A stretch of 64,000 nt of DNA from an uncultured Acidobacteriota bacterium (lineage in GTDB: Bacteria > Acidobacteriota > Terriglobia > Terriglobales > Acidobacteriaceae), in assembly GCA_963762385.1 (NCBI GenBank), contig CAVXKN010000005.1, positions 62,245-126,244 of the forward strand, written 5' to 3'. The notes under the pieces were generated by a model. That model was not told where the DNA came from. It made no database searches and saw only the letters and a program-made list of their open reading frames with translations. The position numbers were made by a program, and so were the translations under genes. Below are positions 1 through 64,000 of this stretch, piece after piece. Position 1 is the first letter of the stretch; each line of letters begins with the position of its first letter.

Positions 1-1327
1 AGCGGGTAGAGATTTTGTGCTTGGCCAGCAAGCGATGAAATGTACGCCGGGGTATTTTTGCTAACTTCGCAGCCTTGGAGATGTTTCCGTCCGCCTTCAG
101 CAAATAGCTGGATAACGCTTCTCGTTCAAACTGCGCGATCGCGTGGGCCTTGCTCGGCATGAATCCGATCTGAGGCTTGAACGACACAACCTCTTGCACG
201 TGGAGCGGAAGGTGCTCGGCTTCCACTACCGAGGATGAAGTCAACACCACGGCCCGTTCAATAATGTTTTCCAGCTCGCGAAGATTGCCCGGCCAAGAAT
301 AGTTCTTCAGCAATGCCAGCGCCTGGGGAGCGATGCTCTCTACTTTCTTGTTCACCTTAGCTCTCGCCCTTAGCAGGAAATATTCCGCGAGGAATGGAAT
401 ATCTTCAATCCGCTCCCGCAATGGCGGTAGCGTAATGGAAAAAGTATTGATCCGGTAGAACAGATCTTCGCGGAAAGTGCCTTCGCGAATGGCGGTCTCC
501 AGATTCCGGTTGGTGGCGGCAACAATTCTTACGGAAACCTTTCGCGTCCGCATGTCGCCGACAGCGCGAATCTCTCCGGTTTGCAGCGTGCGCAAGAATT
601 TGGCCTGGATCTCCAGAGACATGTCGCCAATTTCATCGAGAAACATGGTGCCGCCCTCGGCCTTTTCGAACAATCCTTTGCTGTCGTTATAGGCGCCCGT
701 AAATGCGCCGCGCTTGTAGCCGAAGAGTTCGCTTTCGAGCAATGCCGGAGACAGCGCAGTGCAGTTCAGCGTGACCAGCGGATGGTTGCTGCGCGCACTG
801 TTGTGGTGGATGGCTCGCGCCACCAACTCTTTTCCAGTTCCGCTCTCGCCGCGAATCAAAACGGTCGTAGGTGTAGGCGCAACTTTGGAAATCAATCCCG
901 AGATTTCCTTCATCTTCAGATTGCTGCCGATGATGAATTCGCCTTCCGACCGCGCTTCCAGTTCGCGCATGGCCAACTGGTATTGATCCTGGAGCGCGCC
1001 CCCGCGATTTTTGCTCGCGGCGAAATCCGAGATAAAGCGAGCCGTCTTGCCACCCACAACCTCTGTTCCTTGAGGTCGCAAGCGGTAAACTTCCCGGCCA
1101 ACGTCAGGATCGCCGGTCACATCGATGATGAGGTCGGCGGCATCGGCTTTCAGGAATTTCCGGTAGTTGGCGGCGACTGGCAAGCCAAGTTCCCGCGCGA
1201 GAACGATGCCGGGCGCTCCTTCATCCTTGTCAGCGACGCCGACAATTTCGATACTCGGATCCTGGCGAAGAAGCTCCACCAGCGCCCGTCCACCTCGCCC
1301 AGCTCCGATGAGAATAATTCGCGTCAT
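1..1327 (-). CDS. sigma-54-dependent transcriptional activator (bEBP); 3' end runs off the window; N-terminal Rossmann-like domain instead of a receiver
   Basis: Hand translation of the minus strand from ATG at 1327: MTRIILIGAGRGGRALVELL... It has Walker A GESGTGKE, ESELFGY, the GAFTGA loop (KRGAFTGAY) and a C-terminal Fis-type HTH (ISKAAKLAKIPRRTFHRLLAK). It is absent from the ORF track because no stop lies inside the window. Confidence 0.85.
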   Translation of the reverse strand, partial: MTRIILIGAGRGGRALVELLRQDPSIEIVGVADKDEGAPGIVLARELGLPVAANYRKFLKADAADLIIDVTGDPDVGREVYRLRPQGTEVVGGKTARFISDFAASKNRGGALQDQYQLAMRELEARSEGEFIIGSNLKMKEISGLISKVAPTPTTVLIRGESGTGKELVARAIHHNSARSNHPLVTLNCTALSPALLESELFGYKRGAFTGAYNDSKGLFEKAEGGTMFLDEIGDMSLEIQAKFLRTLQTGEIRAVGDMRTRKVSVRIVAATNRNLETAIREGTFREDLFYRINTFSITLPPLRERIEDIPFLAEYFLLRARAKVNKKVESIAPQALALLKNYSWPGNLRELENIIERAVVLTSSSVVEAEHLPLHVQEVVSFKPQIGFMPSKAHAIAQFEREALSSYLLKADGNISKAAKLAKIPRRTFHRLLAKHKISTR

Positions 1328-1398
1328 AATATCTGCCGAAACCCGAAAGCCCGAGACAGGCGCGTATTCTACAGCATCGCTGCCGGTTCAGCCTGCTG

Positions 1399-2061
1399 CT
1401 ATGTCGGACCGTCGGGAGCATCCGCTTCGTCAGCCTCCGAATGCGCGGCGAGGTCGGACTCCAGCGGCGAATTGAGCTTCAAGAGGGAGACTTTGCCATC
1501 GTGCAGACGAATCTCGCTCAGCGCACCGTTGGCAATTAGAGGAAACGCGGTGCGGTACTTGGAAAGCGGCACACCCAGCAACTGACAAAGCGCAAGCCGG
1601 ATCACGGTGTTGTGGGTTACGACGAGAACGCGGCCGCGCGGGTGCGTTGTCTGAATGTCTTTGAGACACGCGATCGCTCGCTGCACGACATCGTGCGGGT
1701 CCTCGCCGTCAGGCAGGGGATGGGAGACGGGATCGGCCTGAAATGCCGCGAAGGCACCCGGAAAAGAATGCTGAATTTCAGAATTGGTCAGCCCTTCGGC
1801 TTTACCAAAGTGAATCTCCCTGAGTCGCTCATCAACGCGAGTCGCGATGCCGGTGGCACGTTCCGAAGGCGCTGCCGTCTCTCGGGTTCGCAACAACGGC
1901 GAAACCCAGATTGCGGCAAGATCCGCGATCGCTGCCCAGTTTGCCAGCCGCTCGGCTTGCTCGAGACCACGCTGGCTCAGCGGAATGTCGGTGCTGCCGG
2001 CGTAACGGTTCTCCGCGTGCCAGATGGTTTCGCCGTGGCGAACCAGCGCGAGGTCAGTCAC
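1399..2061 (-). CDS. histidine phosphatase family protein (phosphoglycerate mutase-like)
   Basis: N-terminal LVRHGET (RHG catalytic motif), RTRETA, and VVTHNTVIR near the C-terminus. The 220-aa ORF has a coherent frame. Confidence 0.85.
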   Translation of the reverse strand: MTDLALVRHGETIWHAENRYAGSTDIPLSQRGLEQAERLANWAAIADLAAIWVSPLLRTRETAAPSERATGIATRVDERLREIHFGKAEGLTNSEIQHSFPGAFAAFQADPVSHPLPDGEDPHDVVQRAIACLKDIQTTHPRGRVLVVTHNTVIRLALCQLLGVPLSKYRTAFPLIANGALSEIRLHDGKVSLLKLNSPLESDLAAHSEADEADAPDGPT

Positions 2062-2254
2062 TCTACCGTGCCCTCCTTCTTGCGTGTTGCGCTAAAGCAG
2101 ATGGCAACCAGCCGCGGCGTTCCAATGCTTCCACCAATCGCAGATACGCTCGTGAAAGCGAGCGACCCGCTTTGGTTGTCGCGAGCGATCCGAATCTCGG
2201 TTTCTGCAAGAAACGTAATCGATACTAACGCAACCGCGCTATATCATAAGACCA

Positions 2255-2767
2255 ATGTCGAAGCCTCGTCGCAATACGGTTTCTTCCAACTTGGACGCTA
2301 CTTTCTTCGGTGGTAGGCCGCGCAAGGCTGTTCCGCATGAGTTCGTGCTCGATGCGATTGCTCCGCTGTCACCTGTAACGCGGCCCATGTTCGGCTGTCT
2401 CGCCGTCTATGTTGAGGACAAGATCATCCTCATCCTCCGTGACAAGCGCGACAATAGCGCAGACAACGGAGTCTGGCTTGCCACCACCGAGGAGCACCAT
2501 GAAAGTCTCCGCCGCGACTTCCCGAACATGCGATCCATTCAGATATTGGGGAAAAAAGTAACAGGCTGGCAAGTCCTTCCGGCGGATGCATCAGATTTCG
2601 AGGAGGCAGCGCTGCTGGCTTGTGACCTGGTCATTGCTCGGGATCCTCGAATTGGCAAAGTGCCGCGCACGCGGCGAGCCTCGGTATCGGGAGCCCAGAA
2701 AGCGCAGAAATCCTTAAAGCGAACAAAAGCACCCGAGAAAGCAACGAGAGGTCGCGCGAAGTCATAG
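2255..2767 (+). CDS. hypothetical protein, TfoX_N-like core with a basic C-terminal tail
   Basis: RPMFGCLAVYVEDKIILILRDK resembles the TfoX N-terminal domain pattern. Assignment is from memory of the family only. Confidence 0.45.
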   Translation: MSKPRRNTVSSNLDATFFGGRPRKAVPHEFVLDAIAPLSPVTRPMFGCLAVYVEDKIILILRDKRDNSADNGVWLATTEEHHESLRRDFPNMRSIQILGKKVTGWQVLPADASDFEEAALLACDLVIARDPRIGKVPRTRRASVSGAQKAQKSLKRTKAPEKATRGRAKS

Positions 2768-2805
2768 CGTTTTCGGATCTGATTGTCACCGCTGTTTCCG
2801 GCCCG

Positions 2806-4539
2806 ATGTTATTCTTGAAACGCTACGCTTCCACAAGGTTGTCGAACATGTCTGATCCAAATATCCCAGCGCCTCCCGCCACTGACGAGCAGAACGACTC
2901 TTTCGGGAACATTCTTTCGCAATTCGAGCGCAGCCACACGGTTCAGCGGACCGAAGGCACACGTGAAGGCACCGTTGTTTCCGTGTCGGCGGATTCCGTA
3001 TTTATCGACATTGGCTTCAAGTCGGAAGGCGTTTTGCCGCTTTCGGAGTTGCAGAATAACGATAAAGTCGTGAAGCCCGGCGACAGGCTGCAAGTCACCA
3101 TCAAAGGCCGCGCTCCCGAGGGCTACTTCGAACTGACTCTCAGCAAAGCTGCCCGCCCTGCGGACTGGTCGGCGCTGGCGAGAGCCTTTGCCAACAAGAC
3201 AACGATTGTCGGTACCGTGACTGCCGTGGTGAAAGGTGGCCTGAGCGTAGATGTGGGGGTGCGTGCCTTCATGCCGGCATCCCGTAGTGGCGCGCGTGAT
3301 GCGGCTGAGATGGAGAAGTTGATCGAGCAGGAAATTCGCTGTCGCATTATCAAGCTCGACGCCGCTGACGAAGACGTCGTGGTGGATCGCCGCGTCGTCG
3401 CCGAACAGGAAGAGCAGTCAGCTAAGGATCGCCGCTACTCCGAAGTCAAGGAAGGCGACACCGTGAGCGGTACGGTGCGAAGCCTGACCGACTACGGAGC
3501 GTTCGTCGATATTGGCGGCGTGGATGCCTTGTTGCATGTGAGCGATATTTCCTGGAGCCGCATCAATAAGCCCGCGGACGTGCTCGCGGTGGAACAGCCG
3601 ATCGAAGTCAAAGTTCTGAAAATCGATCCTGAGAAGCATCGCGTTTCGGTGGGGATGAAGCAACTGCAGCCGCATCCGTGGGACGCGGTAGCGGACAAGT
3701 ATAAAACAGGAGAGCGCGTGCGCGGCACCGTGACTCGCGTGATGGACTTCGGCGCGTTCGTGGAACTCGAACCCGGAGTCGAGGGGTTGATTCACGTCTC
3801 CGAGATGTCGTGGGTCAAGAAAGTAAAGAAGCCGAGCGATCTGGTGAAGCCCGGTGAGACAGTTGAAGCGGTGATCCTTGGCGTGAATGCGAGTGAGCGG
3901 CGCATGTCCTTGGGATTGAAGCAGGCGCTGGGAAATCCTTGGGCCGACGTGGCGCAGAAGTTTCCGGTTGGGTCTGTGGCGGAAGGCCCTGTGGTGAGCA
4001 TCACGAAGTTCGGCGCTTTTGTCGAGCTTGCTGAAGGCATCGAGGGCATGATTCACGTCAGCGACCTGAGCGCGGAGAAACGTATCAATCATCCGCAGGA
4101 CGTGTTGAAGATAGGGCAAATGGTGAAGGCGCAAGTGCTCGAGGTCGATACTGAGAAGCGGAGACTGAAACTCGGGATCAAACAACTCGTTCCGACCAGC
4201 ATCGATGAATACCTCGCGGAGCACCATGAAGGCGATGTAGTGAGCGGACGCATCGTGGAAGTTTCCGGCGCCTCGGCGCGGGTGGAATTGGGTGAAGGAA
4301 TCCAGGCAGCGTGCCGGATCTTGGCGGAAAAAGTGAAACAGGAATCCTCCGGCGCGAATCAGTCGGCTGGCACAAAAGCGGACCTGGCATCGCTGAGCTC
4401 GATGTTGCAGGCGCGCTGGAAGGGTGGCGCGGTTGCGAAATCCGCGGAGCCGCAAGAACTCCAGGCAGGGCAGGTTCACAGTTTTCGAATCACGAAACTA
4501 GATCCAGCAGCGAAGAAGATCGACGTCGAGCTAGCATAG
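2806..4539 (+). CDS. rpsA: 30S ribosomal protein S1
   Basis: Six S1-type OB repeats are visible (GTVVSV..FIDIG, GTVTAVVKGGLSVDVG, GTVRSLTDYGAFVDIGG, GTVTRVMDFGAFVELE, GPVVSITKFGAFVELAEG, GRIVEVSGASARVELG). An alternative start lies at 2848 (MSDPNIP). Confidence 0.93.
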   Translation: MLFLKRYASTRLSNMSDPNIPAPPATDEQNDSFGNILSQFERSHTVQRTEGTREGTVVSVSADSVFIDIGFKSEGVLPLSELQNNDKVVKPGDRLQVTIKGRAPEGYFELTLSKAARPADWSALARAFANKTTIVGTVTAVVKGGLSVDVGVRAFMPASRSGARDAAEMEKLIEQEIRCRIIKLDAADEDVVVDRRVVAEQEEQSAKDRRYSEVKEGDTVSGTVRSLTDYGAFVDIGGVDALLHVSDISWSRINKPADVLAVEQPIEVKVLKIDPEKHRVSVGMKQLQPHPWDAVADKYKTGERVRGTVTRVMDFGAFVELEPGVEGLIHVSEMSWVKKVKKPSDLVKPGETVEAVILGVNASERRMSLGLKQALGNPWADVAQKFPVGSVAEGPVVSITKFGAFVELAEGIEGMIHVSDLSAEKRINHPQDVLKIGQMVKAQVLEVDTEKRRLKLGIKQLVPTSIDEYLAEHHEGDVVSGRIVEVSGASARVELGEGIQAACRILAEKVKQESSGANQSAGTKADLASLSSMLQARWKGGAVAKSAEPQELQAGQVHSFRITKLDPAAKKIDVELA

Positions 4540-4571
4540 AACCAACCCGCGTTGGCAGTGATCCGCTCCGC

Positions 4572-6056
4572 TTAGTCAACGGCTAACAAATCTCCCGCCT
4601 GCCTTGCGCCCCTCTTGCCAAGCCAATACAACACCACGCCAACGACCAGCACCAATCCCGTGAGTCCGACGATCTTCGCGACCGCCAGGATTTTGTTCGG
4701 TTCATCCGCTGCCGGAATCAGAGACAAGGCGATCGTGAACAGCGTAGTGCAGAACCCCAACGCAGCCATCATCAAGGCAACCGGCTTGCCGCCAGGAACA
4801 CGAATGACGCCCGGCCCAGCCGGCTCCCCCTGCAACTTGAACATCGCCGCAAATAGATAAAGGAACGGAATGAAATAGGTGATGACGCTCATGCTCACTA
4901 GTACGTCATAGGCGCCTTTCACGCTGGTGCCCGCTTGCCCCAGCAAGGTGAAAACGACGCCCAGCGCGGCTTGAGTCGAAAGCGCAAACCAGGGCGTTCG
5001 CCAGCGAGAATGAAGCGCACCGAAAATTGGCGGAAGAGCACGATCCAGTCCAGCGACAAAGGGCAGTCGTGCCACAGCCGCAAGGAATGCGCCTGCCGCT
5101 CCCAGATTGCTCAACGCAATCAGGAAAGCTGCAAAGGGACTGATGCCGTCAAAGCCAATACGATGCGCAGTGCCCGATATCGCTTGCATGAGCCCTTGCA
5201 GATTGTTGACTTCCGATTGAGGCAACGCAAGCAGCACTGCGACAGTTCCCACGATGTAACAGAACGCGACCGTCAGCCCGGCGGTAAAGAGCGCAAGAGG
5301 GATGGAGCGCCGAGGTTTCTTGATTTCCTCTCCCATGAAAGAAGCGGTTTCGCAGCCGGCGAATGCAAAGATCAGGACCGACCAGAACAGAACGTCTTTA
5401 AGCTTGAAGCTGGGAACCAGAGCAGCAGGAGCGAACGAAGTTGCCGGACCGAATCGATGCCACGCAATCAATCCCATGCCAACGATAATCAAGACCGGTA
5501 TCCACATGGCGAGCGCGCCCAGGTTGTGCAGCCACGTGCCCACCTCCAAGCCAACGATGTTCAGACCCGCCACAATCACAAGCGAGGCGATAGAAAACCA
5601 AATGTAGTAGCTGGCGTCGGATGAGAGATGCATCCATGCGCGCGGTCGCATAAACAGCGCATTGCTGGCGGCAAAGTACAAAACTGCGGGGAAATAAGGC
5701 AGGTTGCAAGTCCAGTATGTCCATGCCGACATAAATCCGGCAAAGTCACCGAACGCGCGCTTGCTCCAGACGTACAGGCCGCCCTCGTTGGGATAGCGCG
5801 AGGAGAGTTCTATCACCGAGAGTGCGAGAGGCGTATAAAAAATAAGCCAGGCGCCGATCCAGATGACGATCGAGCTCGGGCCGGCTGCAGCGGCAGTGGC
5901 GATCCAGCGCAGACTAACGCCAGTGACCACGTAGAACAACACCAGGTCGCGGAAGCCGAGCACGCGACGAGGGCGGCGGGAATCGGCGGCAGGCGAAATG
6001 CCCGGCGTGGCGAGCGCGATCTCTGGTGGTTCGCCCGAGGGCGGTTGATTGTCCAC
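4572..6056 (-). CDS. APC-family amino acid/polyamine/organocation permease
   Basis: 494 aa with about 12 hydrophobic segments. The N-terminal pattern LGFRDLVLFYVVTGVSLRWI...GPSSIVIWI is typical of APC permeases. Confidence 0.8.
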   Translation of the reverse strand: MDNQPPSGEPPEIALATPGISPAADSRRPRRVLGFRDLVLFYVVTGVSLRWIATAAAAGPSSIVIWIGAWLIFYTPLALSVIELSSRYPNEGGLYVWSKRAFGDFAGFMSAWTYWTCNLPYFPAVLYFAASNALFMRPRAWMHLSSDASYYIWFSIASLVIVAGLNIVGLEVGTWLHNLGALAMWIPVLIIVGMGLIAWHRFGPATSFAPAALVPSFKLKDVLFWSVLIFAFAGCETASFMGEEIKKPRRSIPLALFTAGLTVAFCYIVGTVAVLLALPQSEVNNLQGLMQAISGTAHRIGFDGISPFAAFLIALSNLGAAGAFLAAVARLPFVAGLDRALPPIFGALHSRWRTPWFALSTQAALGVVFTLLGQAGTSVKGAYDVLVSMSVITYFIPFLYLFAAMFKLQGEPAGPGVIRVPGGKPVALMMAALGFCTTLFTIALSLIPAADEPNKILAVAKIVGLTGLVLVVGVVLYWLGKRGARQAGDLLAVD

Positions 6057-6081
6057 TCTAATAATTCCCGGCTCGGTCTGT

Positions 6082-7083
6082 TTATCTTTTTTCGCTTCCG
6101 GCTACTTGATCGTGCCCGTAATACTCATACGCCGACATCGGTTTCTCACCGCCTTTTTTCCACAAACGTGAATCTTCGGAAGCCTTACCCAGCGCTCGAG
6201 CCATCTCGCGTATATGGATGGCGACGGCGCCGCAGCACGCGCCAATGTAATTGACTCCGATCTCTCGCGCCCGCAGAGCGTAATCGGCCATTTCCTTGCG
6301 CGTCAGTTGTAACGGATCGAGCCCGTAGGGGAACTCCGCCAGGCTGGTGAAGTCCGGTTTCGACTGCGGCGTGCGATAAGCGACCGGCTGGCACGCAATG
6401 TAACCCGGCACGGCTTTCCGCATTCGCTCCATCGACGGCAACATATGCTCAGGCGGCCGCAAACAGTTCATGCCCACAATATCTGCCCCCGCGTCAAACA
6501 GCGCTTTGGCCGCTTCGGCCGCAGTTTTCCCATCGGCTGTCTCGTCTTTGTTTTCGAAACAGATGGTGACCATCGTTGGCAGTCCGGTTTTCTTGCCTTG
6601 CTCGACCGCGATCAATGCTTCGCCGAGCCAGGAAAAAGTTTCTCCGATAATGAAATCGATTCCTTCATCCACTTGCATCCCGAGTTGCTCGTCGAATGTT
6701 CTGCGAACCCGGTCTGCCGCCGATGGGCTGTTCGGTTCATACATCCACGTCAGGCATAGATTCCCCGCGACCAAACATTTGTCGCCGGCAACATCTTTTG
6801 CGATGCGCACAGCCGCGCGATTCAAGTCTTCCAACCGGTCTTCCAGACCAACCGTTGCCATTTTGTCGCGGCTGGCATAGAACGTGAGCGCCTGCAAGAC
6901 TTCGGCTCCGGCTTCGCGGAACTCGATGTGCAGCTCGCGGAGCGCGTCCGGATGAGTCAACGCCACTTCGGGCGTGAACGGACCCGCGCGCACCCATCCG
7001 CGTTTTTCCAGTTCCAGCAAATAACCGCCATCGCCTAGGACGGGTCCTTCTTTCAAACGCTCCAATATGCCTTTTTTCTTCAT
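6082..7083 (-). CDS. homocysteine S-methyltransferase family protein (betaine-homocysteine methyltransferase-like)
   Basis: GPVLGDGGY...LELEKRG near the N-terminus, GMNC and GACCG zinc-ligand Cys motifs, 333 aa. Its start overlaps the stop of the upstream gene (ATGA at 7080-7083). Confidence 0.78.
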   Translation of the reverse strand: MKKKGILERLKEGPVLGDGGYLLELEKRGWVRAGPFTPEVALTHPDALRELHIEFREAGAEVLQALTFYASRDKMATVGLEDRLEDLNRAAVRIAKDVAGDKCLVAGNLCLTWMYEPNSPSAADRVRRTFDEQLGMQVDEGIDFIIGETFSWLGEALIAVEQGKKTGLPTMVTICFENKDETADGKTAAEAAKALFDAGADIVGMNCLRPPEHMLPSMERMRKAVPGYIACQPVAYRTPQSKPDFTSLAEFPYGLDPLQLTRKEMADYALRAREIGVNYIGACCGAVAIHIREMARALGKASEDSRLWKKGGEKPMSAYEYYGHDQVAGSEKR

Positions 7084-8735
7084 GCCCGCTCCTTAGTCAT
7101 CTTTATTCTCGTGCTTGAGATTGATGCGGACCGCGTCTTCGCATCCCGCAAAACTTGATGAGCGGCGTTATGTCCAGGAGCGCCGGTGACTCCGCCGCCG
7201 GGATGCGCTCCCGCCCCGCACAGATACAGTCCAGCGACGGGTGTTCGGTATCGCGACCAACCGGGCACGGGGCGCATGAAGAATAACTGTTCTAGCGTCA
7301 GGTCGCCGTGAAAAATGTTTCCTTCCGTCAGACCATAGGTTCGTTCCAGGTCCAGGGGCGTCAGGATGTGCTGCGCCAGAATTGCGTTCGGCACATTGGG
7401 AGCGTACTCGCTGATTTTCTTGACCACGCGATTCGCCAGCAGATCGCGATTTTCATCCCACAAACCGTTTCTCAGGCGATAGGGAACGTACTGCACGAAG
7501 CACGTCAGGATGTGCTTGCCCGCTGGAGCAAGCGAATCGTCTGCATTCGAAGAAACCACGCAATCCACCCAGAGTTCCTCCGGAATCTCTCCCGACCTGG
7601 CAATGTTATAGCAACGCTCCGCGAATTCGAGCGAGGGAACTAGCGTGTAAAACGTGCGTTCCAGCGGAGTGGCGTTTGCAGGGGTTCCCGTGAACCGCGG
7701 TTCTTCCGCAAGAACCAGATTCAACTTTGCGCAGGGACCGTCCATCTTGATGCCTCGCACCGCGTGCACAAAATCTTCAGGAAGTTCACTCGATGGCACC
7801 ATTTTCAGGAAGGTGCGCTTGGGGTCGGCATTCGAAAGAACGAACCTCGAACGAATCTCAGTTCCATCTTCAAGCACAACGCCGCGAACCCGGCCGTTAC
7901 GCACATCAATCTGCGCGACCGGGGCGGCCGTGTGAATGTCCACGCCCAATTTGCGTCCCGCTGCGGCAAGCGCTTGCGTGATCGCGCCCATTCCGCCCAT
8001 CACGTGCCCGTAGAATCCCTGCAGTTCGTGCTCTCCGCCGCTCAACAGATGGAACAAAAGGCCGATCGCGGTACCAGGTTGGTAAGGGCCTCCGTGCTTG
8101 CCATAAACGTTATTAGCGAGAAACAGGGTCTTGATCTTGTCGGACTCGTAGTTGCGATCAAGAAATTCTCCCAGGCTGCCGGTGAGAAACGAAATGAGCT
8201 GCGAAATTTCAGCAGCGGAAATCGAGCGGAATCGTTTGACCACTCGAAACAGATCGGACCAGCCTTGCACGCTGCCAGTATCGAACTCCGGCGGGGGCTC
8301 CAGGAAAAATGGCTGCAAGTAGCGAGCTAACTTTTTGAGCTGATCGTCCACCCGCAGAAATGTCTCCGCATCTTTAGAAGAGAATCTGCGAAAGCCGGCG
8401 GCGGCGCGATCGCGATCAGCCCACCAAGGAACTACTGTCTGATCAGGAAAAGCGACCTGGATGGCTGGATCGCACGGCACCATGCGAAGTCCGTGTTCGC
8501 GCAGATTGAGATCGCTGATCACCTCCGGCCGCAACATGCTTGCGACGTAGGAAGTCGTGGAGACCCGGCAGCCCGGGGCAATTTCCTCAGTCACGCAACA
8601 ACCGCCTACAATCTCACGTCGTTCGAGAACGAGGATCGACATCCCGGAGCGCGCCAGATAGGCTGCGGCGGTCAGACCGTTGTGTCCTCCACCTACAACA
8701 ATCGCGTCGTAAATCGATAGGAAACGGCGTGCCAC
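7080..8735 (-). CDS. FAD/NAD(P)-dependent oxidoreductase, phytoene-desaturase (CrtI/COG1233) family
   Basis: YDAIVVGGGHNGLTAAAYLARSGMSILVLERREIVGG dinucleotide-binding fold, C-terminal GLYLCGAGAHPGGGVTG, 551 aa. Confidence 0.85.
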   Translation of the reverse strand: MARRFLSIYDAIVVGGGHNGLTAAAYLARSGMSILVLERREIVGGCCVTEEIAPGCRVSTTSYVASMLRPEVISDLNLREHGLRMVPCDPAIQVAFPDQTVVPWWADRDRAAAGFRRFSSKDAETFLRVDDQLKKLARYLQPFFLEPPPEFDTGSVQGWSDLFRVVKRFRSISAAEISQLISFLTGSLGEFLDRNYESDKIKTLFLANNVYGKHGGPYQPGTAIGLLFHLLSGGEHELQGFYGHVMGGMGAITQALAAAGRKLGVDIHTAAPVAQIDVRNGRVRGVVLEDGTEIRSRFVLSNADPKRTFLKMVPSSELPEDFVHAVRGIKMDGPCAKLNLVLAEEPRFTGTPANATPLERTFYTLVPSLEFAERCYNIARSGEIPEELWVDCVVSSNADDSLAPAGKHILTCFVQYVPYRLRNGLWDENRDLLANRVVKKISEYAPNVPNAILAQHILTPLDLERTYGLTEGNIFHGDLTLEQLFFMRPVPGWSRYRTPVAGLYLCGAGAHPGGGVTGAPGHNAAHQVLRDAKTRSASISSTRIKMTKERA

Positions 8736-9020
8736 TCTTGTGTTATCTCGCGGTCACACTTGGTCGTCGGGCAGTCCACCTTACCGCAGAATCTTCATTA
8801 TTTGAAATGAAATTAAGGCTGTAACCGCAGATGTTGCGAATTGACTTGGAGTCATGAAATGTTTGTGGTCGGGGAGCAGTCACCGAATAGCATTAGCCTC
8901 AGCGGGTGATTCTTGCCCTCTGAGCGCACGCAAAATCCACATCAAAGCCGATCGAAAATGTTTCACCAGAGGTCCCGCAGCTAAATGCGTTTAAATCCCG
9001 ACTAATCATCGCCTTATGCA

Positions 9021-9093
9021 CATGTTGCAGAGCTTTGCAACCGGTTGCAAGAATTCTCAGTCTTGACAAAGCTGCCGCGAGGTCTAAACTCGC
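9021..9093 (+). promoter_or_regulatory. promoter/operator module with three TTGCA pentamers 10 bp apart (16-bp palindrome TTGCAACCGGTTGCAA at 9035-9050), then -35 TTGACA (9063-9068) and -10 TAAACT (9085-9090)
   Basis: Read directly. The -35/-10 spacer is 16 bp. A near-identical module precedes the paralogous gene at 26451-26978. Confidence 0.55.
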
Positions 9094-9124
9094 CAGAGTA
9101 TTCGATTAAGGCTGGAGAAGTGTC

Positions 9125-9649
9125 ATGCCGCGAAGTCTTAAGTTAGCCACCGTTTGCGTAATGTTCTTCCTGGCTATGTCGTTAGCCGCCTACGCCAACT
9201 CCAACGACAGTTTTCAGAACGCTAATCTGACCGGTGTCTATCACGGCGGCGACGTATCGGGCACGTTCGACTTTAACAGTAGCACCCATCAGTTTTCCGA
9301 TATCTCTGTCTCTTTTGTAAGCAGCGTCTTCGGAGACGTTAATGTGAGCGACTTCGGTTCGATATACGGAACTTACAACCACGCGACTGGCAATTGGTCG
9401 TTTCAGTGGCGGACCATTAAGAATGGGGATCTGATCACTTACAACGTCGTTTACAATCCAAACACGAATCAGTTCACCGCAAGTGGATCGATTAAAAATT
9501 GGTGGAACCAGGGAAACTTCAATTATATGGCGGTTCCGGAAGGCGGCACTCAGTTGGCCTATCTGGCGCTGTCCGGGTTCGCTATGTTCGTTGGGATTGT
9601 GATCTCCAAGAAGCAGAGAAGTATCACGCCTACCGCTCGGTCGATCTAA
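9125..9649 (+). CDS. small secreted protein with a PEP-CTERM-like (VPEGG variant) C-terminal sorting signal
   Basis: Signal peptide MPRSLKLATVCVMFFLAMSLAAYA. The C-terminus is VPEGGTQLAYLALSGFAMFVGIVISKKQRS (motif, TM helix, basic cluster). SD GGAGAAG lies upstream. It is a paralogue of 26451-26978. Confidence 0.75.
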   Translation: MPRSLKLATVCVMFFLAMSLAAYANSNDSFQNANLTGVYHGGDVSGTFDFNSSTHQFSDISVSFVSSVFGDVNVSDFGSIYGTYNHATGNWSFQWRTIKNGDLITYNVVYNPNTNQFTASGSIKNWWNQGNFNYMAVPEGGTQLAYLALSGFAMFVGIVISKKQRSITPTARSI

Positions 9650-10041
9650 CGTAAATGCGTCCGAAGCAAACTCCTACTTCCTAGAAAGTTCCTAGGTTTC
9701 TGTCGCCTCCCCTTTATCACGTCGTCCTCCTGGCTGTAGTTGGTGGGCTTCAAGATGAGATCGATTTCGGTTTAGGCACGTAACCGCGCGGAGTTGTCAT
9801 TATCTCTCGGGGGATAGGTCCATCGAAAAACGCTCCGGTCGTACCCATTTACACTATCAATAATTTCGATTGGACTCCCGGTCACCGCGCACCTAGAGTT
9901 GCTAGGGGGATGAGATCCGCAGACATGCTATTACATCAATCGCAGAGGTGTGCCTTCGGGTGATCAAAATACCAGATGACCGCGCCGCGCCGATGGGGTA
10001 ATGACCAGTTAGATGCTCCAACCAGATGTGACGGATAAAAT

Positions 10042-12753
10042 ATGGAACCAGAAAGCCTGGAATTAGAAGAGAATCAGAACGGGGTTCAAGAGTTGGATCT
10101 GACCGAACATGCCCGCGGTGTCACCCACGTCCTCACTCTCGAGGAAATTGCGAACCTTGCGGCGGCGGAAGGCCAACCCGCCGAGACCCTTATGAACGTC
10201 GTCGCCTTGATTGCCAGGCGATTTGAGACTGAGGTTTGTTCCGCATATTTGCTCGAGCCGGATCGCGCCAATCTGGTGCTGGCTGCAACCGTCGGCTTGC
10301 GGCGGGAATGCATCGGCAATCTTCGAATGGCGATCAACGAAGGGCTTGCGGGCTTGGTAGCGGAACAAGTGAGGCCTGTGGCCGTGGAGCAGGCGCACAG
10401 TCATCCACGTTTCAAGTACTTCCGTGAAGCCGGCGAAGACGACTATCAGTCGTTCCTTGGGGTGCCTCTTATCGACCGGGGAGTTTTGCAGGGCGTTTTG
10501 GTAGTGCAAACTGTGGAGCCTCGGCTTTTTCTCGAAGATGAGATTCACATGCTGACCGAGGCAGCGGCTCAGGTGGCACCGGTGGTCAGCGAAGCACGAA
10601 CGCTGGATCGCTTCATCGCTCCCGCCCAGGAACGCCTTTGGGCACTGGCTCGTAATCTGTGGTGGAGTTGGGATCACGATGCCGCGAGTTTGTTCCGCGA
10701 CCTTGATCCGGTGCGCTGGAGGCAGCTGAATCAGAATCCGGTTTCTCTGCTAGCAGAGTTCCCGCTGGCGAAACTCGAAAGTCGTGCGGCAGAACTTGTC
10801 CTGCACAGCCGCATCAACTATGCCTCTCGACGGTTGCAGGAATACTTGCAGGCGGACCGCACTTGGGGAACCAGACACGCCGGGGTTTTGCGGCCCTCTC
10901 CGGTTGCGTATTTCTCCGCAGAGTTCGGCCTGCACGAATCGCTTCCGGTTTATTCGGGCGGTCTCGGAGTTCTTGCCGGAGACCACATTAAGAGCGCGTC
11001 TGATCTCGGCATTCCGCTGGTCGGCATCGGCTTGTTTTATGGGCAGGGATACTTTCGCCAGCGCCTGGATCGCAAGGGCTGGCAGCAGGAAGAATATCTG
11101 GAGACGGACGTCAATCAATTGCCGATGGACGTCGCGATTGGCAAGAACGGCCGGCCGGTCATGGTGCAAATCGAAACTCGCAGCGGTTCGATTCATGCCA
11201 AAGTCTGGCGGGTGAAAGTTGGACGCTGCGACTTGTTCCTGCTCGATTCGGATGTCGAAGGCAACACTCCGGATGACCGCGAGTTGACCTCCCGCCTTTA
11301 TGGTGGAAACGCGCGCACTCGTATCCGGCAGGAGTTGCTGCTTGGCGTTGGAGGCTCCCGCGCCCTGAGAGCCATGGGCATCACGCCGGGCGTTTTTCAC
11401 CTGAACGAGGGGCACAGCGGATTTGCGGTGCTCGAAGCGCTCCACATGCGCATGGAGGACGAGGGTATCGGGTTCGACGCCGCCGTGCCTCGCGTTTCTC
11501 GGGAGGTAGTCTTCACTACCCATACGCCGGTGCCTGCCGGCCACGATCGCTTTGACGCGGACCTGATCGAAGAGCATCTCGGACCTCTGCGCGAACAGAT
11601 GGGGCTTTCTCCGGAGAGCTTAATGGGATTGGGACGCGAAGATCCGAACAACCAGAGCGAGACGTTTTGCATGACTGTGCTGGGCCTCAGACTCTCGCGC
11701 CGCGCCAATGCAGTTTCCGCGCTCCACGGCGAAGTGTCCCGCGCAATGTGGACTGGGCTCTGTCCGGGTAAGCCGGAGGACGAAGTTCCAATCGGACACA
11801 TCACGAACGGGGTGCATGTTCCGTCGTGGCTGGCTCCGCAGATGTTTCGCCTCTACGACCGCCATCTAGGCACGAACTGGCATCAACACGGCAGTGAAGC
11901 ACGCATCTGGGAAGGCATTGAGAACATCGATGACGGCGAGCTGTGGGAGACGCACCTGAGCCTGAAATCGCAGCTTCTCGAATTTGTGCGCCGCCGCGCG
12001 GTAGAACAAGCCGAACGCCGTGGCGAACCACGAGAGGTCTTGCAGAGACTGGGCAAGGTGCTCAGCCCCGACGCGCTGACCATTGGATTTGCCCGCCGCT
12101 TCGCGACCTACAAGAGAGCCAACCTGATTCTCAGCGATATCGAGAGCCTGGCGTCCATGGTGAACGATCCCAAACGTCCGCTGCAGTTCGTTTTTGCCGG
12201 CAAAGCGCATCCCAACGATGAGCCGGGCAAAACCGTTCTGCAGCAGATTGCGGAATTGATGCGCAATCCGCAGTTCGCCGATAAGTTCGTCTTTGTCGAA
12301 GACTATGACATCAACGTCGGACGTCATTTCGTGCAGGGCGTTGATGTCTGGCTGAACAACCCACGGCGTCCGCAGGAAGCGTCGGGAACGAGCGGCCAAA
12401 AGGTTGTTCTGAACGGTGGACTGAACCTCTCAGTGCTCGACGGCTGGTGGGCTGAGGCCTACGACGGCATGAATGGATTCGCCATCGGCACGGGCCGAAC
12501 GCACTCCAACATGAGCGTGCACGACACCCGCGATGCTGAGGATTTGCGCCGTGCGCTTCGCGAGGAAGTGATTCCGTTGTATTACCAGCGCGATCGTGAC
12601 GGCCTGCCGCGCGGCTGGATCAAGCGCATGAAGCGAACCATCCGCACTCTCGGCTGGCGTTTCAATGCCGACCGCATGGTGATGGATTACACCCTGAAAT
12701 GCTACGTCCCTGCGGCCGGGGGCACGTCCAGTGAGATGAGATCCTCCTGGTGA
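10042..12753 (+). CDS. glgP: alpha-glucan (glycogen/maltodextrin) phosphorylase, GT35 family, with an N-terminal GAF domain
   Basis: Residues ~30-190 look like a GAF domain (LAGLVAEQVRPV...FLGVPLIDRGVLQGVLVVQT). The rest matches alpha-glucan phosphorylase motifs (YFSAEFGLHESLPVYSGGLGVLAGDHIKSASDLG, FTTHTPVPAGHD, FARRFATYKR, EASGTSGQK with the PLP lysine). Confidence 0.85.
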   Translation: MEPESLELEENQNGVQELDLTEHARGVTHVLTLEEIANLAAAEGQPAETLMNVVALIARRFETEVCSAYLLEPDRANLVLAATVGLRRECIGNLRMAINEGLAGLVAEQVRPVAVEQAHSHPRFKYFREAGEDDYQSFLGVPLIDRGVLQGVLVVQTVEPRLFLEDEIHMLTEAAAQVAPVVSEARTLDRFIAPAQERLWALARNLWWSWDHDAASLFRDLDPVRWRQLNQNPVSLLAEFPLAKLESRAAELVLHSRINYASRRLQEYLQADRTWGTRHAGVLRPSPVAYFSAEFGLHESLPVYSGGLGVLAGDHIKSASDLGIPLVGIGLFYGQGYFRQRLDRKGWQQEEYLETDVNQLPMDVAIGKNGRPVMVQIETRSGSIHAKVWRVKVGRCDLFLLDSDVEGNTPDDRELTSRLYGGNARTRIRQELLLGVGGSRALRAMGITPGVFHLNEGHSGFAVLEALHMRMEDEGIGFDAAVPRVSREVVFTTHTPVPAGHDRFDADLIEEHLGPLREQMGLSPESLMGLGREDPNNQSETFCMTVLGLRLSRRANAVSALHGEVSRAMWTGLCPGKPEDEVPIGHITNGVHVPSWLAPQMFRLYDRHLGTNWHQHGSEARIWEGIENIDDGELWETHLSLKSQLLEFVRRRAVEQAERRGEPREVLQRLGKVLSPDALTIGFARRFATYKRANLILSDIESLASMVNDPKRPLQFVFAGKAHPNDEPGKTVLQQIAELMRNPQFADKFVFVEDYDINVGRHFVQGVDVWLNNPRRPQEASGTSGQKVVLNGGLNLSVLDGWWAEAYDGMNGFAIGTGRTHSNMSVHDTRDAEDLRRALREEVIPLYYQRDRDGLPRGWIKRMKRTIRTLGWRFNADRMVMDYTLKCYVPAAGGTSSEMRSSW

Positions 12754-12813
12754 TGCAGTTGAGTGGAGCGTATCCGCTGTAAATCTCACAGACGAGGCGG
12801 AGGGAGTTGCCAA

Positions 12814-13158
12814 ATGCACAATGCGATCGTGATCCTGCAGAACGATCCCGCGCGTGCGGAGAATTTGGTCTCCAAAGTCAAGCCGGTCTCCGAGGCAGTG
12901 TTCATCGTGCGGTCCCTGCTGGAGCTTCAGACGCTGGTCTCGCAGTTTCCCATCCAAATCGGAGTCCTGGATCTGGGTTTGGTCACCGTTCAGGAAATCG
13001 TCGGCCTACGCACTCAGCTGCGCATAATCATTTGCACGCACCACACTCCCCACGAAATCATGTGGACGGCTGCGCTCGATGCGGGCGCCCTCGATTGTTG
13101 CTTTGATGATGATGGGCCTGGAATCTGCCGCGCGATTCAGCGGACCGCGCAGGTGTAA
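12814..13158 (+). CDS. CheY-like receiver-fold protein, probably a pseudo-receiver
   Basis: MHNAIVILQND...IGVLDLGL...IIICTHH...ALDAGALD follows the receiver beta-alpha pattern but lacks the N-terminal acidic pair. SD GGAGGGA lies upstream of ATG 12814. Confidence 0.45.
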   Translation: MHNAIVILQNDPARAENLVSKVKPVSEAVFIVRSLLELQTLVSQFPIQIGVLDLGLVTVQEIVGLRTQLRIIICTHHTPHEIMWTAALDAGALDCCFDDDGPGICRAIQRTAQV

Positions 13159-13332
13159 GTCGGGCCATGCCTTAGAAAACGACTGTTCTTGGCATTGGCC
13201 GTCGCTGCACGTTCACTGCCTTCGTTTTCGAAAATATCGCATGCGCTTTGTGACGGCGCTCACATTCTGACGTGACGCGGGACCGCGCGCATTCTTCCGA
13301 TTTGCGATGGAATTGAACCAGGGTGAGTTCTT

Positions 13333-14403
13333 GTGTCCATCGGCAAATCCCTCCATCGAACTGCGTGCATACTACTGGCGTGTTGCATCGTGCCCGCCTC
13401 TGCAGCGGCCCAGGACACGACGTCTGCAATTTCCTCTCTGCCAGCACTAACCGCTCCACGACAGGCTTCCGTGCGCCTCAGTTTTGTGCGCTCATTTTCG
13501 GCGGCTGACGATGTAAGAGATCCGTTACACCCCGTTCTGGACCGCACGATCGACATTATCGCCGGGCCCAAAGACCTTGTACCGCGCGAGGACGTGTTGC
13601 GATCGCCGATCGCACTAACGACGGACTCGAACGAGCGTGTGTTCGTTGCCGATCCCGGTGCGAAGTCTGTGCACGTGTTCGACTTTGTTCATTCGAAATA
13701 CAGTCTTCTAGACAGAGGCAATGATCGTCTGCGCAGTCCCGTCGCGCTCACTGTGGACGGTCGGGACAATTTGTATGTCATCGACGACACCAGCAGGACA
13801 ATACTCGTTTACGACTCGGCGGGAAAGTTTCATCGCTCTTTCGGACGGTTGAGCGGAGGAGAGTCGTACTTCGAGAGTCCGGCAGCGATCGCAATCGATT
13901 CGACGACCGGACACATTTACGTTTGCGACAGGCATCGCCATATGATCATCATCATGGACGACCGAGGGCGGATTATCGGCACGGTCGGAAAGCGCGGCGG
14001 CGGTGACCGGCCGGGCGAGTTCAGACTACCGAGCCAGGTGGTTGTGGCCGGTGGTGAGTTGTTCGTGCTTGATGCAGGCAACACACGCATTCAAATCCTC
14101 GATACAGCGGGCCATTTCCGGCGGGCCATTAACCTCCCCTATGCAGATCATCGCACGGGATTGGCGGTGGACAACCAGGGCAACGCTTACGTCAGCGATC
14201 CCGTTCTCAATCAAATTCAGGTCTTCAGTCGCGAGGGGCGGCCGCTGTATAGGTTTGACCCAGGCACGGCCAAAGACGCGAACTTTAGCCACCCCTCAGT
14301 CATGTGGGTTCACGCGGGTTATTGTCTTTACGTGGTGGATTCTCAGAGCAATCGCGTGGGTCTGTTTCAAATTAGTGGAGAGAATGCCACGCAGTGCCGA
14401 TAA
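13333..14403 (+). CDS. secreted NHL-repeat (six-bladed beta-propeller) protein
   Basis: Signal peptide followed by repeated blades: SPIALTTDSNERVFVADPG, SPVALTVDGRDNLYVIDD, SPAAIAIDSTTGHIYVCD, LPSQVVVAGGELFVLDAGN, GLAVDNQGNAYVSD, HPSVMWVHAGYCLYVVDS. GTG start. Confidence 0.8.
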   Translation: MSIGKSLHRTACILLACCIVPASAAAQDTTSAISSLPALTAPRQASVRLSFVRSFSAADDVRDPLHPVLDRTIDIIAGPKDLVPREDVLRSPIALTTDSNERVFVADPGAKSVHVFDFVHSKYSLLDRGNDRLRSPVALTVDGRDNLYVIDDTSRTILVYDSAGKFHRSFGRLSGGESYFESPAAIAIDSTTGHIYVCDRHRHMIIIMDDRGRIIGTVGKRGGGDRPGEFRLPSQVVVAGGELFVLDAGNTRIQILDTAGHFRRAINLPYADHRTGLAVDNQGNAYVSDPVLNQIQVFSREGRPLYRFDPGTAKDANFSHPSVMWVHAGYCLYVVDSQSNRVGLFQISGENATQCR

Positions 14404-14512
14404 TCTCTCGCGTCGCGGAGAAGATTATCGATCCCCATCACGGGACGACGTGACGGCATTCACAGCCTGCGCGTCCGGAGATTGTTACGCTCAATAATAA
14501 AAGGAGACGAAC

Positions 14513-14965
14513 ATGGAAACGAAATATAACTATCACGCCAGCGCGCAGTGGCATCAGCACAATCACGGTGTCGTCGAACTGGAGCATGGCGCACCCCGCC
14601 TCATCAATTTCTCTGCCCCACCTGAGTTCGGCGGTGAACCCGGATTCTGGACGCCGGAACTTTTCTTTTTGACTGCTGTAGCCACTTGTTTTGCCGCAAC
14701 ATTCCGTGCCGTGGCCAGCGCGTCGAAATTGGATTTCCAGGGTATCGAAATCGCCGTCGATGGTGTGGTTGAAAAAGAGCCCGGCGGTTTCCGCTTTACG
14801 AAAGTCACTCTGAAGCCGGTGGCGATCATTTTCGCGGAACAAGAGCGTGAACGCGCCCAGCGCCTTCTGGAGAAGGCAGAAAAGCTATGCCTGGTTAACC
14901 GCTCGCTTTCCTGCACGGTCGCACTTGAGCCGAAAATCTTGGTGGAAAATCCAGTTACGGCTTGA
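14513..14965 (+). CDS. OsmC/Ohr family peroxiredoxin-like protein
   Basis: 150 aa. PEFGGEPGFWTPELFFLTAVATCF and AEKLCLVNRSL carry the two conserved Cys regions of OsmC. Confidence 0.82.
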   Translation: METKYNYHASAQWHQHNHGVVELEHGAPRLINFSAPPEFGGEPGFWTPELFFLTAVATCFAATFRAVASASKLDFQGIEIAVDGVVEKEPGGFRFTKVTLKPVAIIFAEQERERAQRLLEKAEKLCLVNRSLSCTVALEPKILVENPVTA

Positions 14966-14986
14966 ACATTTCACCTTCGTCGCTCA

Positions 14987-17696
14987 CTACGGAAAGCGCA
15001 CATCCAGGCTGTAAATCTCTTGTGTGCTTCTATCCCGCATGAGAAGCGCCGAATCGTCGGGGGCCAGCCCGACCCAGAACTCCCACGGATCGAATCCGCG
15101 TGGAATTTCTTTCAGGCTGAATAAGTGCTCCACTTTGCCATCGGAGACGCTCACGCGCACCAGGTCGTCGATGTCGTCGGAATAATCCTCCGCGTACAAA
15201 TGCTTTCCGTCATGCGACCAGTTCTCGAAAGCGAAAAGAGACTGCGCGAGCTGCGACCAACTCCTCTTTTCCATATCGTAGAGCATCATCTTCGTAGAAT
15301 CTGTGGAGAGCGCCGCCATGTAGCGTCCATCCGGCGAAACGCGCGGACTGAACAGTTTTTCCGACCCAGGCACGTCCGAGACTTGCGATGTCTTCAAGTC
15401 CACGATGCGAATGTTGGGACCCGGTGCGGACGCGTATTCCAGCCAGGGAATTCCTGCGAACACGATCGAATCTCCGTCGGGCATCCATGTCGGATCGCCA
15501 TAGTTGCGGTCTCCAACGGTCACTTCGCTAGGCGTGCCGCCCTCGGCTGGTATCACGAATACGTGCCATGGCCTTCCCGGACGCGATGCTATAAACGCGA
15601 TCTGAGTTCCATCCGGTGACCAGCGCGGCGAATGCACCTGCATCGGCGCATAGGTGAGTTGGGTCCGGGAACTTCCGTCCAATTTGCTCCGCCACAACGT
15701 GAGTTCCGGATGCGCAACGTAGGTCATCCACTCGCCTTTGCGCTGGATATCGGCTTCGCCGGCCGACACGCCAGGCATGTAGATGGAAAACTGCGACCTG
15801 CCATCCAGTCGGATCAAATCGAACCGGCGCTGCTGTCCGATCACGAACAGCTTCTTTCCATCCACACTCGGCGTTGGATTGCTGAACATGAGCGGTCCCA
15901 CCGTGAGCTGTGTCGGTTCCGCAGCAGGCTTGCGAAAGAGTGACCCACCCTCACGCAAAGCCCAGATGTTCTCGCTGTGATCGCGAGTCGATTCGAACAG
16001 GAAGTATTCTCCATTGGGTGTCCACGCCCCGCCGGACTCTTGCGCTGGCTTGTTCCACCCCGGCAACAGCGGATGCAAACCTTTGCCGTCGGCTGAGACC
16101 TCCCACAACGATGACGTGTGCTGGCTGGTGTTTCGTATCGTGAAACGCAAACGGCGGCCATCAGGAGAAAATCGAGGCGCTAAAGGAACTCCCTGTACCG
16201 CGACGAGTTCGCGCGAATCGCTTCCGTCCGCATTGCACGAATACAAACTCGAATTCCTGGCATACACGATGTGCTGGCCGTCGGGCGCCCACGTGGCGGC
16301 GTGGGCGAGAATGCCTCCCACAGGCCGCATCGACCCGGCAGGGACCGGCAAAACCCAAACCGGCCACTCGGTCTGCGAACCCTCCGCCACGCCTTTGACG
16401 AGCAATTCGGAACGGCCTGGATAGAAATCGTAAATGTCGGCGCTTGCCAGTGAGGTTGGCACGGGCGCTGTCTCTCCGCCCGAAGTCGAAACCTGCATCA
16501 GGAGCGAGTGACCGCTCAGATGCTCGGAAAAATATAGCCGAGCGCCGTCCGTGACTAGAGAGCGCTTCGATGTGCCGTCGTTGGTAATCTGCAACGACGA
16601 AAACACAGCCGGCGGCGACTGTGGCGATCTTGCGAACAAGAAGATTGCAACCAACACTGCGACTGCGATCAAGCCCAACGTCACCCACCTAGCGATACTT
16701 ACCTTAGGTTGAGGTTCAGGAGTAGCGGCAGCCGCAGCAAACATCGCGCGAAGTCTGTCTTTCGAATCCGGCACCCGCCTCGGGGACGAACCGGCAGCGA
16801 GACCTGATCCCGTCTCAATCTCCCGGCGCAGGCGCTGCAAATCGCCGCGCATTTCAGCCGCAGTTTGATATCGCAGCTTGGGATCTTTCTCGAGAGCCTT
16901 CGTGACGATGCGTTCAAGCTCCGGAGGCGTCGCCGGATTAAATCGCAGAGGTCCCTCGGGCGCGCTGTGAATGAGCGAGTCGAAAAATGCAGCTGTAGTC
17001 TGCCCCTGAAAGGGCAGAACCCCCGTCGCCATTTCATACAGCACGATCCCAAACGAGAACAGATCGGTGCGGCAGTCCAGCGGCCGGCCCAACGCCTGCT
17101 CCGGCGACATGTAATGAATGGTTCCGAGAGCAGAACCCATGCGAGCCAGATCTTCTGGCGACTGCGTCACGCCGCCAAACGTATTGCCACTGACGCTGGC
17201 TTCGTCTCCAAGCGGTGAGCTTCGCCAGTCCGAAATCCAGAATCTTGGCGTGGCCGCGCTTGGTGACGAAAATGTTTGCCGGATTGATATCGCGATGAAT
17301 GATGCCATGCGTGTGCGCGGCGTCCAGCGCGTCGGCAATCTCGATTCCGAGCCCGAGCAGAAAGTCAATTTCCAGCGGACGCCCCGCAATGCGGTGCATC
17401 AAGGGCATGCCGTCCAGAAATTCCATGGCGATGAAGGCTTCGCCGTCCAGCTCACCAATGTCGTAAACCGTACAAATATTCGAATGATTCAGCGCCGATG
17501 CGGCTTCGGCTTCGAATTGAAAACGGGCGAGCGCCTGCGGATCATGAGCAACCTGCTCGGGCAGGAGCTTGAGCGCGACGAAGCGATGCAGCCGCATGTC
17601 CTCGGCCTTATAAACCACCCCCATGCCGCCGCCGCCGAGTTTCTCGACGACGCGGTAGTGCGAGATGGTTTGTCCAATCAATCTTTCGTCGATCAT
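14987..17696 (-). pseudogene. Ser/Thr protein kinase fused to a TolB-like (PD40/WD40-like) beta-propeller, interrupted by a 1-nt frameshift near 17216-17222
   Basis: The N-terminal kinase part ([33 protein letters not shown]...[10 protein letters not shown]...ILDFGLAKL) is in the frame of ORF 17034-17753. The continuation ([11 protein letters not shown]...[10 protein letters not shown]...TM...propeller) is in the frame of ORF 14987-17389. An intact paralogue lies at 48764-51520. Confidence 0.8.
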
Positions 17697-17748
17697 TCGA
17701 AATGCCCGTCTGTCAGGTCGTCTCATCTTACGGACGCCGCTCCAGCCC

Positions 17749-17764
17749 GTCAATGAACCCCAGG
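17749..17764. repeat. left copy of the 16-bp direct repeat GTCAATGAACCCCAGG
   Basis: Exact match to 26310-26325 in the same orientation. Confidence 0.8.
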
Positions 17765-17797
17765 GGGATAGCTATAGAGCCGAGAAAATTCCTACAC
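17765..17797. repeat. left terminal inverted repeat (G)GGGATAGCTATAGAGCCGAGAAAATTCCTACAC
   Basis: Matches the reverse complement of 26275-26309 in two identical blocks (16 nt and 13 nt) separated by a 5/6-nt variable core. Confidence 0.75.
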
Positions 17798-18461
17798 TCT
17801 TACGGGCATGGGACCGAGTGCTAGCGAAGGGCGTCTCGGAGAACGACACCAAATTCTCAATGAGTGTAATTAATCGCGATGTTACGCCAACAATCCCGAT
17901 CATACGGTGCAATGCGTTTGGGAGATCGGGGACTGGTAAGGGTTTTCCTTACCTCAACTGTGCTAAGCACTTTACCTCAGCGGTGCCATTTACCACCTTC
18001 ATGATGGAGGACTATTGTGTTGCGTGAGCAGTTCTGGGGAGAACTGTTAAGGAGAGCGTCCCTGACTCGGGGGAGGCTCGGACGCTCTCGCCATGAACTA
18101 CCGAGTATTGACCAAAACTAGTGCAGGCAGTAGATTCGCTTCCGCGCTGGACGGCCCCTTCCCCCAAGAATTTGGGTTGCACGGTTGCCAGACGTCGCAT
18201 GCCCGGCCCCCCAGCGCCTTATTCTCCACTTCGTCGGGGAGAATGACTCAGATGTTCTGGGAACTTGTGTTAGCTGCTTTGGCAGGGTGGACGGTGCTGC
18301 CAGCGTTAGTATGGGCGCTAGCTAACGAAATCATGCGCTTAATCTGATTCCCACAAAAGGTGGTTGTTGTCGTATTCAGGCCATTTATCCTCAAAACCCC
18401 GGTGAGTGTATCGCGATGTTGCGTCAACCGGCAGCCGCTCGCGGATGAAACGAAGAGAAAG

Positions 18462-19114
18462 TTACTCGAACATCCAGCCCGAGAGTCCGTGTTTTTGATA
18501 AAGCAAACGCAACTTGTCGCGCTCTATGCACTCTTCATCTGAACACGAGCGAGCCTTGGTAAAGTCGCGGTTGGCGATAGCCTCTTCCATGCGGTTCACG
18601 ATTGACCTGACCCGGGCCTGCAATTCGACCACATCCTGAGGACGCGGGCCGGGTTCTCTGACGAATTTCTCGGTTTTGGAATCATCGTGCGGGTTTCGTT
18701 TTAGCTCCTCACGAGTCGAGAGCAGACCGAGACCGCGTTCCCGTAGTAACACCGCTGCAAGGCACTTCTCATCGCGAAGTAGGCCGAGCAAAAGATGCTC
18801 AGTGCGAATCTTCTCGGAGGGAAGCTGATCCGCTTCTTCTGTTGCCAGGAACAGCACACACTTGGCAGTGTCGCTGAGCGGAAGGTCTTGGGTGCCCGGA
18901 GCTATGCCATGAACAGGCTTGCTTCGCTCGATCCTTCCCACACTTTTTCCGCAGCCCACGGCGAACCAAAAAAGCGCCGGGCGAGCCCCATATCAGCCCG
19001 AAGTAATCCTAAAAGCAGTTGCCCGGTTTCGATTTCCGGGCTTCCGAGATGGTGTGCCATGTAGCGCGAGAAAAAGATTACGCGCCTTGCCGGTTCGGAA
19101 TAACGTTCAAACAT
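18462..19114 (-). pseudogene. Clp N-terminal (Clp_R repeat) plus UVR-motif protein, frameshifted in an A5 run (18944-18948 on the + strand)
   Basis: Part 1 is MFERYSEPARRVIFFSRYMAHHLGSPEIETGQLLLGLLRAD (19114 downwards). Part 2 is ...DLPLSDTAKCVLFLATEEADQLPSEKIRTEHLLLGLLRDEK plus a UVR-like ANRDFTKARSCSDEECIERDKL in the other frame. Adding one A restores ...GSPWAAEKSVGRIERS... Confidence 0.7.
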
Positions 19115-19347
19115 GGGTTCCTCACAGAAAGTATAGACGGGAATAGAAACGTAACTGTCGAAACCAGGCCCTAGCACTCGTTGAGGGGTTTTGAGCGTAA
19201 TCGGGATGTTACAACAGTTATCCATTTGCTAGGTTTTCTAAAAGGGAGAATGGAGCCGTTAGAAACTGCCGGGATTACTTCCGAGTTGCCAACAATTTCG
19301 GAGAGGAGCGATGTCGTCGCCGACGCCTGTCGACAAGCTGGCGGTTG

Positions 19348-21273
19348 TTATCGAGGCAAACCGATGCGCTGCAACAATTGTTGGAAGCGGGGATCGGATC
19401 TAATGCTAGCTTCGAGTGGCGTTCTGTTTATAAGAATAAGTCCGCCGTCGCGGTGCTTATACTGGACATCCAGCACTTCGAAAGCACGATCAAGGTCTCC
19501 CATCGCTGCATAGAGACCCGCTGTAGATCCTGCGTCGGGCAGAACGCCGCCCGGGCTATTCTTGGCCGCTCTCCTCATACAGTCCTGCGCCTTGGTCTTT
19601 TTTCCCGCCAGCATGTATGTGGTTGCCAAATCCAACAACATCCAGAGATTGTCACCAGAGAGAGCGGCCGCCCGCTCTCCTTCGGCGATGGCCTCGGGAA
19701 ACATGTGTTGTTGGGCGTAAATCTGCCCGAGCACACGGTGCGCGTGGGCGAAATTTGGGTCCATGTCAATCGTGGCGCGGGCCTGTTGAACCGCCTCGTC
19801 ATACCTGTGCGCCCAGTAAAGCATCTCCGCCATATCCGTATTGATGATGGCCGAAAGCGGATCAGTGTCACGAGCACGTTTTACCTCTGCCACGGCTTCG
19901 TTCATCTGTCCCAGTGCCGCCAGATCGATTGCGTACCATTGATGAGCAATGGAATAGTTGGGATTGAGATCAATGGCGCGTTTGAATTCCTCTTCCGCCT
20001 CTCGAAATTTCCACTCGTAATGCATTTCCACAAACGCCAGCGAAGTGTGCGCATCCGCGAGAGAATCGTCGAGGTTTATTGCGGTAACCGCCATCTCTCT
20101 TGCTTTGGGCATTGCTATATCGCGGATCCTCGTGTCGGGCAATGAACCAAGCAGGGCGTAAGCATCAGCCAGACCGGCGTAAGCCTGTGCATATTTCGGG
20201 TCTTCGGCGACCGCCGCCTGAAAATACTCGATCGCCTTGAGGTATCCCGCCTCACTGCGGAGATTCCAGAAGTACCGGCCTTTCAAGTAGTTCTCGCGAG
20301 CTTGGGGACTGACCACAGTCGAGGCCGCCAGCCGCTGCGGCACCGGCGGTGCGATTTCCTTCTGTATTTGCCTTGCGATGCTGCGCGAAACTTCGTCTTG
20401 CAGGGTGACCAGGTCGCGCAGGTCGCGTTCGTAGGACTCAGCCCACATGTGCTGATCGGTTGCGGCGCGCACTAGCTGTGCGGTGATGCGGACTCGATCC
20501 CCGGAGCGCAGCACCGCGCCTTCAATGATTCCATCGACACCCAACTCCCGGGCAATTTGCGGCAGCCTCTCGTGCGAATCTTTGTACCGCATGATCGAGG
20601 TGCGGGAGATGACTTTAAGACCGGGAATCTTCGCCAGATCGGTAATCAAAGCCTCGGTCATGCCGTCGGCAAAATACTGCTCCGCAGGGTCAGCCGAGAG
20701 ATTTTGCAGTGGCAGTACCGCCAGCGACCGTATGGGCTCGGCCCCGGCACTGCGGAGGCGCTTCCACACTGGCCACGTCAAGATCAAAACCGCCAGCAAT
20801 ACAGACAGTACGGCAATCGAGTAGGTCAGACTCAGGAAGCGATGCCGGGGAGGGACATTGTCACGAACTGCACTTTCAGGAACCCCGGAAGACGATTGTG
20901 AGCTGCCCGGAGCTGACAAAACGTTGGTATCCGAGGCAATGCTGCCAACCTCTCGAACCTGCGCAATGAACCGATACCCACGCCTGGGGACAGTTTCGAT
21001 GTATCGCGAGCCGTCTTCTCCGTCCTGCAATGCTTTGCGCAATACCGAGACATGCTGGGCCAGGTTCGATTCTTCGACGAAGGTATCCGGCCAGACCTTT
21101 CGCAGCAGTTCGTCTTTTTCGAGCAGGTGTCCTCGATTCTGAACCAAAACTACCAAGGCGTCGAACGCCTTCGGGGGTAGGTGTACCGGTGCCTGGTCGC
21201 GAAGCAGCAGCCGCTCGGCGGGATTCAAGCGAAATGAGCCGAACTCGAAGATCATCTTTGTCTGCGCGGACAT
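19348..21273 (-). CDS. CadC/OmpR-type winged-helix transcriptional regulator with a TM segment, TolB_N-like domain and TPR repeats
   Basis: FEFGSFRLNPAERLLLRD...YIETVPRRGYRFIA (wHTH). TM segment LSLTYSIAVLSVLLAVLILTW. Then SLAVLPLQNLSADPAEQYFADGMTEALITDL, followed by multiple TPR-like repeats. Confidence 0.85.
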   Translation of the reverse strand: MSAQTKMIFEFGSFRLNPAERLLLRDQAPVHLPPKAFDALVVLVQNRGHLLEKDELLRKVWPDTFVEESNLAQHVSVLRKALQDGEDGSRYIETVPRRGYRFIAQVREVGSIASDTNVLSAPGSSQSSSGVPESAVRDNVPPRHRFLSLTYSIAVLSVLLAVLILTWPVWKRLRSAGAEPIRSLAVLPLQNLSADPAEQYFADGMTEALITDLAKIPGLKVISRTSIMRYKDSHERLPQIARELGVDGIIEGAVLRSGDRVRITAQLVRAATDQHMWAESYERDLRDLVTLQDEVSRSIARQIQKEIAPPVPQRLAASTVVSPQARENYLKGRYFWNLRSEAGYLKAIEYFQAAVAEDPKYAQAYAGLADAYALLGSLPDTRIRDIAMPKAREMAVTAINLDDSLADAHTSLAFVEMHYEWKFREAEEEFKRAIDLNPNYSIAHQWYAIDLAALGQMNEAVAEVKRARDTDPLSAIINTDMAEMLYWAHRYDEAVQQARATIDMDPNFAHAHRVLGQIYAQQHMFPEAIAEGERAAALSGDNLWMLLDLATTYMLAGKKTKAQDCMRRAAKNSPGGVLPDAGSTAGLYAAMGDLDRAFEVLDVQYKHRDGGLILINRTPLEASIRSDPRFQQLLQRIGLPR

Positions 21274-21593
21274 AAGGCATTCACAAAAGCTATAGAAAAA
21301 CTTTATGCAAGCCTAAAGACCACTAAACGGTTTTACGGCTAATGTACAGGGCGCGACGGGGGAACCCGATCGGGGCTAATTGCGCCGGGCGCTTCACATT
21401 CTACACCCCTGAGAACCCACGCCTATGGCGGCAATTCGCTGGGGTTGGCTTCCTTCAGCGATGGGGGTGGTGCCGGATTTCGAGGACCAGTTTCCGTCTT
21501 TCGCATAGTTTTCGCCACGCGTCGAAGCTTGGCCGATGCCATTTGCGGGACGGACTGGCTGCTGTTAGCACACTAGCTTCTAAGGAGGGTTCT

Positions 21594-22607
21594 ATGGTCC
21601 GCATTAGCGTTTGGTTATGTATGATTGCGCTTCTCGTTTGTACTCTGCCCATGGCCGCTCAGCAATCCGCAAGTCCCGATGAGCCGGGAGCCACCGTCAG
21701 CGGCTCGGGCACCAAGGACTTCATTCCCATCTGGACCAACAGCACGACGCTGGGGAGTTCGGTGCTATTCCAGTTGGGCGCGGGAGCCAAGGCCAAGGTG
21801 GGCATCGGCACCACGACACCAAAATCCACGCTGGATGTGAAAGGCGGAGGCACGATCCGCGGGTTGTTTAGCTTGCCGGCGACCGGCACGGCTACGACGA
21901 CTACAGGCTTTAACTCGCAGCCCATTAATCTGGCGGCTTCGGTGTTCAACAGCACCGTTGGCGCAGCTGTCAATCAGAACTTCCAGTGGCAAGCCGCGCC
22001 GGTGGGCAACGACACCGACACTGCAACGGGATTGCTGAATCTGCTGTACTTCCCCGGAACCTCCTCGCCAACAGAGATTTTGAGCATCGCCAGTAACGGA
22101 CAGATCACGTTCGCCGCTGGGCAGACTTATCCGGGAGCCGGAACGGTGACCAGCGTCGGGAGCGGACTGGGCCTGACGGGGGGACCGATCACGACCAGCG
22201 GCACACTGGCAATCAACACTGCCGTGGTTCCCCAGTTGGGCACGGCAAACACCTTCACGGGCAATCAGACAGTGAATGGCAATGTGAGCGTTGTTGGCGG
22301 CGTTATCTCTGTCGGCGGGTCGAGAGCCCTGAGTTGCACGCGCAACTGCGGGGCTATAGGCTCCATCCCCAGCCCTGGCACCTCAACTTATTCCACGGGT
22401 AAAATCGCGGCCCCACCCGGGTATTCGCTGACGGGCTGCAGCGCGTATTGGGCAAGCAGCACCTCCTGCGGGACAATCGTGTATCCGAATAACGTAAATT
22501 TAAACGCGCTTGACGATGGCGCTGGGGCGTGCCACGCGATGGGATATAACAACAGCGGCGGTACTCTTGCGTCCTGCGCCTGCGCGACTGCCTGTCAGCT
22601 GCCTTAA
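21594..22607 (+). CDS. secreted protein with a tail-fibre-like N-terminal region and a Cys-rich C-terminal domain
   Basis: SD AAGGAGGG precedes ATG 21594, and the signal peptide is MVRISVWLCMIALLVCTLPMAAQQ. KVGIGTTTPKSTLDVKGG and TFTGNQTVNGNVSV are motifs common in tail-fibre-like proteins. The last ~90 aa contain 8 Cys. Confidence 0.65.
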   Translation: MVRISVWLCMIALLVCTLPMAAQQSASPDEPGATVSGSGTKDFIPIWTNSTTLGSSVLFQLGAGAKAKVGIGTTTPKSTLDVKGGGTIRGLFSLPATGTATTTTGFNSQPINLAASVFNSTVGAAVNQNFQWQAAPVGNDTDTATGLLNLLYFPGTSSPTEILSIASNGQITFAAGQTYPGAGTVTSVGSGLGLTGGPITTSGTLAINTAVVPQLGTANTFTGNQTVNGNVSVVGGVISVGGSRALSCTRNCGAIGSIPSPGTSTYSTGKIAAPPGYSLTGCSAYWASSTSCGTIVYPNNVNLNALDDGAGACHAMGYNNSGGTLASCACATACQLP

Positions 22608-22780
22608 AGGGTTGGAGCACTAACGGGCAGTAATCGGCTTTGGTCCGGGATTTTTTTCCACGTACGGGTTGGCACAGGTGGCATATGTGTCAACCCGGCT
22701 CTTTCTTGATTTCGCAAAACTCGCCGGGTGCCCCATTTCTCGCGTTTCTTTGCGAGAAGTGGGGCCTCTTTTCTCTAATC

Positions 22781-22930
22781 CTACGCGATCCCCAACTGTT
22801 TCTGAATTTCCTGCAGCGGCACGCCCTTCGTCTCCGGAACCATGGTCTTCACCCAAATGAGTTGCAGAACCATCATTCCCGCTATCAGTTTTGACGGCAA
22901 AGGAAACGTGAACGGAGTCGATTCCATTAA
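22781..22930 (-). pseudogene. 3'-terminal stub of an MFS sugar-porter gene (last TM helix plus tail only)
   Basis: ...LIAGMMVLQLIWVKTMVPETKGVPLQEIQKQLGIA matches the conserved sugar-porter C-terminus (PETKG..LEEI). There is no upstream transporter body. Confidence 0.55.
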
Positions 22931-23303
22931 CTTCAGTTGGGGCGGAGCTAGAGCAATCCATTGAAGCGATTCTTGGACCGATTCATCAGCCATTTTTCAA
23001 TGCTTCGTGAATGAATCTATCGTCGATCCAGTAGCATTTTTTCAGACCGAGGACTCACGTTTTGACAGCCCGGTCAATGCATTATGAAAGAGCGCCCCGA
23101 TTGAGGGAGGCGAATGGATGGCAGCCGCCTGCGCTCCGCTACGCTGTGCAGGGTTTCGCTCCGCTCCGGCGGCGAGAGAGTAAGTGGGTGCGGTGAGAAA
23201 GAAGAGCAAAGGGGGCGTAGGCAGATCGGCAAGAGGAATGGCACTGTACCTTGGGAGAAGATAAGCGTTGGCACGAATGATCTTCCCCCAAGGAGGCAAC
23301 TGC

Positions 23304-24002
23304 ATGAGTCGCGACATCAAGTATATCGGCATGAACGTGCACAAGGAAGCGGTGGTGATCACTGTCCTTAATAGCGGTGGCAAGCTGGTCATGGAGTCGA
23401 TTGTCGAAACCAAAGCCAGCAGCATTCTGCAGTTTATCGACGGTCTGCGGGGCGAGTTGCAGGTGACCTGGGAAGAAGGCCTGGGCGGCTTGGCTCTACG
23501 ATCTGCTGCAACCCCAAGTGGCGCGAGTGCTGGTCTGCGATCCGCGGCGCAATGCCTTATTGAAGGAAGGGAGCAAGAGCGACAAGGTAGACGCGCGCAA
23601 ACTGGCCGACTTGTTGCGCACGGGAATGCTGCGCCCGGTCTATCATGGGGAACACGGACTGCGGACGCTGCGCGAGTTGGGGCGCAGCTATCAGACCCTC
23701 AGCCAAGACCTGAACCGAGTGATGAATCGGATCAAAGCTCTGTATCGCGGCTGGAGCATTCCTTGTGCAGGTACCCAGGTGTATGCTCCGCGCGGTATCG
23801 GGAAGAGTGGCTACAGAAGATCGAGCATGCCGGCGTGCATCGGCGTGCCGAGCTACTCTATCAACAGTTGGATGGATTGCAGGGATTGCGACGAACCCTG
23901 CGCCCTGAGTTGCTGGCGGAGAGCCGGAAACAACCTCGATTTCACTGCCTTCAAGGGACTCATGCGGCGTCTTCCAGATCGCACGCTCGTGTACGCAACT
24001 GA
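23304..24002 (+). pseudogene. IS110-family (DEDD) transposase remnant with at least 2 frameshifts and no C-terminal domain
   Basis: MSRDIKYIGMNVHKEAVVITVL...VTWEEG in frame 0. WAAWLYDLLQPQVARVLVCDPRRNALLKEGSKSDKVDARKLADLLRTGML...NRIKALYRGWSIPCAG in frame +1. YREEWLQKIEHAGVHRRAELLYQQLD...LLAESRK back in frame 0. Nothing resembling the Transposase_20 domain follows. Confidence 0.75.
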
Positions 24003-24461
24003 ATACGAGGAAAGGCTTCGACAGTACGAATCGCAGTTGAAGGAGAAGAGTGACAGCACCGACAAGGACAATTGGTAGGGCAGGTCTGTCTCAACTGGCG
24101 AAATCAGGCCGTTACACTCAAACCCCTGTGTCGGCATAGGATTCGCCATCGATCTCGACCGCCCTATCGTGAGGATGGAATTAGGGTCATCCGCTCAGGC
24201 CGGTCAGGTGTTGCAACCAAGCCGTTTACAGTCATTGACTCGGTTGTGACACACCTCTCCAAGCTGCTAGAAGAACCATCCCGACCGCGAGCATTACTCC
24301 ACCAATTGCCGCCGCAACCGGCCAACTGGCTGTCGTTTCTCGAAGCGAACGCCGGTCTGGCGTTTATTTTCCGAGTCCTTGTATGGCATGAGTTTGTTCT
24401 CCTTATTCTTGAGAAAACGCACGACCCTCAAATACGGCGAAATCGTGTTCCCTCCAAATCG

Positions 24462-25013
24462 TTAAACCGTCTTCTTATTATTCTTCTTGCTTCCATTCCG
24501 ACGGGTAGCCTCATTGATGAATCTGACTACCCTTGCGAATGTGATTCGCTTCACCGCTTCGCCACGAACGATTGCCATAATAGTCTTGCTATCTACTTGG
24601 GTCGTACGGGCTGTCTTCCGAATGCCCATCTCCGCGATTCGTTCTCTAGTCTGCACGTTGGCAATCAATTTGCCGTCACTGTATTCCGCGCATCGGAAGT
24701 CCACCATGCTCGGGTCATCTCCCTGCTCCCAGCGGCGAGATGTCTCCTTGCCAACATAACGATGACGATTGGCAACAATATGACTCCGAAAGAGTAGCCC
24801 ACGGGTAATGCTGTCACAGGGATTCCCGTCCCGACCCAAGAATTTGGCTTCCGGATGTTCTCGATACGCACCGAGAATGTTTCCGTAGCACTTAACCTCA
24901 ACCTTCTTTGTCCGACCCTCCGGATCTAAAAGGCAGATGGGGTGCCTCTTTCCACTGTGAGTATCTGTTGCTCGTGTGTTTAACCATTCGTTCCGCTGCT
25001 TGGAGAACGGCAT
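24462..25013 (-). CDS. hypothetical protein with a C-terminal HTH-like segment and basic tail
   Basis: The ORF has coherent coding character. IAEMGIRKTARTTQVDSKTIMAIVRGE looks like an HTH. The start is uncertain: ORF track start is 25172, and MPFSK at 25013 is chosen here. Confidence 0.45.
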   Translation of the reverse strand: MPFSKQRNEWLNTRATDTHSGKRHPICLLDPEGRTKKVEVKCYGNILGAYREHPEAKFLGRDGNPCDSITRGLLFRSHIVANRHRYVGKETSRRWEQGDDPSMVDFRCAEYSDGKLIANVQTRERIAEMGIRKTARTTQVDSKTIMAIVRGEAVKRITFARVVRFINEATRRNGSKKNNKKTV

Positions 25014-25101
25014 GATAAGACTGAAGTTTGATGAATCCTTCCGGCAGGGTACAGAGTTGGAAACAATAGTGGCACGTGAACAAAATTGAAGGGTCGGGTA
25101 A

Positions 25102-26211
25102 ATCCTTTCAGCATTCCGAGAACTGACGGAGTGCTTACAGTCATGCGCATCATTGCTGGAATCAAGGACCAATCAGGCTTGGGACGGGGCGTCGCCACTT
25201 CGCATTCCAGCACCCAAAGAGATTGTCGAGGCAGCAAGCGGAAGTTTCTACATTGCCCAGATGCTATGTCATGAAACTTGTCTAGCCTCGAAAATTACCG
25301 AGGCGCAGCAGACGAGGCCAACACTCGACGTTAGCTCTGAACTCGTGTTCTCACGAGTCATGGATAATCTCTCACGACGGTTCATGAATTCCGCAATGAA
25401 GTTTGCAGGTGGGCCCCGGCTGCGAAGAGGAGGGCGTGCACCGTATCTACACAAACTCAAGTGGCTTGCCGAGGCGAACGAATGGTCGATTTCGCTGGAT
25501 AGAGAAGTTGCGATGCATCCAGAGCAACGCGGTAGCGCTGGGCAGGTTATCGAGAAAGGTTATCTAGAGGCCTTTTTGAGAGATAATCCAGAAGATTTTG
25601 CCAGTATTCTTCATTACCAGGCTGCAACCCATATTCTGACCGTCGAAGACCCACAGTTCGTTTTCTTTCTGCGAAAACTAAGCTGGAATAAGTTTGCGGG
25701 GCGAGTGGGCTACCTCAATATACGGTTTGACTCGAAGTACGATTTTGCACTTTCTTTTGCGGGCGCGGACCGGGCATTCGCTCAACGTTTGTTCGATTTG
25801 CTTGCCGAACAGGAGTTCTCTGTCTTCTACGATGCTAATGAACAATCTCGGATACTTGCTGAAAATGTAGAGGACTATCTTGGCCCGATCTAGAAGTCAG
25901 AAGCGAGCTACGTGGTCGCATTCCTAGGTCCCGAATACCCGAAGAAAATTTGGACGAAGTTCGAGTCGGAGCAATTCAAAAGCAGATTCGGAGAAGGCTC
26001 AGTAATACCAATTTGGTTCACAACCGCAAGACCTGGGATTTTTGACGAGACCAGTCGCATTGGGGGCGTAGAGTTCGACCCCAATGCAGATACCGAAGTT
26101 CAGTTGTCCAAAATTGCCGATCTGCTCACGAAAAAAATGTCGGACCGGCTTATGCCCGGAAATCGTCCTGCCGCCCTGGCCCCGGAAAAGGTTGAGGGAG
26201 CGAGTGGGTAG
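25102..26211 (+). pseudogene. 5'-truncated ATPase-associated domain plus C-terminal TIR domain gene, with an in-frame TAG at 25891-25893
   Basis: ORFs 25153-25893 and 25912-26211 are in the same frame (both mod 3 = 1), separated only by a TAG. Joined, they read YDFALSFAGADRAFAQRLFDLLAEQEFSVFYDANEQSRILAENVEDYLGPI*KSEASYVVAFLGPEYPKKIWTKFESEQF..., a bacterial TIR pattern. No P-loop region lies upstream (stop at 25099). Confidence 0.7.
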
Positions 26212-26274
26212 CCGGTCGCGGAGCGGGCGGGCCGAGATATCCTAATCCTTCCTCAGCATTCGTGCTTCCACCGG

Positions 26275-26309
26275 GTGTAGGAATTTTCCCGGCCTCTATA
26301 GCTATCCCC
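26275..26309. repeat. right terminal inverted repeat GTGTAGGAATTTTCCCGGCCTCTATAGCTATCCCC
   Basis: Reverse complement matches 17765-17797. Confidence 0.75.
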
Positions 26310-26325
26310 GTCAATGAACCCCAGG
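26310..26325. repeat. right copy of the 16-bp direct repeat GTCAATGAACCCCAGG
   Basis: Exact match to 17749-17764. Confidence 0.8.
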
Positions 26326-26450
26326 TGTTATGCGCTCAGGCGGCTGGCCCGGTCCCTGACTCGACACAAACGCGGGTCTCGAAAAGAGCAACCAGTGGAT
26401 GAGAAAGATTTGAGGAATCTATTCGGGATCTGACAGAAGTGATTGCTATT

Positions 26451-26978
26451 TCAGCTGGCGGCAGTAAGTGCGGCACGGCGCTGTTTTCTCGATATCAGGA
26501 CTCCTGCAAACACGGCCAGCCCACACAGCATCGAGTAGAACAACGGGCTTCCACCTTCGGAAACGGCCAGATACTTAAAGTCTCCCTGGTGCTTCGCATT
26601 CTCGATCCAGCCGCTGGCCTGAAACTGATTCGCGGCAGGATTGAATAGAACGGAATACCAGATCGTGTCTTTGCCTTTCTGCGTGGACCAAACGAGCAGC
26701 CAGTCCTTACCTTCGCGAATCCCTTTCACCGAGTTGGGATCACTTGCCTTTACGTCCCCGAAGACGCTGCTCATAAAAGAAACGGAAATTTTGGAAAACT
26801 CATCCGTCTTGCTATTGAACGAAAACGTTCCCGCTACCGTATCGCCCGGAGAAAATCCCGTGAGACTTGCGGAGAAACTGTCCTTGGAGTTCGCGGACGC
26901 GCTTAGCGACGCAGCCAGGAGGAAGATCAAGAAACTGCCAGCGAGCTTACAACTTTGTTTCATCACATTCACCCGCAT
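26451..26978 (-). CDS. small secreted protein with a PEP-CTERM-like (VSEGG variant) C-terminal sorting signal; paralogue of 9125-9649
   Basis: ANSKDSFSASLTGFSPGDTVAGTFSFNSKTDEFSKISVSFMSSVFGDVKASD aligns with ANSNDSFQNANLTGVYHGGDVSGTFDFNSSTHQFSDISVSFVSSVFGDVNVSD. The C-terminus is VSEGGSPLFYSMLCGLAVFAGVLISRKQRR. The start may be the second ATG (26963, MKQSCKL). Confidence 0.75.
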   Translation of the reverse strand: MRVNVMKQSCKLAGSFLIFLLAASLSASANSKDSFSASLTGFSPGDTVAGTFSFNSKTDEFSKISVSFMSSVFGDVKASDPNSVKGIREGKDWLLVWSTQKGKDTIWYSVLFNPAANQFQASGWIENAKHQGDFKYLAVSEGGSPLFYSMLCGLAVFAGVLISRKQRRAALTAAS

Positions 26979-26997
26979 ACTGCAAATCTAATTATCA

Positions 26998-27070
26998 GCG
27001 AGTCTATGCTCGCCGAGTGCGTTGTCAAGACTGATAATTGTTGCAACCGGTTGCAATCTTTTGCAACATG
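26998..27070 (-). promoter_or_regulatory. second copy of the TTGCA-x3/palindrome promoter module (palindrome 27041-27056; -35 is rc of 27023-27028; -10 TAGACT is rc of 27001-27006)
   Basis: The reverse complement reads CATGTTGCAAAAGATTGCAACCGGTTGCAACAATTATCAGTCTTGACAAC-N15-TAGACTCGC, almost identical to 9021-9093. Confidence 0.55.
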
Positions 27071-27465
27071 CCAGATGTGCTAGGAAATAATGGGTGTGCT
27101 GTAAATTTCGCCGAGCAACACCGTTCTGTCCCCGGGCGGCTTCGGTGAAAAGCTTTTCTGCGTTGACCGAGCAAACAGCTAATTGTTCCCCTGGGCAATG
27201 GGAAAATCTTTTCACTGTGAAGACGCTTTCAGTCTTGTTCTTCCTTCCTTAGCATCAATGGATAATCCGTAACACGATGAAGGTTACTATCGTGCTAGAG
27301 AAAGTTTCGAGAGGCATCTTCTCGAACAGCTCATGCCGAGAGCTAACTGCTTTCGCTGGCGCGAGTTCTGATGTTGCGGCGCTGCGGGAAGTAACCCCTT
27401 CGTTGCCAGCCATCCCGTGACTGGCAGTGGCATCGCGATTGCCCTCATACCTGCGAGAACCATAA

Positions 27466-28461
27466 GTGGAGGGGCTCCTGTTTACATTATTGCCATCGCC
27501 GCAGTCACGCTGGAAATTGTTCATGACTGGCTGGGGCGTGCAAGCTTTCTCGCTGGTAGGTCTTCTTATTGTAAGTGCCCGATTCCACCAGGATATTTTC
27601 GTGCCCAAAGATTATCGAGTGACCAACCTCGTGTCGTATGAACCGCTGGTAATCCACCAGCCGCAGCCTGTTATCCCACGCGTACCGGCGCGGTTCGTGC
27701 CGCCTGCGGAGAGCAAGCCGTCGCTCGAGAGCAAACCGGCTGTGGCTGCACTTGTCGTCACTCCGCAGACCCGCGTCGTACCCGAGCGCAAACTGCAGGA
27801 ACCTGATCGCCCCGCGCCGGAGCTGAAACTCGCCAGCAAGATGCCCGAGATTCCCGCTGCATCGGCGTCGAAGATCGTGGCCGTGGGCACTTTTTCCGTC
27901 AGCAAACCGGTGACGGAAGTGGCCAGTAAATCTGCCGCCGCAGTGCAAACCGGCGGCTTCAGTGACCCGAACGGTGTGCCTGCGTCCGAGCATCGCGGGG
28001 CCACCAACATTGCCAACATCCGCGCGGCCGGCTCGTTTGACTTAGCCACTGGATCGGGCCATGGCAATGGGACCGGAAGCACAAGCTCGACTGTGGTGGC
28101 GAGCTCTGGATTCGGCAACGGAGCGATCGTTGATCTCAACAGCGCTGGCATGTATTCCAAAACCGGATCGCACCAGCCCAGCAACGGAGCCAATGCACCC
28201 GTCGAAATCACCTTCAAACCCAAGCCCGATTACACGGATGAGGGACGGAAGCAAAAGATTAACGGAGAAGTTCGCCTGGAAGTGCTGTTCAGATCCGACG
28301 GGCGAGTCCACGTGATACGGGTGGTGCAAGGGTTGGGGTACGGACTGGACGAACAGGCGGTAAAGGCTGCCGAGCAAATCAAGTTCAAGCCGGCTTTGCA
28401 TGAAGGCCAGCCCATTGATTCGATGGCTCAAGTCCACATCATTTTCGAACTTATTTCATGA
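27466..28461 (+). CDS. energy transducer TonB family protein
   Basis: N-terminal TM segment, a Pro-rich linker, and a C-terminal TonB_C domain (PKPDYTDEGRKQKINGEVRLEVLFRSDGRVHVIRVVQGLGYGLDEQAVKAAEQIKFKPA). Confidence 0.8.
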   Translation: MEGLLFTLLPSPQSRWKLFMTGWGVQAFSLVGLLIVSARFHQDIFVPKDYRVTNLVSYEPLVIHQPQPVIPRVPARFVPPAESKPSLESKPAVAALVVTPQTRVVPERKLQEPDRPAPELKLASKMPEIPAASASKIVAVGTFSVSKPVTEVASKSAAAVQTGGFSDPNGVPASEHRGATNIANIRAAGSFDLATGSGHGNGTGSTSSTVVASSGFGNGAIVDLNSAGMYSKTGSHQPSNGANAPVEITFKPKPDYTDEGRKQKINGEVRLEVLFRSDGRVHVIRVVQGLGYGLDEQAVKAAEQIKFKPALHEGQPIDSMAQVHIIFELIS

Positions 28462-30128
28462 GGAGCGCTATGCGCAATTTCAGAACCATCGTTGTCTTGC
28501 TGCTTGTATCCGCGACGGCAGGGTTTGCGGCCGATAACCCGAAAGCTTCGTCGCCGTCCCTCTCCTTCGACCAAACTGTCGACCGGGTGGTAGAGCGCGA
28601 ACGCGGGTTTGTCGCGACCGTGAAGCGTATGCACCCTCTGGCCGAAACTTATATCCAGAACCTCCACGAAGACAGCGACCATAATGTCGAGCCGGCTAGC
28701 GATCAGTATTTCCTGGGGCGGCTTGACCTGAATAATGGGATCAGCGATTCCGTGTTCGAGCGGCAGCGCGAGGGATTTCTGCATCACGTTTTGAATCCCA
28801 TCTCTTCTGCTCTGGAGTACAAGTTTTTGCCGCAGGGTTTCGCGCAGATGGTGGTGCTCGATGGCAACTTCCAGAAAAATAATTATCACTTCACTTTTGT
28901 GCGCCGTGAGTTTCTTGGCGAAACGCGCTGCATTGTGATTGATGTCCAACCTGGGAAAAAAGCGAAAGCCGGGTTGTTTACCGGGAGAATCTGGGTTGAA
29001 GATCGCGACTTCAATATTGTCCGCTTCAACGGGACCTATTCCGATCATTCAAAGTACACGCATTATCTGCACTTCGACAGCTGGCGTTTTAATCTGCAAG
29101 CTGATGTGTGGCTGCCTTCCTACATCTACGTGGAAGAGTCTGGCGCAAAACGCGGCAGCCCAGTGTTCCACGATTTGTATCTCAAGGCGCAGACTCGTCT
29201 GTGGGGCTACGATCCAGAGCAACTGAGTCGCAACGAGGAGTTTACCCAAATTAAAGTTGACAACTCGGTGGACGACCGTCCCGTCGCCAAAGACAATGGC
29301 CCCGTCGAGGCGCAGCGTATGTGGGAACGGATGGCGGAAGACAATGCGTTAGACCATTTGCAGAAGATCGGTCTGCTTGCGCCCGCGGGCGATGTGGACA
29401 AAATCCTGCAGACCGTTGTCGATAACCTCATCATCACCAACAAGCTGCAAATCGAGCCCGATGTGCGCTGCCGCGTACTGCTGACGCTGCCGCTGGAGTC
29501 TTTCACCGTAGGGCATACGATTGTAGTCAGCCGCGGTTTGCTGGATGTGCTGCCGGATGAAGCTTCTTTGGCGATGATCCTCGCCCACGAACTCGGCCAC
29601 ATTGTTTTGGGTGATCACGTCGATACCCAGCTTGCCTTCACCGACCGCTTCTTTTTTGCCGATGCAACTGCCTTCCAACATCTGCATTTTGAGCGGGACG
29701 CTGCAGACGAGCAGGCTGCCGACAACAAAGCGATAGAGTTGCTGGGGAACTCGCCCTACAAGGACAAGCTCAGCAACGCAGGACTGTTCCTCAAGGCATT
29801 GCACGATCATTCATCCGTTCTCACCAGCTTGATTAGCCCGCGGCTGGGCACCAAAATGACGAGCAGGAACGCCACCCGAATGGCGGCACTTTTCACCTCA
29901 GCTCCAGCTTTGGAAAAGCAGCGCCTCGATCAGATTGCCGCTCTTCCCATCGGGAGCCGGGTCAAATTGGATCCGTGGAGCAATCAACTCACGATGATGA
30001 ATGCCAAGCCAGTTGCTCTTTTGTATCCAAGGGAGAAGATGCCGTTCGAGGTCACGCCATTTTTCCCCTATCTAAGCTACAGCCAGGCTGACAGAAAACT
30101 TGTGGCCCAGGGTGCGCTAAATCCCTAA
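28458..30128 (+). CDS. M48-family zinc metallopeptidase, secreted
   Basis: Signal peptide and HExxH in ILAHELGHIVLGDH. The start overlaps the TonB stop (ATGA). Confidence 0.78.
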   Translation: MRSAMRNFRTIVVLLLVSATAGFAADNPKASSPSLSFDQTVDRVVERERGFVATVKRMHPLAETYIQNLHEDSDHNVEPASDQYFLGRLDLNNGISDSVFERQREGFLHHVLNPISSALEYKFLPQGFAQMVVLDGNFQKNNYHFTFVRREFLGETRCIVIDVQPGKKAKAGLFTGRIWVEDRDFNIVRFNGTYSDHSKYTHYLHFDSWRFNLQADVWLPSYIYVEESGAKRGSPVFHDLYLKAQTRLWGYDPEQLSRNEEFTQIKVDNSVDDRPVAKDNGPVEAQRMWERMAEDNALDHLQKIGLLAPAGDVDKILQTVVDNLIITNKLQIEPDVRCRVLLTLPLESFTVGHTIVVSRGLLDVLPDEASLAMILAHELGHIVLGDHVDTQLAFTDRFFFADATAFQHLHFERDAADEQAADNKAIELLGNSPYKDKLSNAGLFLKALHDHSSVLTSLISPRLGTKMTSRNATRMAALFTSAPALEKQRLDQIAALPIGSRVKLDPWSNQLTMMNAKPVALLYPREKMPFEVTPFFPYLSYSQADRKLVAQGALNP

Positions 30129-30215
30129 GCCAATTTTCGGACAATGTTGGCCGTCCGTCGGCCGTTGGAATCAAAACCTCTCCCCAAACTCGCACCGCCG
30201 CTCAGAAAGGACGTA

Positions 30216-30857
30216 ATGAGGAATACAATGAGGACGATTGGGAAGATCTATTTTCTCGTATTCGCGATGGTAGCGCCCGCTCTGGCGCAAAACCAGCTGC
30301 AGTCGGCGCCATCGCCTGCGGTTGCTGGGCCAGCCTTCGATTTGAGCGCCGGCTATAGCCGCATCTCGATGCCGATTCCTTCTGCCGGGCATGCGGATTT
30401 CAACGGTTTGGACTTTAGTGGAAACATCGGTCTGAACCAGCGCTGGGGTGCGACGCTCGACTCCAATTATCTTTATACGCCCGACGTCCTCAGCACCCAC
30501 CACCAGGGCTATGTCTTGAGCCTCCACACGGGTCCGGTGTTTTATCCGATTACGCACGGAAATACTCGCGTGTTCGTCCGCGGGCTGGCCGGGATGGGCC
30601 TGGTCGACGGCGCAGTGCCAATTACCGAAACCCGGAACTATCATGGCTGGTTGGTGCGTCCGTCCTACGCGCTTGGGGCGGGAGTTGAACAATCCGTTTC
30701 GCCACAATTAGCTCTCCGCATCAACGGAGATTACCTGCGCACATCGTTTTACGATTCTACGGGCGTGGTGCAACCCCAAGACAGTCTTCGCTTAACCGTG
30801 GCCTTTGTCTTTCGCCTGAAACAGCGGCCACATAGATCCAGCGCGCAACTATGGTGA
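30216..30857 (+). CDS. outer-membrane beta-barrel protein (OmpA_membrane/porin-like)
   Basis: Signal peptide IYFLVFAMVAPALAQ, alternating beta-strand pattern, C-terminal ...LRLTVAFVFRL. The start could be 30216 or 30228. Confidence 0.6.
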   Translation: MRNTMRTIGKIYFLVFAMVAPALAQNQLQSAPSPAVAGPAFDLSAGYSRISMPIPSAGHADFNGLDFSGNIGLNQRWGATLDSNYLYTPDVLSTHHQGYVLSLHTGPVFYPITHGNTRVFVRGLAGMGLVDGAVPITETRNYHGWLVRPSYALGAGVEQSVSPQLALRINGDYLRTSFYDSTGVVQPQDSLRLTVAFVFRLKQRPHRSSAQLW

Positions 30858-31204
30858 TGCAGTTGGTTGCTGATCCGCGCTTTCTGTTTCCATCACGCTC
30901 GCGTGAATACCACAAAAGTCTCGATCCGTGGAATGTCATTCGCAGCCAGGGCTCTTTAGATACGGACGATAAGACCAAGCCGGACGAGCTTGCCGCCGAG
31001 GTCGCGAAGTGCGATACCGCCCTCGTGCTACCGCATAACTCCAACTAGTATTCAGCAGCACGCCCGGGGCTTCGTGGCGAGCATTGGAGGGCCTTGCCGT
31101 CTCTCTGTAGACGCGACTACGAGCCATTGTCGCCGTCCCGGCTGGCTCGGATTTACGAGGCAATATACACGCATGGCTTCCGCATGAGTGGCCTCGAGGC
31201 TTTC

Positions 31205-31612
31205 TCACCAAATCGTGTGAAGAGCCCGCGACCGCCGGATCTCTCGGTCCGCGGTAAGCAGAGATAATCCCTCGATTAAGGCGGTGGCTCCGATAATTCG
31301 ATCTGCAGGGTCCTTGGGATAGGTTTGCGGAAGTCCGAGAGCGCGAACGCATGTGCTGGCGCTGATTGGCAGAACAATGAACCGCGCCTCGACTTCGCGC
31401 AAAAAGGATTCGAGGCTGACATCAAGGCGGATGCGCCCTTTACTTGTGAGCGTTGTTAATTCCAGGAGGGTGATGTCGGAGATTGCGAGTCCATCGCCGT
31501 TCCCGCGGGCATGGTTGATGGCCGCGCGCGCGTTCTTGGAAAGCTGAGTTTGGTCAAATGCCAGCCACACCACAACATGGGTGTCGACGAGAATCACTTG
31601 AGTTCTCCCCAA
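31205..31612 (-). CDS. vapC: type II toxin, PIN-domain VapC
   Basis: ILVDTHVVVW...ISDITLLEL...DPADRIIGATA...LLTADREI carries the PIN acidic residues. It overlaps the upstream antitoxin gene. Confidence 0.85.
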   Translation of the reverse strand: MGRTQVILVDTHVVVWLAFDQTQLSKNARAAINHARGNGDGLAISDITLLELTTLTSKGRIRLDVSLESFLREVEARFIVLPISASTCVRALGLPQTYPKDPADRIIGATALIEGLSLLTADREIRRSRALHTIW

Positions 31613-31827
31613 TTTTCGTCCGAGAGGGCTGGAGAAACGATATCGCCGACGATCGCGCCCTTGCCGGCTAGGAAATTGTAAATGTCGTCTGTGTTTCTGT
31701 CGGCGGGAACGAGCTTCGCCACCGGCTTGCCGTGTTTCGTGATCACTACGGTCTCGCGCTTCGCTTTGACTTCATCCATCACGGCGAGGCAATGTATTTT
31801 GAACGACCCTGCGGCCATTTTTCTCAT
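31594..31827 (-). CDS. type II antitoxin, Phd/YefM family
   Basis: FKIHCLAVMDEVKAKRETVVITKHGKPVAKLVP is the typical Phd/YefM N-terminus. 77 aa, overlapping vapC by 19 nt. Confidence 0.8.
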   Translation of the reverse strand: MRKMAAGSFKIHCLAVMDEVKAKRETVVITKHGKPVAKLVPADRNTDDIYNFLAGKGAIVGDIVSPALSDENWGELK

Positions 31828-31888
31828 TTCCAGAATCCTCGATCATAGTCATAATACCATAGTCGTATTAGCTAATGTGAGCGCCGGA

Positions 31889-33355
31889 CTATGCAGTTTC
31901 CAGTCGTGTGCCTTGCTCGACGATTAACCGCAGCAAAGCCTCGATCTCCGCCTCGGATGTGGTTGGGTTCATGCACGTCAGCTTGAGGCATTGCCGGTCA
32001 TGCACGCGTGTGTGCCCGATGACAGCGACTCCGCGCTCCAACAGACGTTGTCGCAAAGCAACATTCAAACCATCCCCATCGACCTTCGAACCGGAGGGGC
32101 GATAGCGGAACACCACACAACCGTACTCTGGCTCGAGAAGCAACTCCAGCGCAGGATGGGAATGAATGAGCCGGGCAGCGTGTGCCGCAAGCTCGATCGT
32201 GCGGTCCACCATTTGCCCAAGCTTCTCCCTCCCCAAAACTTGAAAAGAGAACCAAAGCTTCAGGGCATCGAAGCGCCGTGTGGTCGACAGCGATTTGCTC
32301 ACTAGATTTGGGACGCCCGCTTCTTCATCGGTCGCCGGATTAAGATAGTCCGCATGGATTCTGAGAGTCCGCAACTGCCCGGCATCCCGAACCAGGAGCG
32401 CCGCGCAACTAATGCATTGCCAAAACTCCTTGTGAAAATCCATGCCGATCGAGTCCGCACGTTCCAGCCCGCGCAGTTGCCCGCGGTGCAGATCAGAAAG
32501 CAGCAGAGCGGAGCCGTACGCTGCATCCACGTGTAGCCAGGCTCCAGCTTGTTGCGCCAGGGCAGAAATTTCTGGCAACGGATCGATCGAACCGAAATCG
32601 GTCGTGCCTGCCGTTGCCACGACTGCCGCAGGAATCAATGCTCTTTCTTCTAACTGCGCCAACGCTCGCTCCAGGGCCTCCGGGAGCATACGAAAAGATT
32701 GGTCAACCGGCACGCGGATGACGGCTCGCGTCCCCAGGCCGAGTTGGTACGCCGACTTCTCGACGGTGAAATGTGCGGCTTCCGAACAAAGAAAGCGAAG
32801 CCGGGACGCATCCGCGGGCAGGCCGTCTCGTTGCACGTGCCAGTTCCAGCGCGAATTGATGCACGCATCACGCGCCAGCAGCAACGCCATGAAGTTCGAC
32901 TGCGTTCCGCCTGCGGTGAAGGTCGCATCCGATCCCGGCGGCAGCCCCGCTTCGTGACACAACCATCGCGTGACCGCCAGTTCCAGCATGGTGGCGGCCG
33001 GAGCCTGATCGAACGAGTCCATCGACTGATTCAAAGCGGAGATAGCGACCTCAGCCGCTAACGAAGTAATAAGAGGCGGGCAGTGCAGATGGGCGATGGT
33101 GTTGGGATCCGAAAGGGCGACCGAATGCGCAATGATCGTTCGGACTTTTCCCAGAACCTCATCGATTGGAAATCCGCGTTGTGGCAGGATTTCGCCGTCA
33201 AGCAGCGCAGCCAGTTCTGCAGGGCTCTTTCCGCTGTAGGCCTGAGTTGGAAATACGTCTAGCAGAGCTTCCACGGCTTTCGCAATGTTCTCGCGATAAG
33301 CCGCCGAGCTCTTCGGTGTGAGGAATTCCTCGGCGAACCTCGTTGCCTGGCTCAT
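31889..33355 (-). CDS. pyridoxal-phosphate-dependent decarboxylase (group II, diaminobutyrate/aromatic amino acid decarboxylase-like)
   Basis: TAGGTQSNFMALLLARD, WLHVDAAYGSALL, and DFHKEFWQCISCAALLV with the PLP lysine. Confidence 0.82.
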   Translation of the reverse strand: MSQATRFAEEFLTPKSSAAYRENIAKAVEALLDVFPTQAYSGKSPAELAALLDGEILPQRGFPIDEVLGKVRTIIAHSVALSDPNTIAHLHCPPLITSLAAEVAISALNQSMDSFDQAPAATMLELAVTRWLCHEAGLPPGSDATFTAGGTQSNFMALLLARDACINSRWNWHVQRDGLPADASRLRFLCSEAAHFTVEKSAYQLGLGTRAVIRVPVDQSFRMLPEALERALAQLEERALIPAAVVATAGTTDFGSIDPLPEISALAQQAGAWLHVDAAYGSALLLSDLHRGQLRGLERADSIGMDFHKEFWQCISCAALLVRDAGQLRTLRIHADYLNPATDEEAGVPNLVSKSLSTTRRFDALKLWFSFQVLGREKLGQMVDRTIELAAHAARLIHSHPALELLLEPEYGCVVFRYRPSGSKVDGDGLNVALRQRLLERGVAVIGHTRVHDRQCLKLTCMNPTTSEAEIEALLRLIVEQGTRLETA

Positions 33356-33524
33356 CCGAGAATCATAGCCGTAGGGATGTGAAACCGCATTTTAGGGTAG
33401 GCGTTGGGCATGAACGTACGATAAGTAACCTGCACATCAGCCGATTGAGGCCCGACATCGCGCTCAATCCCGTGTTATACTCCCGCACCGTTGTGCAGAT
33501 TCGTATGTCCAGATTCGCCCAACC

Positions 33525-35138
33525 GTGGAGAAACCTGCAGCGCCTTTGACGAATCTACCCGAGATGTTCAACGTCGCCACCTATTTCGTGGATCGCAACG
33601 TCCACGAAGGACGCGGGGAAAAGATTGCGATTGAGTGCGGCGACGAACAGGTGAGCTACCAGCAACTGCTGGAGCGGACGAACCGCGTCGGCAATGCGCT
33701 GCGCCAACTGGGCGTACGCCCCGAAGAGCGAGTCGTCCTTTTGCTGTTGGACACTCCGGAGTTTCTATATTCATTCTTTGGAGCTATCAAGATCGGCGCG
33801 GTAGCCGTGCCCGCAAACACTCTTCTAAAACCGCACGAGTACGAATATCTTCTTAGCGACACGCGAGCGCGCGTTGCATTGGTGAGCGAAGCGTTGCTTC
33901 CGCATCTGCAATCCATCCCGCGAGAACGGCTTCAATATCTAACGGAAGTTGTGGTGGTTGGTGGAACGAACTCGCGCTATCGTTGCCTCGAGGAATTGAT
34001 GGATGCGGCGTCTCCGCAACTCGAAGCGGAATCCACCAGCAAGGATGAAGCAGCTTTCTGGCTTTACTCGTCGGGAAGCACTGGCGCTCCCAAAGGCTGC
34101 GTGCACTTGCATCACGATATGGTGGTGTGTTCCGAGCTGTACGCCAGGAACATTCTGCACATGAATGAACGCGACCGCTGCTATAGTGTGGCGCGATTAT
34201 TCTTTGCCTACGGCTTAGGGAATGCCGGTTATTTTCCGTTGGGCTGCGGGGCAACGACCATTCTCTCGCCAGCGCGTCCGACGCCGGCGACGATTTACGC
34301 CGACATCGATCGCTACCGGCCGACGTTATTTTTCTCAGTGCCCTCAAATTATGCCGCGTTGCTTGCGCATCAGCACGAAGATCGAAAAGAGTTCGACCTT
34401 TCCAGCGTTCGTCACGCTATCTCGGCCGGCGAGTCCCTGCCTGTCCCGCTGTTCGAACGCTTCAAACAGCGCTTTGGCGTCGAGATCCTGGATTCGCTGG
34501 GCTCGACGGAAACTTTGCAGATGGTAATCGCGAACCGTCCCGGCGAAGTGAAGCCCGGATCGAGCGGTAAGATCATTCCCGGATACGAAGCCAGGATTGT
34601 CGATGACCATGGGCGATTGGTAGCTCCGGGAGAAATCGGCAATCTCTTGATCAAAGGGGATTCCACCTGCGCCGGTTATTGGAATCAGCATGAGAAGACC
34701 AAGGAGACCTTTGAGGGTCACTGGTTCCGCACCGGAGACAAATATTACCAGGATGAAGAAGGCTACTTCTGGTACGCCGGGCGCGCCAATGATCTATTTA
34801 AAGTCAATGGCCGCTGGTTGAGTCCGGCTGAGGTCGAGAGCGCATTGATCGCGCATCCAGCAATTCAGGAAGCTGCGGTCATCGCTCGCGACGATGAGAG
34901 TGGACTCACGAAGTCGGCAGCGTACGTGGTCATAAACGACGAGTTCAGAGCGAGCCAGCAACTGACGCGGGAATTGCAAGACTGGGTGGCTCAAAGGATC
35001 GGAGCATATAAACGTCCCCGATGGATTGAGTTTCTGCCCGAACTCCCCAAAACAGCTACGGGCAAACTGCAGCGCTACAAGCTGCGCGAACTGCAAGCGC
35101 GAACTCAGAGCCCGCCGCCAAATCGCTCTGAAACGTGA
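33525..35138 (+). CDS. AMP-forming aryl/acyl-CoA ligase, benzoate-CoA ligase family
   Basis: FWLYSSGSTGAPKGCVH (AMP-binding motif), GDKYYQDEEGYFWYAGRANDLFKVNGRWLSPAEVE, and PKTATGKLQRYKLR. Confidence 0.85.
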   Translation: MEKPAAPLTNLPEMFNVATYFVDRNVHEGRGEKIAIECGDEQVSYQQLLERTNRVGNALRQLGVRPEERVVLLLLDTPEFLYSFFGAIKIGAVAVPANTLLKPHEYEYLLSDTRARVALVSEALLPHLQSIPRERLQYLTEVVVVGGTNSRYRCLEELMDAASPQLEAESTSKDEAAFWLYSSGSTGAPKGCVHLHHDMVVCSELYARNILHMNERDRCYSVARLFFAYGLGNAGYFPLGCGATTILSPARPTPATIYADIDRYRPTLFFSVPSNYAALLAHQHEDRKEFDLSSVRHAISAGESLPVPLFERFKQRFGVEILDSLGSTETLQMVIANRPGEVKPGSSGKIIPGYEARIVDDHGRLVAPGEIGNLLIKGDSTCAGYWNQHEKTKETFEGHWFRTGDKYYQDEEGYFWYAGRANDLFKVNGRWLSPAEVESALIAHPAIQEAAVIARDDESGLTKSAAYVVINDEFRASQQLTRELQDWVAQRIGAYKRPRWIEFLPELPKTATGKLQRYKLRELQARTQSPPPNRSET

Positions 35139-35325
35139 ACTGAAAAGCGGGACTCATAAATCTGAGGCCCGCAACTGCTGGTGTAATCGCATTCCAGAAG
35201 GGCGCTTGGTTGCCGACGAATTCGTTGTCGGCTAGGCGGACATTCAGAATCGACCCGTTTGACACTCCCTGCGACGGCTCCTATACTTGCTCGGCGCCGC
35301 GAAACCCGCGTCTGGAGAGACTTCT

Positions 35326-36432
35326 ATGCTGAAACGTTCGCTGGCTGTTTTCCTGATCGTCGCCTCCGCAACCCTTGGCTTTGCGCAAGATCATTGGAAA
35401 TCACATCAACCGAAACTCACTCCGCAAAAGAGCGGCACTACGCAGTTGCTCATTGCGGTCAGTCCCGTGGACTCCCGTGTGGTTTGGGCGGCTGGTACTG
35501 GCGGGACCTACACGGTTACAACCGACGGCGGGAATACATGGAAAGCGGGTGTCGTGCCCGGAGCCGAACATCTGCAATTTCGCGATGTGCAGGGCGTAAG
35601 CGATAAGGTCGCGTATTTAATGTCCATCGGAAACTACACCCGGAGTTTTCGTATCTACAAAACGGTCGATGGCGGCGCGACCTGGACGATCGAGTTCAAG
35701 AACGAACTTGAAAATGCTTTCTATGATTGTTTCGCCTTCTGGACTCCAGACCGGGGCGTTGCGCAGAGCGACTCAGTGAATGGAGTATTCCCCGATATTC
35801 GTACGACCGATGGAACGACGTGGCAGAGCATCAGCGGCAATATGCCGCCGGCGTTGTCGGGGGAAGCCTCGTTCGCGGCCAGTGGAACCTGCATCACTAC
35901 CCAGGGTGAAAACAATGCCTGGATTGCCACCGGCGGCGCGACCATCGCAAGGGTCCTCGCCACGACCGATGGGGGCGACACCTGGAACGCGTATGACACT
36001 CCGCTGGTCAGTTCGTCCACTGCGGGCGCGATCACCGTGGCCTTCCGTGATTCGCAGAACGGTATTGTAGGGGGCGGTGACCTGGCCTCAAACAGTAGCG
36101 CGGACATGGCTACGTCGCACGATGGCGGCAAAACCTGGCAACTGACCAACACGCCCCCCGTAAGCGGAGCCATTTTCTGTCTGAGTTATGTGCAGGGCAT
36201 GGGCCACGGCCACGTTAAAGAAGGACACGGCCGCGGGAATCGCGCGGTTGTAATCACCGCCGAGACGGAACCAGACTTCAACTCAGGATCAGGGGCCTGG
36301 ACTCCCGATGAAGGACGCACCTGGTTCAATCTGCCCAAAGAAGTGAGCGGCTACTGGGCTGTCGCTTTTGCCAGTCCGCAAGCTGGATGGTTTGTCGGCA
36401 ACGGAGGCAAGATCCTCAAGATCAGCTTCTAA
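35326..36432 (+). CDS. secreted BNR/Ycf48-like beta-propeller protein
   Basis: Signal peptide and five xxDGGxTW-type repeats (TTDGGNTWKA, TVDGGATWT, TTDGGDTWNA, SHDGGKTWQ, TPDEGRTWF). Confidence 0.75.
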   Translation: MLKRSLAVFLIVASATLGFAQDHWKSHQPKLTPQKSGTTQLLIAVSPVDSRVVWAAGTGGTYTVTTDGGNTWKAGVVPGAEHLQFRDVQGVSDKVAYLMSIGNYTRSFRIYKTVDGGATWTIEFKNELENAFYDCFAFWTPDRGVAQSDSVNGVFPDIRTTDGTTWQSISGNMPPALSGEASFAASGTCITTQGENNAWIATGGATIARVLATTDGGDTWNAYDTPLVSSSTAGAITVAFRDSQNGIVGGGDLASNSSADMATSHDGGKTWQLTNTPPVSGAIFCLSYVQGMGHGHVKEGHGRGNRAVVITAETEPDFNSGSGAWTPDEGRTWFNLPKEVSGYWAVAFASPQAGWFVGNGGKILKISF

Positions 36433-36469
36433 CCAAAATCCGACGAACCGCACCGTGTCTTGGCGCGCT

Positions 36470-37499
36470 TTATTTCGGCTCCGCCTCAACGATGTCCAAG
36501 CCGCGCCCGTCTGAAAAAATGAAGAAGCGGTCCGGGTCGGGAGCGTAGCACGCAATCGGACCAGCTGCTTCCTTGTCCGCTTCATAGGCGGCAAGTTTCT
36601 GGCCTGTTGTGGCATCGACGACAGCGTAGGTCGAACTCCGGCAAGAGTCGGGATCAGCGTTGGTGTTGCAACTGCGACGGAACTGAAGGACTAATCTGTT
36701 CTTGACCACGCGAATCCCGAAATTGGGTGTGCTTGTGGCAGTCGGAGCTTTGACCACAATTTTGCGGACCACGTCACCTGCCGCTGAAATCGCGTAGACG
36801 GACGGAGGAGACGTCGCCCTCATCAGGTACACAAGACCATCGTCTCCGGTGATTGCCGCTGACTTATCAACCGCCTGCGAGTGCCGTTCCTGAACGGCTG
36901 CGTCTTTACCATCGCCGACGTCTATCTCGCGCTCGATCTCCGCATCTCCATCCAAACTGAGTTGCTTCACAAGATGTCCGGCGGGATCGTAAATCGCAGT
37001 CGATGCCTTGTAACCGGGATGATATTGCAAGCCGGATATCAGGATCTCGCCTGAGTGAAATACGGCGAGTTGTGAGGGAAAAGAAAGTTATCGGCGGGCG
37101 ATCGAGGGCCACGGATGATTCACGTGTCCCATCGGAAGCAAAGTTGTCGATGACTTTCTTACCTCCGTCCATGCGGAACATGATGACGCCACCATTAGGC
37201 CGCACGGCGTAGCGGTTGATCACTTCGCCAGAAGTATCGAACTCCGCTTCCACGGCGCCTTTGCTCGACAACTTGAAAAGGGGACCGACCATACCCGGAC
37301 CGATCTTGATCGGTTTGACGTAGAAGCGTCCCTGTTGATCACAAGCGGTCGGAAACGCAATGCCGCCGTGATACTCGCCCACGACGCTGACGGGCACCCG
37401 GCTCTTTGCCACAAGAATTCTAGTTTGCGCGGCAACAGAAACTGCCACAACACACAGAAGAGCAAAAGCTGCAAGAATCTTATCGAATGTCCTGCTCAT
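36470..37499 (-). pseudogene. secreted hypothetical protein split by a 1-nt frameshift near 37055-37070
   Basis: ORF 36906-37499 (signal peptide MSRTFDKILAAFALLCVVAVSVAAQ...) loses sense after ...ALDRPPITF. ORF 36470-37030 continues in the +1 register as FPSQLAVFHSGEILISGLQYHPGYK... The shift occurs at a TTTTCCC run. Confidence 0.55.
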
Positions 37500-37502
37500 C
37501 GT

Positions 37503-38759
37503 TCACTCGTAGCGCAGCGCTTCCACAGGATCCAGTCGCGAGGCTTTCATCGCAGGATAAATGCCAAAGAACAAGCCAACGCTCATCGATGCCGTTACCG
37601 CGGCGATGATCGACCACAGCGGCACGGACGAAGGTAAGCTTGGCAGCAGTTTGTTGATCGCGAAACTGATCGCTACTCCCAGTGTGACTCCGATAATTCC
37701 ACCGGTGCCCGTCAGGGTTATGGCTTCCGTGAGGAACTGCCGGATGATGTCCCGGCGACGAGCGCCGATGGCCTTGCGCACTCCGATTTCACGGGTGCGT
37801 TCCGTCACAGACATGAGCATGATGTTCATCACGCCTACTCCGCCGATCAAGAGTCCGATGGAACTGATCACGACGACAGCAATCGCGATCGCTCCCGTGA
37901 TCTGACGGAATTGGCGCGCAATCCCCTCCGAACTGGAAATCGCGAAATTATTCGGCTTATCAATCCCAACTCCTCTGCGCCGGCGCATGAGGCCGATGAT
38001 CTCGTCCTCCGCCTGCGCCTTTCTGCCAGGGTACGCTTGCGCTCCAATGAAGTGTTCATCGTCCTGCGGGTTGTGTTTGCGGTAGGCCCCGTACGGGACG
38101 ACCACGACTTTGTCTGCCGACGGGTCTTTGAAGAACTGGCCTTTGCGCTTCTCCAAGACGCCCACGACCTGGTAGAACGCGCCTCCGACCTCGATCGACT
38201 TGCCCAGCGGATCTTCCTCGTGGAACAGTCCCTCAGCGAGGTCGTGCCCGATTACCGCCACGTCCATGCGATGCAGGTTTTCGGCCTCAGTAAAGAAGCG
38301 GCCCTTTTCTGGATTCGCGTTGTAGACCCATTCGTAGGACGGAATGGTACCGGTAAACTGAAGTCCGTAAACTTCATTCCGTTTGTAGCGCGCCGGCACG
38401 ACGGTAAAGGGCTGGCCGGGTTCGATCCGCGGAGAGATCTCCACCGTCACATCCTTCACGTCAGGGCATTCGTCGCGAATGGCTATAGTGTCTTCCAAGG
38501 TCAGCGGCTTGCGGTTGCGTTCTTCCGCCGTAAGGTTACCTCGAAAACCGAAATCGTAACGAAAAACGAACAGCGTGTCGGTGCCGTATTGATCGAGGAA
38601 TCCGCGAATATCCTCATCCAAGCCGACCATGATCGAAGCTACGGCCACGATAGCCATGATTCCGATGACCACGCCCAAGACAGTCAATAGCGACCGGGTC
38701 TTGTGTTGGCGCAGCGAATCGAATGCCAGGCGCGTGCTTTCGCTGATTTCAAGTCGCAC
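37503..38759 (-). CDS. FtsX/MacB-type ABC transporter permease
   Basis: LRQHKTRSLLTVLGVVIGIMAIV, a large periplasmic loop, and the C-terminal FtsX module (RTREIGVRKAIGARRRDIIRQFLTEA ... PAMKASRLDPVEALRYE). Confidence 0.85.
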   Translation of the reverse strand: MRLEISESTRLAFDSLRQHKTRSLLTVLGVVIGIMAIVAVASIMVGLDEDIRGFLDQYGTDTLFVFRYDFGFRGNLTAEERNRKPLTLEDTIAIRDECPDVKDVTVEISPRIEPGQPFTVVPARYKRNEVYGLQFTGTIPSYEWVYNANPEKGRFFTEAENLHRMDVAVIGHDLAEGLFHEEDPLGKSIEVGGAFYQVVGVLEKRKGQFFKDPSADKVVVVPYGAYRKHNPQDDEHFIGAQAYPGRKAQAEDEIIGLMRRRRGVGIDKPNNFAISSSEGIARQFRQITGAIAIAVVVISSIGLLIGGVGVMNIMLMSVTERTREIGVRKAIGARRRDIIRQFLTEAITLTGTGGIIGVTLGVAISFAINKLLPSLPSSVPLWSIIAAVTASMSVGLFFGIYPAMKASRLDPVEALRYE

Positions 38760-38787
38760 GATTCAACCTCGTCACAGCCACCAGTTA

Positions 38788-40113
38788 CTAAATCTCAAAG
38801 CGCAGAGCCTCGATGGGATCCAGCTTGGACGCTCGGCTTGCGGGATACAGCCCGAAGAACAATCCCACGATCGTCGACACTGCAAGCGACAAAATTACCG
38901 CTCCAATCGGCACCTGCGATGGCACAGGTGTGAGCAGCCTCACCAGCGTAGAGAGAAGATAGGCAATGGCAATGCCCGTCGCGCCTCCCACGGCTGCCAT
39001 CACTGCGGATTCCACCAGGAACTGCATCATGATGTCGCGCCTGCGCGCTCCCAGCGATTTGCGCACGCCGATCTCGCGAGTGCGCTCAGTCACGCTGGCC
39101 AGCATGACATTCATGATCACCACGCCGCCGATCACCAGGAACACCGAGACCACTCCAACCATGGTCGCAGCAATGGCTCCGGTCAGGTTCTTCCATAAGC
39201 CCATAATTGTGTCAGACCCCAAAATGCCAAAATTGTCATCAACCTTGGGATCAAGGTGGCGCCGGCCGCGCATCATCGTACGGGCTTCGTCCTGCGTCTC
39301 CAGCATCCACTCCGGGCCGCGCGCCTGGATGTTAATCGCCAGATCCAAACCTTGCCCGTGTTCGCCGTAACGTTTCAAGAACGTGCGGATCGGGATGTAG
39401 GTGAAATTGTCTTGGGATTGTCCGAAGACGGTTCCGATTGGCTTAGCTACGCCCACCACCTGGAAGCCCGCACCGTCGATGTAGATCGTCTTGCCGATGG
39501 GATCAACCGTGGGAAACAGCTTTTCCGCCACGTCTTGTCCGATGAAGGTGACCTGCGCTCTGCCGTCATTGTCGGCGTCGGTTATGTAACGGCCGGTTTC
39601 AGGTTCCTCCACATCCATGTCAGCGATGTTGGCCGTCACCCCACGAATATTAATGTCGTCCAGCGCTTGCGTCCCCAAGCGAACCTTGCCGTTGGTTCGC
39701 GTCTCCAGTCCGACGGCCTTAGGCAGCCTCATGCCGTCCCGCAAAGCTTCGTAGTCCTCCCAAGTGATGTTCCGATTGCGACGCATCGCTTTGAGGAAAT
39801 CTTCTTGATTAGTGATGATGGGGAAGCGCATCACCAGAAAGACATTGGAACCGAGATTGGCAACCCGATTCTGAATGTAAAGGTTCGCACCGGTGATGAT
39901 TGACACGACAAGGATGAGGACTGATACCGACAAAGTAACGCCCAGCAGCGTCAACGCAGAACGCAGTTTGTGCGCGCGCAGCGCTGCCAGAGCCTCGAAC
40001 GCAGGATCGCGAAAGGCGGTAGCGTAACGCCTGATTCGTTCTCGAACTCGCCGGGCATCGAGCTTCCGAACCGTTTCCGGTGGCGCCGCGGCTGCCGTCG
40101 TCGAGGGCTCCAT
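38788..40113 (-). CDS. FtsX/MacB-type ABC transporter permease (second copy)
   Basis: LRAHKLRSALTLLGVTLSV, RTREIGVRKSLGARRRDIMMQFLVES, and PASRASKLDPIEALRFE. The start is taken at MEPSTT (40113) rather than the ORF-track start. Confidence 0.82.
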   Translation of the reverse strand: MEPSTTAAAAPPETVRKLDARRVRERIRRYATAFRDPAFEALAALRAHKLRSALTLLGVTLSVSVLILVVSIITGANLYIQNRVANLGSNVFLVMRFPIITNQEDFLKAMRRNRNITWEDYEALRDGMRLPKAVGLETRTNGKVRLGTQALDDINIRGVTANIADMDVEEPETGRYITDADNDGRAQVTFIGQDVAEKLFPTVDPIGKTIYIDGAGFQVVGVAKPIGTVFGQSQDNFTYIPIRTFLKRYGEHGQGLDLAINIQARGPEWMLETQDEARTMMRGRRHLDPKVDDNFGILGSDTIMGLWKNLTGAIAATMVGVVSVFLVIGGVVIMNVMLASVTERTREIGVRKSLGARRRDIMMQFLVESAVMAAVGGATGIAIAYLLSTLVRLLTPVPSQVPIGAVILSLAVSTIVGLFFGLYPASRASKLDPIEALRFEI

Positions 40114-40360
40114 CAGGTCCACAGTATAGTCGTATACGTGCGTGGGCCGGAAATGGTTCCACGGACTCCCGACTTCGTCAATTTCCCGACCACCAACCTT
40201 GGAGTGTGTCCCCCAGGAGCCGCGGGGAAAATTCGCTTTTGGGTGGCGCAGCGCTTTTCCGCGCTGGGATGACGGCCGTCGAGTGAATGAGGGTCTTAGC
40301 CCCCGAGGCAGCAAAGATCCGTTCTTGTTCGCAGATTCCTAGCGGACTGCGCTCACTCCT

Positions 40361-41104
40361 CTATTTTGCTTTGAAAGTGAAATCCGTTGCGGCCGCTTTG
40401 CCAGCCGCGACCGTGACCGTTTGGGTTTGAGTTCCGTACGTCTCCTGCCAGGCCGTCAGCGTATAAGTGCCCGGAGGCACGTTAGCGAGCTTGAACGAAC
40501 CACTCTCATTGCTGACGCCAAAAGGCCCTTTCACCACCGCGATGTAAGCATGCATCCAGGGATGAACATTGCACTTCACCGGGATCGCCACTTCGGTAGT
40601 GGTCCAGGTTACGTCGATCGGCGGTCCGCCCACCAATTGCGACTTGTTCCACGAGTTGTTGCCACCGCCTGGCTTGGGTTCGGGGTGAATGTTGTGAGCT
40701 GTCTTGTCCTCATTCACCACGGTCAGGTGCTGACCGACGTTCATCGCCACCACGTGGGGAACATATTGGCAGCCCTTCTGATCGATCGTCGCCGGTTGCG
40801 ATGGCGTTGTGGTCTCGTTGCCGGTTAATCCTTGGGAAATGTAGACGACCACGTTAGCCAATCCGCCATTGGGCCCGACCACAACGTTCTCCAAGGCAGC
40901 CGGAGTGTTGCCACGCGCCTGCGCGCAGCTTGGGTCTTTTGACATATCAATTGGCTTTTGGCGGGGCGGTTGCCCATCAATTTTCACAGTCCCGGTGATC
41001 TGGCCCGTTGCTGTAGCCCCCACACCAGGCGCGGAGCGCAGAAATGACCCCGCAAGAGCCACCAACGACAAAGTCAATAGGGCAATTCTTTGCTGAGTGT
41101 TCAT
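40361..41104 (-). CDS. secreted cupredoxin-like (type-1 copper ligand pattern) protein with a carboxypeptidase-regulatory-like C-terminus
   Basis: SD GGAGG precedes MNTQQRIALLTLSLVALAGS. The HNIH ... KCNVHPWMHAY pattern (His, Cys-x2-His-x2-Met) fits blue-copper ligands. The C-terminus is GSFKLANVPPGTYTLTAW. Confidence 0.68.
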   Translation of the reverse strand: MNTQQRIALLTLSLVALAGSFLRSAPGVGATATGQITGTVKIDGQPPRQKPIDMSKDPSCAQARGNTPAALENVVVGPNGGLANVVVYISQGLTGNETTTPSQPATIDQKGCQYVPHVVAMNVGQHLTVVNEDKTAHNIHPEPKPGGGNNSWNKSQLVGGPPIDVTWTTTEVAIPVKCNVHPWMHAYIAVVKGPFGVSNESGSFKLANVPPGTYTLTAWQETYGTQTQTVTVAAGKAAATDFTFKAK

Positions 41105-41299
41105 GAATTTTGCCTCCAAAGTCTGCTGAAGAAAAAGTCGCTGGTTTATTTTGGGATTAAGTGCTCGAGGAAGTCTGTGATACTTGTCACATGTAGTGAT
41201 TTCGGGCACTGTCCGGGGCGATTGCCCGCCTGATCCGCATCGCTTCGCCGGTAGACTGATAGAATTCCAAGTGTGCAGGCATAGGTCAAAACAGGCAGT

Positions 41300-41668
41300 A
41301 TGAAAGCAGCCCCTGACGTAATCGAAGCCCCGATCCAGCTTTCGCCTCGCTCGCGTTTTCGACTCGCCATGATTCTGGCCATAGCGGCCGATGCGCTTCA
41401 AATCATTGTGTTCCCGTTATTCGCCGAAGGCGCTTTGTCCCCAGCCGATGACGTGCTCGACTTTGCGGTAGCAGCCGTTCTGGTCCACCTGCTCGGCTGG
41501 CACTGGGAATTTCTGCCAACCTTCTTTGCCGAGCTCGTGCCCGGAGCCGATTTGGTTCCCTTCTGGACGCTGGCGGTGGCCAACGTCTATCGCAAATGGA
41601 AGCAGATCGCCGTCACCACGGAAGAAGCTCCCGAGCAGCGCCGGGCGCTTCCGGGGCCGAAAAATTAG
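41300..41668 (+). CDS. small membrane protein, hypothetical
   Basis: Three hydrophobic segments (LAMILAIAADALQIIVFPLF, VLDFAVAAVLVHLLGW, LVPFWTLAVANV). It is divergent from the 41104 operon. Confidence 0.45.
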   Translation: MKAAPDVIEAPIQLSPRSRFRLAMILAIAADALQIIVFPLFAEGALSPADDVLDFAVAAVLVHLLGWHWEFLPTFFAELVPGADLVPFWTLAVANVYRKWKQIAVTTEEAPEQRRALPGPKN

Positions 41669-41887
41669 GCTAGCGTCTCAGTTCGGTCTCTGCCGTATTT
41701 CTCGGCGCGCTCCGCGGCCGTTCTCAGCGACCTCCGCGATTTAAGACTTTGCGTTTACCAAGCCCGCATCAAAACCTTAGAACGCGGAGAACGCTGAAAA
41801 CAGCTGCAGCCTGCGCAGGGAAGTCCGACCTGAGATCAAAATTAGGCTGTTCTGGCTTGCACATGGGCGCGACTCTATAATATTGCG

Positions 41888-43480
41888 ATGAATAAAGGAC
41901 GAGCCAACACGTCCGTGCTGAAGACAGCGGTGGCACTCGTCTTTGCCGCGCTCGCTGCCCGTCAGGCTGCTGCAGCGACATGCGAGAGTCTGTCGTCCCT
42001 GAAGCTGCCAGAGACCACGATCACAGCAGCCCAGTCGATCCCGCCGGGCAGTTACACCGCACCTGACGGTCAAGTCTTCACCAATATGCCTGCATTCTGT
42101 CGCGTGGCAGCAACCCTGACGCCTACCAGCGATTCGGATATCGGAATCGAAATGTGGATGCCGGCCTCGATCTGGAACGGCAAGTTCGAGGGCGTCGGAA
42201 ACGGCGGCTTCGCAGGAGCCATCGATTACAGCGCCCTGGCGCCCGCCGTGCAACTTGGCTATGCCACCGTCAGTACCGACACGGGCCACGTTGGATCGTC
42301 CTACGATGGATCGTTTGCCCTCGGGCATCCGCAAAAGATCATCGATTTCGGATACCGCTCGATCCATCTGATGACCCTCAGAGGCAAGCAGATTTCGGCC
42401 GCCTTCTATGGCGAGAATGCGCAGCATTCGTACTTCGACGGCTGCTCGACGGGCGGGCGACAGGCGCTGATGGAAGCGCAGCGCTTCTCGAATGATTACG
42501 ACGGTATCATCGCTGGCGATCCTGTTGCCTACTACACCCATCATCACGTCGGCGGAAATCTGTGGGTGGCGCGGCAAATGTTTAACCATCCTGACAGCAC
42601 TGTTTTCACTACGCAGGACACGCTGCTTGGCAACGCCGTAAACGCCGCGTGCGACGTTCTTGATGGCGTGGTGGATGGCGTGTTGAACGATCCCCGGCTC
42701 TGCCACTTCGATCCCGCGAAACTCCGGTGCCAGGCCTCCCAAAAACCTCCGAACTGCCTGACGGCAGAGCAGGTGGAAGCAGTTAGAAACATCTGGACTG
42801 GCCCTGATCAAATCGTGCACCGGCACGACTACTACCCGCCATTTGAACGCGGCGGCGAAGCTGATGGCTGGCCTTTTAGTATCTCTCCACAACCGCCGCC
42901 CGCCCAGCAAACCGACCATCACGCTGAGATTGGCATTCCCTTCTTTCAGTACTTCGTGTTCGACAATCCCAATTGGGACTTTCGATCTTTCAACTGGGTC
43001 TCTGGCCCCGCTTACGTGGACAACAAGGTGGTGGTTCCAGGGCAGACCCTGGCGTCGGTTCTAAACTCGATCGACCCTGACCTGAGTAAGTTCCACGCGG
43101 GGGGCGGCAAGCTGATCCAGTACCACGGATTTAGCGACCCTGAGGTACCGCCGCTCACCAGCATCAATTACTTCGAGAGCGTAGTGAATTTTCCCGGCGA
43201 GTCAATGCAGTGGACGCAGGAGTTTTACCGGCTCTTCATGGTGCCAGGGATGAATCACTGTAAAGGTGGCCCAGGCGCGAACGTATTCGACATGCTTACC
43301 CCACTTGTCCAGTGGGTTGAAGACGATGTTGCGCCAAGTAGAATCATCGCGACGCATTACGTCAACAACAATCCAACTCAAGGCGTGCAGTTCACCCGTC
43401 CTCTCTGCTCCTATCCGCAAGAAGCTGTCTATAAGGGCAGCGGCAACACCAACGACGCAGCCAACTTCGTCTGCAAGTAA
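41888..43480 (+). CDS. tannase/feruloyl esterase family alpha/beta hydrolase, secreted
   Basis: CESLSSLKLPETTI..., WNGKFEGVGNGGFAG, TDTGH, YFDGCSTGGRQALMEAQRFSNDYDGIIAGDP (nucleophile GCSTGG), and VPGMNHCKGGPG. Confidence 0.85.
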   Translation: MNKGRANTSVLKTAVALVFAALAARQAAAATCESLSSLKLPETTITAAQSIPPGSYTAPDGQVFTNMPAFCRVAATLTPTSDSDIGIEMWMPASIWNGKFEGVGNGGFAGAIDYSALAPAVQLGYATVSTDTGHVGSSYDGSFALGHPQKIIDFGYRSIHLMTLRGKQISAAFYGENAQHSYFDGCSTGGRQALMEAQRFSNDYDGIIAGDPVAYYTHHHVGGNLWVARQMFNHPDSTVFTTQDTLLGNAVNAACDVLDGVVDGVLNDPRLCHFDPAKLRCQASQKPPNCLTAEQVEAVRNIWTGPDQIVHRHDYYPPFERGGEADGWPFSISPQPPPAQQTDHHAEIGIPFFQYFVFDNPNWDFRSFNWVSGPAYVDNKVVVPGQTLASVLNSIDPDLSKFHAGGGKLIQYHGFSDPEVPPLTSINYFESVVNFPGESMQWTQEFYRLFMVPGMNHCKGGPGANVFDMLTPLVQWVEDDVAPSRIIATHYVNNNPTQGVQFTRPLCSYPQEAVYKGSGNTNDAANFVCK

Positions 43481-44035
43481 TCTAAATCGACGATCCGTTA
43501 AATAAAGTGAACGGCTTTGAAAGGGCGCGTCTTCAGACCGCCGCAAGACGAGGCTCAAGTCCAGAGTTTTAGCCGCCGAGGTAAAAACACGCTTGATATT
43601 TTGGCAGCCGGCTAATAGAACTTCCGCGACGCACTAGGGACCTAGAGATGCCGCTCTAAGCAACTGCCTGTATGGTAATGAAATCGGCGCTCGGCTCTAA
43701 TAGCGTTCATGAGTTCAGCAGACGCCCAGCAAGTTTTCGCAGCCGCGTTCACAGTTTTGGAACGCAAACAGTCTTCAAACCGCTGCACCCGCGCCCAAGC
43801 TCTTCTGGAACGCAGGATGCCGTTGCGTGCGCAGTTCGAAACTGCAGAATGCCGGCAGAAGCGCGTCCTGGAAAACGCCGCCGAGGCCTTGTCAAAGTTG
43901 TGGAAGCGAAACCCCTAGCTGTCGCGGTTTTCAAAGGATTCCACGCCACAGGCGAACGGCTTGCGACTCCACTTTTCCGCCAGCTTTAGCACTGGAAAAT
44001 CCATGCGTAATGTTATAAGCTCTCACCCCGAAAGC

Positions 44036-44061
44036 AGCATTCATTCGTTTTAATGAATGCT
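44036..44061. promoter_or_regulatory. perfect 10-bp inverted repeat AGCATTCATT-cgtttt-AATGAATGCT, 26 bp upstream of the GH9 start
   Basis: Read directly. It is followed by TTT, so it could be an operator or a weak terminator hairpin. Confidence 0.3.
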
Positions 44062-44086
44062 TTTACAGTCCCGAGTGGGGTGGAAC

Positions 44087-46534
44087 ATGAGGTTGACCCG
44101 CAACTCCCACGACATCTCACGTTATCCGCGGCTTTCCGCAATCACCCTCTCCGTGTTTCTGCTGGTCTGTGTCTCGGCGGCAGCAGCTTCTTCAGCATAC
44201 GTGCGCGTCAATCAGGCTGGATACGAAACTGGTAACTCGCCTTTTCGCGCGTATCTTATGTCCACAGTCCCGGAGTCTCTCGCCACATTCAAGGTCATTA
44301 ATTCTGAAGGGCACATTGCTCATGAGAGTGCAATCGGTGCGCGGCTGGGCACCTGGAGCAACAGCACCAAGCTGGTCTATGACGTGTACGCCCTTAACTT
44401 TTCCGTCCCCGGCGGCGATTTTTACACCATCTCCGTGGAGGGCCCGGCACCGGCCATATCGCCGCAATTCGCTGTGGATGCGCCGGCTGCGCTGTATCCC
44501 GGCTTGCTCCTGAACACGCTTTGGTTTTATGAGACCGAGCGCGATGGGCCCGACTACATCCCAAACGCGCTGCGCAACGCGCCCGGCCACTTGAACGACA
44601 AGAACACGACCGTCTACGATACTCCGCCGCTGAACAGCAACGACCTGATCACGACGACAGGCACGCCACTCACGTCTACGGGAGCGGTGATTGACGGCGA
44701 TGGCGGATGGTGGGACGCGGGTGATTACATGAAATACGTCGAGACCGTGAGCTATACGACCGCTCTCATGGAAATTGGAGTTCGCGATTTTCCCAACCAG
44801 ATGGGACGGAATGCCCCGCAAAATCCCGCCGCCCCTCCAGTTTCGGTTTCTTACGCGGGCAATGCGTCGGGAGCTCCCACATCGTCCGATTTTTCAAACG
44901 AGGCGAAATTCGGCTTCGCCTGGCTGATGAAGATGTGGGACGACAGCCGCAAAACTCTTTACTACCAAGTCGACAACAGTCAGGACTGGAAGAACTTTCC
45001 TAATCTCGAAACCGAGTATGACATTTGGACGCTGCCGCAGGCGGCCGACGATTACAAGCACTGCACGACTGACTTTTTGTATATCTGCTACCAACCGGGA
45101 TTTATTGCCGCAGCCGCTGGCTCGCGAATCAGTCCGAATCTCGCCGGCCGAATCGCAGCCGCATTTGCCGAGTATTACCAGCTCTATCGAACCACGGATC
45201 CAAGGACAGCGAACCAGGCACTGCGAAATGCGGAAGACATTTTCGCGCTGGCCGATACCTCACTGCCCGATCCGGCTAATTCGGTGAATGGCGGCAGTTG
45301 CCAATCCGACTGCTTGCTCACCATCATGCCATTCGACGGTTATCCCGAGACCGTGTGGGATGACGATATGGAGCTGGGCGCAACCGAACTTTATTTTGCT
45401 TTGGCGTCAGCAGACGCAAAACTGCCCGCAGGATTGCCCGTAACCAATCCCAACAAATACCTAAACGACGCGGCGCATTATGCTTCGAACTACATCACCA
45501 AAATCTATGACACCGGCAACGAAGACACGCTCAATCTCTACGACGTCAGCGGGCTGGCACACTTCGAACTCTACCGTGCGTTGGGTATGGCGGGCGACCC
45601 TCGTGGGTTGGAGGTTAATCAAGCGACCATGCTCAAAGCTCTCGAGAAGCAGCTGGGCGTGGCCGTCACTCAGTCTGGAAAAGATGTTTGGGGATTCGGT
45701 ATTCCCTGGCAGTACGGGGACACCACCTCACATGGTGCGGGACTCTCGGTAATGGCGAGCGAACTGTATTATCTGACCTCGTCGAATACCTACGACACGC
45801 ACGCGCAGAAGTGGCTGGGCAATATCCTCGGCGCGAATTCGTGGGGGTCGTCGTTCATCGTGGGCGACGGGACCACGTTTCCCAATTGCATCCAGCACCA
45901 GGTGGCGAACCTCGTGGGCGCGCTTGATGGAACTTCCGGCGGCACGCCGATTTTGTGGGGCGCTGCCTCCGAAGGCCCGGCTAGCGCGGCGACTTCGGGC
46001 ACGTTGGAGGGAATGAAACTCTGTCCGGCGAACGGCGTGGATACCTTCAAGATGTTTAATGGCAACGACGGCAAGTACGAACGCTCGCAGGTCGCGGTTT
46101 ACCGGGATAACGTTCAGTCCTATAGCACCACCGAACCTGCCGTCGATCTGACCGCGACGTCGTTTCTGATGTTCTCCTGGAGAATGGCTGGACGCCCTAG
46201 CTTCTGGACTAGCTCAACTGTTTCCGCCCGTGCTCGCACCATGGATGGTGGTCACGACTCCGCCGTCCTCTTAACCGCGACGGTGAAAAGCACCGGACCT
46301 GACGCCCCCAGCGGAAGAGTGCAGTTCTATCTCGACAGCCCAGATGGCCAGTTGCTCGGCGAGGCTTTCCTGCACGATGGCTCGCAGTCTACATCGACTG
46401 CGACTTTGCGTCTGCGAGCGTCGGATCTTCAACTCGGCGTCAATCACATCGTCGCCTTATTTCCCGGCGACGATGTGAACCATGGACCGTCCACTTCTCT
46501 GCCGGTCCGGGTGAGGTGGAAATCGGTGGAGTAA
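44087..46534 (+). CDS. glycoside hydrolase family 9 endoglucanase-like protein with N-terminal Ig-like and C-terminal Ig-like domains
   Basis: Signal peptide, an N-terminal YVRVNQAGYE (CelD_N-like), the GH9 signature GGWWDAGDYMKYV, DDMELGATELY, and a C-terminal Ig-like module. Confidence 0.83.
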   Translation: MRLTRNSHDISRYPRLSAITLSVFLLVCVSAAAASSAYVRVNQAGYETGNSPFRAYLMSTVPESLATFKVINSEGHIAHESAIGARLGTWSNSTKLVYDVYALNFSVPGGDFYTISVEGPAPAISPQFAVDAPAALYPGLLLNTLWFYETERDGPDYIPNALRNAPGHLNDKNTTVYDTPPLNSNDLITTTGTPLTSTGAVIDGDGGWWDAGDYMKYVETVSYTTALMEIGVRDFPNQMGRNAPQNPAAPPVSVSYAGNASGAPTSSDFSNEAKFGFAWLMKMWDDSRKTLYYQVDNSQDWKNFPNLETEYDIWTLPQAADDYKHCTTDFLYICYQPGFIAAAAGSRISPNLAGRIAAAFAEYYQLYRTTDPRTANQALRNAEDIFALADTSLPDPANSVNGGSCQSDCLLTIMPFDGYPETVWDDDMELGATELYFALASADAKLPAGLPVTNPNKYLNDAAHYASNYITKIYDTGNEDTLNLYDVSGLAHFELYRALGMAGDPRGLEVNQATMLKALEKQLGVAVTQSGKDVWGFGIPWQYGDTTSHGAGLSVMASELYYLTSSNTYDTHAQKWLGNILGANSWGSSFIVGDGTTFPNCIQHQVANLVGALDGTSGGTPILWGAASEGPASAATSGTLEGMKLCPANGVDTFKMFNGNDGKYERSQVAVYRDNVQSYSTTEPAVDLTATSFLMFSWRMAGRPSFWTSSTVSARARTMDGGHDSAVLLTATVKSTGPDAPSGRVQFYLDSPDGQLLGEAFLHDGSQSTSTATLRLRASDLQLGVNHIVALFPGDDVNHGPSTSLPVRVRWKSVE

Positions 46535-46537
46535 CCG

Positions 46538-48502
46538 CTAATGGCTGGTGGCCCCGCTGTCATTGCTGACCGTGAGGCTGGAGACGTTCACTGGCTCGAA
46601 GTCCCCGAGGGTGAGACTCGTAAGGCATGAAAGATCGTTATCGTTCCACCGGGCATCGGGTGTGCCGATGAGCCCGCCGCTGTCTCCGTTATCCGCCAGG
46701 ATAATTCCATAGTTGCGAAACGCGGTAATGATTATGGCCGCTTGCGGACTGGTCGAGGCACAAGAGGGAGTCGCCACGGAAGCCTTCAGTCGATAGATTT
46801 CACCAGCGGGGCCCGACATAGTGCAGCTTGCGGGAGGAGTAGCTTGCGAAATTTCCGATTCCACCGGAATGGAACCTCCTCCCTGGGCCGTGCAACTGCC
46901 CACGCCCGCGGTTTGCGTAGCCGGCCAGACCCAATAGTTCAACATGTGATTGAGTGTGAACCGAATGGGATGCTGAATCGTACCTTTCGGTGAGCTGGGT
47001 GTGCCGGTGCCGATTACCTCGTCGGCGTTGGCGAGCAGCGGCCCTACCGGAAGTCCTGCGGCGTCGGACGTTCCATTGCCTTGCGGCGTGAGGTTATTCG
47101 AAGACACATTGGGCCAGAGCGCATTCGAGGAATCGGTCCAGGGACCGTCTTCGTAGATTCCTTGCCACATCTCGTATAGGGCGGGATTTTTTCCGCCGCC
47201 CGCCTTCAGGTAGACCAAAACGTGTCGATCTCCCTGCGAGTTGCTGGTACCCTCCACGGGAGCATTCGCGGGAATCGGACCAGAGTTGAAGTAGGCCTGA
47301 TACAAAGTGGTGGCAACCGCTACGTCCGCCTGGTTGTAGGGGACTTCAATCGCTGGGATTCCGTTCGGAAAGGGAGCATTCGAATTGTTTCCGAAGAATG
47401 GCTTCACCGTCGCGGGCAAATAGCCGCTGTACATCGGCGCTGCCGGGGAAGTATCCACGGGCAAGTTTGTGGCGGCTGCGTCCACGCGATGGTGAAAAAT
47501 AGAAGTGGACGGAAAGATGGTTGCCAGGAACGCGTTGTTGCCGTTGATGGCGAAACTGATGTTCTGAGTCGCCTGAGCATTGGTCGAGTCCGTCACGACA
47601 AATACCGGCGCGTACGTCCCTTGACCGCCGATCAGAGAGCTGCTGACGTTCCCCGTCGTTGCGTTGAGAGAGATCCCTTCAGGTAATGGAGGAAAGTTGG
47701 AATTCGTGCTTACGGAGTAGGTGTAAGGCGGAAAGCCACCTCTGGCGACGATTGTGCACCCGGCATATGCCGCGTCTTGGGTTCCGCCGGGGCACGAAGT
47801 GGTTGCGATCGTCAACGGACCGCCGGATGCTCCTACGGTTACCTTCGCGGAGGATGTGGCCGAGCCGGAGGCATTGGTTGCGGTCAGCGTGTAAGTAGTC
47901 GTCGCGGTTGGGCTCACGCTCGTCGAACCGCTTCCGGACGTAGACGTGAAAGTTCCCGGCGTGATGGCAATACTCGTTGCCCCGCTCGTCGCCCAACCCA
48001 GCATGCTGCTCGAACCTAAAGTGATACTTGAGGGGTTGGCTGTAAAAGAGATGATCGTCGGCTTGCTGGTCGTGCCTACGGTGACGGTCAGCGTAGACGT
48101 CGCCGACCCCGCGGTATTGGTTGCTGTCAGCGTGTAAGTGGTCGTCGCGGTTGGGCTCACGCTGGTTGAACCGCTTGCCGACGTGGATGTAAATGTCCCC
48201 GGCGCGATCGCGATACTCGTCGCTCCTGTTGCCGCCCAACTCAACGTGCTGCTGACGCCGGAGTTGATGCTGGTCGGATTTGCCGTAAAGGAGGTGATCG
48301 TCGGCGAGCCTTTTCCAGAGGATGAGCTCGACGAACTCGTGCCGCAACCCATCGGGCCGACACTAACAGCCAGAACAAGGACCAGAGCCCAAAGGTGTAG
48401 TCCTGAGGAATTGACCCCCCGAGCCCACGTGTCCGGCTTCGCGTAACAGCCGCTTGGCGCCGAGGTTAGATCGTTAAATGGGTTGTAGTTGTTCAGGGGC
48501 AT
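46538..48502 (-). CDS. lipoprotein with two tandem Ig-like repeats, a putative-Ig (He_PIG-like) module and a large conserved C-terminal domain of unknown function
   Basis: Lipobox-like VSVGPMGCG, Ser-rich linker, and two 81-aa repeats (PTITSFTANP...TYTLTATN...). FPPYTYSV...LPEGISLNATTG follows. No catalytic motif was recognised in the C-terminal domain. Confidence 0.72.
   Translation of the reverse strand: MPLNNYNPFNDLTSAPSGCYAKPDTWARGVNSSGLHLWALVLVLAVSVGPMGCGTSSSSSSSGKGSPTITSFTANPTSINSGVSSTLSWAATGATSIAIAPGTFTSTSASGSTSVSPTATTTYTLTATNTAGSATSTLTVTVGTTSKPTIISFTANPSSITLGSSSMLGWATSGATSIAITPGTFTSTSGSGSTSVSPTATTTYTLTATNASGSATSSAKVTVGASGGPLTIATTSCPGGTQDAAYAGCTIVARGGFPPYTYSVSTNSNFPPLPEGISLNATTGNVSSSLIGGQGTYAPVFVVTDSTNAQATQNISFAINGNNAFLATIFPSTSIFHHRVDAAATNLPVDTSPAAPMYSGYLPATVKPFFGNNSNAPFPNGIPAIEVPYNQADVAVATTLYQAYFNSGPIPANAPVEGTSNSQGDRHVLVYLKAGGGKNPALYEMWQGIYEDGPWTDSSNALWPNVSSNNLTPQGNGTSDAAGLPVGPLLANADEVIGTGTPSSPKGTIQHPIRFTLNHMLNYWVWPATQTAGVGSCTAQGGGSIPVESEISQATPPASCTMSGPAGEIYRLKASVATPSCASTSPQAAIIITAFRNYGIILADNGDSGGLIGTPDARWNDNDLSCLTSLTLGDFEPVNVSSLTVSNDSGATSH
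47819..48304. repeat. tandem 243-bp coding repeat (2 copies) inside the lipoprotein gene
   Basis: The DNA blocks near 47877-47990 and 48117-48230 are nearly identical by eye, and the protein repeats share most positions. Confidence 0.8.
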
Positions 48503-48763
48503 CGCGAACAGAACTCAGTCTATGGCCGACGCCGTCGTCGATGGAACTCTCCGAGGTCGTAGTCCCTCGGGTCACCTGCGCAAGTTCGCAAATCGCGCGC
48601 TGTGTGTAATTCGACGTAGCACGGCTGAGCCGGATGCTTCGGCAATTACGGTAGTGGGCAAGCTTCGTTCCGCTGCCTCAGAGCGTCCTGCGTTGACTCG
48701 CCGATGCCCCGCCGTTAAGATGGAGCGGCTCGCAGCCGCGTATCGTCTGCGCGTATCTTCTGA

Positions 48764-51520
48764 ATGATCGACCAAGTTATTTCGCATTACCGCGTTGTCG
48801 AGAAGCTCGGCGGCGGTGGCATGGGTGTGGTCTACAAGGCCGAAGACACCCGCCTTCACCGCTTCGTTGCCCTGAAGTTTCTGCCCGACGAGGTGGCGCA
48901 GGACTCTCTGGCGCTGACCCGCTTTCAGCGTGAGGCGCAAGCCGCTTCCGCCCTCAATCATCCCAATATCTGCACCATTTATGACATCGGTGAGCATGAG
49001 GGCCATGCCTTCATCGCCATGGAATTCCTGGATGGAGTGACCCTGAAGCATCGGATCGCGGGTCGGGCGATGGATCTGGAAAGCATTCTGCCGCTAGCGA
49101 TCGAAATCGCGGAGGCATTGGATGCGGCCCATGCCGAAAGAATCGTGCATCGCGACATTAAGCCGGCGAACATATTCGTAACCAAACGCGGACATGCCAA
49201 GATCCTCGATTTCGGGCTGGCCAAAGTAAAGTCCTCTCCGGAAAACCCCGCGGATGGGATGACGGCCGCGACCGCAGGCCCCGACTTGCAATTCCTGACC
49301 AGCCCAGGCACGGCGGTTGGGACGGTCGCGTATATGTCCCCCGAGCAGGCCAAGGGAAAAGAACTCGACCCGCGCACCGACCTGTTTTCGTTCGGGGCAG
49401 TCTTGTATGAAATGGCAACCGGCAGAGTGCCGTTCCAGGGAGAGACTTCGGCGATCATCTTCGACGCGATTCTGAACCGGGATCCCGTGCCACCGGTTCG
49501 ATTGAATCCACAACTACCAGCGAAGCTGGAAGACATCATTAATAAGCTGCTGGAGAAAGATCGCGAACTGCGCTATCAGTCGGCGGCGGAAGTCCGGAGC
49601 GATCTGAAGCGGCTCAAGCGCGACACGGAATCGGGACGCTCGGTGGCGTCGTCGGGAAGTGAAAGTGCGCAAGCAAGTTCGGCGATAACTGCAGAGGTCA
49701 GCGGAAGGGTGCCGACGACAGCAGCATCGTCATCCAGCAGTTCGTCGCTGGCAACGGCGGCTCGAGAGCACAAGACCGGTTTGGGAGTAATTGCTGCGGT
49801 GGCGTTGTTGTTAGTGGCGGCCGCCGGCTTCGGAATCTACTCGCTGTTCTTCTCCCGTCGCAGCGTGCCCTTTCAAAGCATCAAGATTTCAAAAGTCAGC
49901 GGCACTCACAATGCTCACCTGGGCATGATTTCGCCTGACGGCAAGTATCTGGCATATGTCCTTAACGAAGAAGGGAACGAATCGTTGTGGTTGCGGCACA
50001 TGGCCACGGAGAGCAACGTGCAAATCGTCAAGCCGGAGCGCGTCCACTTCGAAGCTATGTGCTTTTCCCTCGACGGCAGTTACATCTACTTCACTCACTC
50101 GGAGGTGGCGAGCGGTCCGGCATCGCAAGACTACGATCTGTACAGAACCCCCGTGTTGGGCGGGAATCCGCAGCTCCTGTTAAAGGATATCGATTCGACT
50201 CCGAGTTTTTCTCCCGATGGGCAACGCTTTGTATTTTTGCGGGCCAACGACCCGGAGCCGGGCAAATACTTCGTCCTGATCGCGAGCGCGGACGGCAGCG
50301 GCGAGAAAACTATCTTCACCGGCTCGATGACGGTCCCGCTGTTTGCGCCGGTCTGGTCGCCCGATGGGACAGTGATTGCTGCACTGGTGTATCCGGTGAC
50401 CGCAGGCGACATCACCTCGCTAGTCATGATCGATCCTGCGAACGGAAGTCAGAAAACCGTTTACCGTGCGGGCGACTTCGTGATTAACAACCAGGCGTGG
50501 CTGCCCCGGCAGAACGGGCTGGCCGTGATTTTCGCCGGTCCCGATACCTTTTTCCGGCAGCAACAGATTGGCATCGTCAGTTATCCGCAGCCGCAGTTCC
50601 GGCAGATTACGGCCGACACGAACGATTATTCGAGTCTAAGTGTCTCCTCCGACGGCTCCACCATCGCCAGCGTCATGCGCCAGCCTACACGGGACGTTTA
50701 CCTGAGCAGCGGCGAGAAGCCGGATTACTCCGACGCAAGGCAAGTGAGTTCCGGCGAACTGCTGTGGACGGTTTCATGGACTGCGGATGGCAAGATCCTG
50801 GCCGAACAGGACTCCACTATCAAAGTGATGGGGCTCGATGGCGCGGGTAATTCGCTGCCTGCGGAAAAGGACACGACGTCGCAACACCCGCATGGCTGCG
50901 GTGAAAACCTTGTGGTCTTCACTCGATCCATCGCTAAGATGGGCACGCGGAATCTCTGGGTGAGCGCAGTCGACGGCACCGGATTACGCCAGCTTACCAC
51001 CGGGAAATATGACGACCTGGCAGCCTGCTCCCCGGACGGGAAGTGGGTCTTCTATATGGATCTGAGCGACCGCGAGTTTATGAAAGTACCGCTGAGTGGC
51101 GGAAAGCCGGAATTGTGGCTGAAAGCGTCCGCAGAGAATAATGCGGGTTTCGACGTATCGCGCGACGGCAAAATGGCGGTGCTGGGAAGTTACGACTTCA
51201 CTGCGCGAAAGCCAACGATTTTCCTGTTCTCACTGGAGACCGGGCAAATGGTTAAGAAATTCGAATATGATTCCCGTCACGAGGGTACCCTGCGGTTCAG
51301 CCCTGACGGAAAAGGCTTTGTCTATCCCGTCCGCGACAAAGGCGTCGACGATCTTTACCTGCAGCCCTTGGACGGCAGCGCGGGACGGCCACTTACCAAT
51401 TTCACTTCTCTGAAGATCTATTCCTACCAATGGTCCCCCGACAGCAAGAGCCTCGCGCTGGTACGCGGCGATTCACCCTCGGACCTGGTTCTGATAAAAG
51501 ACGCAAAGAGTAAAGACTAA
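48764..51520 (+). CDS. Ser/Thr protein kinase fused to a TolB-like (PD40) beta-propeller; intact paralogue of 14987-17696
   Basis: [29 protein letters not shown], and YMSPEQ, then a TM segment and repeated SPDG/SxDG propeller blades. 918 aa. Confidence 0.9.
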
Positions 51521-51582
51521 TAGCCACCTGACGCCGGATGCTTACCCGGTAACCGGCTTGAAATAGAACCCTCCGCCATCTT

Positions 51583-52593
51583 CTACCCCAAGGTCGGTCG
51601 CGCCTGCCATGAAGTTGGCCTCAGCGCAAGCCCATGGTTGCTGACCGTGGACGGAAAACTGATAGACACAGCGTCCTGCCCGTGGAAGACGATAGTCACG
51701 CGGGTTTCGGCTTCGACGGCTTCACCGTTCAATTCATGACGAGTGTATCGCCAGAGCCGGACGGCCTGTACCGCGGCCTCGGCCAAACTCCGATTGCCAC
51801 TCAATACGTGAATTTCTTTCACCCGGCCGTCGGTTGCGATCACGACGTTCATGCCGACCTTGCCAGCGAGGTTGGCCTCGGGGGCGGTCGGAATTATCAC
51901 ATGGCTTTGTGGCGCTTCCGCCACTTGCAAACGATTTGAGCCGGGATTGGTTTCCTCCCTGGAGAAAATTACTCTTACATTGCCATACGGTCTCGGGTTC
52001 GTCGAAACCACAGGCACAACCGCAGCAGGAACGGATTTTGGCAAAGGGATGGTCGCAGCTTGCTCCGAGTTCTTAAGAATCCAAGATCGGACGAATACCA
52101 GCGCCGAAACTGCCATGAGCAGGCTGGCGGCGACGGCGATACAGCGCGTCCGCAGATTCATGCGCTGGCCCACCCGAGAACGGATCGAACGAGGTTGGGG
52201 AGGCTCTTGATACGGCTCCGCGGAGCGGGGAGTCAGGATTGCAAGATTATCTCTCGAATGGGAACCGCCAGGAACTGCAGGTTCGTCGGGAAGATCGACT
52301 CCCCAGATTTTTCGTTCGAACGCCACCGACTCAATGCCCGCCCGAATCTCGCCTGGGCCGATCTCCTCGGTCCAGATCACCCGAAACCGAAACTTGTTTT
52401 GGCCCCGCTGCAGCATGATGGTTTGACCCGTTTGCAGCGGGTTGCACAATCCCCCCAGCCGTCCGCCGATAGGGCTGATGTCCACCGTATGGGCAAGTTG
52501 GGGCCGGGCGTTCGGACCATCCTCGTCGTCGGCCCAGAACCGCAACGGCAGCACCATCTTGGTGCGCTGATAACGCTGAACTCCTGGCGGCAT
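51583..52593 (-). CDS. PilZ-like N-terminal domain, TM segment and TonB_C domain fusion protein
   Basis: N-terminal QRYQRTKMVLPLRF...VDISPIGGRL has a DxSxxG motif, but the Arg motif is RxxR. TM segment CIAVAASLLMAVSALVFV. C-terminal GKVGMNVVIATDGRVKEIHVLSGNRSLAEAAVQAVRLWRY is TonB_C-like. Confidence 0.65.
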   Translation of the reverse strand: MPPGVQRYQRTKMVLPLRFWADDEDGPNARPQLAHTVDISPIGGRLGGLCNPLQTGQTIMLQRGQNKFRFRVIWTEEIGPGEIRAGIESVAFERKIWGVDLPDEPAVPGGSHSRDNLAILTPRSAEPYQEPPQPRSIRSRVGQRMNLRTRCIAVAASLLMAVSALVFVRSWILKNSEQAATIPLPKSVPAAVVPVVSTNPRPYGNVRVIFSREETNPGSNRLQVAEAPQSHVIIPTAPEANLAGKVGMNVVIATDGRVKEIHVLSGNRSLAEAAVQAVRLWRYTRHELNGEAVEAETRVTIVFHGQDAVSISFPSTVSNHGLALRPTSWQARPTLG

Positions 52594-52842
52594 TGACTAC
52601 AGATTGCGTTTGATCGCAAGGCAAAATCAAGTTACCGACGTTTGGATACGTCAGGGGCTCTTCCAGGCAACGGGGTATGGCAGCTAGGGAGCGGATCGCC
52701 CGTCATCTAGCGCAAAACCTCGACCGGAGGTTCGCCCCGTTCCCACCCGCCGTCCGCCGTGGAAATCGCGAAGATATTGAGATCTTGGAACCTCATCATC
52801 CATACGTTGGTTTGGACACGTGCTAGTCTGACCTAGCACCCG

Positions 52843-54387
52843 ATGCACAACCGCGACACCCAGGCAGCTTGGAAGTATCACGATGGCACGAAGCATTCCT
52901 ATTGGAGTATTCGCAACAATCCTCACTTCCTGGATTGGGCGAATCGGCCGCACCCTTTCAAAATCTATCCGAGGATAGAGCCATTTCTCCTGCCTCGGGA
53001 CGTACCGCAAACCGGGGTGGCCGCGCTCTCCGCGATCTCGGAACCAGTGCGCTCCTCGCCGGCCGATTCGATCCCCGACCTTCGCGATCTGGCACGCCTC
53101 CTGTATTTCTCGGCAGGGATTACCAAACAGCGCACATCTCCGGGCGGAGAAATCTATTTTCGCGCCGCGGCTTGCACCGGAGCTCTCTACGAGATCGAAC
53201 TGTACGTCGTGACTGGCGATCTCGCGGGCTTGGACGCGGGCGTGTATCACTTCAATCCGGTAGATATATCGCTACGGCTGCTGCGAAAAGGTGATTTTCG
53301 GGGAAACCTTGCTCAAGCGACCGCGATGGAACCGGCAGTGGTTCACGCGCCTGCGACCATCGTCTGTACAGGAACGTACTGGAGGAACGCATGGAAATAT
53401 CAAGCGCGGACGTATCGCCATTTCGGTTGGGACAACGGCACGCTGCTGGCTAATCTGCTGGCCATTTCTGCCGCTTCGGGGCTACAGGCCGAGATCGTAG
53501 TCGGGTTCGTGGACACCGAAACGAACCGTCTCCTGGATCTGGATACACGGCGTGAAGTTTCGTTATGCCTGATGCCGGTCGGGCACACCTCGCATAGTTC
53601 GGGACCCGCTCCGAAGGAAGCTCCAGCACTCGGCTTGGACACGATCCCGCTGTCGCCGCACCAGGTCGAGTACTCCGCCATGCTGGAGATGCACGCCGCG
53701 TCTTCACTCGAGTCGGAGGAGGAAGTGCTTCAATGGCGCGGCAAGCGGCCCCTGTTTGAATCGTCCTCTCCAGCGGGCAAGGAAATTCAACTGCGGGAAC
53801 TGCCGGAAGCGGAACAGCCCAAGGACACAATCGAGCAAGTGATTCTCCGCCGTGGCTCTACCCGGCAATTCGATAAGTCGGCATCCATTACGATGGCGCA
53901 ATTCTCGACTACTCTCGAGTGCGCAACGAAAGGTCTTCCCGCGGACTTCCTTCAGCCTCCCGGCGCGCAGCTCAACGATCTTTACCTGATTGTGCATTCG
54001 GTGCTGGGCCTGGAGCAGGGCGCTTATTTCTTCCACCGCGAGCGGAACTCCCTGGAGCTTTTGAAAGAGGGGAAATTCCGCGCCGAGGCTCACCATCTTG
54101 GACTAGAGCAGGATCTGCCGGCGGATGCTTGCGTAGACATCTTTTTTCTCGCTGATTTGAAACGCATCCTTGATGGATACGGGAACCGCGGCTACCGCGC
54201 CGTCCAGTTGGAAGCGGGCGCAATTGGCGGGAAGATGTATCTGACTGCGTATGCTCAGCACCTGGGCGCCACTGGGCTGACCTTCTTCGACGATGACGTG
54301 ATTAATTTCTTTTCACCGCACGCGAAAGCCAAAAGTGCCATCTTCCTGCTGGCGATTGGCAAACCGCTGAAACGCAAACCGCAATAG
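52843..54387 (+). CDS. SagB/ThcOx-type dehydrogenase (double nitroreductase-fold) protein
   Basis: YHDGTKHSY...RPHPFKIYP, LLYFSAGITK, AAACTGALYEIELYVV, and a second nitroreductase-like half (ILRRGSTRQF...QLEAGAIGGKMYLTA). Confidence 0.78.
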   Translation: MHNRDTQAAWKYHDGTKHSYWSIRNNPHFLDWANRPHPFKIYPRIEPFLLPRDVPQTGVAALSAISEPVRSSPADSIPDLRDLARLLYFSAGITKQRTSPGGEIYFRAAACTGALYEIELYVVTGDLAGLDAGVYHFNPVDISLRLLRKGDFRGNLAQATAMEPAVVHAPATIVCTGTYWRNAWKYQARTYRHFGWDNGTLLANLLAISAASGLQAEIVVGFVDTETNRLLDLDTRREVSLCLMPVGHTSHSSGPAPKEAPALGLDTIPLSPHQVEYSAMLEMHAASSLESEEEVLQWRGKRPLFESSSPAGKEIQLRELPEAEQPKDTIEQVILRRGSTRQFDKSASITMAQFSTTLECATKGLPADFLQPPGAQLNDLYLIVHSVLGLEQGAYFFHRERNSLELLKEGKFRAEAHHLGLEQDLPADACVDIFFLADLKRILDGYGNRGYRAVQLEAGAIGGKMYLTAYAQHLGATGLTFFDDDVINFFSPHAKAKSAIFLLAIGKPLKRKPQ

Positions 54388-54434
54388 GCGCCGGACAGGG
54401 AGTAATCCAAAGTGAAGGCCGCGCCGGATTTGTC

Positions 54435-55031
54435 CTAATGAGTCGGCTTTTCGATCACGATCCTACGAAGTGGGTCTAAGCGGGCAATCTGGGCGAGGTA
54501 CTGCGTGGCGCGCTCGGCACATGAGTCCAAGCTTGCTTCTGTGTCGATAACGAGTTTGGGGTTGTCAATCGGCTCCCATGTCTTTCGGATTTGCCGATAC
54601 AGCTCTGGCGTTCGATTCATGGCTGGGTGTATCCGCTCTATTGCCGCCTGTTCCAGGCGTCCGAGCGCGGTTTGTTCAGAGCAGACGCACTCCAGGATGG
54701 CCCACCCGGTCTGCAATCGCGAGCAGAACTCGAGCGCCCACTGACGCTGGTAGCGCCGTGAGAATGTCCGTCCATCCAAAAGAACGTACAACGACGAATT
54801 CCTTCCCAGCAGATACGCAGCCGTCTGCAGCATGATCTCCTGACAGAAATCGTCCTGCACCCGCGAATATTCCACGTGTGCCGGCGTGAAGAGGCCCGCC
54901 CGAATTATGTCTTTATCGAGCACCGCACCCGGAAGCCGCTGCGCAAGCAAGCGAGCGATCGTGCTCTTTCCCGTACCCGGGAGGCCCGCCATCATCACAA
55001 TCATCGGCAATTCCGAGCTACGTGAACGCAA
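54435..55031 (-). CDS. P-loop kinase-like ATP-binding protein (AAA_33-like)
   Basis: The Walker A motif MAGLPGTGKST lies near the N-terminus. About 190 aa. Confidence 0.65.
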   Translation of the reverse strand: MRSRSSELPMIVMMAGLPGTGKSTIARLLAQRLPGAVLDKDIIRAGLFTPAHVEYSRVQDDFCQEIMLQTAAYLLGRNSSLYVLLDGRTFSRRYQRQWALEFCSRLQTGWAILECVCSEQTALGRLEQAAIERIHPAMNRTPELYRQIRKTWEPIDNPKLVIDTEASLDSCAERATQYLAQIARLDPLRRIVIEKPTH

Positions 55032-55149
55032 CCCTCTAAAGTCTCCATCAGATTCTGCGATCGGAATACGGTCCAGGAACGACGATGTCCGCCCCTGCGG
55101 ATTGATGCTAGCATGCGCAGTAATTACTCGCTGGCGATCAGAACACGCT

Positions 55150-56592
55150 TCATCTGCTGAAGATTGTGGTTGACGATCCAGCGGCTTCCATTTGCGTTAC
55201 TTGAAGCGGCAGTTCCACCAGGAAGGTTGATCCCTTGCCCGGAGAGCTTTGAACAGTAATCGATCCCTGGTGTTGTTGCACGATCCATTGAGCGATCGCG
55301 AGTCCGATGCCCGCGCCGTTTAAGTCGCGGCTTCTGGCTTTATCGACGCGATAAAAGCGTTCGAAAATCCTGGGCTGTTCTTCGAGGGCGATTCCGATGC
55401 CGGAGTCCCGGACTCGAATGATCGCGGAAGAACCTCTGGTTTCAAGACCAAGCTCTATGGTCCCGGGCACGGGCGTGTATTTCACCGCATTGTCCAATAG
55501 CAGGGTGGGCAGGCGTTGCAGGGCATTACAATCTCCGAGAACGGCGATCTCATCGCCGGTCATCTCGCGGATGAAGGCTAAATTGCGCGTCGCCATCAAT
55601 TCTTGCCATTGTTCGCCGACTTCGCGAACGATCATAAATAAATCCACCGAAGCGATGCGCAAGGTTTCCCGCCCCGAATCGGCGCGGGCGAGGGTCAACA
55701 ATTCTTCAACCAGAGCTGTGGTTCTCTCCGCTTCCAGGAGAATGTGCCGCAAGGCTTCGCGATACTCGGTGTCGCCACGGGATCTTCTTAGAGCGATCTC
55801 CGCTTCGGTGCGAATCAGGGAGATGGGCGTGCGCAGTTCGTGAGAGGCATCCGCCGTGAACTGAGTCACGCGGATAAAGGCGTGCTCGATGCGGCCCAGC
55901 ATTTCATTCAAAGTGTCCGATAGCCGTTGCAGTTCATCGCCGGTGGTCAGCTTCTCGAGCCGGTCGCTCAGGTTGGTGGCATTGATGGTTCGCGCGGTTC
56001 GGGTGATCGCGTCCACTGGCGATAAGGCTTTTCGGCTCAGCCAGAAGCCTACGCCAGCAGCGGCAAGCAGCAGTGGCGGGGCAAACATAAGCAGGTAGCC
56101 TCGAAACAGAGTCAGCATCTGATTGACTTGATCGAGCGGGAGTCCGGTCTGCACTGTGAAAACGCGGCTGTTGGCCTCGATCCTTTGAGTCACAAAGCGG
56201 AGAGATCGGCCCAGTTGCTCATCGCGATAGCGGTAGTGCATCAATCGGTGAGGAGCTGCTGGCGTCAAAGGATGTTGTTTCAGGAAATCAGAACGAAAGA
56301 TCCAAGCGCCATCACTTTCGTCATAGATCTGCAGATAGTCGCCGGAGTGTTCGAGTAAATAGGCTTCCGCGACTTCTTCCTGCAGCTTGGCGACGGTAGC
56401 GTTTTTCTTCTGAGCTTCCATAAAGTTCGTCAAATCGTCGATTTGCCCTTGCAAAGCATCGTCGGTGATGCGGTACAAGCTGCGTCGCGCGAGGAACCAC
56501 ATGCCGGTGCCGAAAATAAGTTGCGCCGCGGCGAATAGCACCAAGTACCAGAGCGTGAGGCGAACCCCAATCGACCATTTCTTCACCATCAA
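55150..56592 (-). CDS. sensor histidine kinase (CusS/heavy-metal-sensor-like: 2 TM, HAMP, HisKA, HATPase_c)
   Basis: H-box FTADASHELRTPIS, N-box LLDNAVKYT, and G-boxes RDSGIGI and GAGIGLAIA. The stop/start overlaps the response regulator gene. Confidence 0.9.
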   Translation of the reverse strand: MMVKKWSIGVRLTLWYLVLFAAAQLIFGTGMWFLARRSLYRITDDALQGQIDDLTNFMEAQKKNATVAKLQEEVAEAYLLEHSGDYLQIYDESDGAWIFRSDFLKQHPLTPAAPHRLMHYRYRDEQLGRSLRFVTQRIEANSRVFTVQTGLPLDQVNQMLTLFRGYLLMFAPPLLLAAAGVGFWLSRKALSPVDAITRTARTINATNLSDRLEKLTTGDELQRLSDTLNEMLGRIEHAFIRVTQFTADASHELRTPISLIRTEAEIALRRSRGDTEYREALRHILLEAERTTALVEELLTLARADSGRETLRIASVDLFMIVREVGEQWQELMATRNLAFIREMTGDEIAVLGDCNALQRLPTLLLDNAVKYTPVPGTIELGLETRGSSAIIRVRDSGIGIALEEQPRIFERFYRVDKARSRDLNGAGIGLAIAQWIVQQHQGSITVQSSPGKGSTFLVELPLQVTQMEAAGSSTTIFSR

Positions 56593-57263
56593 ACCTCCGA
56601 CCGCATAATGTATCCAACTCCCCGTACGGTGTGAATCAGCCGCTCACGATCACTGCTGTCGATTTTGTTACGCAGAAGGCGCATGAAGGCATCGAGCGTA
56701 TTGCTTTCAATTTCCGATTTGCGTCCCCATACAGAGAGAATCAGCATCTCGCGAGGAACCACCCTGCCGGCATTGCTCATGAGGCGCTCGAGCAAGCTGT
56801 ATTCGGTTCGCGTGAGGTTGATCGGTTCGCCAGCGCGACTAACCTGGTGAGTCGCGGGATCGAGCCATAGGTCTGCGACCTGAAATGCCGAGGGTTGGCA
56901 CGCGGACGCTCGTCGCTTCACCGCCCGCAATCGCAGCAGGAGTTCGTTGAAGGAAAAAGGCTTCGTCATGTAGTCATCGGCCCCCAAATCCAGGCCTTGC
57001 ACGATATCGGCAACAAAGTCTTTTGCCGTTAGCATGAGAACCGGCGTCGAGTTTTTCTGAGTGCGCATCTGCAACGCGAGCTCGAAACCGCTCATTCCCG
57101 GCATCATCACGTCGAGGATTACGACATCGAATTCCTGCTCCCGAAGTTTGAACCAAGCCTGATTGCCATCGGCTGCACAGAACACTGAGTGTCCCTCTTC
57201 GACGAGTCCTCGCCGAAGCAATTCCAGCATCCGCGGCTCATCTTCCACAACTAGCAGTCTCAT
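56589..57263 (-). CDS. OmpR/PhoB-family response regulator (CusR-like)
   Basis: MRLLVVEDEP...VILDVMMPGMSGF...LMLTAKD in the receiver domain, and a C-terminal winged helix (LTRTEYSLLERLM...VRGVGYIM). Alternative starts lie at 57269 and 57290. Confidence 0.9.
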   Translation of the reverse strand: MRLLVVEDEPRMLELLRRGLVEEGHSVFCAADGNQAWFKLREQEFDVVILDVMMPGMSGFELALQMRTQKNSTPVLMLTAKDFVADIVQGLDLGADDYMTKPFSFNELLLRLRAVKRRASACQPSAFQVADLWLDPATHQVSRAGEPINLTRTEYSLLERLMSNAGRVVPREMLILSVWGRKSEIESNTLDAFMRLLRNKIDSSDRERLIHTVRGVGYIMRSEV

Positions 57264-57344
57264 GGACATGATTCGTGACTGGAGGTACAAGCTTAACCCT
57301 AGGGTAGAACGGCGACGGGCTAGAAAGCGCAGTCTGAAAAAAAA

Positions 57345-57360
57345 TTAACCGTTCTTTAAC
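57345..57360 (+). promoter_or_regulatory. direct repeat TTAAC-N6-TTAAC (11-bp phasing) in the TCS/TBDR divergent intergenic region; a third TTAAC lies at 57293
   Basis: Read directly. The 11-bp phased direct half-sites are the usual geometry for OmpR/PhoB-family binding. This is speculative. Confidence 0.25.
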
Positions 57361-57454
57361 ATCGGCTTCACGGGGCTTTCCTAGGATCGTCAGCAATCAC
57401 AAAAGTCATCTCGGCAAGAGAGTGGTTTCTTGCGCGTTGACATAGGAGGCCTGT

Positions 57455-60400
57455 ATGCGTTCATGGCTCGGTGCTCTTTTTCTGGTCGCCTGTTTGCTGC
57501 TTCCACTCGCAACAAAGTCATTGTTCGCGCAAGTGGACCGGGCCGTGCTTGAAGGTACGGTGACGGACCCTAGCGGAGCAATTATCGTTGGGGCCAGCGT
57601 GGTATCTCTGGCTGTGGACACAGGTATCAAAGAGGAGCAGCTGACAAATTCAAGAGGTTATTACCGCTTTCCCGGCTTGGCGGTTGGTCGGTATACCGTG
57701 ACCGTCACGGATGCTGGCTTTAAGACCCAGGTTATCGAACACGTGATCGTACAGGTTGGGCAAACGCGCACTTTGGATGTTCGGATGGCCGTTGGTGCAA
57801 TTGCCGAGAAAGTGGAAGTCACGGCAACGGCGACTCCCGTGGAACGCACGGCAGCTGAAGCCTCCACGGTCATCACTGCCGAACAGATCGCGAATCTCCC
57901 CGACAACGGGCGCGATTGGACCACCCTCTCCTTGCTAGCGCCTTTTGCGCAGGATGATGGTGGCGGCGATCAAAGAACGATTCGCTTTGCCGGTCGCGCA
58001 CGCGACGACAACAATTTTTCAATCGACGGGGTCGACGCCGGCGGTATTCAGGAACAGGCGCAGAAGTCGCAAACGCGCTTGCAGATCTCTGAGGATGCGA
58101 TTGAAGAATACCGTGTCGACTCCGCCCTGTATGACGTCGAATATGGAACCCAAGCTGGCGGACAAATCGACGCCGAAACTAAGCACGGAACCAACGACTT
58201 CCACGGGACCCTATATGGTTATTTCAGAAACTCAGTTTTCGATGCGCGAAATTTCAACGACTTTAACGTCAACGGAAACCCTTATGTCCCGCCGTTCCGG
58301 ATGGGGCAATATGGGATGACGCTTGGCGGGCCCATCGTCAAGAACAAGACTTTCTTTTTCATCAACTACGAAGGATTGCGTCAATTGCAGTTGAACGGGG
58401 AGCAAATCATCGTGCCCGCGGGAGTCTGCTGTGGTGCGTTCTCCGGCACGGGCGAGCCGGGACCGATCACATCAAGCTACCAGCAGTACGTTTTGAACAA
58501 CGCACCCAGTGGTTTCGAGCCACAACTTTGCACCATCATGCAAGCGTTTCCCTGGCGCGCATCGGTAGGAACAATTAACGGTTGCGCACCGCGTTTCGTG
58601 TTCCCCGACGCCGCCTTTCAGTGGCAGGGAAGCACCACCAATCCAAGCGATCTCAACAATCAGGACCTCCTCACGGTGGGAAGGCAAACGACCGTACACG
58701 AAGATACCTGGCTGGTACGGATTGACCACAAGATCAGTGACAAAACTCTACTTTACGGTCGGGCGCAGCGTGATATCAGCTTGTGGAACGCGCCGGCTAG
58801 TTTCTCGGGGAGCGTCCCTGGGGACAATCAGGCAATCATCAATCATCCGGCAAATTACATGATCGCGCTGCAACACACCTTCACCCCAACCCTGCTCAAT
58901 GAGGGGAAGTTCTACATCAATCGCTCGCCCTTCCACAACCCGGGGGGAAGCATATTGCCGTTCGCTGTCAGCAGCAACGATTTCGTCACACTGAACAATA
59001 CGAGTACGGATGTCGAAGTGGGGTCGACCTTCGGTTTCGTTGACAATCTGACATGGACTCACGGGCGTCACACGTTCAAGGGCGGCATGGAATATCGGCG
59101 GGTCCGGCTGAATCAGGGGCAGACCTCAAACAATGTTCTTACCTTCGGGGACGACTATTCGATCGCGCAGGCCTCGCTCAGCAATATCAACTATATCGCC
59201 CCCTGGTGCTGCCACGGTCTGCGCCGCAACTTCTTTATGCCGTATTTCCAGGATGAATGGAAAGTCACTCCGACCTTCACTCTCACGGCTGGGGTGCGAT
59301 ATGACTATTACGGCCAAGCCCACGAGGCGACCAACCGTACGACCGTGTTTGACCTCAATGTGTTTCACGGCGTGTGTCTGGGTACCGGTTCGTTTAACCT
59401 AGCGCCGAGCCCGGGACCGATTAATACCCCGCCGTGCCCAGCCAATCCATCTTTGTACAATCCCAGCTACGTGAACTTTGATCCTCGGTTTGCACTGGCT
59501 TGGGCGCCCAGCGCGCTGCATGGGAAAACGGTGGTTCGCACAGGTTTTGGCATCTATCATGGCGCAGCGCAGAATGATGATTTGAATGCCGGACTGGAAA
59601 GCGACACCTTCCGCATTCTGGTCAACAACTTCAACCCGGCGCCATCTTGTCCGACCCCCTGCCCCAACTTGGAGTCTCAGTTTTTACAGCAGGACCCCAC
59701 GTTTTCGGGATTGAGCAGCGCCAGCAAGCAGGCCAACCACCCGCGGGCATTGCAGCGTGAAGGACGGCGAGATTTATATGTGGAAACCTGGGGTATGACC
59801 ATAGAGCATCAGTTGCCAGCGAGTTTCACGGCTTCGGCTCAATATCTCGGCAGCCACGGCGTGCACCTCTTCTCGCGAGGCGCAGTAAACCTGTGCACCG
59901 AACCGGTCACGTTTAATCCCGCTGACGGCGACTGCTTCCGGACCTTGGACCCATATTACCCAGCCGGAAACCCTTTCGGTTCCGTCGATTACAAAAGCGA
60001 CATTGGGGCCAGCAACTATAATGGCCTGAACTTGTCACTGGAGCGCGCCTTTAAAGACGGTTTTTCTTTTCAGGCCCGGTACACCTGGTCGCACTCGATC
60101 AACGACGGGTCAGTCGGCGGCGGAGAATCAACCGGACCAGAGAATGTGAATTGCTTGGCATGTGATTACGGTCCCAGTATTTTCGACATTCGCCACAATG
60201 TCGCCGTAAATGCTGTGTATGAACTACCCTTTGGTCCGGGCAAGACCTTTCTGAACGATTCGGGCGCGTTGGGCAAAATCGTGGGAGGCTGGCAATTCAG
60301 TAGCATCGGTGTTTGGCATACCGGACATCCCTTGACCGTTCAGATGGACCTAAGCGGGTCGATCAGCGATCCGTCCTCACCATTCAACGGACTCCCCTAC

Positions 60401-60895
60401 ACCTACCTTCTGCCTGACGGCAATGACCAGACCAACCAGCGGCCGGATGTTATTCCAGGAGTTCCGTTGACCCTTCCGGGCGCGGGACACAATGGTGTGC
60501 CTCTTATCAATGCAGCCGCTTTTCAGGCTCCGCCAGTCGATGCCAATGGCAACTTCACGCGCTTTGGCGATGAATCCAATGGCATGATTCGGGCTCTCGA
60601 TAGCTGGCAGATCGATATGGCACTGACCAAGGAAACAAAACTTACAGAGCGCGTGGCAATGGAGTTTGCCGTGCAAGCGTTCAATATTTTCAACCATGTT
60701 CAATTGGGCGATCCCGGACAGCTTACTCTCAGCTACGCTCCTGGATCAGGCCCAACGAATCTGACGGCGCCCGGCAACTTTGGAATTATCAGCACCACGG
60801 TGAACTTCAACAACAACAATGACAATGCCGCGTCTCCGAACACCGGTACCGGTCTGCCGCGGCAGCTGCAGTTCATGGTGCGCTTCAAATTCTGA
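57455..60895 (+). CDS. TonB-dependent receptor with an N-terminal carboxypeptidase-regulatory-like domain
   Basis: Signal peptide, then GTVTDPSGAIIVGASV...YYRFPGLAVGRYTVTV (CarboxypepD_reg), a plug region (NGRDWTTLSLLAP), a 22-strand-sized body and a C-terminal ...LQFMVRFKF. 1146 aa. Confidence 0.9.
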   Translation: MRSWLGALFLVACLLLPLATKSLFAQVDRAVLEGTVTDPSGAIIVGASVVSLAVDTGIKEEQLTNSRGYYRFPGLAVGRYTVTVTDAGFKTQVIEHVIVQVGQTRTLDVRMAVGAIAEKVEVTATATPVERTAAEASTVITAEQIANLPDNGRDWTTLSLLAPFAQDDGGGDQRTIRFAGRARDDNNFSIDGVDAGGIQEQAQKSQTRLQISEDAIEEYRVDSALYDVEYGTQAGGQIDAETKHGTNDFHGTLYGYFRNSVFDARNFNDFNVNGNPYVPPFRMGQYGMTLGGPIVKNKTFFFINYEGLRQLQLNGEQIIVPAGVCCGAFSGTGEPGPITSSYQQYVLNNAPSGFEPQLCTIMQAFPWRASVGTINGCAPRFVFPDAAFQWQGSTTNPSDLNNQDLLTVGRQTTVHEDTWLVRIDHKISDKTLLYGRAQRDISLWNAPASFSGSVPGDNQAIINHPANYMIALQHTFTPTLLNEGKFYINRSPFHNPGGSILPFAVSSNDFVTLNNTSTDVEVGSTFGFVDNLTWTHGRHTFKGGMEYRRVRLNQGQTSNNVLTFGDDYSIAQASLSNINYIAPWCCHGLRRNFFMPYFQDEWKVTPTFTLTAGVRYDYYGQAHEATNRTTVFDLNVFHGVCLGTGSFNLAPSPGPINTPPCPANPSLYNPSYVNFDPRFALAWAPSALHGKTVVRTGFGIYHGAAQNDDLNAGLESDTFRILVNNFNPAPSCPTPCPNLESQFLQQDPTFSGLSSASKQANHPRALQREGRRDLYVETWGMTIEHQLPASFTASAQYLGSHGVHLFSRGAVNLCTEPVTFNPADGDCFRTLDPYYPAGNPFGSVDYKSDIGASNYNGLNLSLERAFKDGFSFQARYTWSHSINDGSVGGGESTGPENVNCLACDYGPSIFDIRHNVAVNAVYELPFGPGKTFLNDSGALGKIVGGWQFSSIGVWHTGHPLTVQMDLSGSISDPSSPFNGLPYTYLLPDGNDQTNQRPDVIPGVPLTLPGAGHNGVPLINAAAFQAPPVDANGNFTRFGDESNGMIRALDSWQIDMALTKETKLTERVAMEFAVQAFNIFNHVQLGDPGQLTLSYAPGSGPTNLTAPGNFGIISTTVNFNNNNDNAASPNTGTGLPRQLQFMVRFKF

Positions 60896-60952
60896 TTGCG
60901 GTTGCAGGTAAATTTCAGGGATTTCTTTAAAACCTTGCCGGAGGATGAACTC

Positions 60953-61924
60953 ATGCTCAATCGTGTGCTCCACCGCTCGACTATTTTGATTCTGAGTTGC
61001 GCCTTTCTGGTGTCTGCCGCTGGCGCCGCCGAATACTCCGTCACCAGAAAAATTCCCATTCCCGGTCAGGGTAGCTGGGACTATCTCACGATTGACGGAG
61101 ACGCCCGTCGGCTATATGTATCTCACGGAACTCAGGTCGAGGTGCTCGACGTAGACTCCGGCGGGATCGTCGGAAAAATCGAAAATACGCAGGGTGTGCA
61201 CGGAATAGCCATCGCACCGGACATCGGCCGTGGATTTGTTAGCAACGGACAGTCCTCCACGGTGACGATCTTCGACTTGAAAACTCTCAAGACGATCGCA
61301 GAAGTACCTACTGGGAAAAAGCCGGACGCAATCATCTATGATCCGGCGACCACCAGGGTTTTCGCCTTTAACGGAGGCAGCAACAGTGCTACGGTGATCG
61401 AGGGCAAGGACGGAAAAGTGGCAGGCACGATTAATCTCGGCGGCGGTCCCGAATTCGCGGCTGCGGACGGCAACGGCTACGTCTACAATAACCTCGAGGA
61501 TCAAAGTCTGGTTCTGAAGATCAACTCTCGTACTCTGAAAGTTGAGCAGCGCTGGCCCACGGCCCCGTGCGCTTCGCCTTCCAGCATGGCGATCGACCGG
61601 GCCAATCGCAGATTGTTTGTCGGCTGCCGCAGCAAGGTCATGGCGGTGATGAACGCGGACACCGGCCAAGTCGTGGCAACGCTACCGATAGGCGATCACG
61701 TGGATGCCACAGCTTTCGACGGCGAGACGCGGCTGATTTTCAATTCCAACGGGGAAGGCACGGTGACTGTGATTCGCCAAGAGAGTCCGGACAAGTATTC
61801 CGTTGCCGAAACAGTGAAGACTCTACCGCGCGCCAAGACCTCTGCCCTCGATCAAAAAACGCATCAACTATTTCTGTCGACTGCCGAGTCGGGTCAGTTT
61901 GAAGTGCTAGTGGTAGGAAAGTAA
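60953..61924 (+). CDS. YncE/YVTN-family seven-bladed beta-propeller protein, secreted
   Basis: Signal peptide and repeated blades (RRLYVSHGTQVEVLD, GRGFVSNGQSSTVTIFD, TRVFAFNGGSNSATVI, GYVYNNLEDQSLVLKI, RRLFVGCRSKVMAVM). Confidence 0.78.
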   Translation: MLNRVLHRSTILILSCAFLVSAAGAAEYSVTRKIPIPGQGSWDYLTIDGDARRLYVSHGTQVEVLDVDSGGIVGKIENTQGVHGIAIAPDIGRGFVSNGQSSTVTIFDLKTLKTIAEVPTGKKPDAIIYDPATTRVFAFNGGSNSATVIEGKDGKVAGTINLGGGPEFAAADGNGYVYNNLEDQSLVLKINSRTLKVEQRWPTAPCASPSSMAIDRANRRLFVGCRSKVMAVMNADTGQVVATLPIGDHVDATAFDGETRLIFNSNGEGTVTVIRQESPDKYSVAETVKTLPRAKTSALDQKTHQLFLSTAESGQFEVLVVGK

Positions 61925-61931
61925 ACAATCG

Positions 61932-62936
61932 ATGAAGAATTGCCACAGATTTTCGGTAGTCTTGGTTTTTCTCGGCTGCGTAGCCTGTACGAGATCCCAC
62001 TCGCAGATGCAGGCGGTGGAAAATAAACCGGTTGCTCTGCAAGCGCAAGTGGAGAACCCCTTTCGTTTCGTCGCCTATGGCGATTCGCGCTTTCATGATC
62101 CCAAGGACACGGAAGCCGCCAACCCTGCCGTACGCCAGGCACTGGTGCAAGCCATCGCGGAGCTTAAACCGGCGTTTATCACCCTTACGGGAGACATCGT
62201 CTACAACGGCTACGACGTCAATGACTGGAAAGTCTGGGACAGTGAGACCAGCATTTGGCGCGAGAAAAAGATTCCCGTTTACCCGGTGCTGGGCAATCAT
62301 GATCTGCACGGGAGTGAGAACGTCGCCCTGGCGAATTACTTCCAGCGCTTTCCCGATCTGAAGAACAGCCGGTACTACTCAGTGCGCGCAGCTAACACGC
62401 TGATGCTGGTGCTCGACAGCTCGCTCGACGAAACTTCCGGGCCGCAGGGTCAATGGCTAGCCCAAGCACTGGATACGCTGCCGGCAGATGTTGATTTCGT
62501 GTTCATCGTGCTCCACCATCCTCCATACACAAGTTCCTCTGACGAGAAAAAATATGGCGGAGGGCATTCGGCGCGCAATTCCGAGCAGATGCTTGGGAAA
62601 ATGTTAGAAACCCGCCAACCCCATACGAATGCCCGTTTTGTTGTCTTCTCCGGACACGTACATAATTACGAACGCCATGAGCACGGCGGTGTTACCTATT
62701 TTGTTTCGGGTGGAGCGGGAGCTCATGCCTATCCAATTGAGCGTGCGCCCGGCGACCCTTTCCAAAGCAAAGAGATCAACTACCACTACTTGCTTATCGA
62801 GGTGGATCGACACCATCTGAAGATCACCATGAATCGCCTCGACCTCAGCAGCGGGAAGCCGGTCTGGACTCAACCGGACTCCATTGAGATCACGCAGGCT
62901 GTTCCGGCATCCCCTCGAGCTGCCAGTGCTCATTAG
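61932..62936 (+). CDS. calcineurin-like metallophosphoesterase (purple-acid-phosphatase-like)
   Basis: The motifs YGDSR, TGDIVYNG, GNHD, VLHHPPY and GHVHNYER appear in canonical order. Confidence 0.85.
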   Translation: MKNCHRFSVVLVFLGCVACTRSHSQMQAVENKPVALQAQVENPFRFVAYGDSRFHDPKDTEAANPAVRQALVQAIAELKPAFITLTGDIVYNGYDVNDWKVWDSETSIWREKKIPVYPVLGNHDLHGSENVALANYFQRFPDLKNSRYYSVRAANTLMLVLDSSLDETSGPQGQWLAQALDTLPADVDFVFIVLHHPPYTSSSDEKKYGGGHSARNSEQMLGKMLETRQPHTNARFVVFSGHVHNYERHEHGGVTYFVSGGAGAHAYPIERAPGDPFQSKEINYHYLLIEVDRHHLKITMNRLDLSSGKPVWTQPDSIEITQAVPASPRAASAH

Positions 62937-63012
62937 TTCGGCTGCGTGGGAATCGCGCGGTATTAGCGCTCGCTTTCCGGAGTGTTGCGCCTTTTAGCAA
63001 AGGCAAGATCGG

Positions 63013-63031
63013 GGGGGCGCGATCCGCCCCC
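63013..63031. terminator. GC-rich hairpin GGGGGCG-cgatc-CGCCCCC between convergent genes
   Basis: Read directly. It lies between the metallophosphoesterase stop (62936) and the katG stop (63118). There is no clear U-tract. Confidence 0.35.
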
Positions 63032-63117
63032 ACGAGCCAGGAAGACCGACAACTTCGGTTTAGCCGATCCAAACAACCGCGACAGCACGAAGTCGACGGC
63101 TTTCTTTTTCGCCGACC

Positions 63118-64000
<883 letters not shown>

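Follow-up and report, generated by a model that had tools for sequence, protein, structure and literature searches.

The island at 17765–26309 of the window (the whole 64-kb stretch of DNA analysed) is very probably a non-autonomous, decayed casposon, a reading to which we assign a probability of roughly 0.87. Casposons are large DNA transposons that encode a family-B DNA polymerase (PolB) of their own and are integrated by a casposase, an integrase of the Cas1 family and thus a relative of the CRISPR machinery. As no Cas1 sequence is left in the island, the assignment rests on the terminal inverted repeats (TIRs), the target-site duplication (TSD), and a PolB stub, and the island is a derivative, not an autonomous casposon member. 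The original prediction had left the enzyme class open, with a casposon as one option; this option proved correct: elements with the same TIRs encode Cas1 and PolB, and the island retains the PolB stub.

Repeats at the island ends

The 16-bp direct repeat GTCAATGAACCCCAGG described in the original prediction is exact. Its two copies are the only ones in the 64-kb window, with no further copy at up to two mismatches (expected 0.03), and none of 100 shuffled sequences contained two or more. The repeat stretches to 19 bp (CCCGTCAATGAACCCCAGG) at 17746–17764 and 26307–26325. The added CCC overlaps the G/C run ending the right inverted repeat, so the true duplication is 14–16 bp with an ambiguous edge. 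The inverted repeats also proved to be as first described on comparison of the two sequences. Specifically, the GGGGATAGCTATAGAG block at 17764–17779 is identical to the reverse complement of 26294–26309 (16 nt), the AAAATTCCTACAC block at 17785–17797 is identical to that of 26275–26287 (13 nt), and the spacer between the blocks reads CCGAG in the left repeat and GCCGGG in the right one. The TIR is thus 34–35 nt long and has only two copies in the window. Neither an internal TIR nor a third TSD copy was found in the island. A GC comparison, as had been suggested, gave a lower value for the right third of the island (ca. 0.50) than for the flanks (0.55–0.60).

Table 1. Features of the island and its target, with four elements having the same TIR
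Feature	Location	Strand	Basis or remark
Sigma-70-type promoter of Ser/Thr kinase gene, TTGACG-17 nt-TAAGAT	17725..17753	-	promoter scan
Left TSD copy, GTCAATGAACCCCAGG	17749..17764	+	exact repeat
Left TIR, GGGGATAGCTATAGAG-CCGAG-AAAATTCCTACAC	17765..17797	+	first G common to direct and inverted repeat
Clp_N-domain gene split in two ORFs, putative cargo	18462..19225	-	PF02861, E 2.7e-5 and 0.003
CadC-like winged-helix and TPR regulator, intact, 641 aa, putative cargo	19348..21273	-	PF00486, E 4e-18; TPR families
Cys-rich ORF, 421 aa, putative cargo	21342..22607	+	without Pfam or PADLOC match
Decayed IS110-family insertion sequence, nested	23069..24078	+	PF01548, E 1e-10 on 23518-24078 (DEDD fragment)
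Casposon PolB remnant, C-terminal ~230 aa	24462..25216	-	tblastn with L034 PolB
Split ORF with weak TIR-domain signature, putative cargo	25153..26211	+	PF13676 (TIR_2), E 0.002, below cutoff
Right TIR, GGGGATAGCTATAGAG-GCCGGG-AAAATTCCTACAC on minus strand	26275..26309	-	agrees with family consensus
Right TSD copy, GTCAATGAACCCCAGG	26310..26325	+	exact repeat
Same-TIR element	CAVTKB010000007.1, 207,891-223,371		15.5 kb; TSD GTCAATGCGGCCGT; Cas1 within
Same-TIR element	CAWFVI010000004.1		17.0 kb; TSD GGCAAATGATTAGG
Same-TIR element	Ga0307477_10002160		14.5 kb; TSD GTCCGTCGTTTGAC; PolB and Cas1 both within
Same-TIR element	L066		3.9 kb; both ends present; TSD GCCAATGGTGAGCT

Elements with the same ends

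The island TIR recurs elsewhere in Acidobacteriota, at about 20 loci in genomes and about 70 in metagenomes. Its copies form inverted pairs with matching locus-specific duplications, and wherever both ends are visible, the pair encloses a segment of 4–17 kb with a locus-specific 14-bp duplication. A 14-bp TSD was found in six other family elements. Tandem elements with one TSD-length spacer, as well as solo TIRs, are common in the TIR family (L126 is an example). The view that the direct and inverted repeats are a transposition footprint therefore holds, as the same TIR bounds other elements with their own 14-bp TSDs and two relatives have an empty site.

Cas1 is present in the same-TIR relatives L019/L027, L028, L068/L086, and L100. 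The Cas1 homologues of same-TIR elements match PF01867 (E 5e-33 and 4e-40), and the C-terminus carries HTH_31 (E 4e-5) and a weak double zinc ribbon, DZR (E 0.006). The best PDB match is 6opm_A, which we take to be the M. mazei casposase, and by sequence alone the family Cas1 is barely nearer to it than to a CRISPR Cas1 (71 versus 68 bits). The homologues stand in a conserved module with a PolB of ca. 960 residues, which carries ExoI–III, A, B, C, and KxY motifs and matches PF03175 (“organellar and viral”, protein-primed type) with an E-value of 3e-8, but PF00136 only with 0.09. Elements having this module possess related TIRs and 14-bp TSDs. As several same-TIR elements encode a Cas1 with zinc-binding domain (ZBD) and HTH together with a family-B polymerase, they are casposons. 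A search for the ends in other genomes had been proposed as a means of naming the family, and the copies with Cas1 and PolB name it as casposon.

The exact island TIR was not found around the Cas1 homologues L033–L038; L036 and L037 have TIR subtypes related to, but different from, that of the island. For the L086 and L068 element, the analysis covered ORF positions and searches with Cas1 and PolB as queries. In soil metagenomes, distinct Cas1 clusters with an identity of 66% or above numbered at least 120. As a separate observation, an inverted repeat of 140 nt lies inside L033, and a clear TSD was not seen there.

A DNA polymerase remnant in the island

The region at 24462–25216 matches the L034 PolB with an E-value of 2.7e-35, covering residues 725–957, and its frame is still open over 236 residues. 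The original prediction had taken this region for an HTH protein, which is actually the C-terminus of a casposon PolB. When all ORFs of 15 related elements were compared with the island by tblastn, the stub was the sole match, and a Cas1 tblastn search of the window yielded no remnant (best E 1.8). Neither the stub nor the full-length PolB nor a profile of four PolB sequences had a significant match among PDB sequences. C-terminal PolB stubs recur in L026, L052, L092, and L118. The remnant region shares 82% nucleotide identity with the stub in L026. The truncation points differ (residue ~725 in the window versus ~669 in L026), as expected for independent decay. The stub is directed toward the promoter-side TIR, whereas PolB is directed away from it in four autonomous relatives, which implies an opposite insertion orientation or an internal rearrangement.

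A promoter as insertion target

The integration target of the island is the promoter of a Ser/Thr kinase gene, the ATG of which is at 17696 on the minus strand. The promoter region includes CACCTGGGGTTCATTGACGGGCTGGAGCGGCGTCCGTAAGATG, and the promoter is kept in the kinase orthologues L125, L126, and L127. Read on the opposite strand, the first five nucleotides of the left TSD copy give TTGAC, the −35 box of this promoter. Throughout the family TTGAC forms the end of the TSD, and 17–18 nt and TAnnnT come next on the side away from the element. The repeat sequence changes from locus to locus except for its terminal GTCAA, while the inverted repeat is conserved. For many TIR copies, a −35/−10 promoter follows downstream at a fixed distance. 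Kinase genes are downstream of three copies. Neither a tRNA scan nor Rfam at its gathering threshold found anything in the region or the window, so the target is not a tRNA.

Empty sites, which the original prediction had suggested looking for in relatives, were found in the kinase orthologues L125 (91% amino acid identity) and L127 (90%), each having a single TGGGGTTCATTGAC copy and no TIR. The L125 alignment continues through the repeat into the right flank of the window. The closest strains offered no empty site; the island is present in each of the four long assemblies and in the short-read contigs, and a search via the neighboring 175-aa gene returned near-identical strains only, all with the island. 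Its presence in every closest strain gives no sign of recent mobility, and the island is fixed in its species-level lineage.

Proposed origin and alternatives

An element with a 34–35-bp TIR of the form GGGGATAGCTATAGAG-N5-7-AAAATTCCTACAC would have integrated directly upstream of the kinase promoter. By analogy with published casposase biochemistry, the casposase would have made cuts staggered by about 14–16 bp, one at the edge of the −35 box (TTGAC/G) and the other about 15 bp upstream, and repair of the gaps would have generated the 16-bp direct repeat. The promoter-proximal TSD copy leaves the kinase promoter whole. The Cas1 gene and about 75% of the PolB gene would have been lost later, an IS110 element would have been gained, and the element now carries accessory genes, some intact and some broken. 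Renewed movement would require a casposase supplied in trans by a related autonomous element.

A different enzyme could be suspected from the inverted repeats. Tn3-family ends start with GGGG, contain an internal CGNGAAAA-like block, and are 38 bp long; the island repeats begin with GGGG, have a similarly placed block of this kind, and at 34–35 bp come near that length. Nevertheless, a non-autonomous derivative of a Tn3-family or other DDE transposon with GGGG-starting inverted repeats of ~35–38 bp, moved by TnpA in trans, is hardly credible and in effect refuted by TSD length, as the duplication is 14–16 bp in every member examined and not 5 bp. No DDE transposase is consistently linked to the ends, Cas1 and PolB being linked to them instead. 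No TnpA is present in the island or in the gene tables of L034, L036, and L037, and the sole transposase remnant of the island is an IS110 DEDD fragment, elsewhere an element of its own. The original prediction had already judged a 16-bp duplication too long for the Tn3-like ends, and the likeness is superficial. An att-core duplication had been its other option: if a site-specific tyrosine or serine recombinase, since lost, had integrated a genomic island here, its att core would be represented by the 16-bp repeat and its binding sites by the inverted repeats. Direct repeats of 15–19 bp are typical for att cores, and binding sites of the core type face each other in inverted orientation across the crossover region. 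We consider this origin very improbable, because a locus-specific repeat with only GTCAA constant, next to a conserved inverted repeat, is the pattern of a target duplication and not of a shared att core. Moreover, no integrase appeared in the Pfam scan of the island or in the Pfam annotations already tabulated for L034, L036, and L037, which are full relatives, and the att-core option was abandoned.

The widespread inverted repeat, with its many copies at a fixed distance from −35/−10 and three of them before kinase genes, might also be a dispersed promoter-associated regulatory or REP/MITE-like repeat, the 8.5 kb being bracketed by coincidence or by promoter duplication and not mobile. This is highly unlikely given that the copies form inverted pairs with matching locus-specific duplications, that the pairs enclose Cas1 and PolB, that orthologous promoters lacking the repeat are contiguous with the outer flank of the island, and that the promoter itself lies outside the repeat, in the target. 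The original prediction had named a dispersed repeat unrelated to island borders as a refuting case; the repeat is indeed dispersed, yet it is always an element end adjoining a TSD. Within the casposon reading, the island may never have been autonomous in place, being either a cargo-only “mini-casposon” moved in trans or the collapsed product of at least two tandem insertions. The common solo TIRs and tandem elements with TSD-length spacers, the 3.9-kb L066 with both ends, and the recurrent PolB stubs fit such a history, but the missing internal TIR and third TSD copy and the unequal PolB truncation, as for independent decay, speak against it, and we regard it as possible though rather doubtful.

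Relation to described casposons

The decayed casposon has a TIR (34–35 nt) and a TSD (16 bp, overlapping the TIR) within the published casposon ranges of 25–602 nt for TIRs and 1–27 nt (median 15, often overlapping the TIR) for TSDs. Published casposons (PMC4046053, PMC4779613) agree with the present elements in the length of the TSD, its overlap with the TIR, and the occurrence of solo TIRs and tandem arrays. Family 3 is bacterial, with members such as AceAut-C1 and NitAL212-C1 (Krupovic et al., 2014, PMC4046053). Bacterial hosts, intergenic insertion, TIRs, a TSD of ~14–15 bp (PMC4046053), and variable cargo including R-M genes and nested IS elements are shared with it, and AceAut-C1 likewise has a Cas1 fused at the C-terminus to a zinc-binding domain and HTH. 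However, family 3 has an RNA/DNA-primed PolB that falls inside the family 2 clade, whereas that of the relatives here is of the protein-primed type by PF03175. Most family 3 members encode an HNH endonuclease; among the genes tabulated for L034, L036, and L037, none of this kind was noticed. By PolB type and HNH we provisionally place the elements outside family 3, a separation based on Pfam matches and gene tables.

A protein-primed-like PolB recalls family 1 of Thaumarchaeota, as does the compact core, in which Cas1 and PolB are conserved along with several small ORFs that have no known function. This family differs in having archaeal hosts and targeting the 3′ end of the aEF-2 gene, compared with Acidobacteriota hosts, a Cas1 with ZBD and HTH, and a promoter target here; its casposase is without HTH according to PMC8464041. 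Families 2 and 4 (Aciduliprofundum, Methanosarcina), which have been studied by experiment, have 14–15-bp TSDs with few conserved terminal nucleotides (PMC6614799, PMC4779613), tandem arrays sharing a TSD, solo TIRs, and inactivated copies, and leave the target gene intact, as do the elements here. Sequence outside the TSD (“leader”) matters for their targeting, a role that the promoter spacer and −10 box may play here. Unlike the present elements, with TTGAC as the conserved TSD end, they insert at the 3′ ends of tRNA genes or at particular intergenic sites, and their PolB is of the RNA-primed type and accompanied by an HNH endonuclease.

A literature search on casposons in Acidobacteria found nothing relevant, and the family of the island, in which a PolB of the protein-primed type and Cas1-ZBD-HTH occur together with promoter targeting and tandem arrays, is apparently undescribed. 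We lean toward regarding the island as a decayed copy of a new, abundant casposon family of soil Acidobacteriota, which combines a Cas1-Zn-ribbon-HTH with a protein-primed-type PolB. This family would home to sigma-70-type promoters, where the −35 TTGAC would set the constant edge of the 14-bp duplication, with the spacer and −10 box as leader-like determinant, and would form tandem arrays split by the duplicated site. If so, it would provide a natural “leader-repeat-insert” arrangement paralleling the CRISPR array, and mobile DNA would come to lie just upstream of the promoters of diverse genes, some of housekeeping type (IMPDH, a class I tRNA synthetase, trigger factor). Casposons are regarded as ancestors of the CRISPR adaptation module. 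To our knowledge, the described ones are few and mostly archaeal; experimental casposase work has centered on archaeal families 1 and 2. The island led to a large bacterial group with well-defined ends and a sharply defined target. A promoter target in which one TSD edge carries a conserved motif, next to a leader-like requirement, would make a testable system for target reading by a Cas1 integrase, and it bears on the origin of leader-proximal, repeated integration, the logic of the CRISPR array. In annotation, such elements would explain a class of Acidobacteriota accessory islands without a recognizable mobility gene.

Putative cargo of the island

As originally stated, the island contains no intact transposase or integrase; in the Pfam scan, the IS110 fragment was the single transposase remnant. 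Positions 23069–23667 share 85% nucleotide identity with an IS110 copy in L015, and strains L001 and L039 have a 450-bp deletion within the IS110 region. The IS110 remnant is a parasite of the island, not the source of its mobility. The gene list of the original prediction stood for the most part. Pfam recovered the Clp_N, CadC-like/TPR, and IS110 genes and, weakly, the TIR gene, while the HTH protein gave way to the PolB remnant and the “MFS stub” obtained no confirmation. The PADLOC search of the cargo gave marginal matches only, among them PDC-S66 for the split TIR-like ORF at 25153–26211 (E 6e-4). The product of the Cys-rich ORF is, judging by its sequence, possibly secreted. The CadC-like/TPR regulator is identical at the protein level in L006 and L007. 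Inspection by eye revealed a hydrophobic N-terminal segment in the Cys-rich 421-aa ORF.

Termini and distribution of the island

The 8.5-kb island beside the Ser/Thr kinase gene is most probably (about 0.87) a decayed, non-autonomous remnant in the casposon superfamily. Its footprint, family link, PolB (family-B DNA polymerase) remnant, empty sites and promoter context are directly visible. Both ends carry the direct repeat GTCAATGAACCCCAGG, and a search of all 64 kb that allowed two mismatches gave no third copy (0.03 expected). The terminal inverted repeats (TIRs) lie directly inside; their blocks GGGGATAGCTATAGAG and AAAATTCCTACAC are identical left and right, and the spacer between them reads CCGAG at the left end and GCCGGG at the right end. 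The exact 16-bp direct repeat and the inverted repeats of the original prediction are both present as described, and within the window the direct repeat is unique to the two sites. It can also be read as 19 bp, and because the additional CCC also belongs to the terminus of the right-hand inverted repeat, the real duplication is 14–16 bp with an ambiguous edge. Such overlap of TIR and target-site duplication (TSD) is known for casposons (PMC4046053).

We then scanned GTDB genomes, one per species, with the pattern GATAGCTATAGAG-N3-9-AAAATTCC. Nineteen of the 25 loci are in Acidobacteriota MAGs, and the six in other phyla resemble chance matches. Metagenomes, soil for the most part, gave 83 loci with the same pattern. 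The ~34-nt motif is nearly invariant except for a short GC-rich spacer, and its outer flank is always either GTCAA abutting or TTGAC ~9 nt off, the pair of flanks that a direct duplication starting with GTCAA yields on either side of an inverted-repeat element. Elements with both ends visible have matching, locus-specific duplications in every case (see table). The TIR is dispersed, as in the refuting case named beforehand (a REP/MITE-like repeat unrelated to island borders), yet its copies are transposon ends rather than free-standing REP-like units.

Exact-protein look-ups recovered the locus in several short-read contigs and in three long contigs from metagenomes (ENA ERZ25039473, ERZ25039481, and ERZ25039544). 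The island is present in every close-strain copy, and its TIRs and direct repeats are identical throughout. The repeat-to-repeat length is 8561, 8562, 8104, or 7934 bp depending on the strain, and the differences come from 450 bp deleted at the IS110 remnant and from a shortened Clp_N region. Thus, the island is fixed in the lineage, and internal indels are eroding it.

The close strains differ in further respects. ERZ25039481 is 99.97% identical to the window right of the IS110 remnant (23559–36978) and 98.9% left of it (15993–23108), with its 450-bp deletion separating the two stretches; the step points to a putative recombination boundary within the island. Compared with the 99.97%-identical ERZ25039473, the window differs by a 1-bp insertion at 17212 and by a 1-bp deletion at 21368. 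The former shifts the frame of the kinase, which is intact (902 aa) in ERZ25039473; either the assembly is wrong here or the gene is a pseudogene specific to the strain. The Logan short-read contig ERR11748453_234174, from the right flank, ends within the right TIR at window position 26287. Further TIR copies in that genome or community would produce such a stop, and so would simple exhaustion of coverage.

Features of the window island and related elements
Feature	Position	Strand	Length	TIR, duplication or match
Direct repeat, left	17749–17764		16 bp	GTCAATGAACCCCAGG
Direct repeat, right	26310–26325		16 bp	GTCAATGAACCCCAGG
Kinase promoter (window)	17753..17725	minus		TTGACG-17-TAAGAT
IS110-family sequence (window)	23069–23667
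PolB stub (window)	ORF 24462–25172, homology up to 25216	minus		tblastn E 2.7e-35 to aa 725–957 of the polymerase of related locus L034
CAVTKB010000007.1 element	207,891–223,371		15.5 kb	duplication GTCAATGCGGCCGT
CAWFVI010000004.1 element			17.0 kb	duplication GGCAAATGATTAGG
Ga0307477_10002160 element			14.5 kb	duplication GTCCGTCGTTTGAC
L066 element			3.9 kb	duplication GCCAATGGTGAGCT
L036, complete Cas1-PolB element	2986–17497			TIR GGGGTAGTACTCTTCGGGAAAAATTCCGACCCCCC, 35 nt, perfect; duplication CTCAACAGGATCAA
L037, complete Cas1-PolB element	3398–18091			TIR related but different; duplication CCTAACCGTTTGAC

Empty site at kinase orthologues

Downstream of the island lies the kinase gene, whose clear orthologues are 80–91% identical. 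In two of the loci, L125 (91%) and L127 (90%), conservation with the window extends upstream of the ATG and takes in TTGAC-GGG…GCGTCCG-TAAGAT; this stretch contains one TGGGGTTCATTGAC and no TIR. The uninterrupted site sought in relatives thus exists in both, with a single repeat copy. Joining the right flank of the window, a single repeat, and the left flank gave a reconstructed empty site, whose alignment to L125 crosses the repeat and covers ~34 nt of the window's right flank (CAGGGACCGGGCCAGCCGCC…GCGCAT versus CAGGAACTGGGCCGGCCGCC…GGCACA). In L127, GCGCATGGCACT adjoins TGGGGTTCATTGAC, versus GCGCATAACACC adjoining TGGGGTTCATTGAC in the window. A third orthologue locus, L126 (kinase 84% at the amino acid level), has a solo end of another TIR subtype, GTGTAGCATTTTCCCCTCGTGCCCTTATACCCC (9901–9947), positioned exactly as the window TIR; no partner end was found within 10 kb upstream. 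Either the kinase promoter was struck more than once, or the L126 copy is an older remnant.

Cas1 and PolB of related elements

Casposons are defined by Cas1, PolB, TIRs, and a ~14-bp TSD (PMC4046053). An ORF of ~565 aa homologous to Cas1 lies within the CAVTKB element and adjoins the TIR in locus L028 (PF01867, E 5e-33 and 4e-40). Its C-terminus carries an HTH, together with a double zinc ribbon that matches weakly. The closest solved structure is chain 6opm_A (E 7e-19), deposited as 'CRISPR-associated endonuclease Cas1', which we take to be the Methanosarcina mazei casposase. Protein search gave at least 120 distinct clusters of such homologues at ≥66% identity, nearly all from soil metagenomes. 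Their neighborhoods share a module of a dCMP-deaminase-like gene, a ~960-aa protein, two to three small ORFs, a ~340-aa ORF, and Cas1. The ~960-aa protein has the family-B polymerase motifs DTET, NLPFD, YCRRD, DFTSQYP, KILANSGSYG, CDTDS, and KRY (consensus of four sequences), and matches the protein-primed type PF03175 (E 3e-8), with PF00136 at just E 0.09. Full-length PolB and Cas1 are both held by two elements with the exact window TIR type (Ga0307477_10002160 and L100), and L113, also of the window type, has PolB inside.

In L033, a 5.2-Mb contig, the Cas1-PolB module lies between 140-nt inverted repeats (4941–5080 and 11446–11585, 92% complementary). The repeat overlaps the cas1 3′ end and has a third, partial copy 1 kb on (12473–12552); no obvious TSD was seen for this module.

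Gene content of the island

The original prediction was mostly right about the cargo: Pfam supports Clp_N in two ORFs, a Trans_reg_C and TPR regulator, an IS110 DEDD fragment, and a weak TIR_2 match, but not the 'MFS stub'. The 'HTH protein' is instead the C-terminal ~230 aa of a casposon PolB, and this stub is the sole part of the island matching any ORF of 15 related elements (tblastn). No Cas1 remnant was found in the island by tblastn, nor any tRNA gene or Rfam match in the island region by tRNA and Rfam scans. The L026 element holds a similar PolB stub (82% nucleotide identity), and L052, L092, and L118 hold shorter stubs of the same C-terminal region; hence, decayed copies are common.

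The reading frame of the stub stays open in the window, the sister strains (including L039, 11781–12518), and L026 (6510–7532), and dN/dS between the window and L026 is ~0.14 over 176 codons. Its retention could reflect a domesticated DNA-binding fragment, deletion bias, or divergence while still part of a functional PolB. The island's IS110-family sequence has an 85% identical copy in L015 (7029–7632), just outside a TIR end, which hints that this IS may favor casposon ends or their targets.

Promoters as putative targets

Among 62 non-redundant ends, read outward on the promoter side, 21 show TTGAC (≤1 mismatch) 8–13 nt from the TIR and TAnnnT 16–19 nt later, against 0.29% for random positions in the same loci (binomial P ~6e-38). 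The window target is of this kind, was found independently by a promoter scan, and is followed by the kinase ATG 28 nt beyond. Genes behind targeted promoters are varied and encode IMP dehydrogenase, a class I aminoacyl-tRNA synthetase, trigger factor, a sugar transporter, a TPR protein, and three Ser/Thr kinases. Based on published casposase work, the element 3′ ends would attack two phosphodiesters ~14–15 bp apart, and gap repair after integration would create the duplication, placing the TIR ~9 nt upstream of the kinase −35 box. The promoter-proximal duplication copy keeps −35 and −10 intact, and the kinase gene therefore retains its promoter.

The insertion polarity is fixed: 28 ends have TTGAC 9–13 nt from the repeat, 17 have GTCAA abutting it, and TTGAC directly abuts it in none of the 62 ends whose flanks were read by eye (nearest, L048, where TTGAC begins 4 nt from the anchor). 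Such polarity suggests a role in targeting for the sequence beyond TTGAC, toward the −10 box, although survivorship, in which only non-disruptive insertions persist, may contribute as well. This dependence, as deduced here from flanks, would parallel the 'leader' that the A. boonei casposase was shown to require (PMC6614799).

Relation to known casposon families

The Acidobacteriota elements resemble family 3 (AceAut-C1) in Cas1 architecture, with a ZBD and HTH at the C-terminus, family 1 in PolB type, and families 2 and 4 in TSD length, conserved terminal TSD nucleotides, tandem arrays, and solo TIRs. On the features compared, they are provisionally a new family. The literature searched contained no description of casposons in Acidobacteria or of promoter-targeted casposons; that the family is both truly undescribed and truly promoter-homing has slightly better than even odds.

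Tandem and neighboring elements

All TIR subtypes follow GGGG…AAAA…CCCC, for example GGGTTAGGAGATAG…CCAAAGTTGCACCCCC and GGGGTGGTGTATACGAACGGCAAAATG…. In at least eight other ends, TTGAC runs straight into a different GGG… TIR-like sequence, and several GTCAA-side ends have another TIR after ~14 nt. TIRs one TSD apart correspond to the tandem arrangement of Methanosarcina casposons, which are separated by a shared TSD (PMC4779613); such ends belong to casposons of several subfamilies that sit in tandem or nested at a shared target. Window-type ends lie ~14 nt, one TSD length, from other subtypes in loci L046, L061, L062, L070, L080, L084, L105, and L116, and likewise in L017, L030, L050, L079, L083, L086, L104, and L114. 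In L028 (1935–2514) and L077 (3637–4216), two facing TIR ends ~520 bp apart each have their own TTGAC/CTGAC flank. These pairs are two elements arranged head-to-head around a short segment, which may hold divergent promoters.
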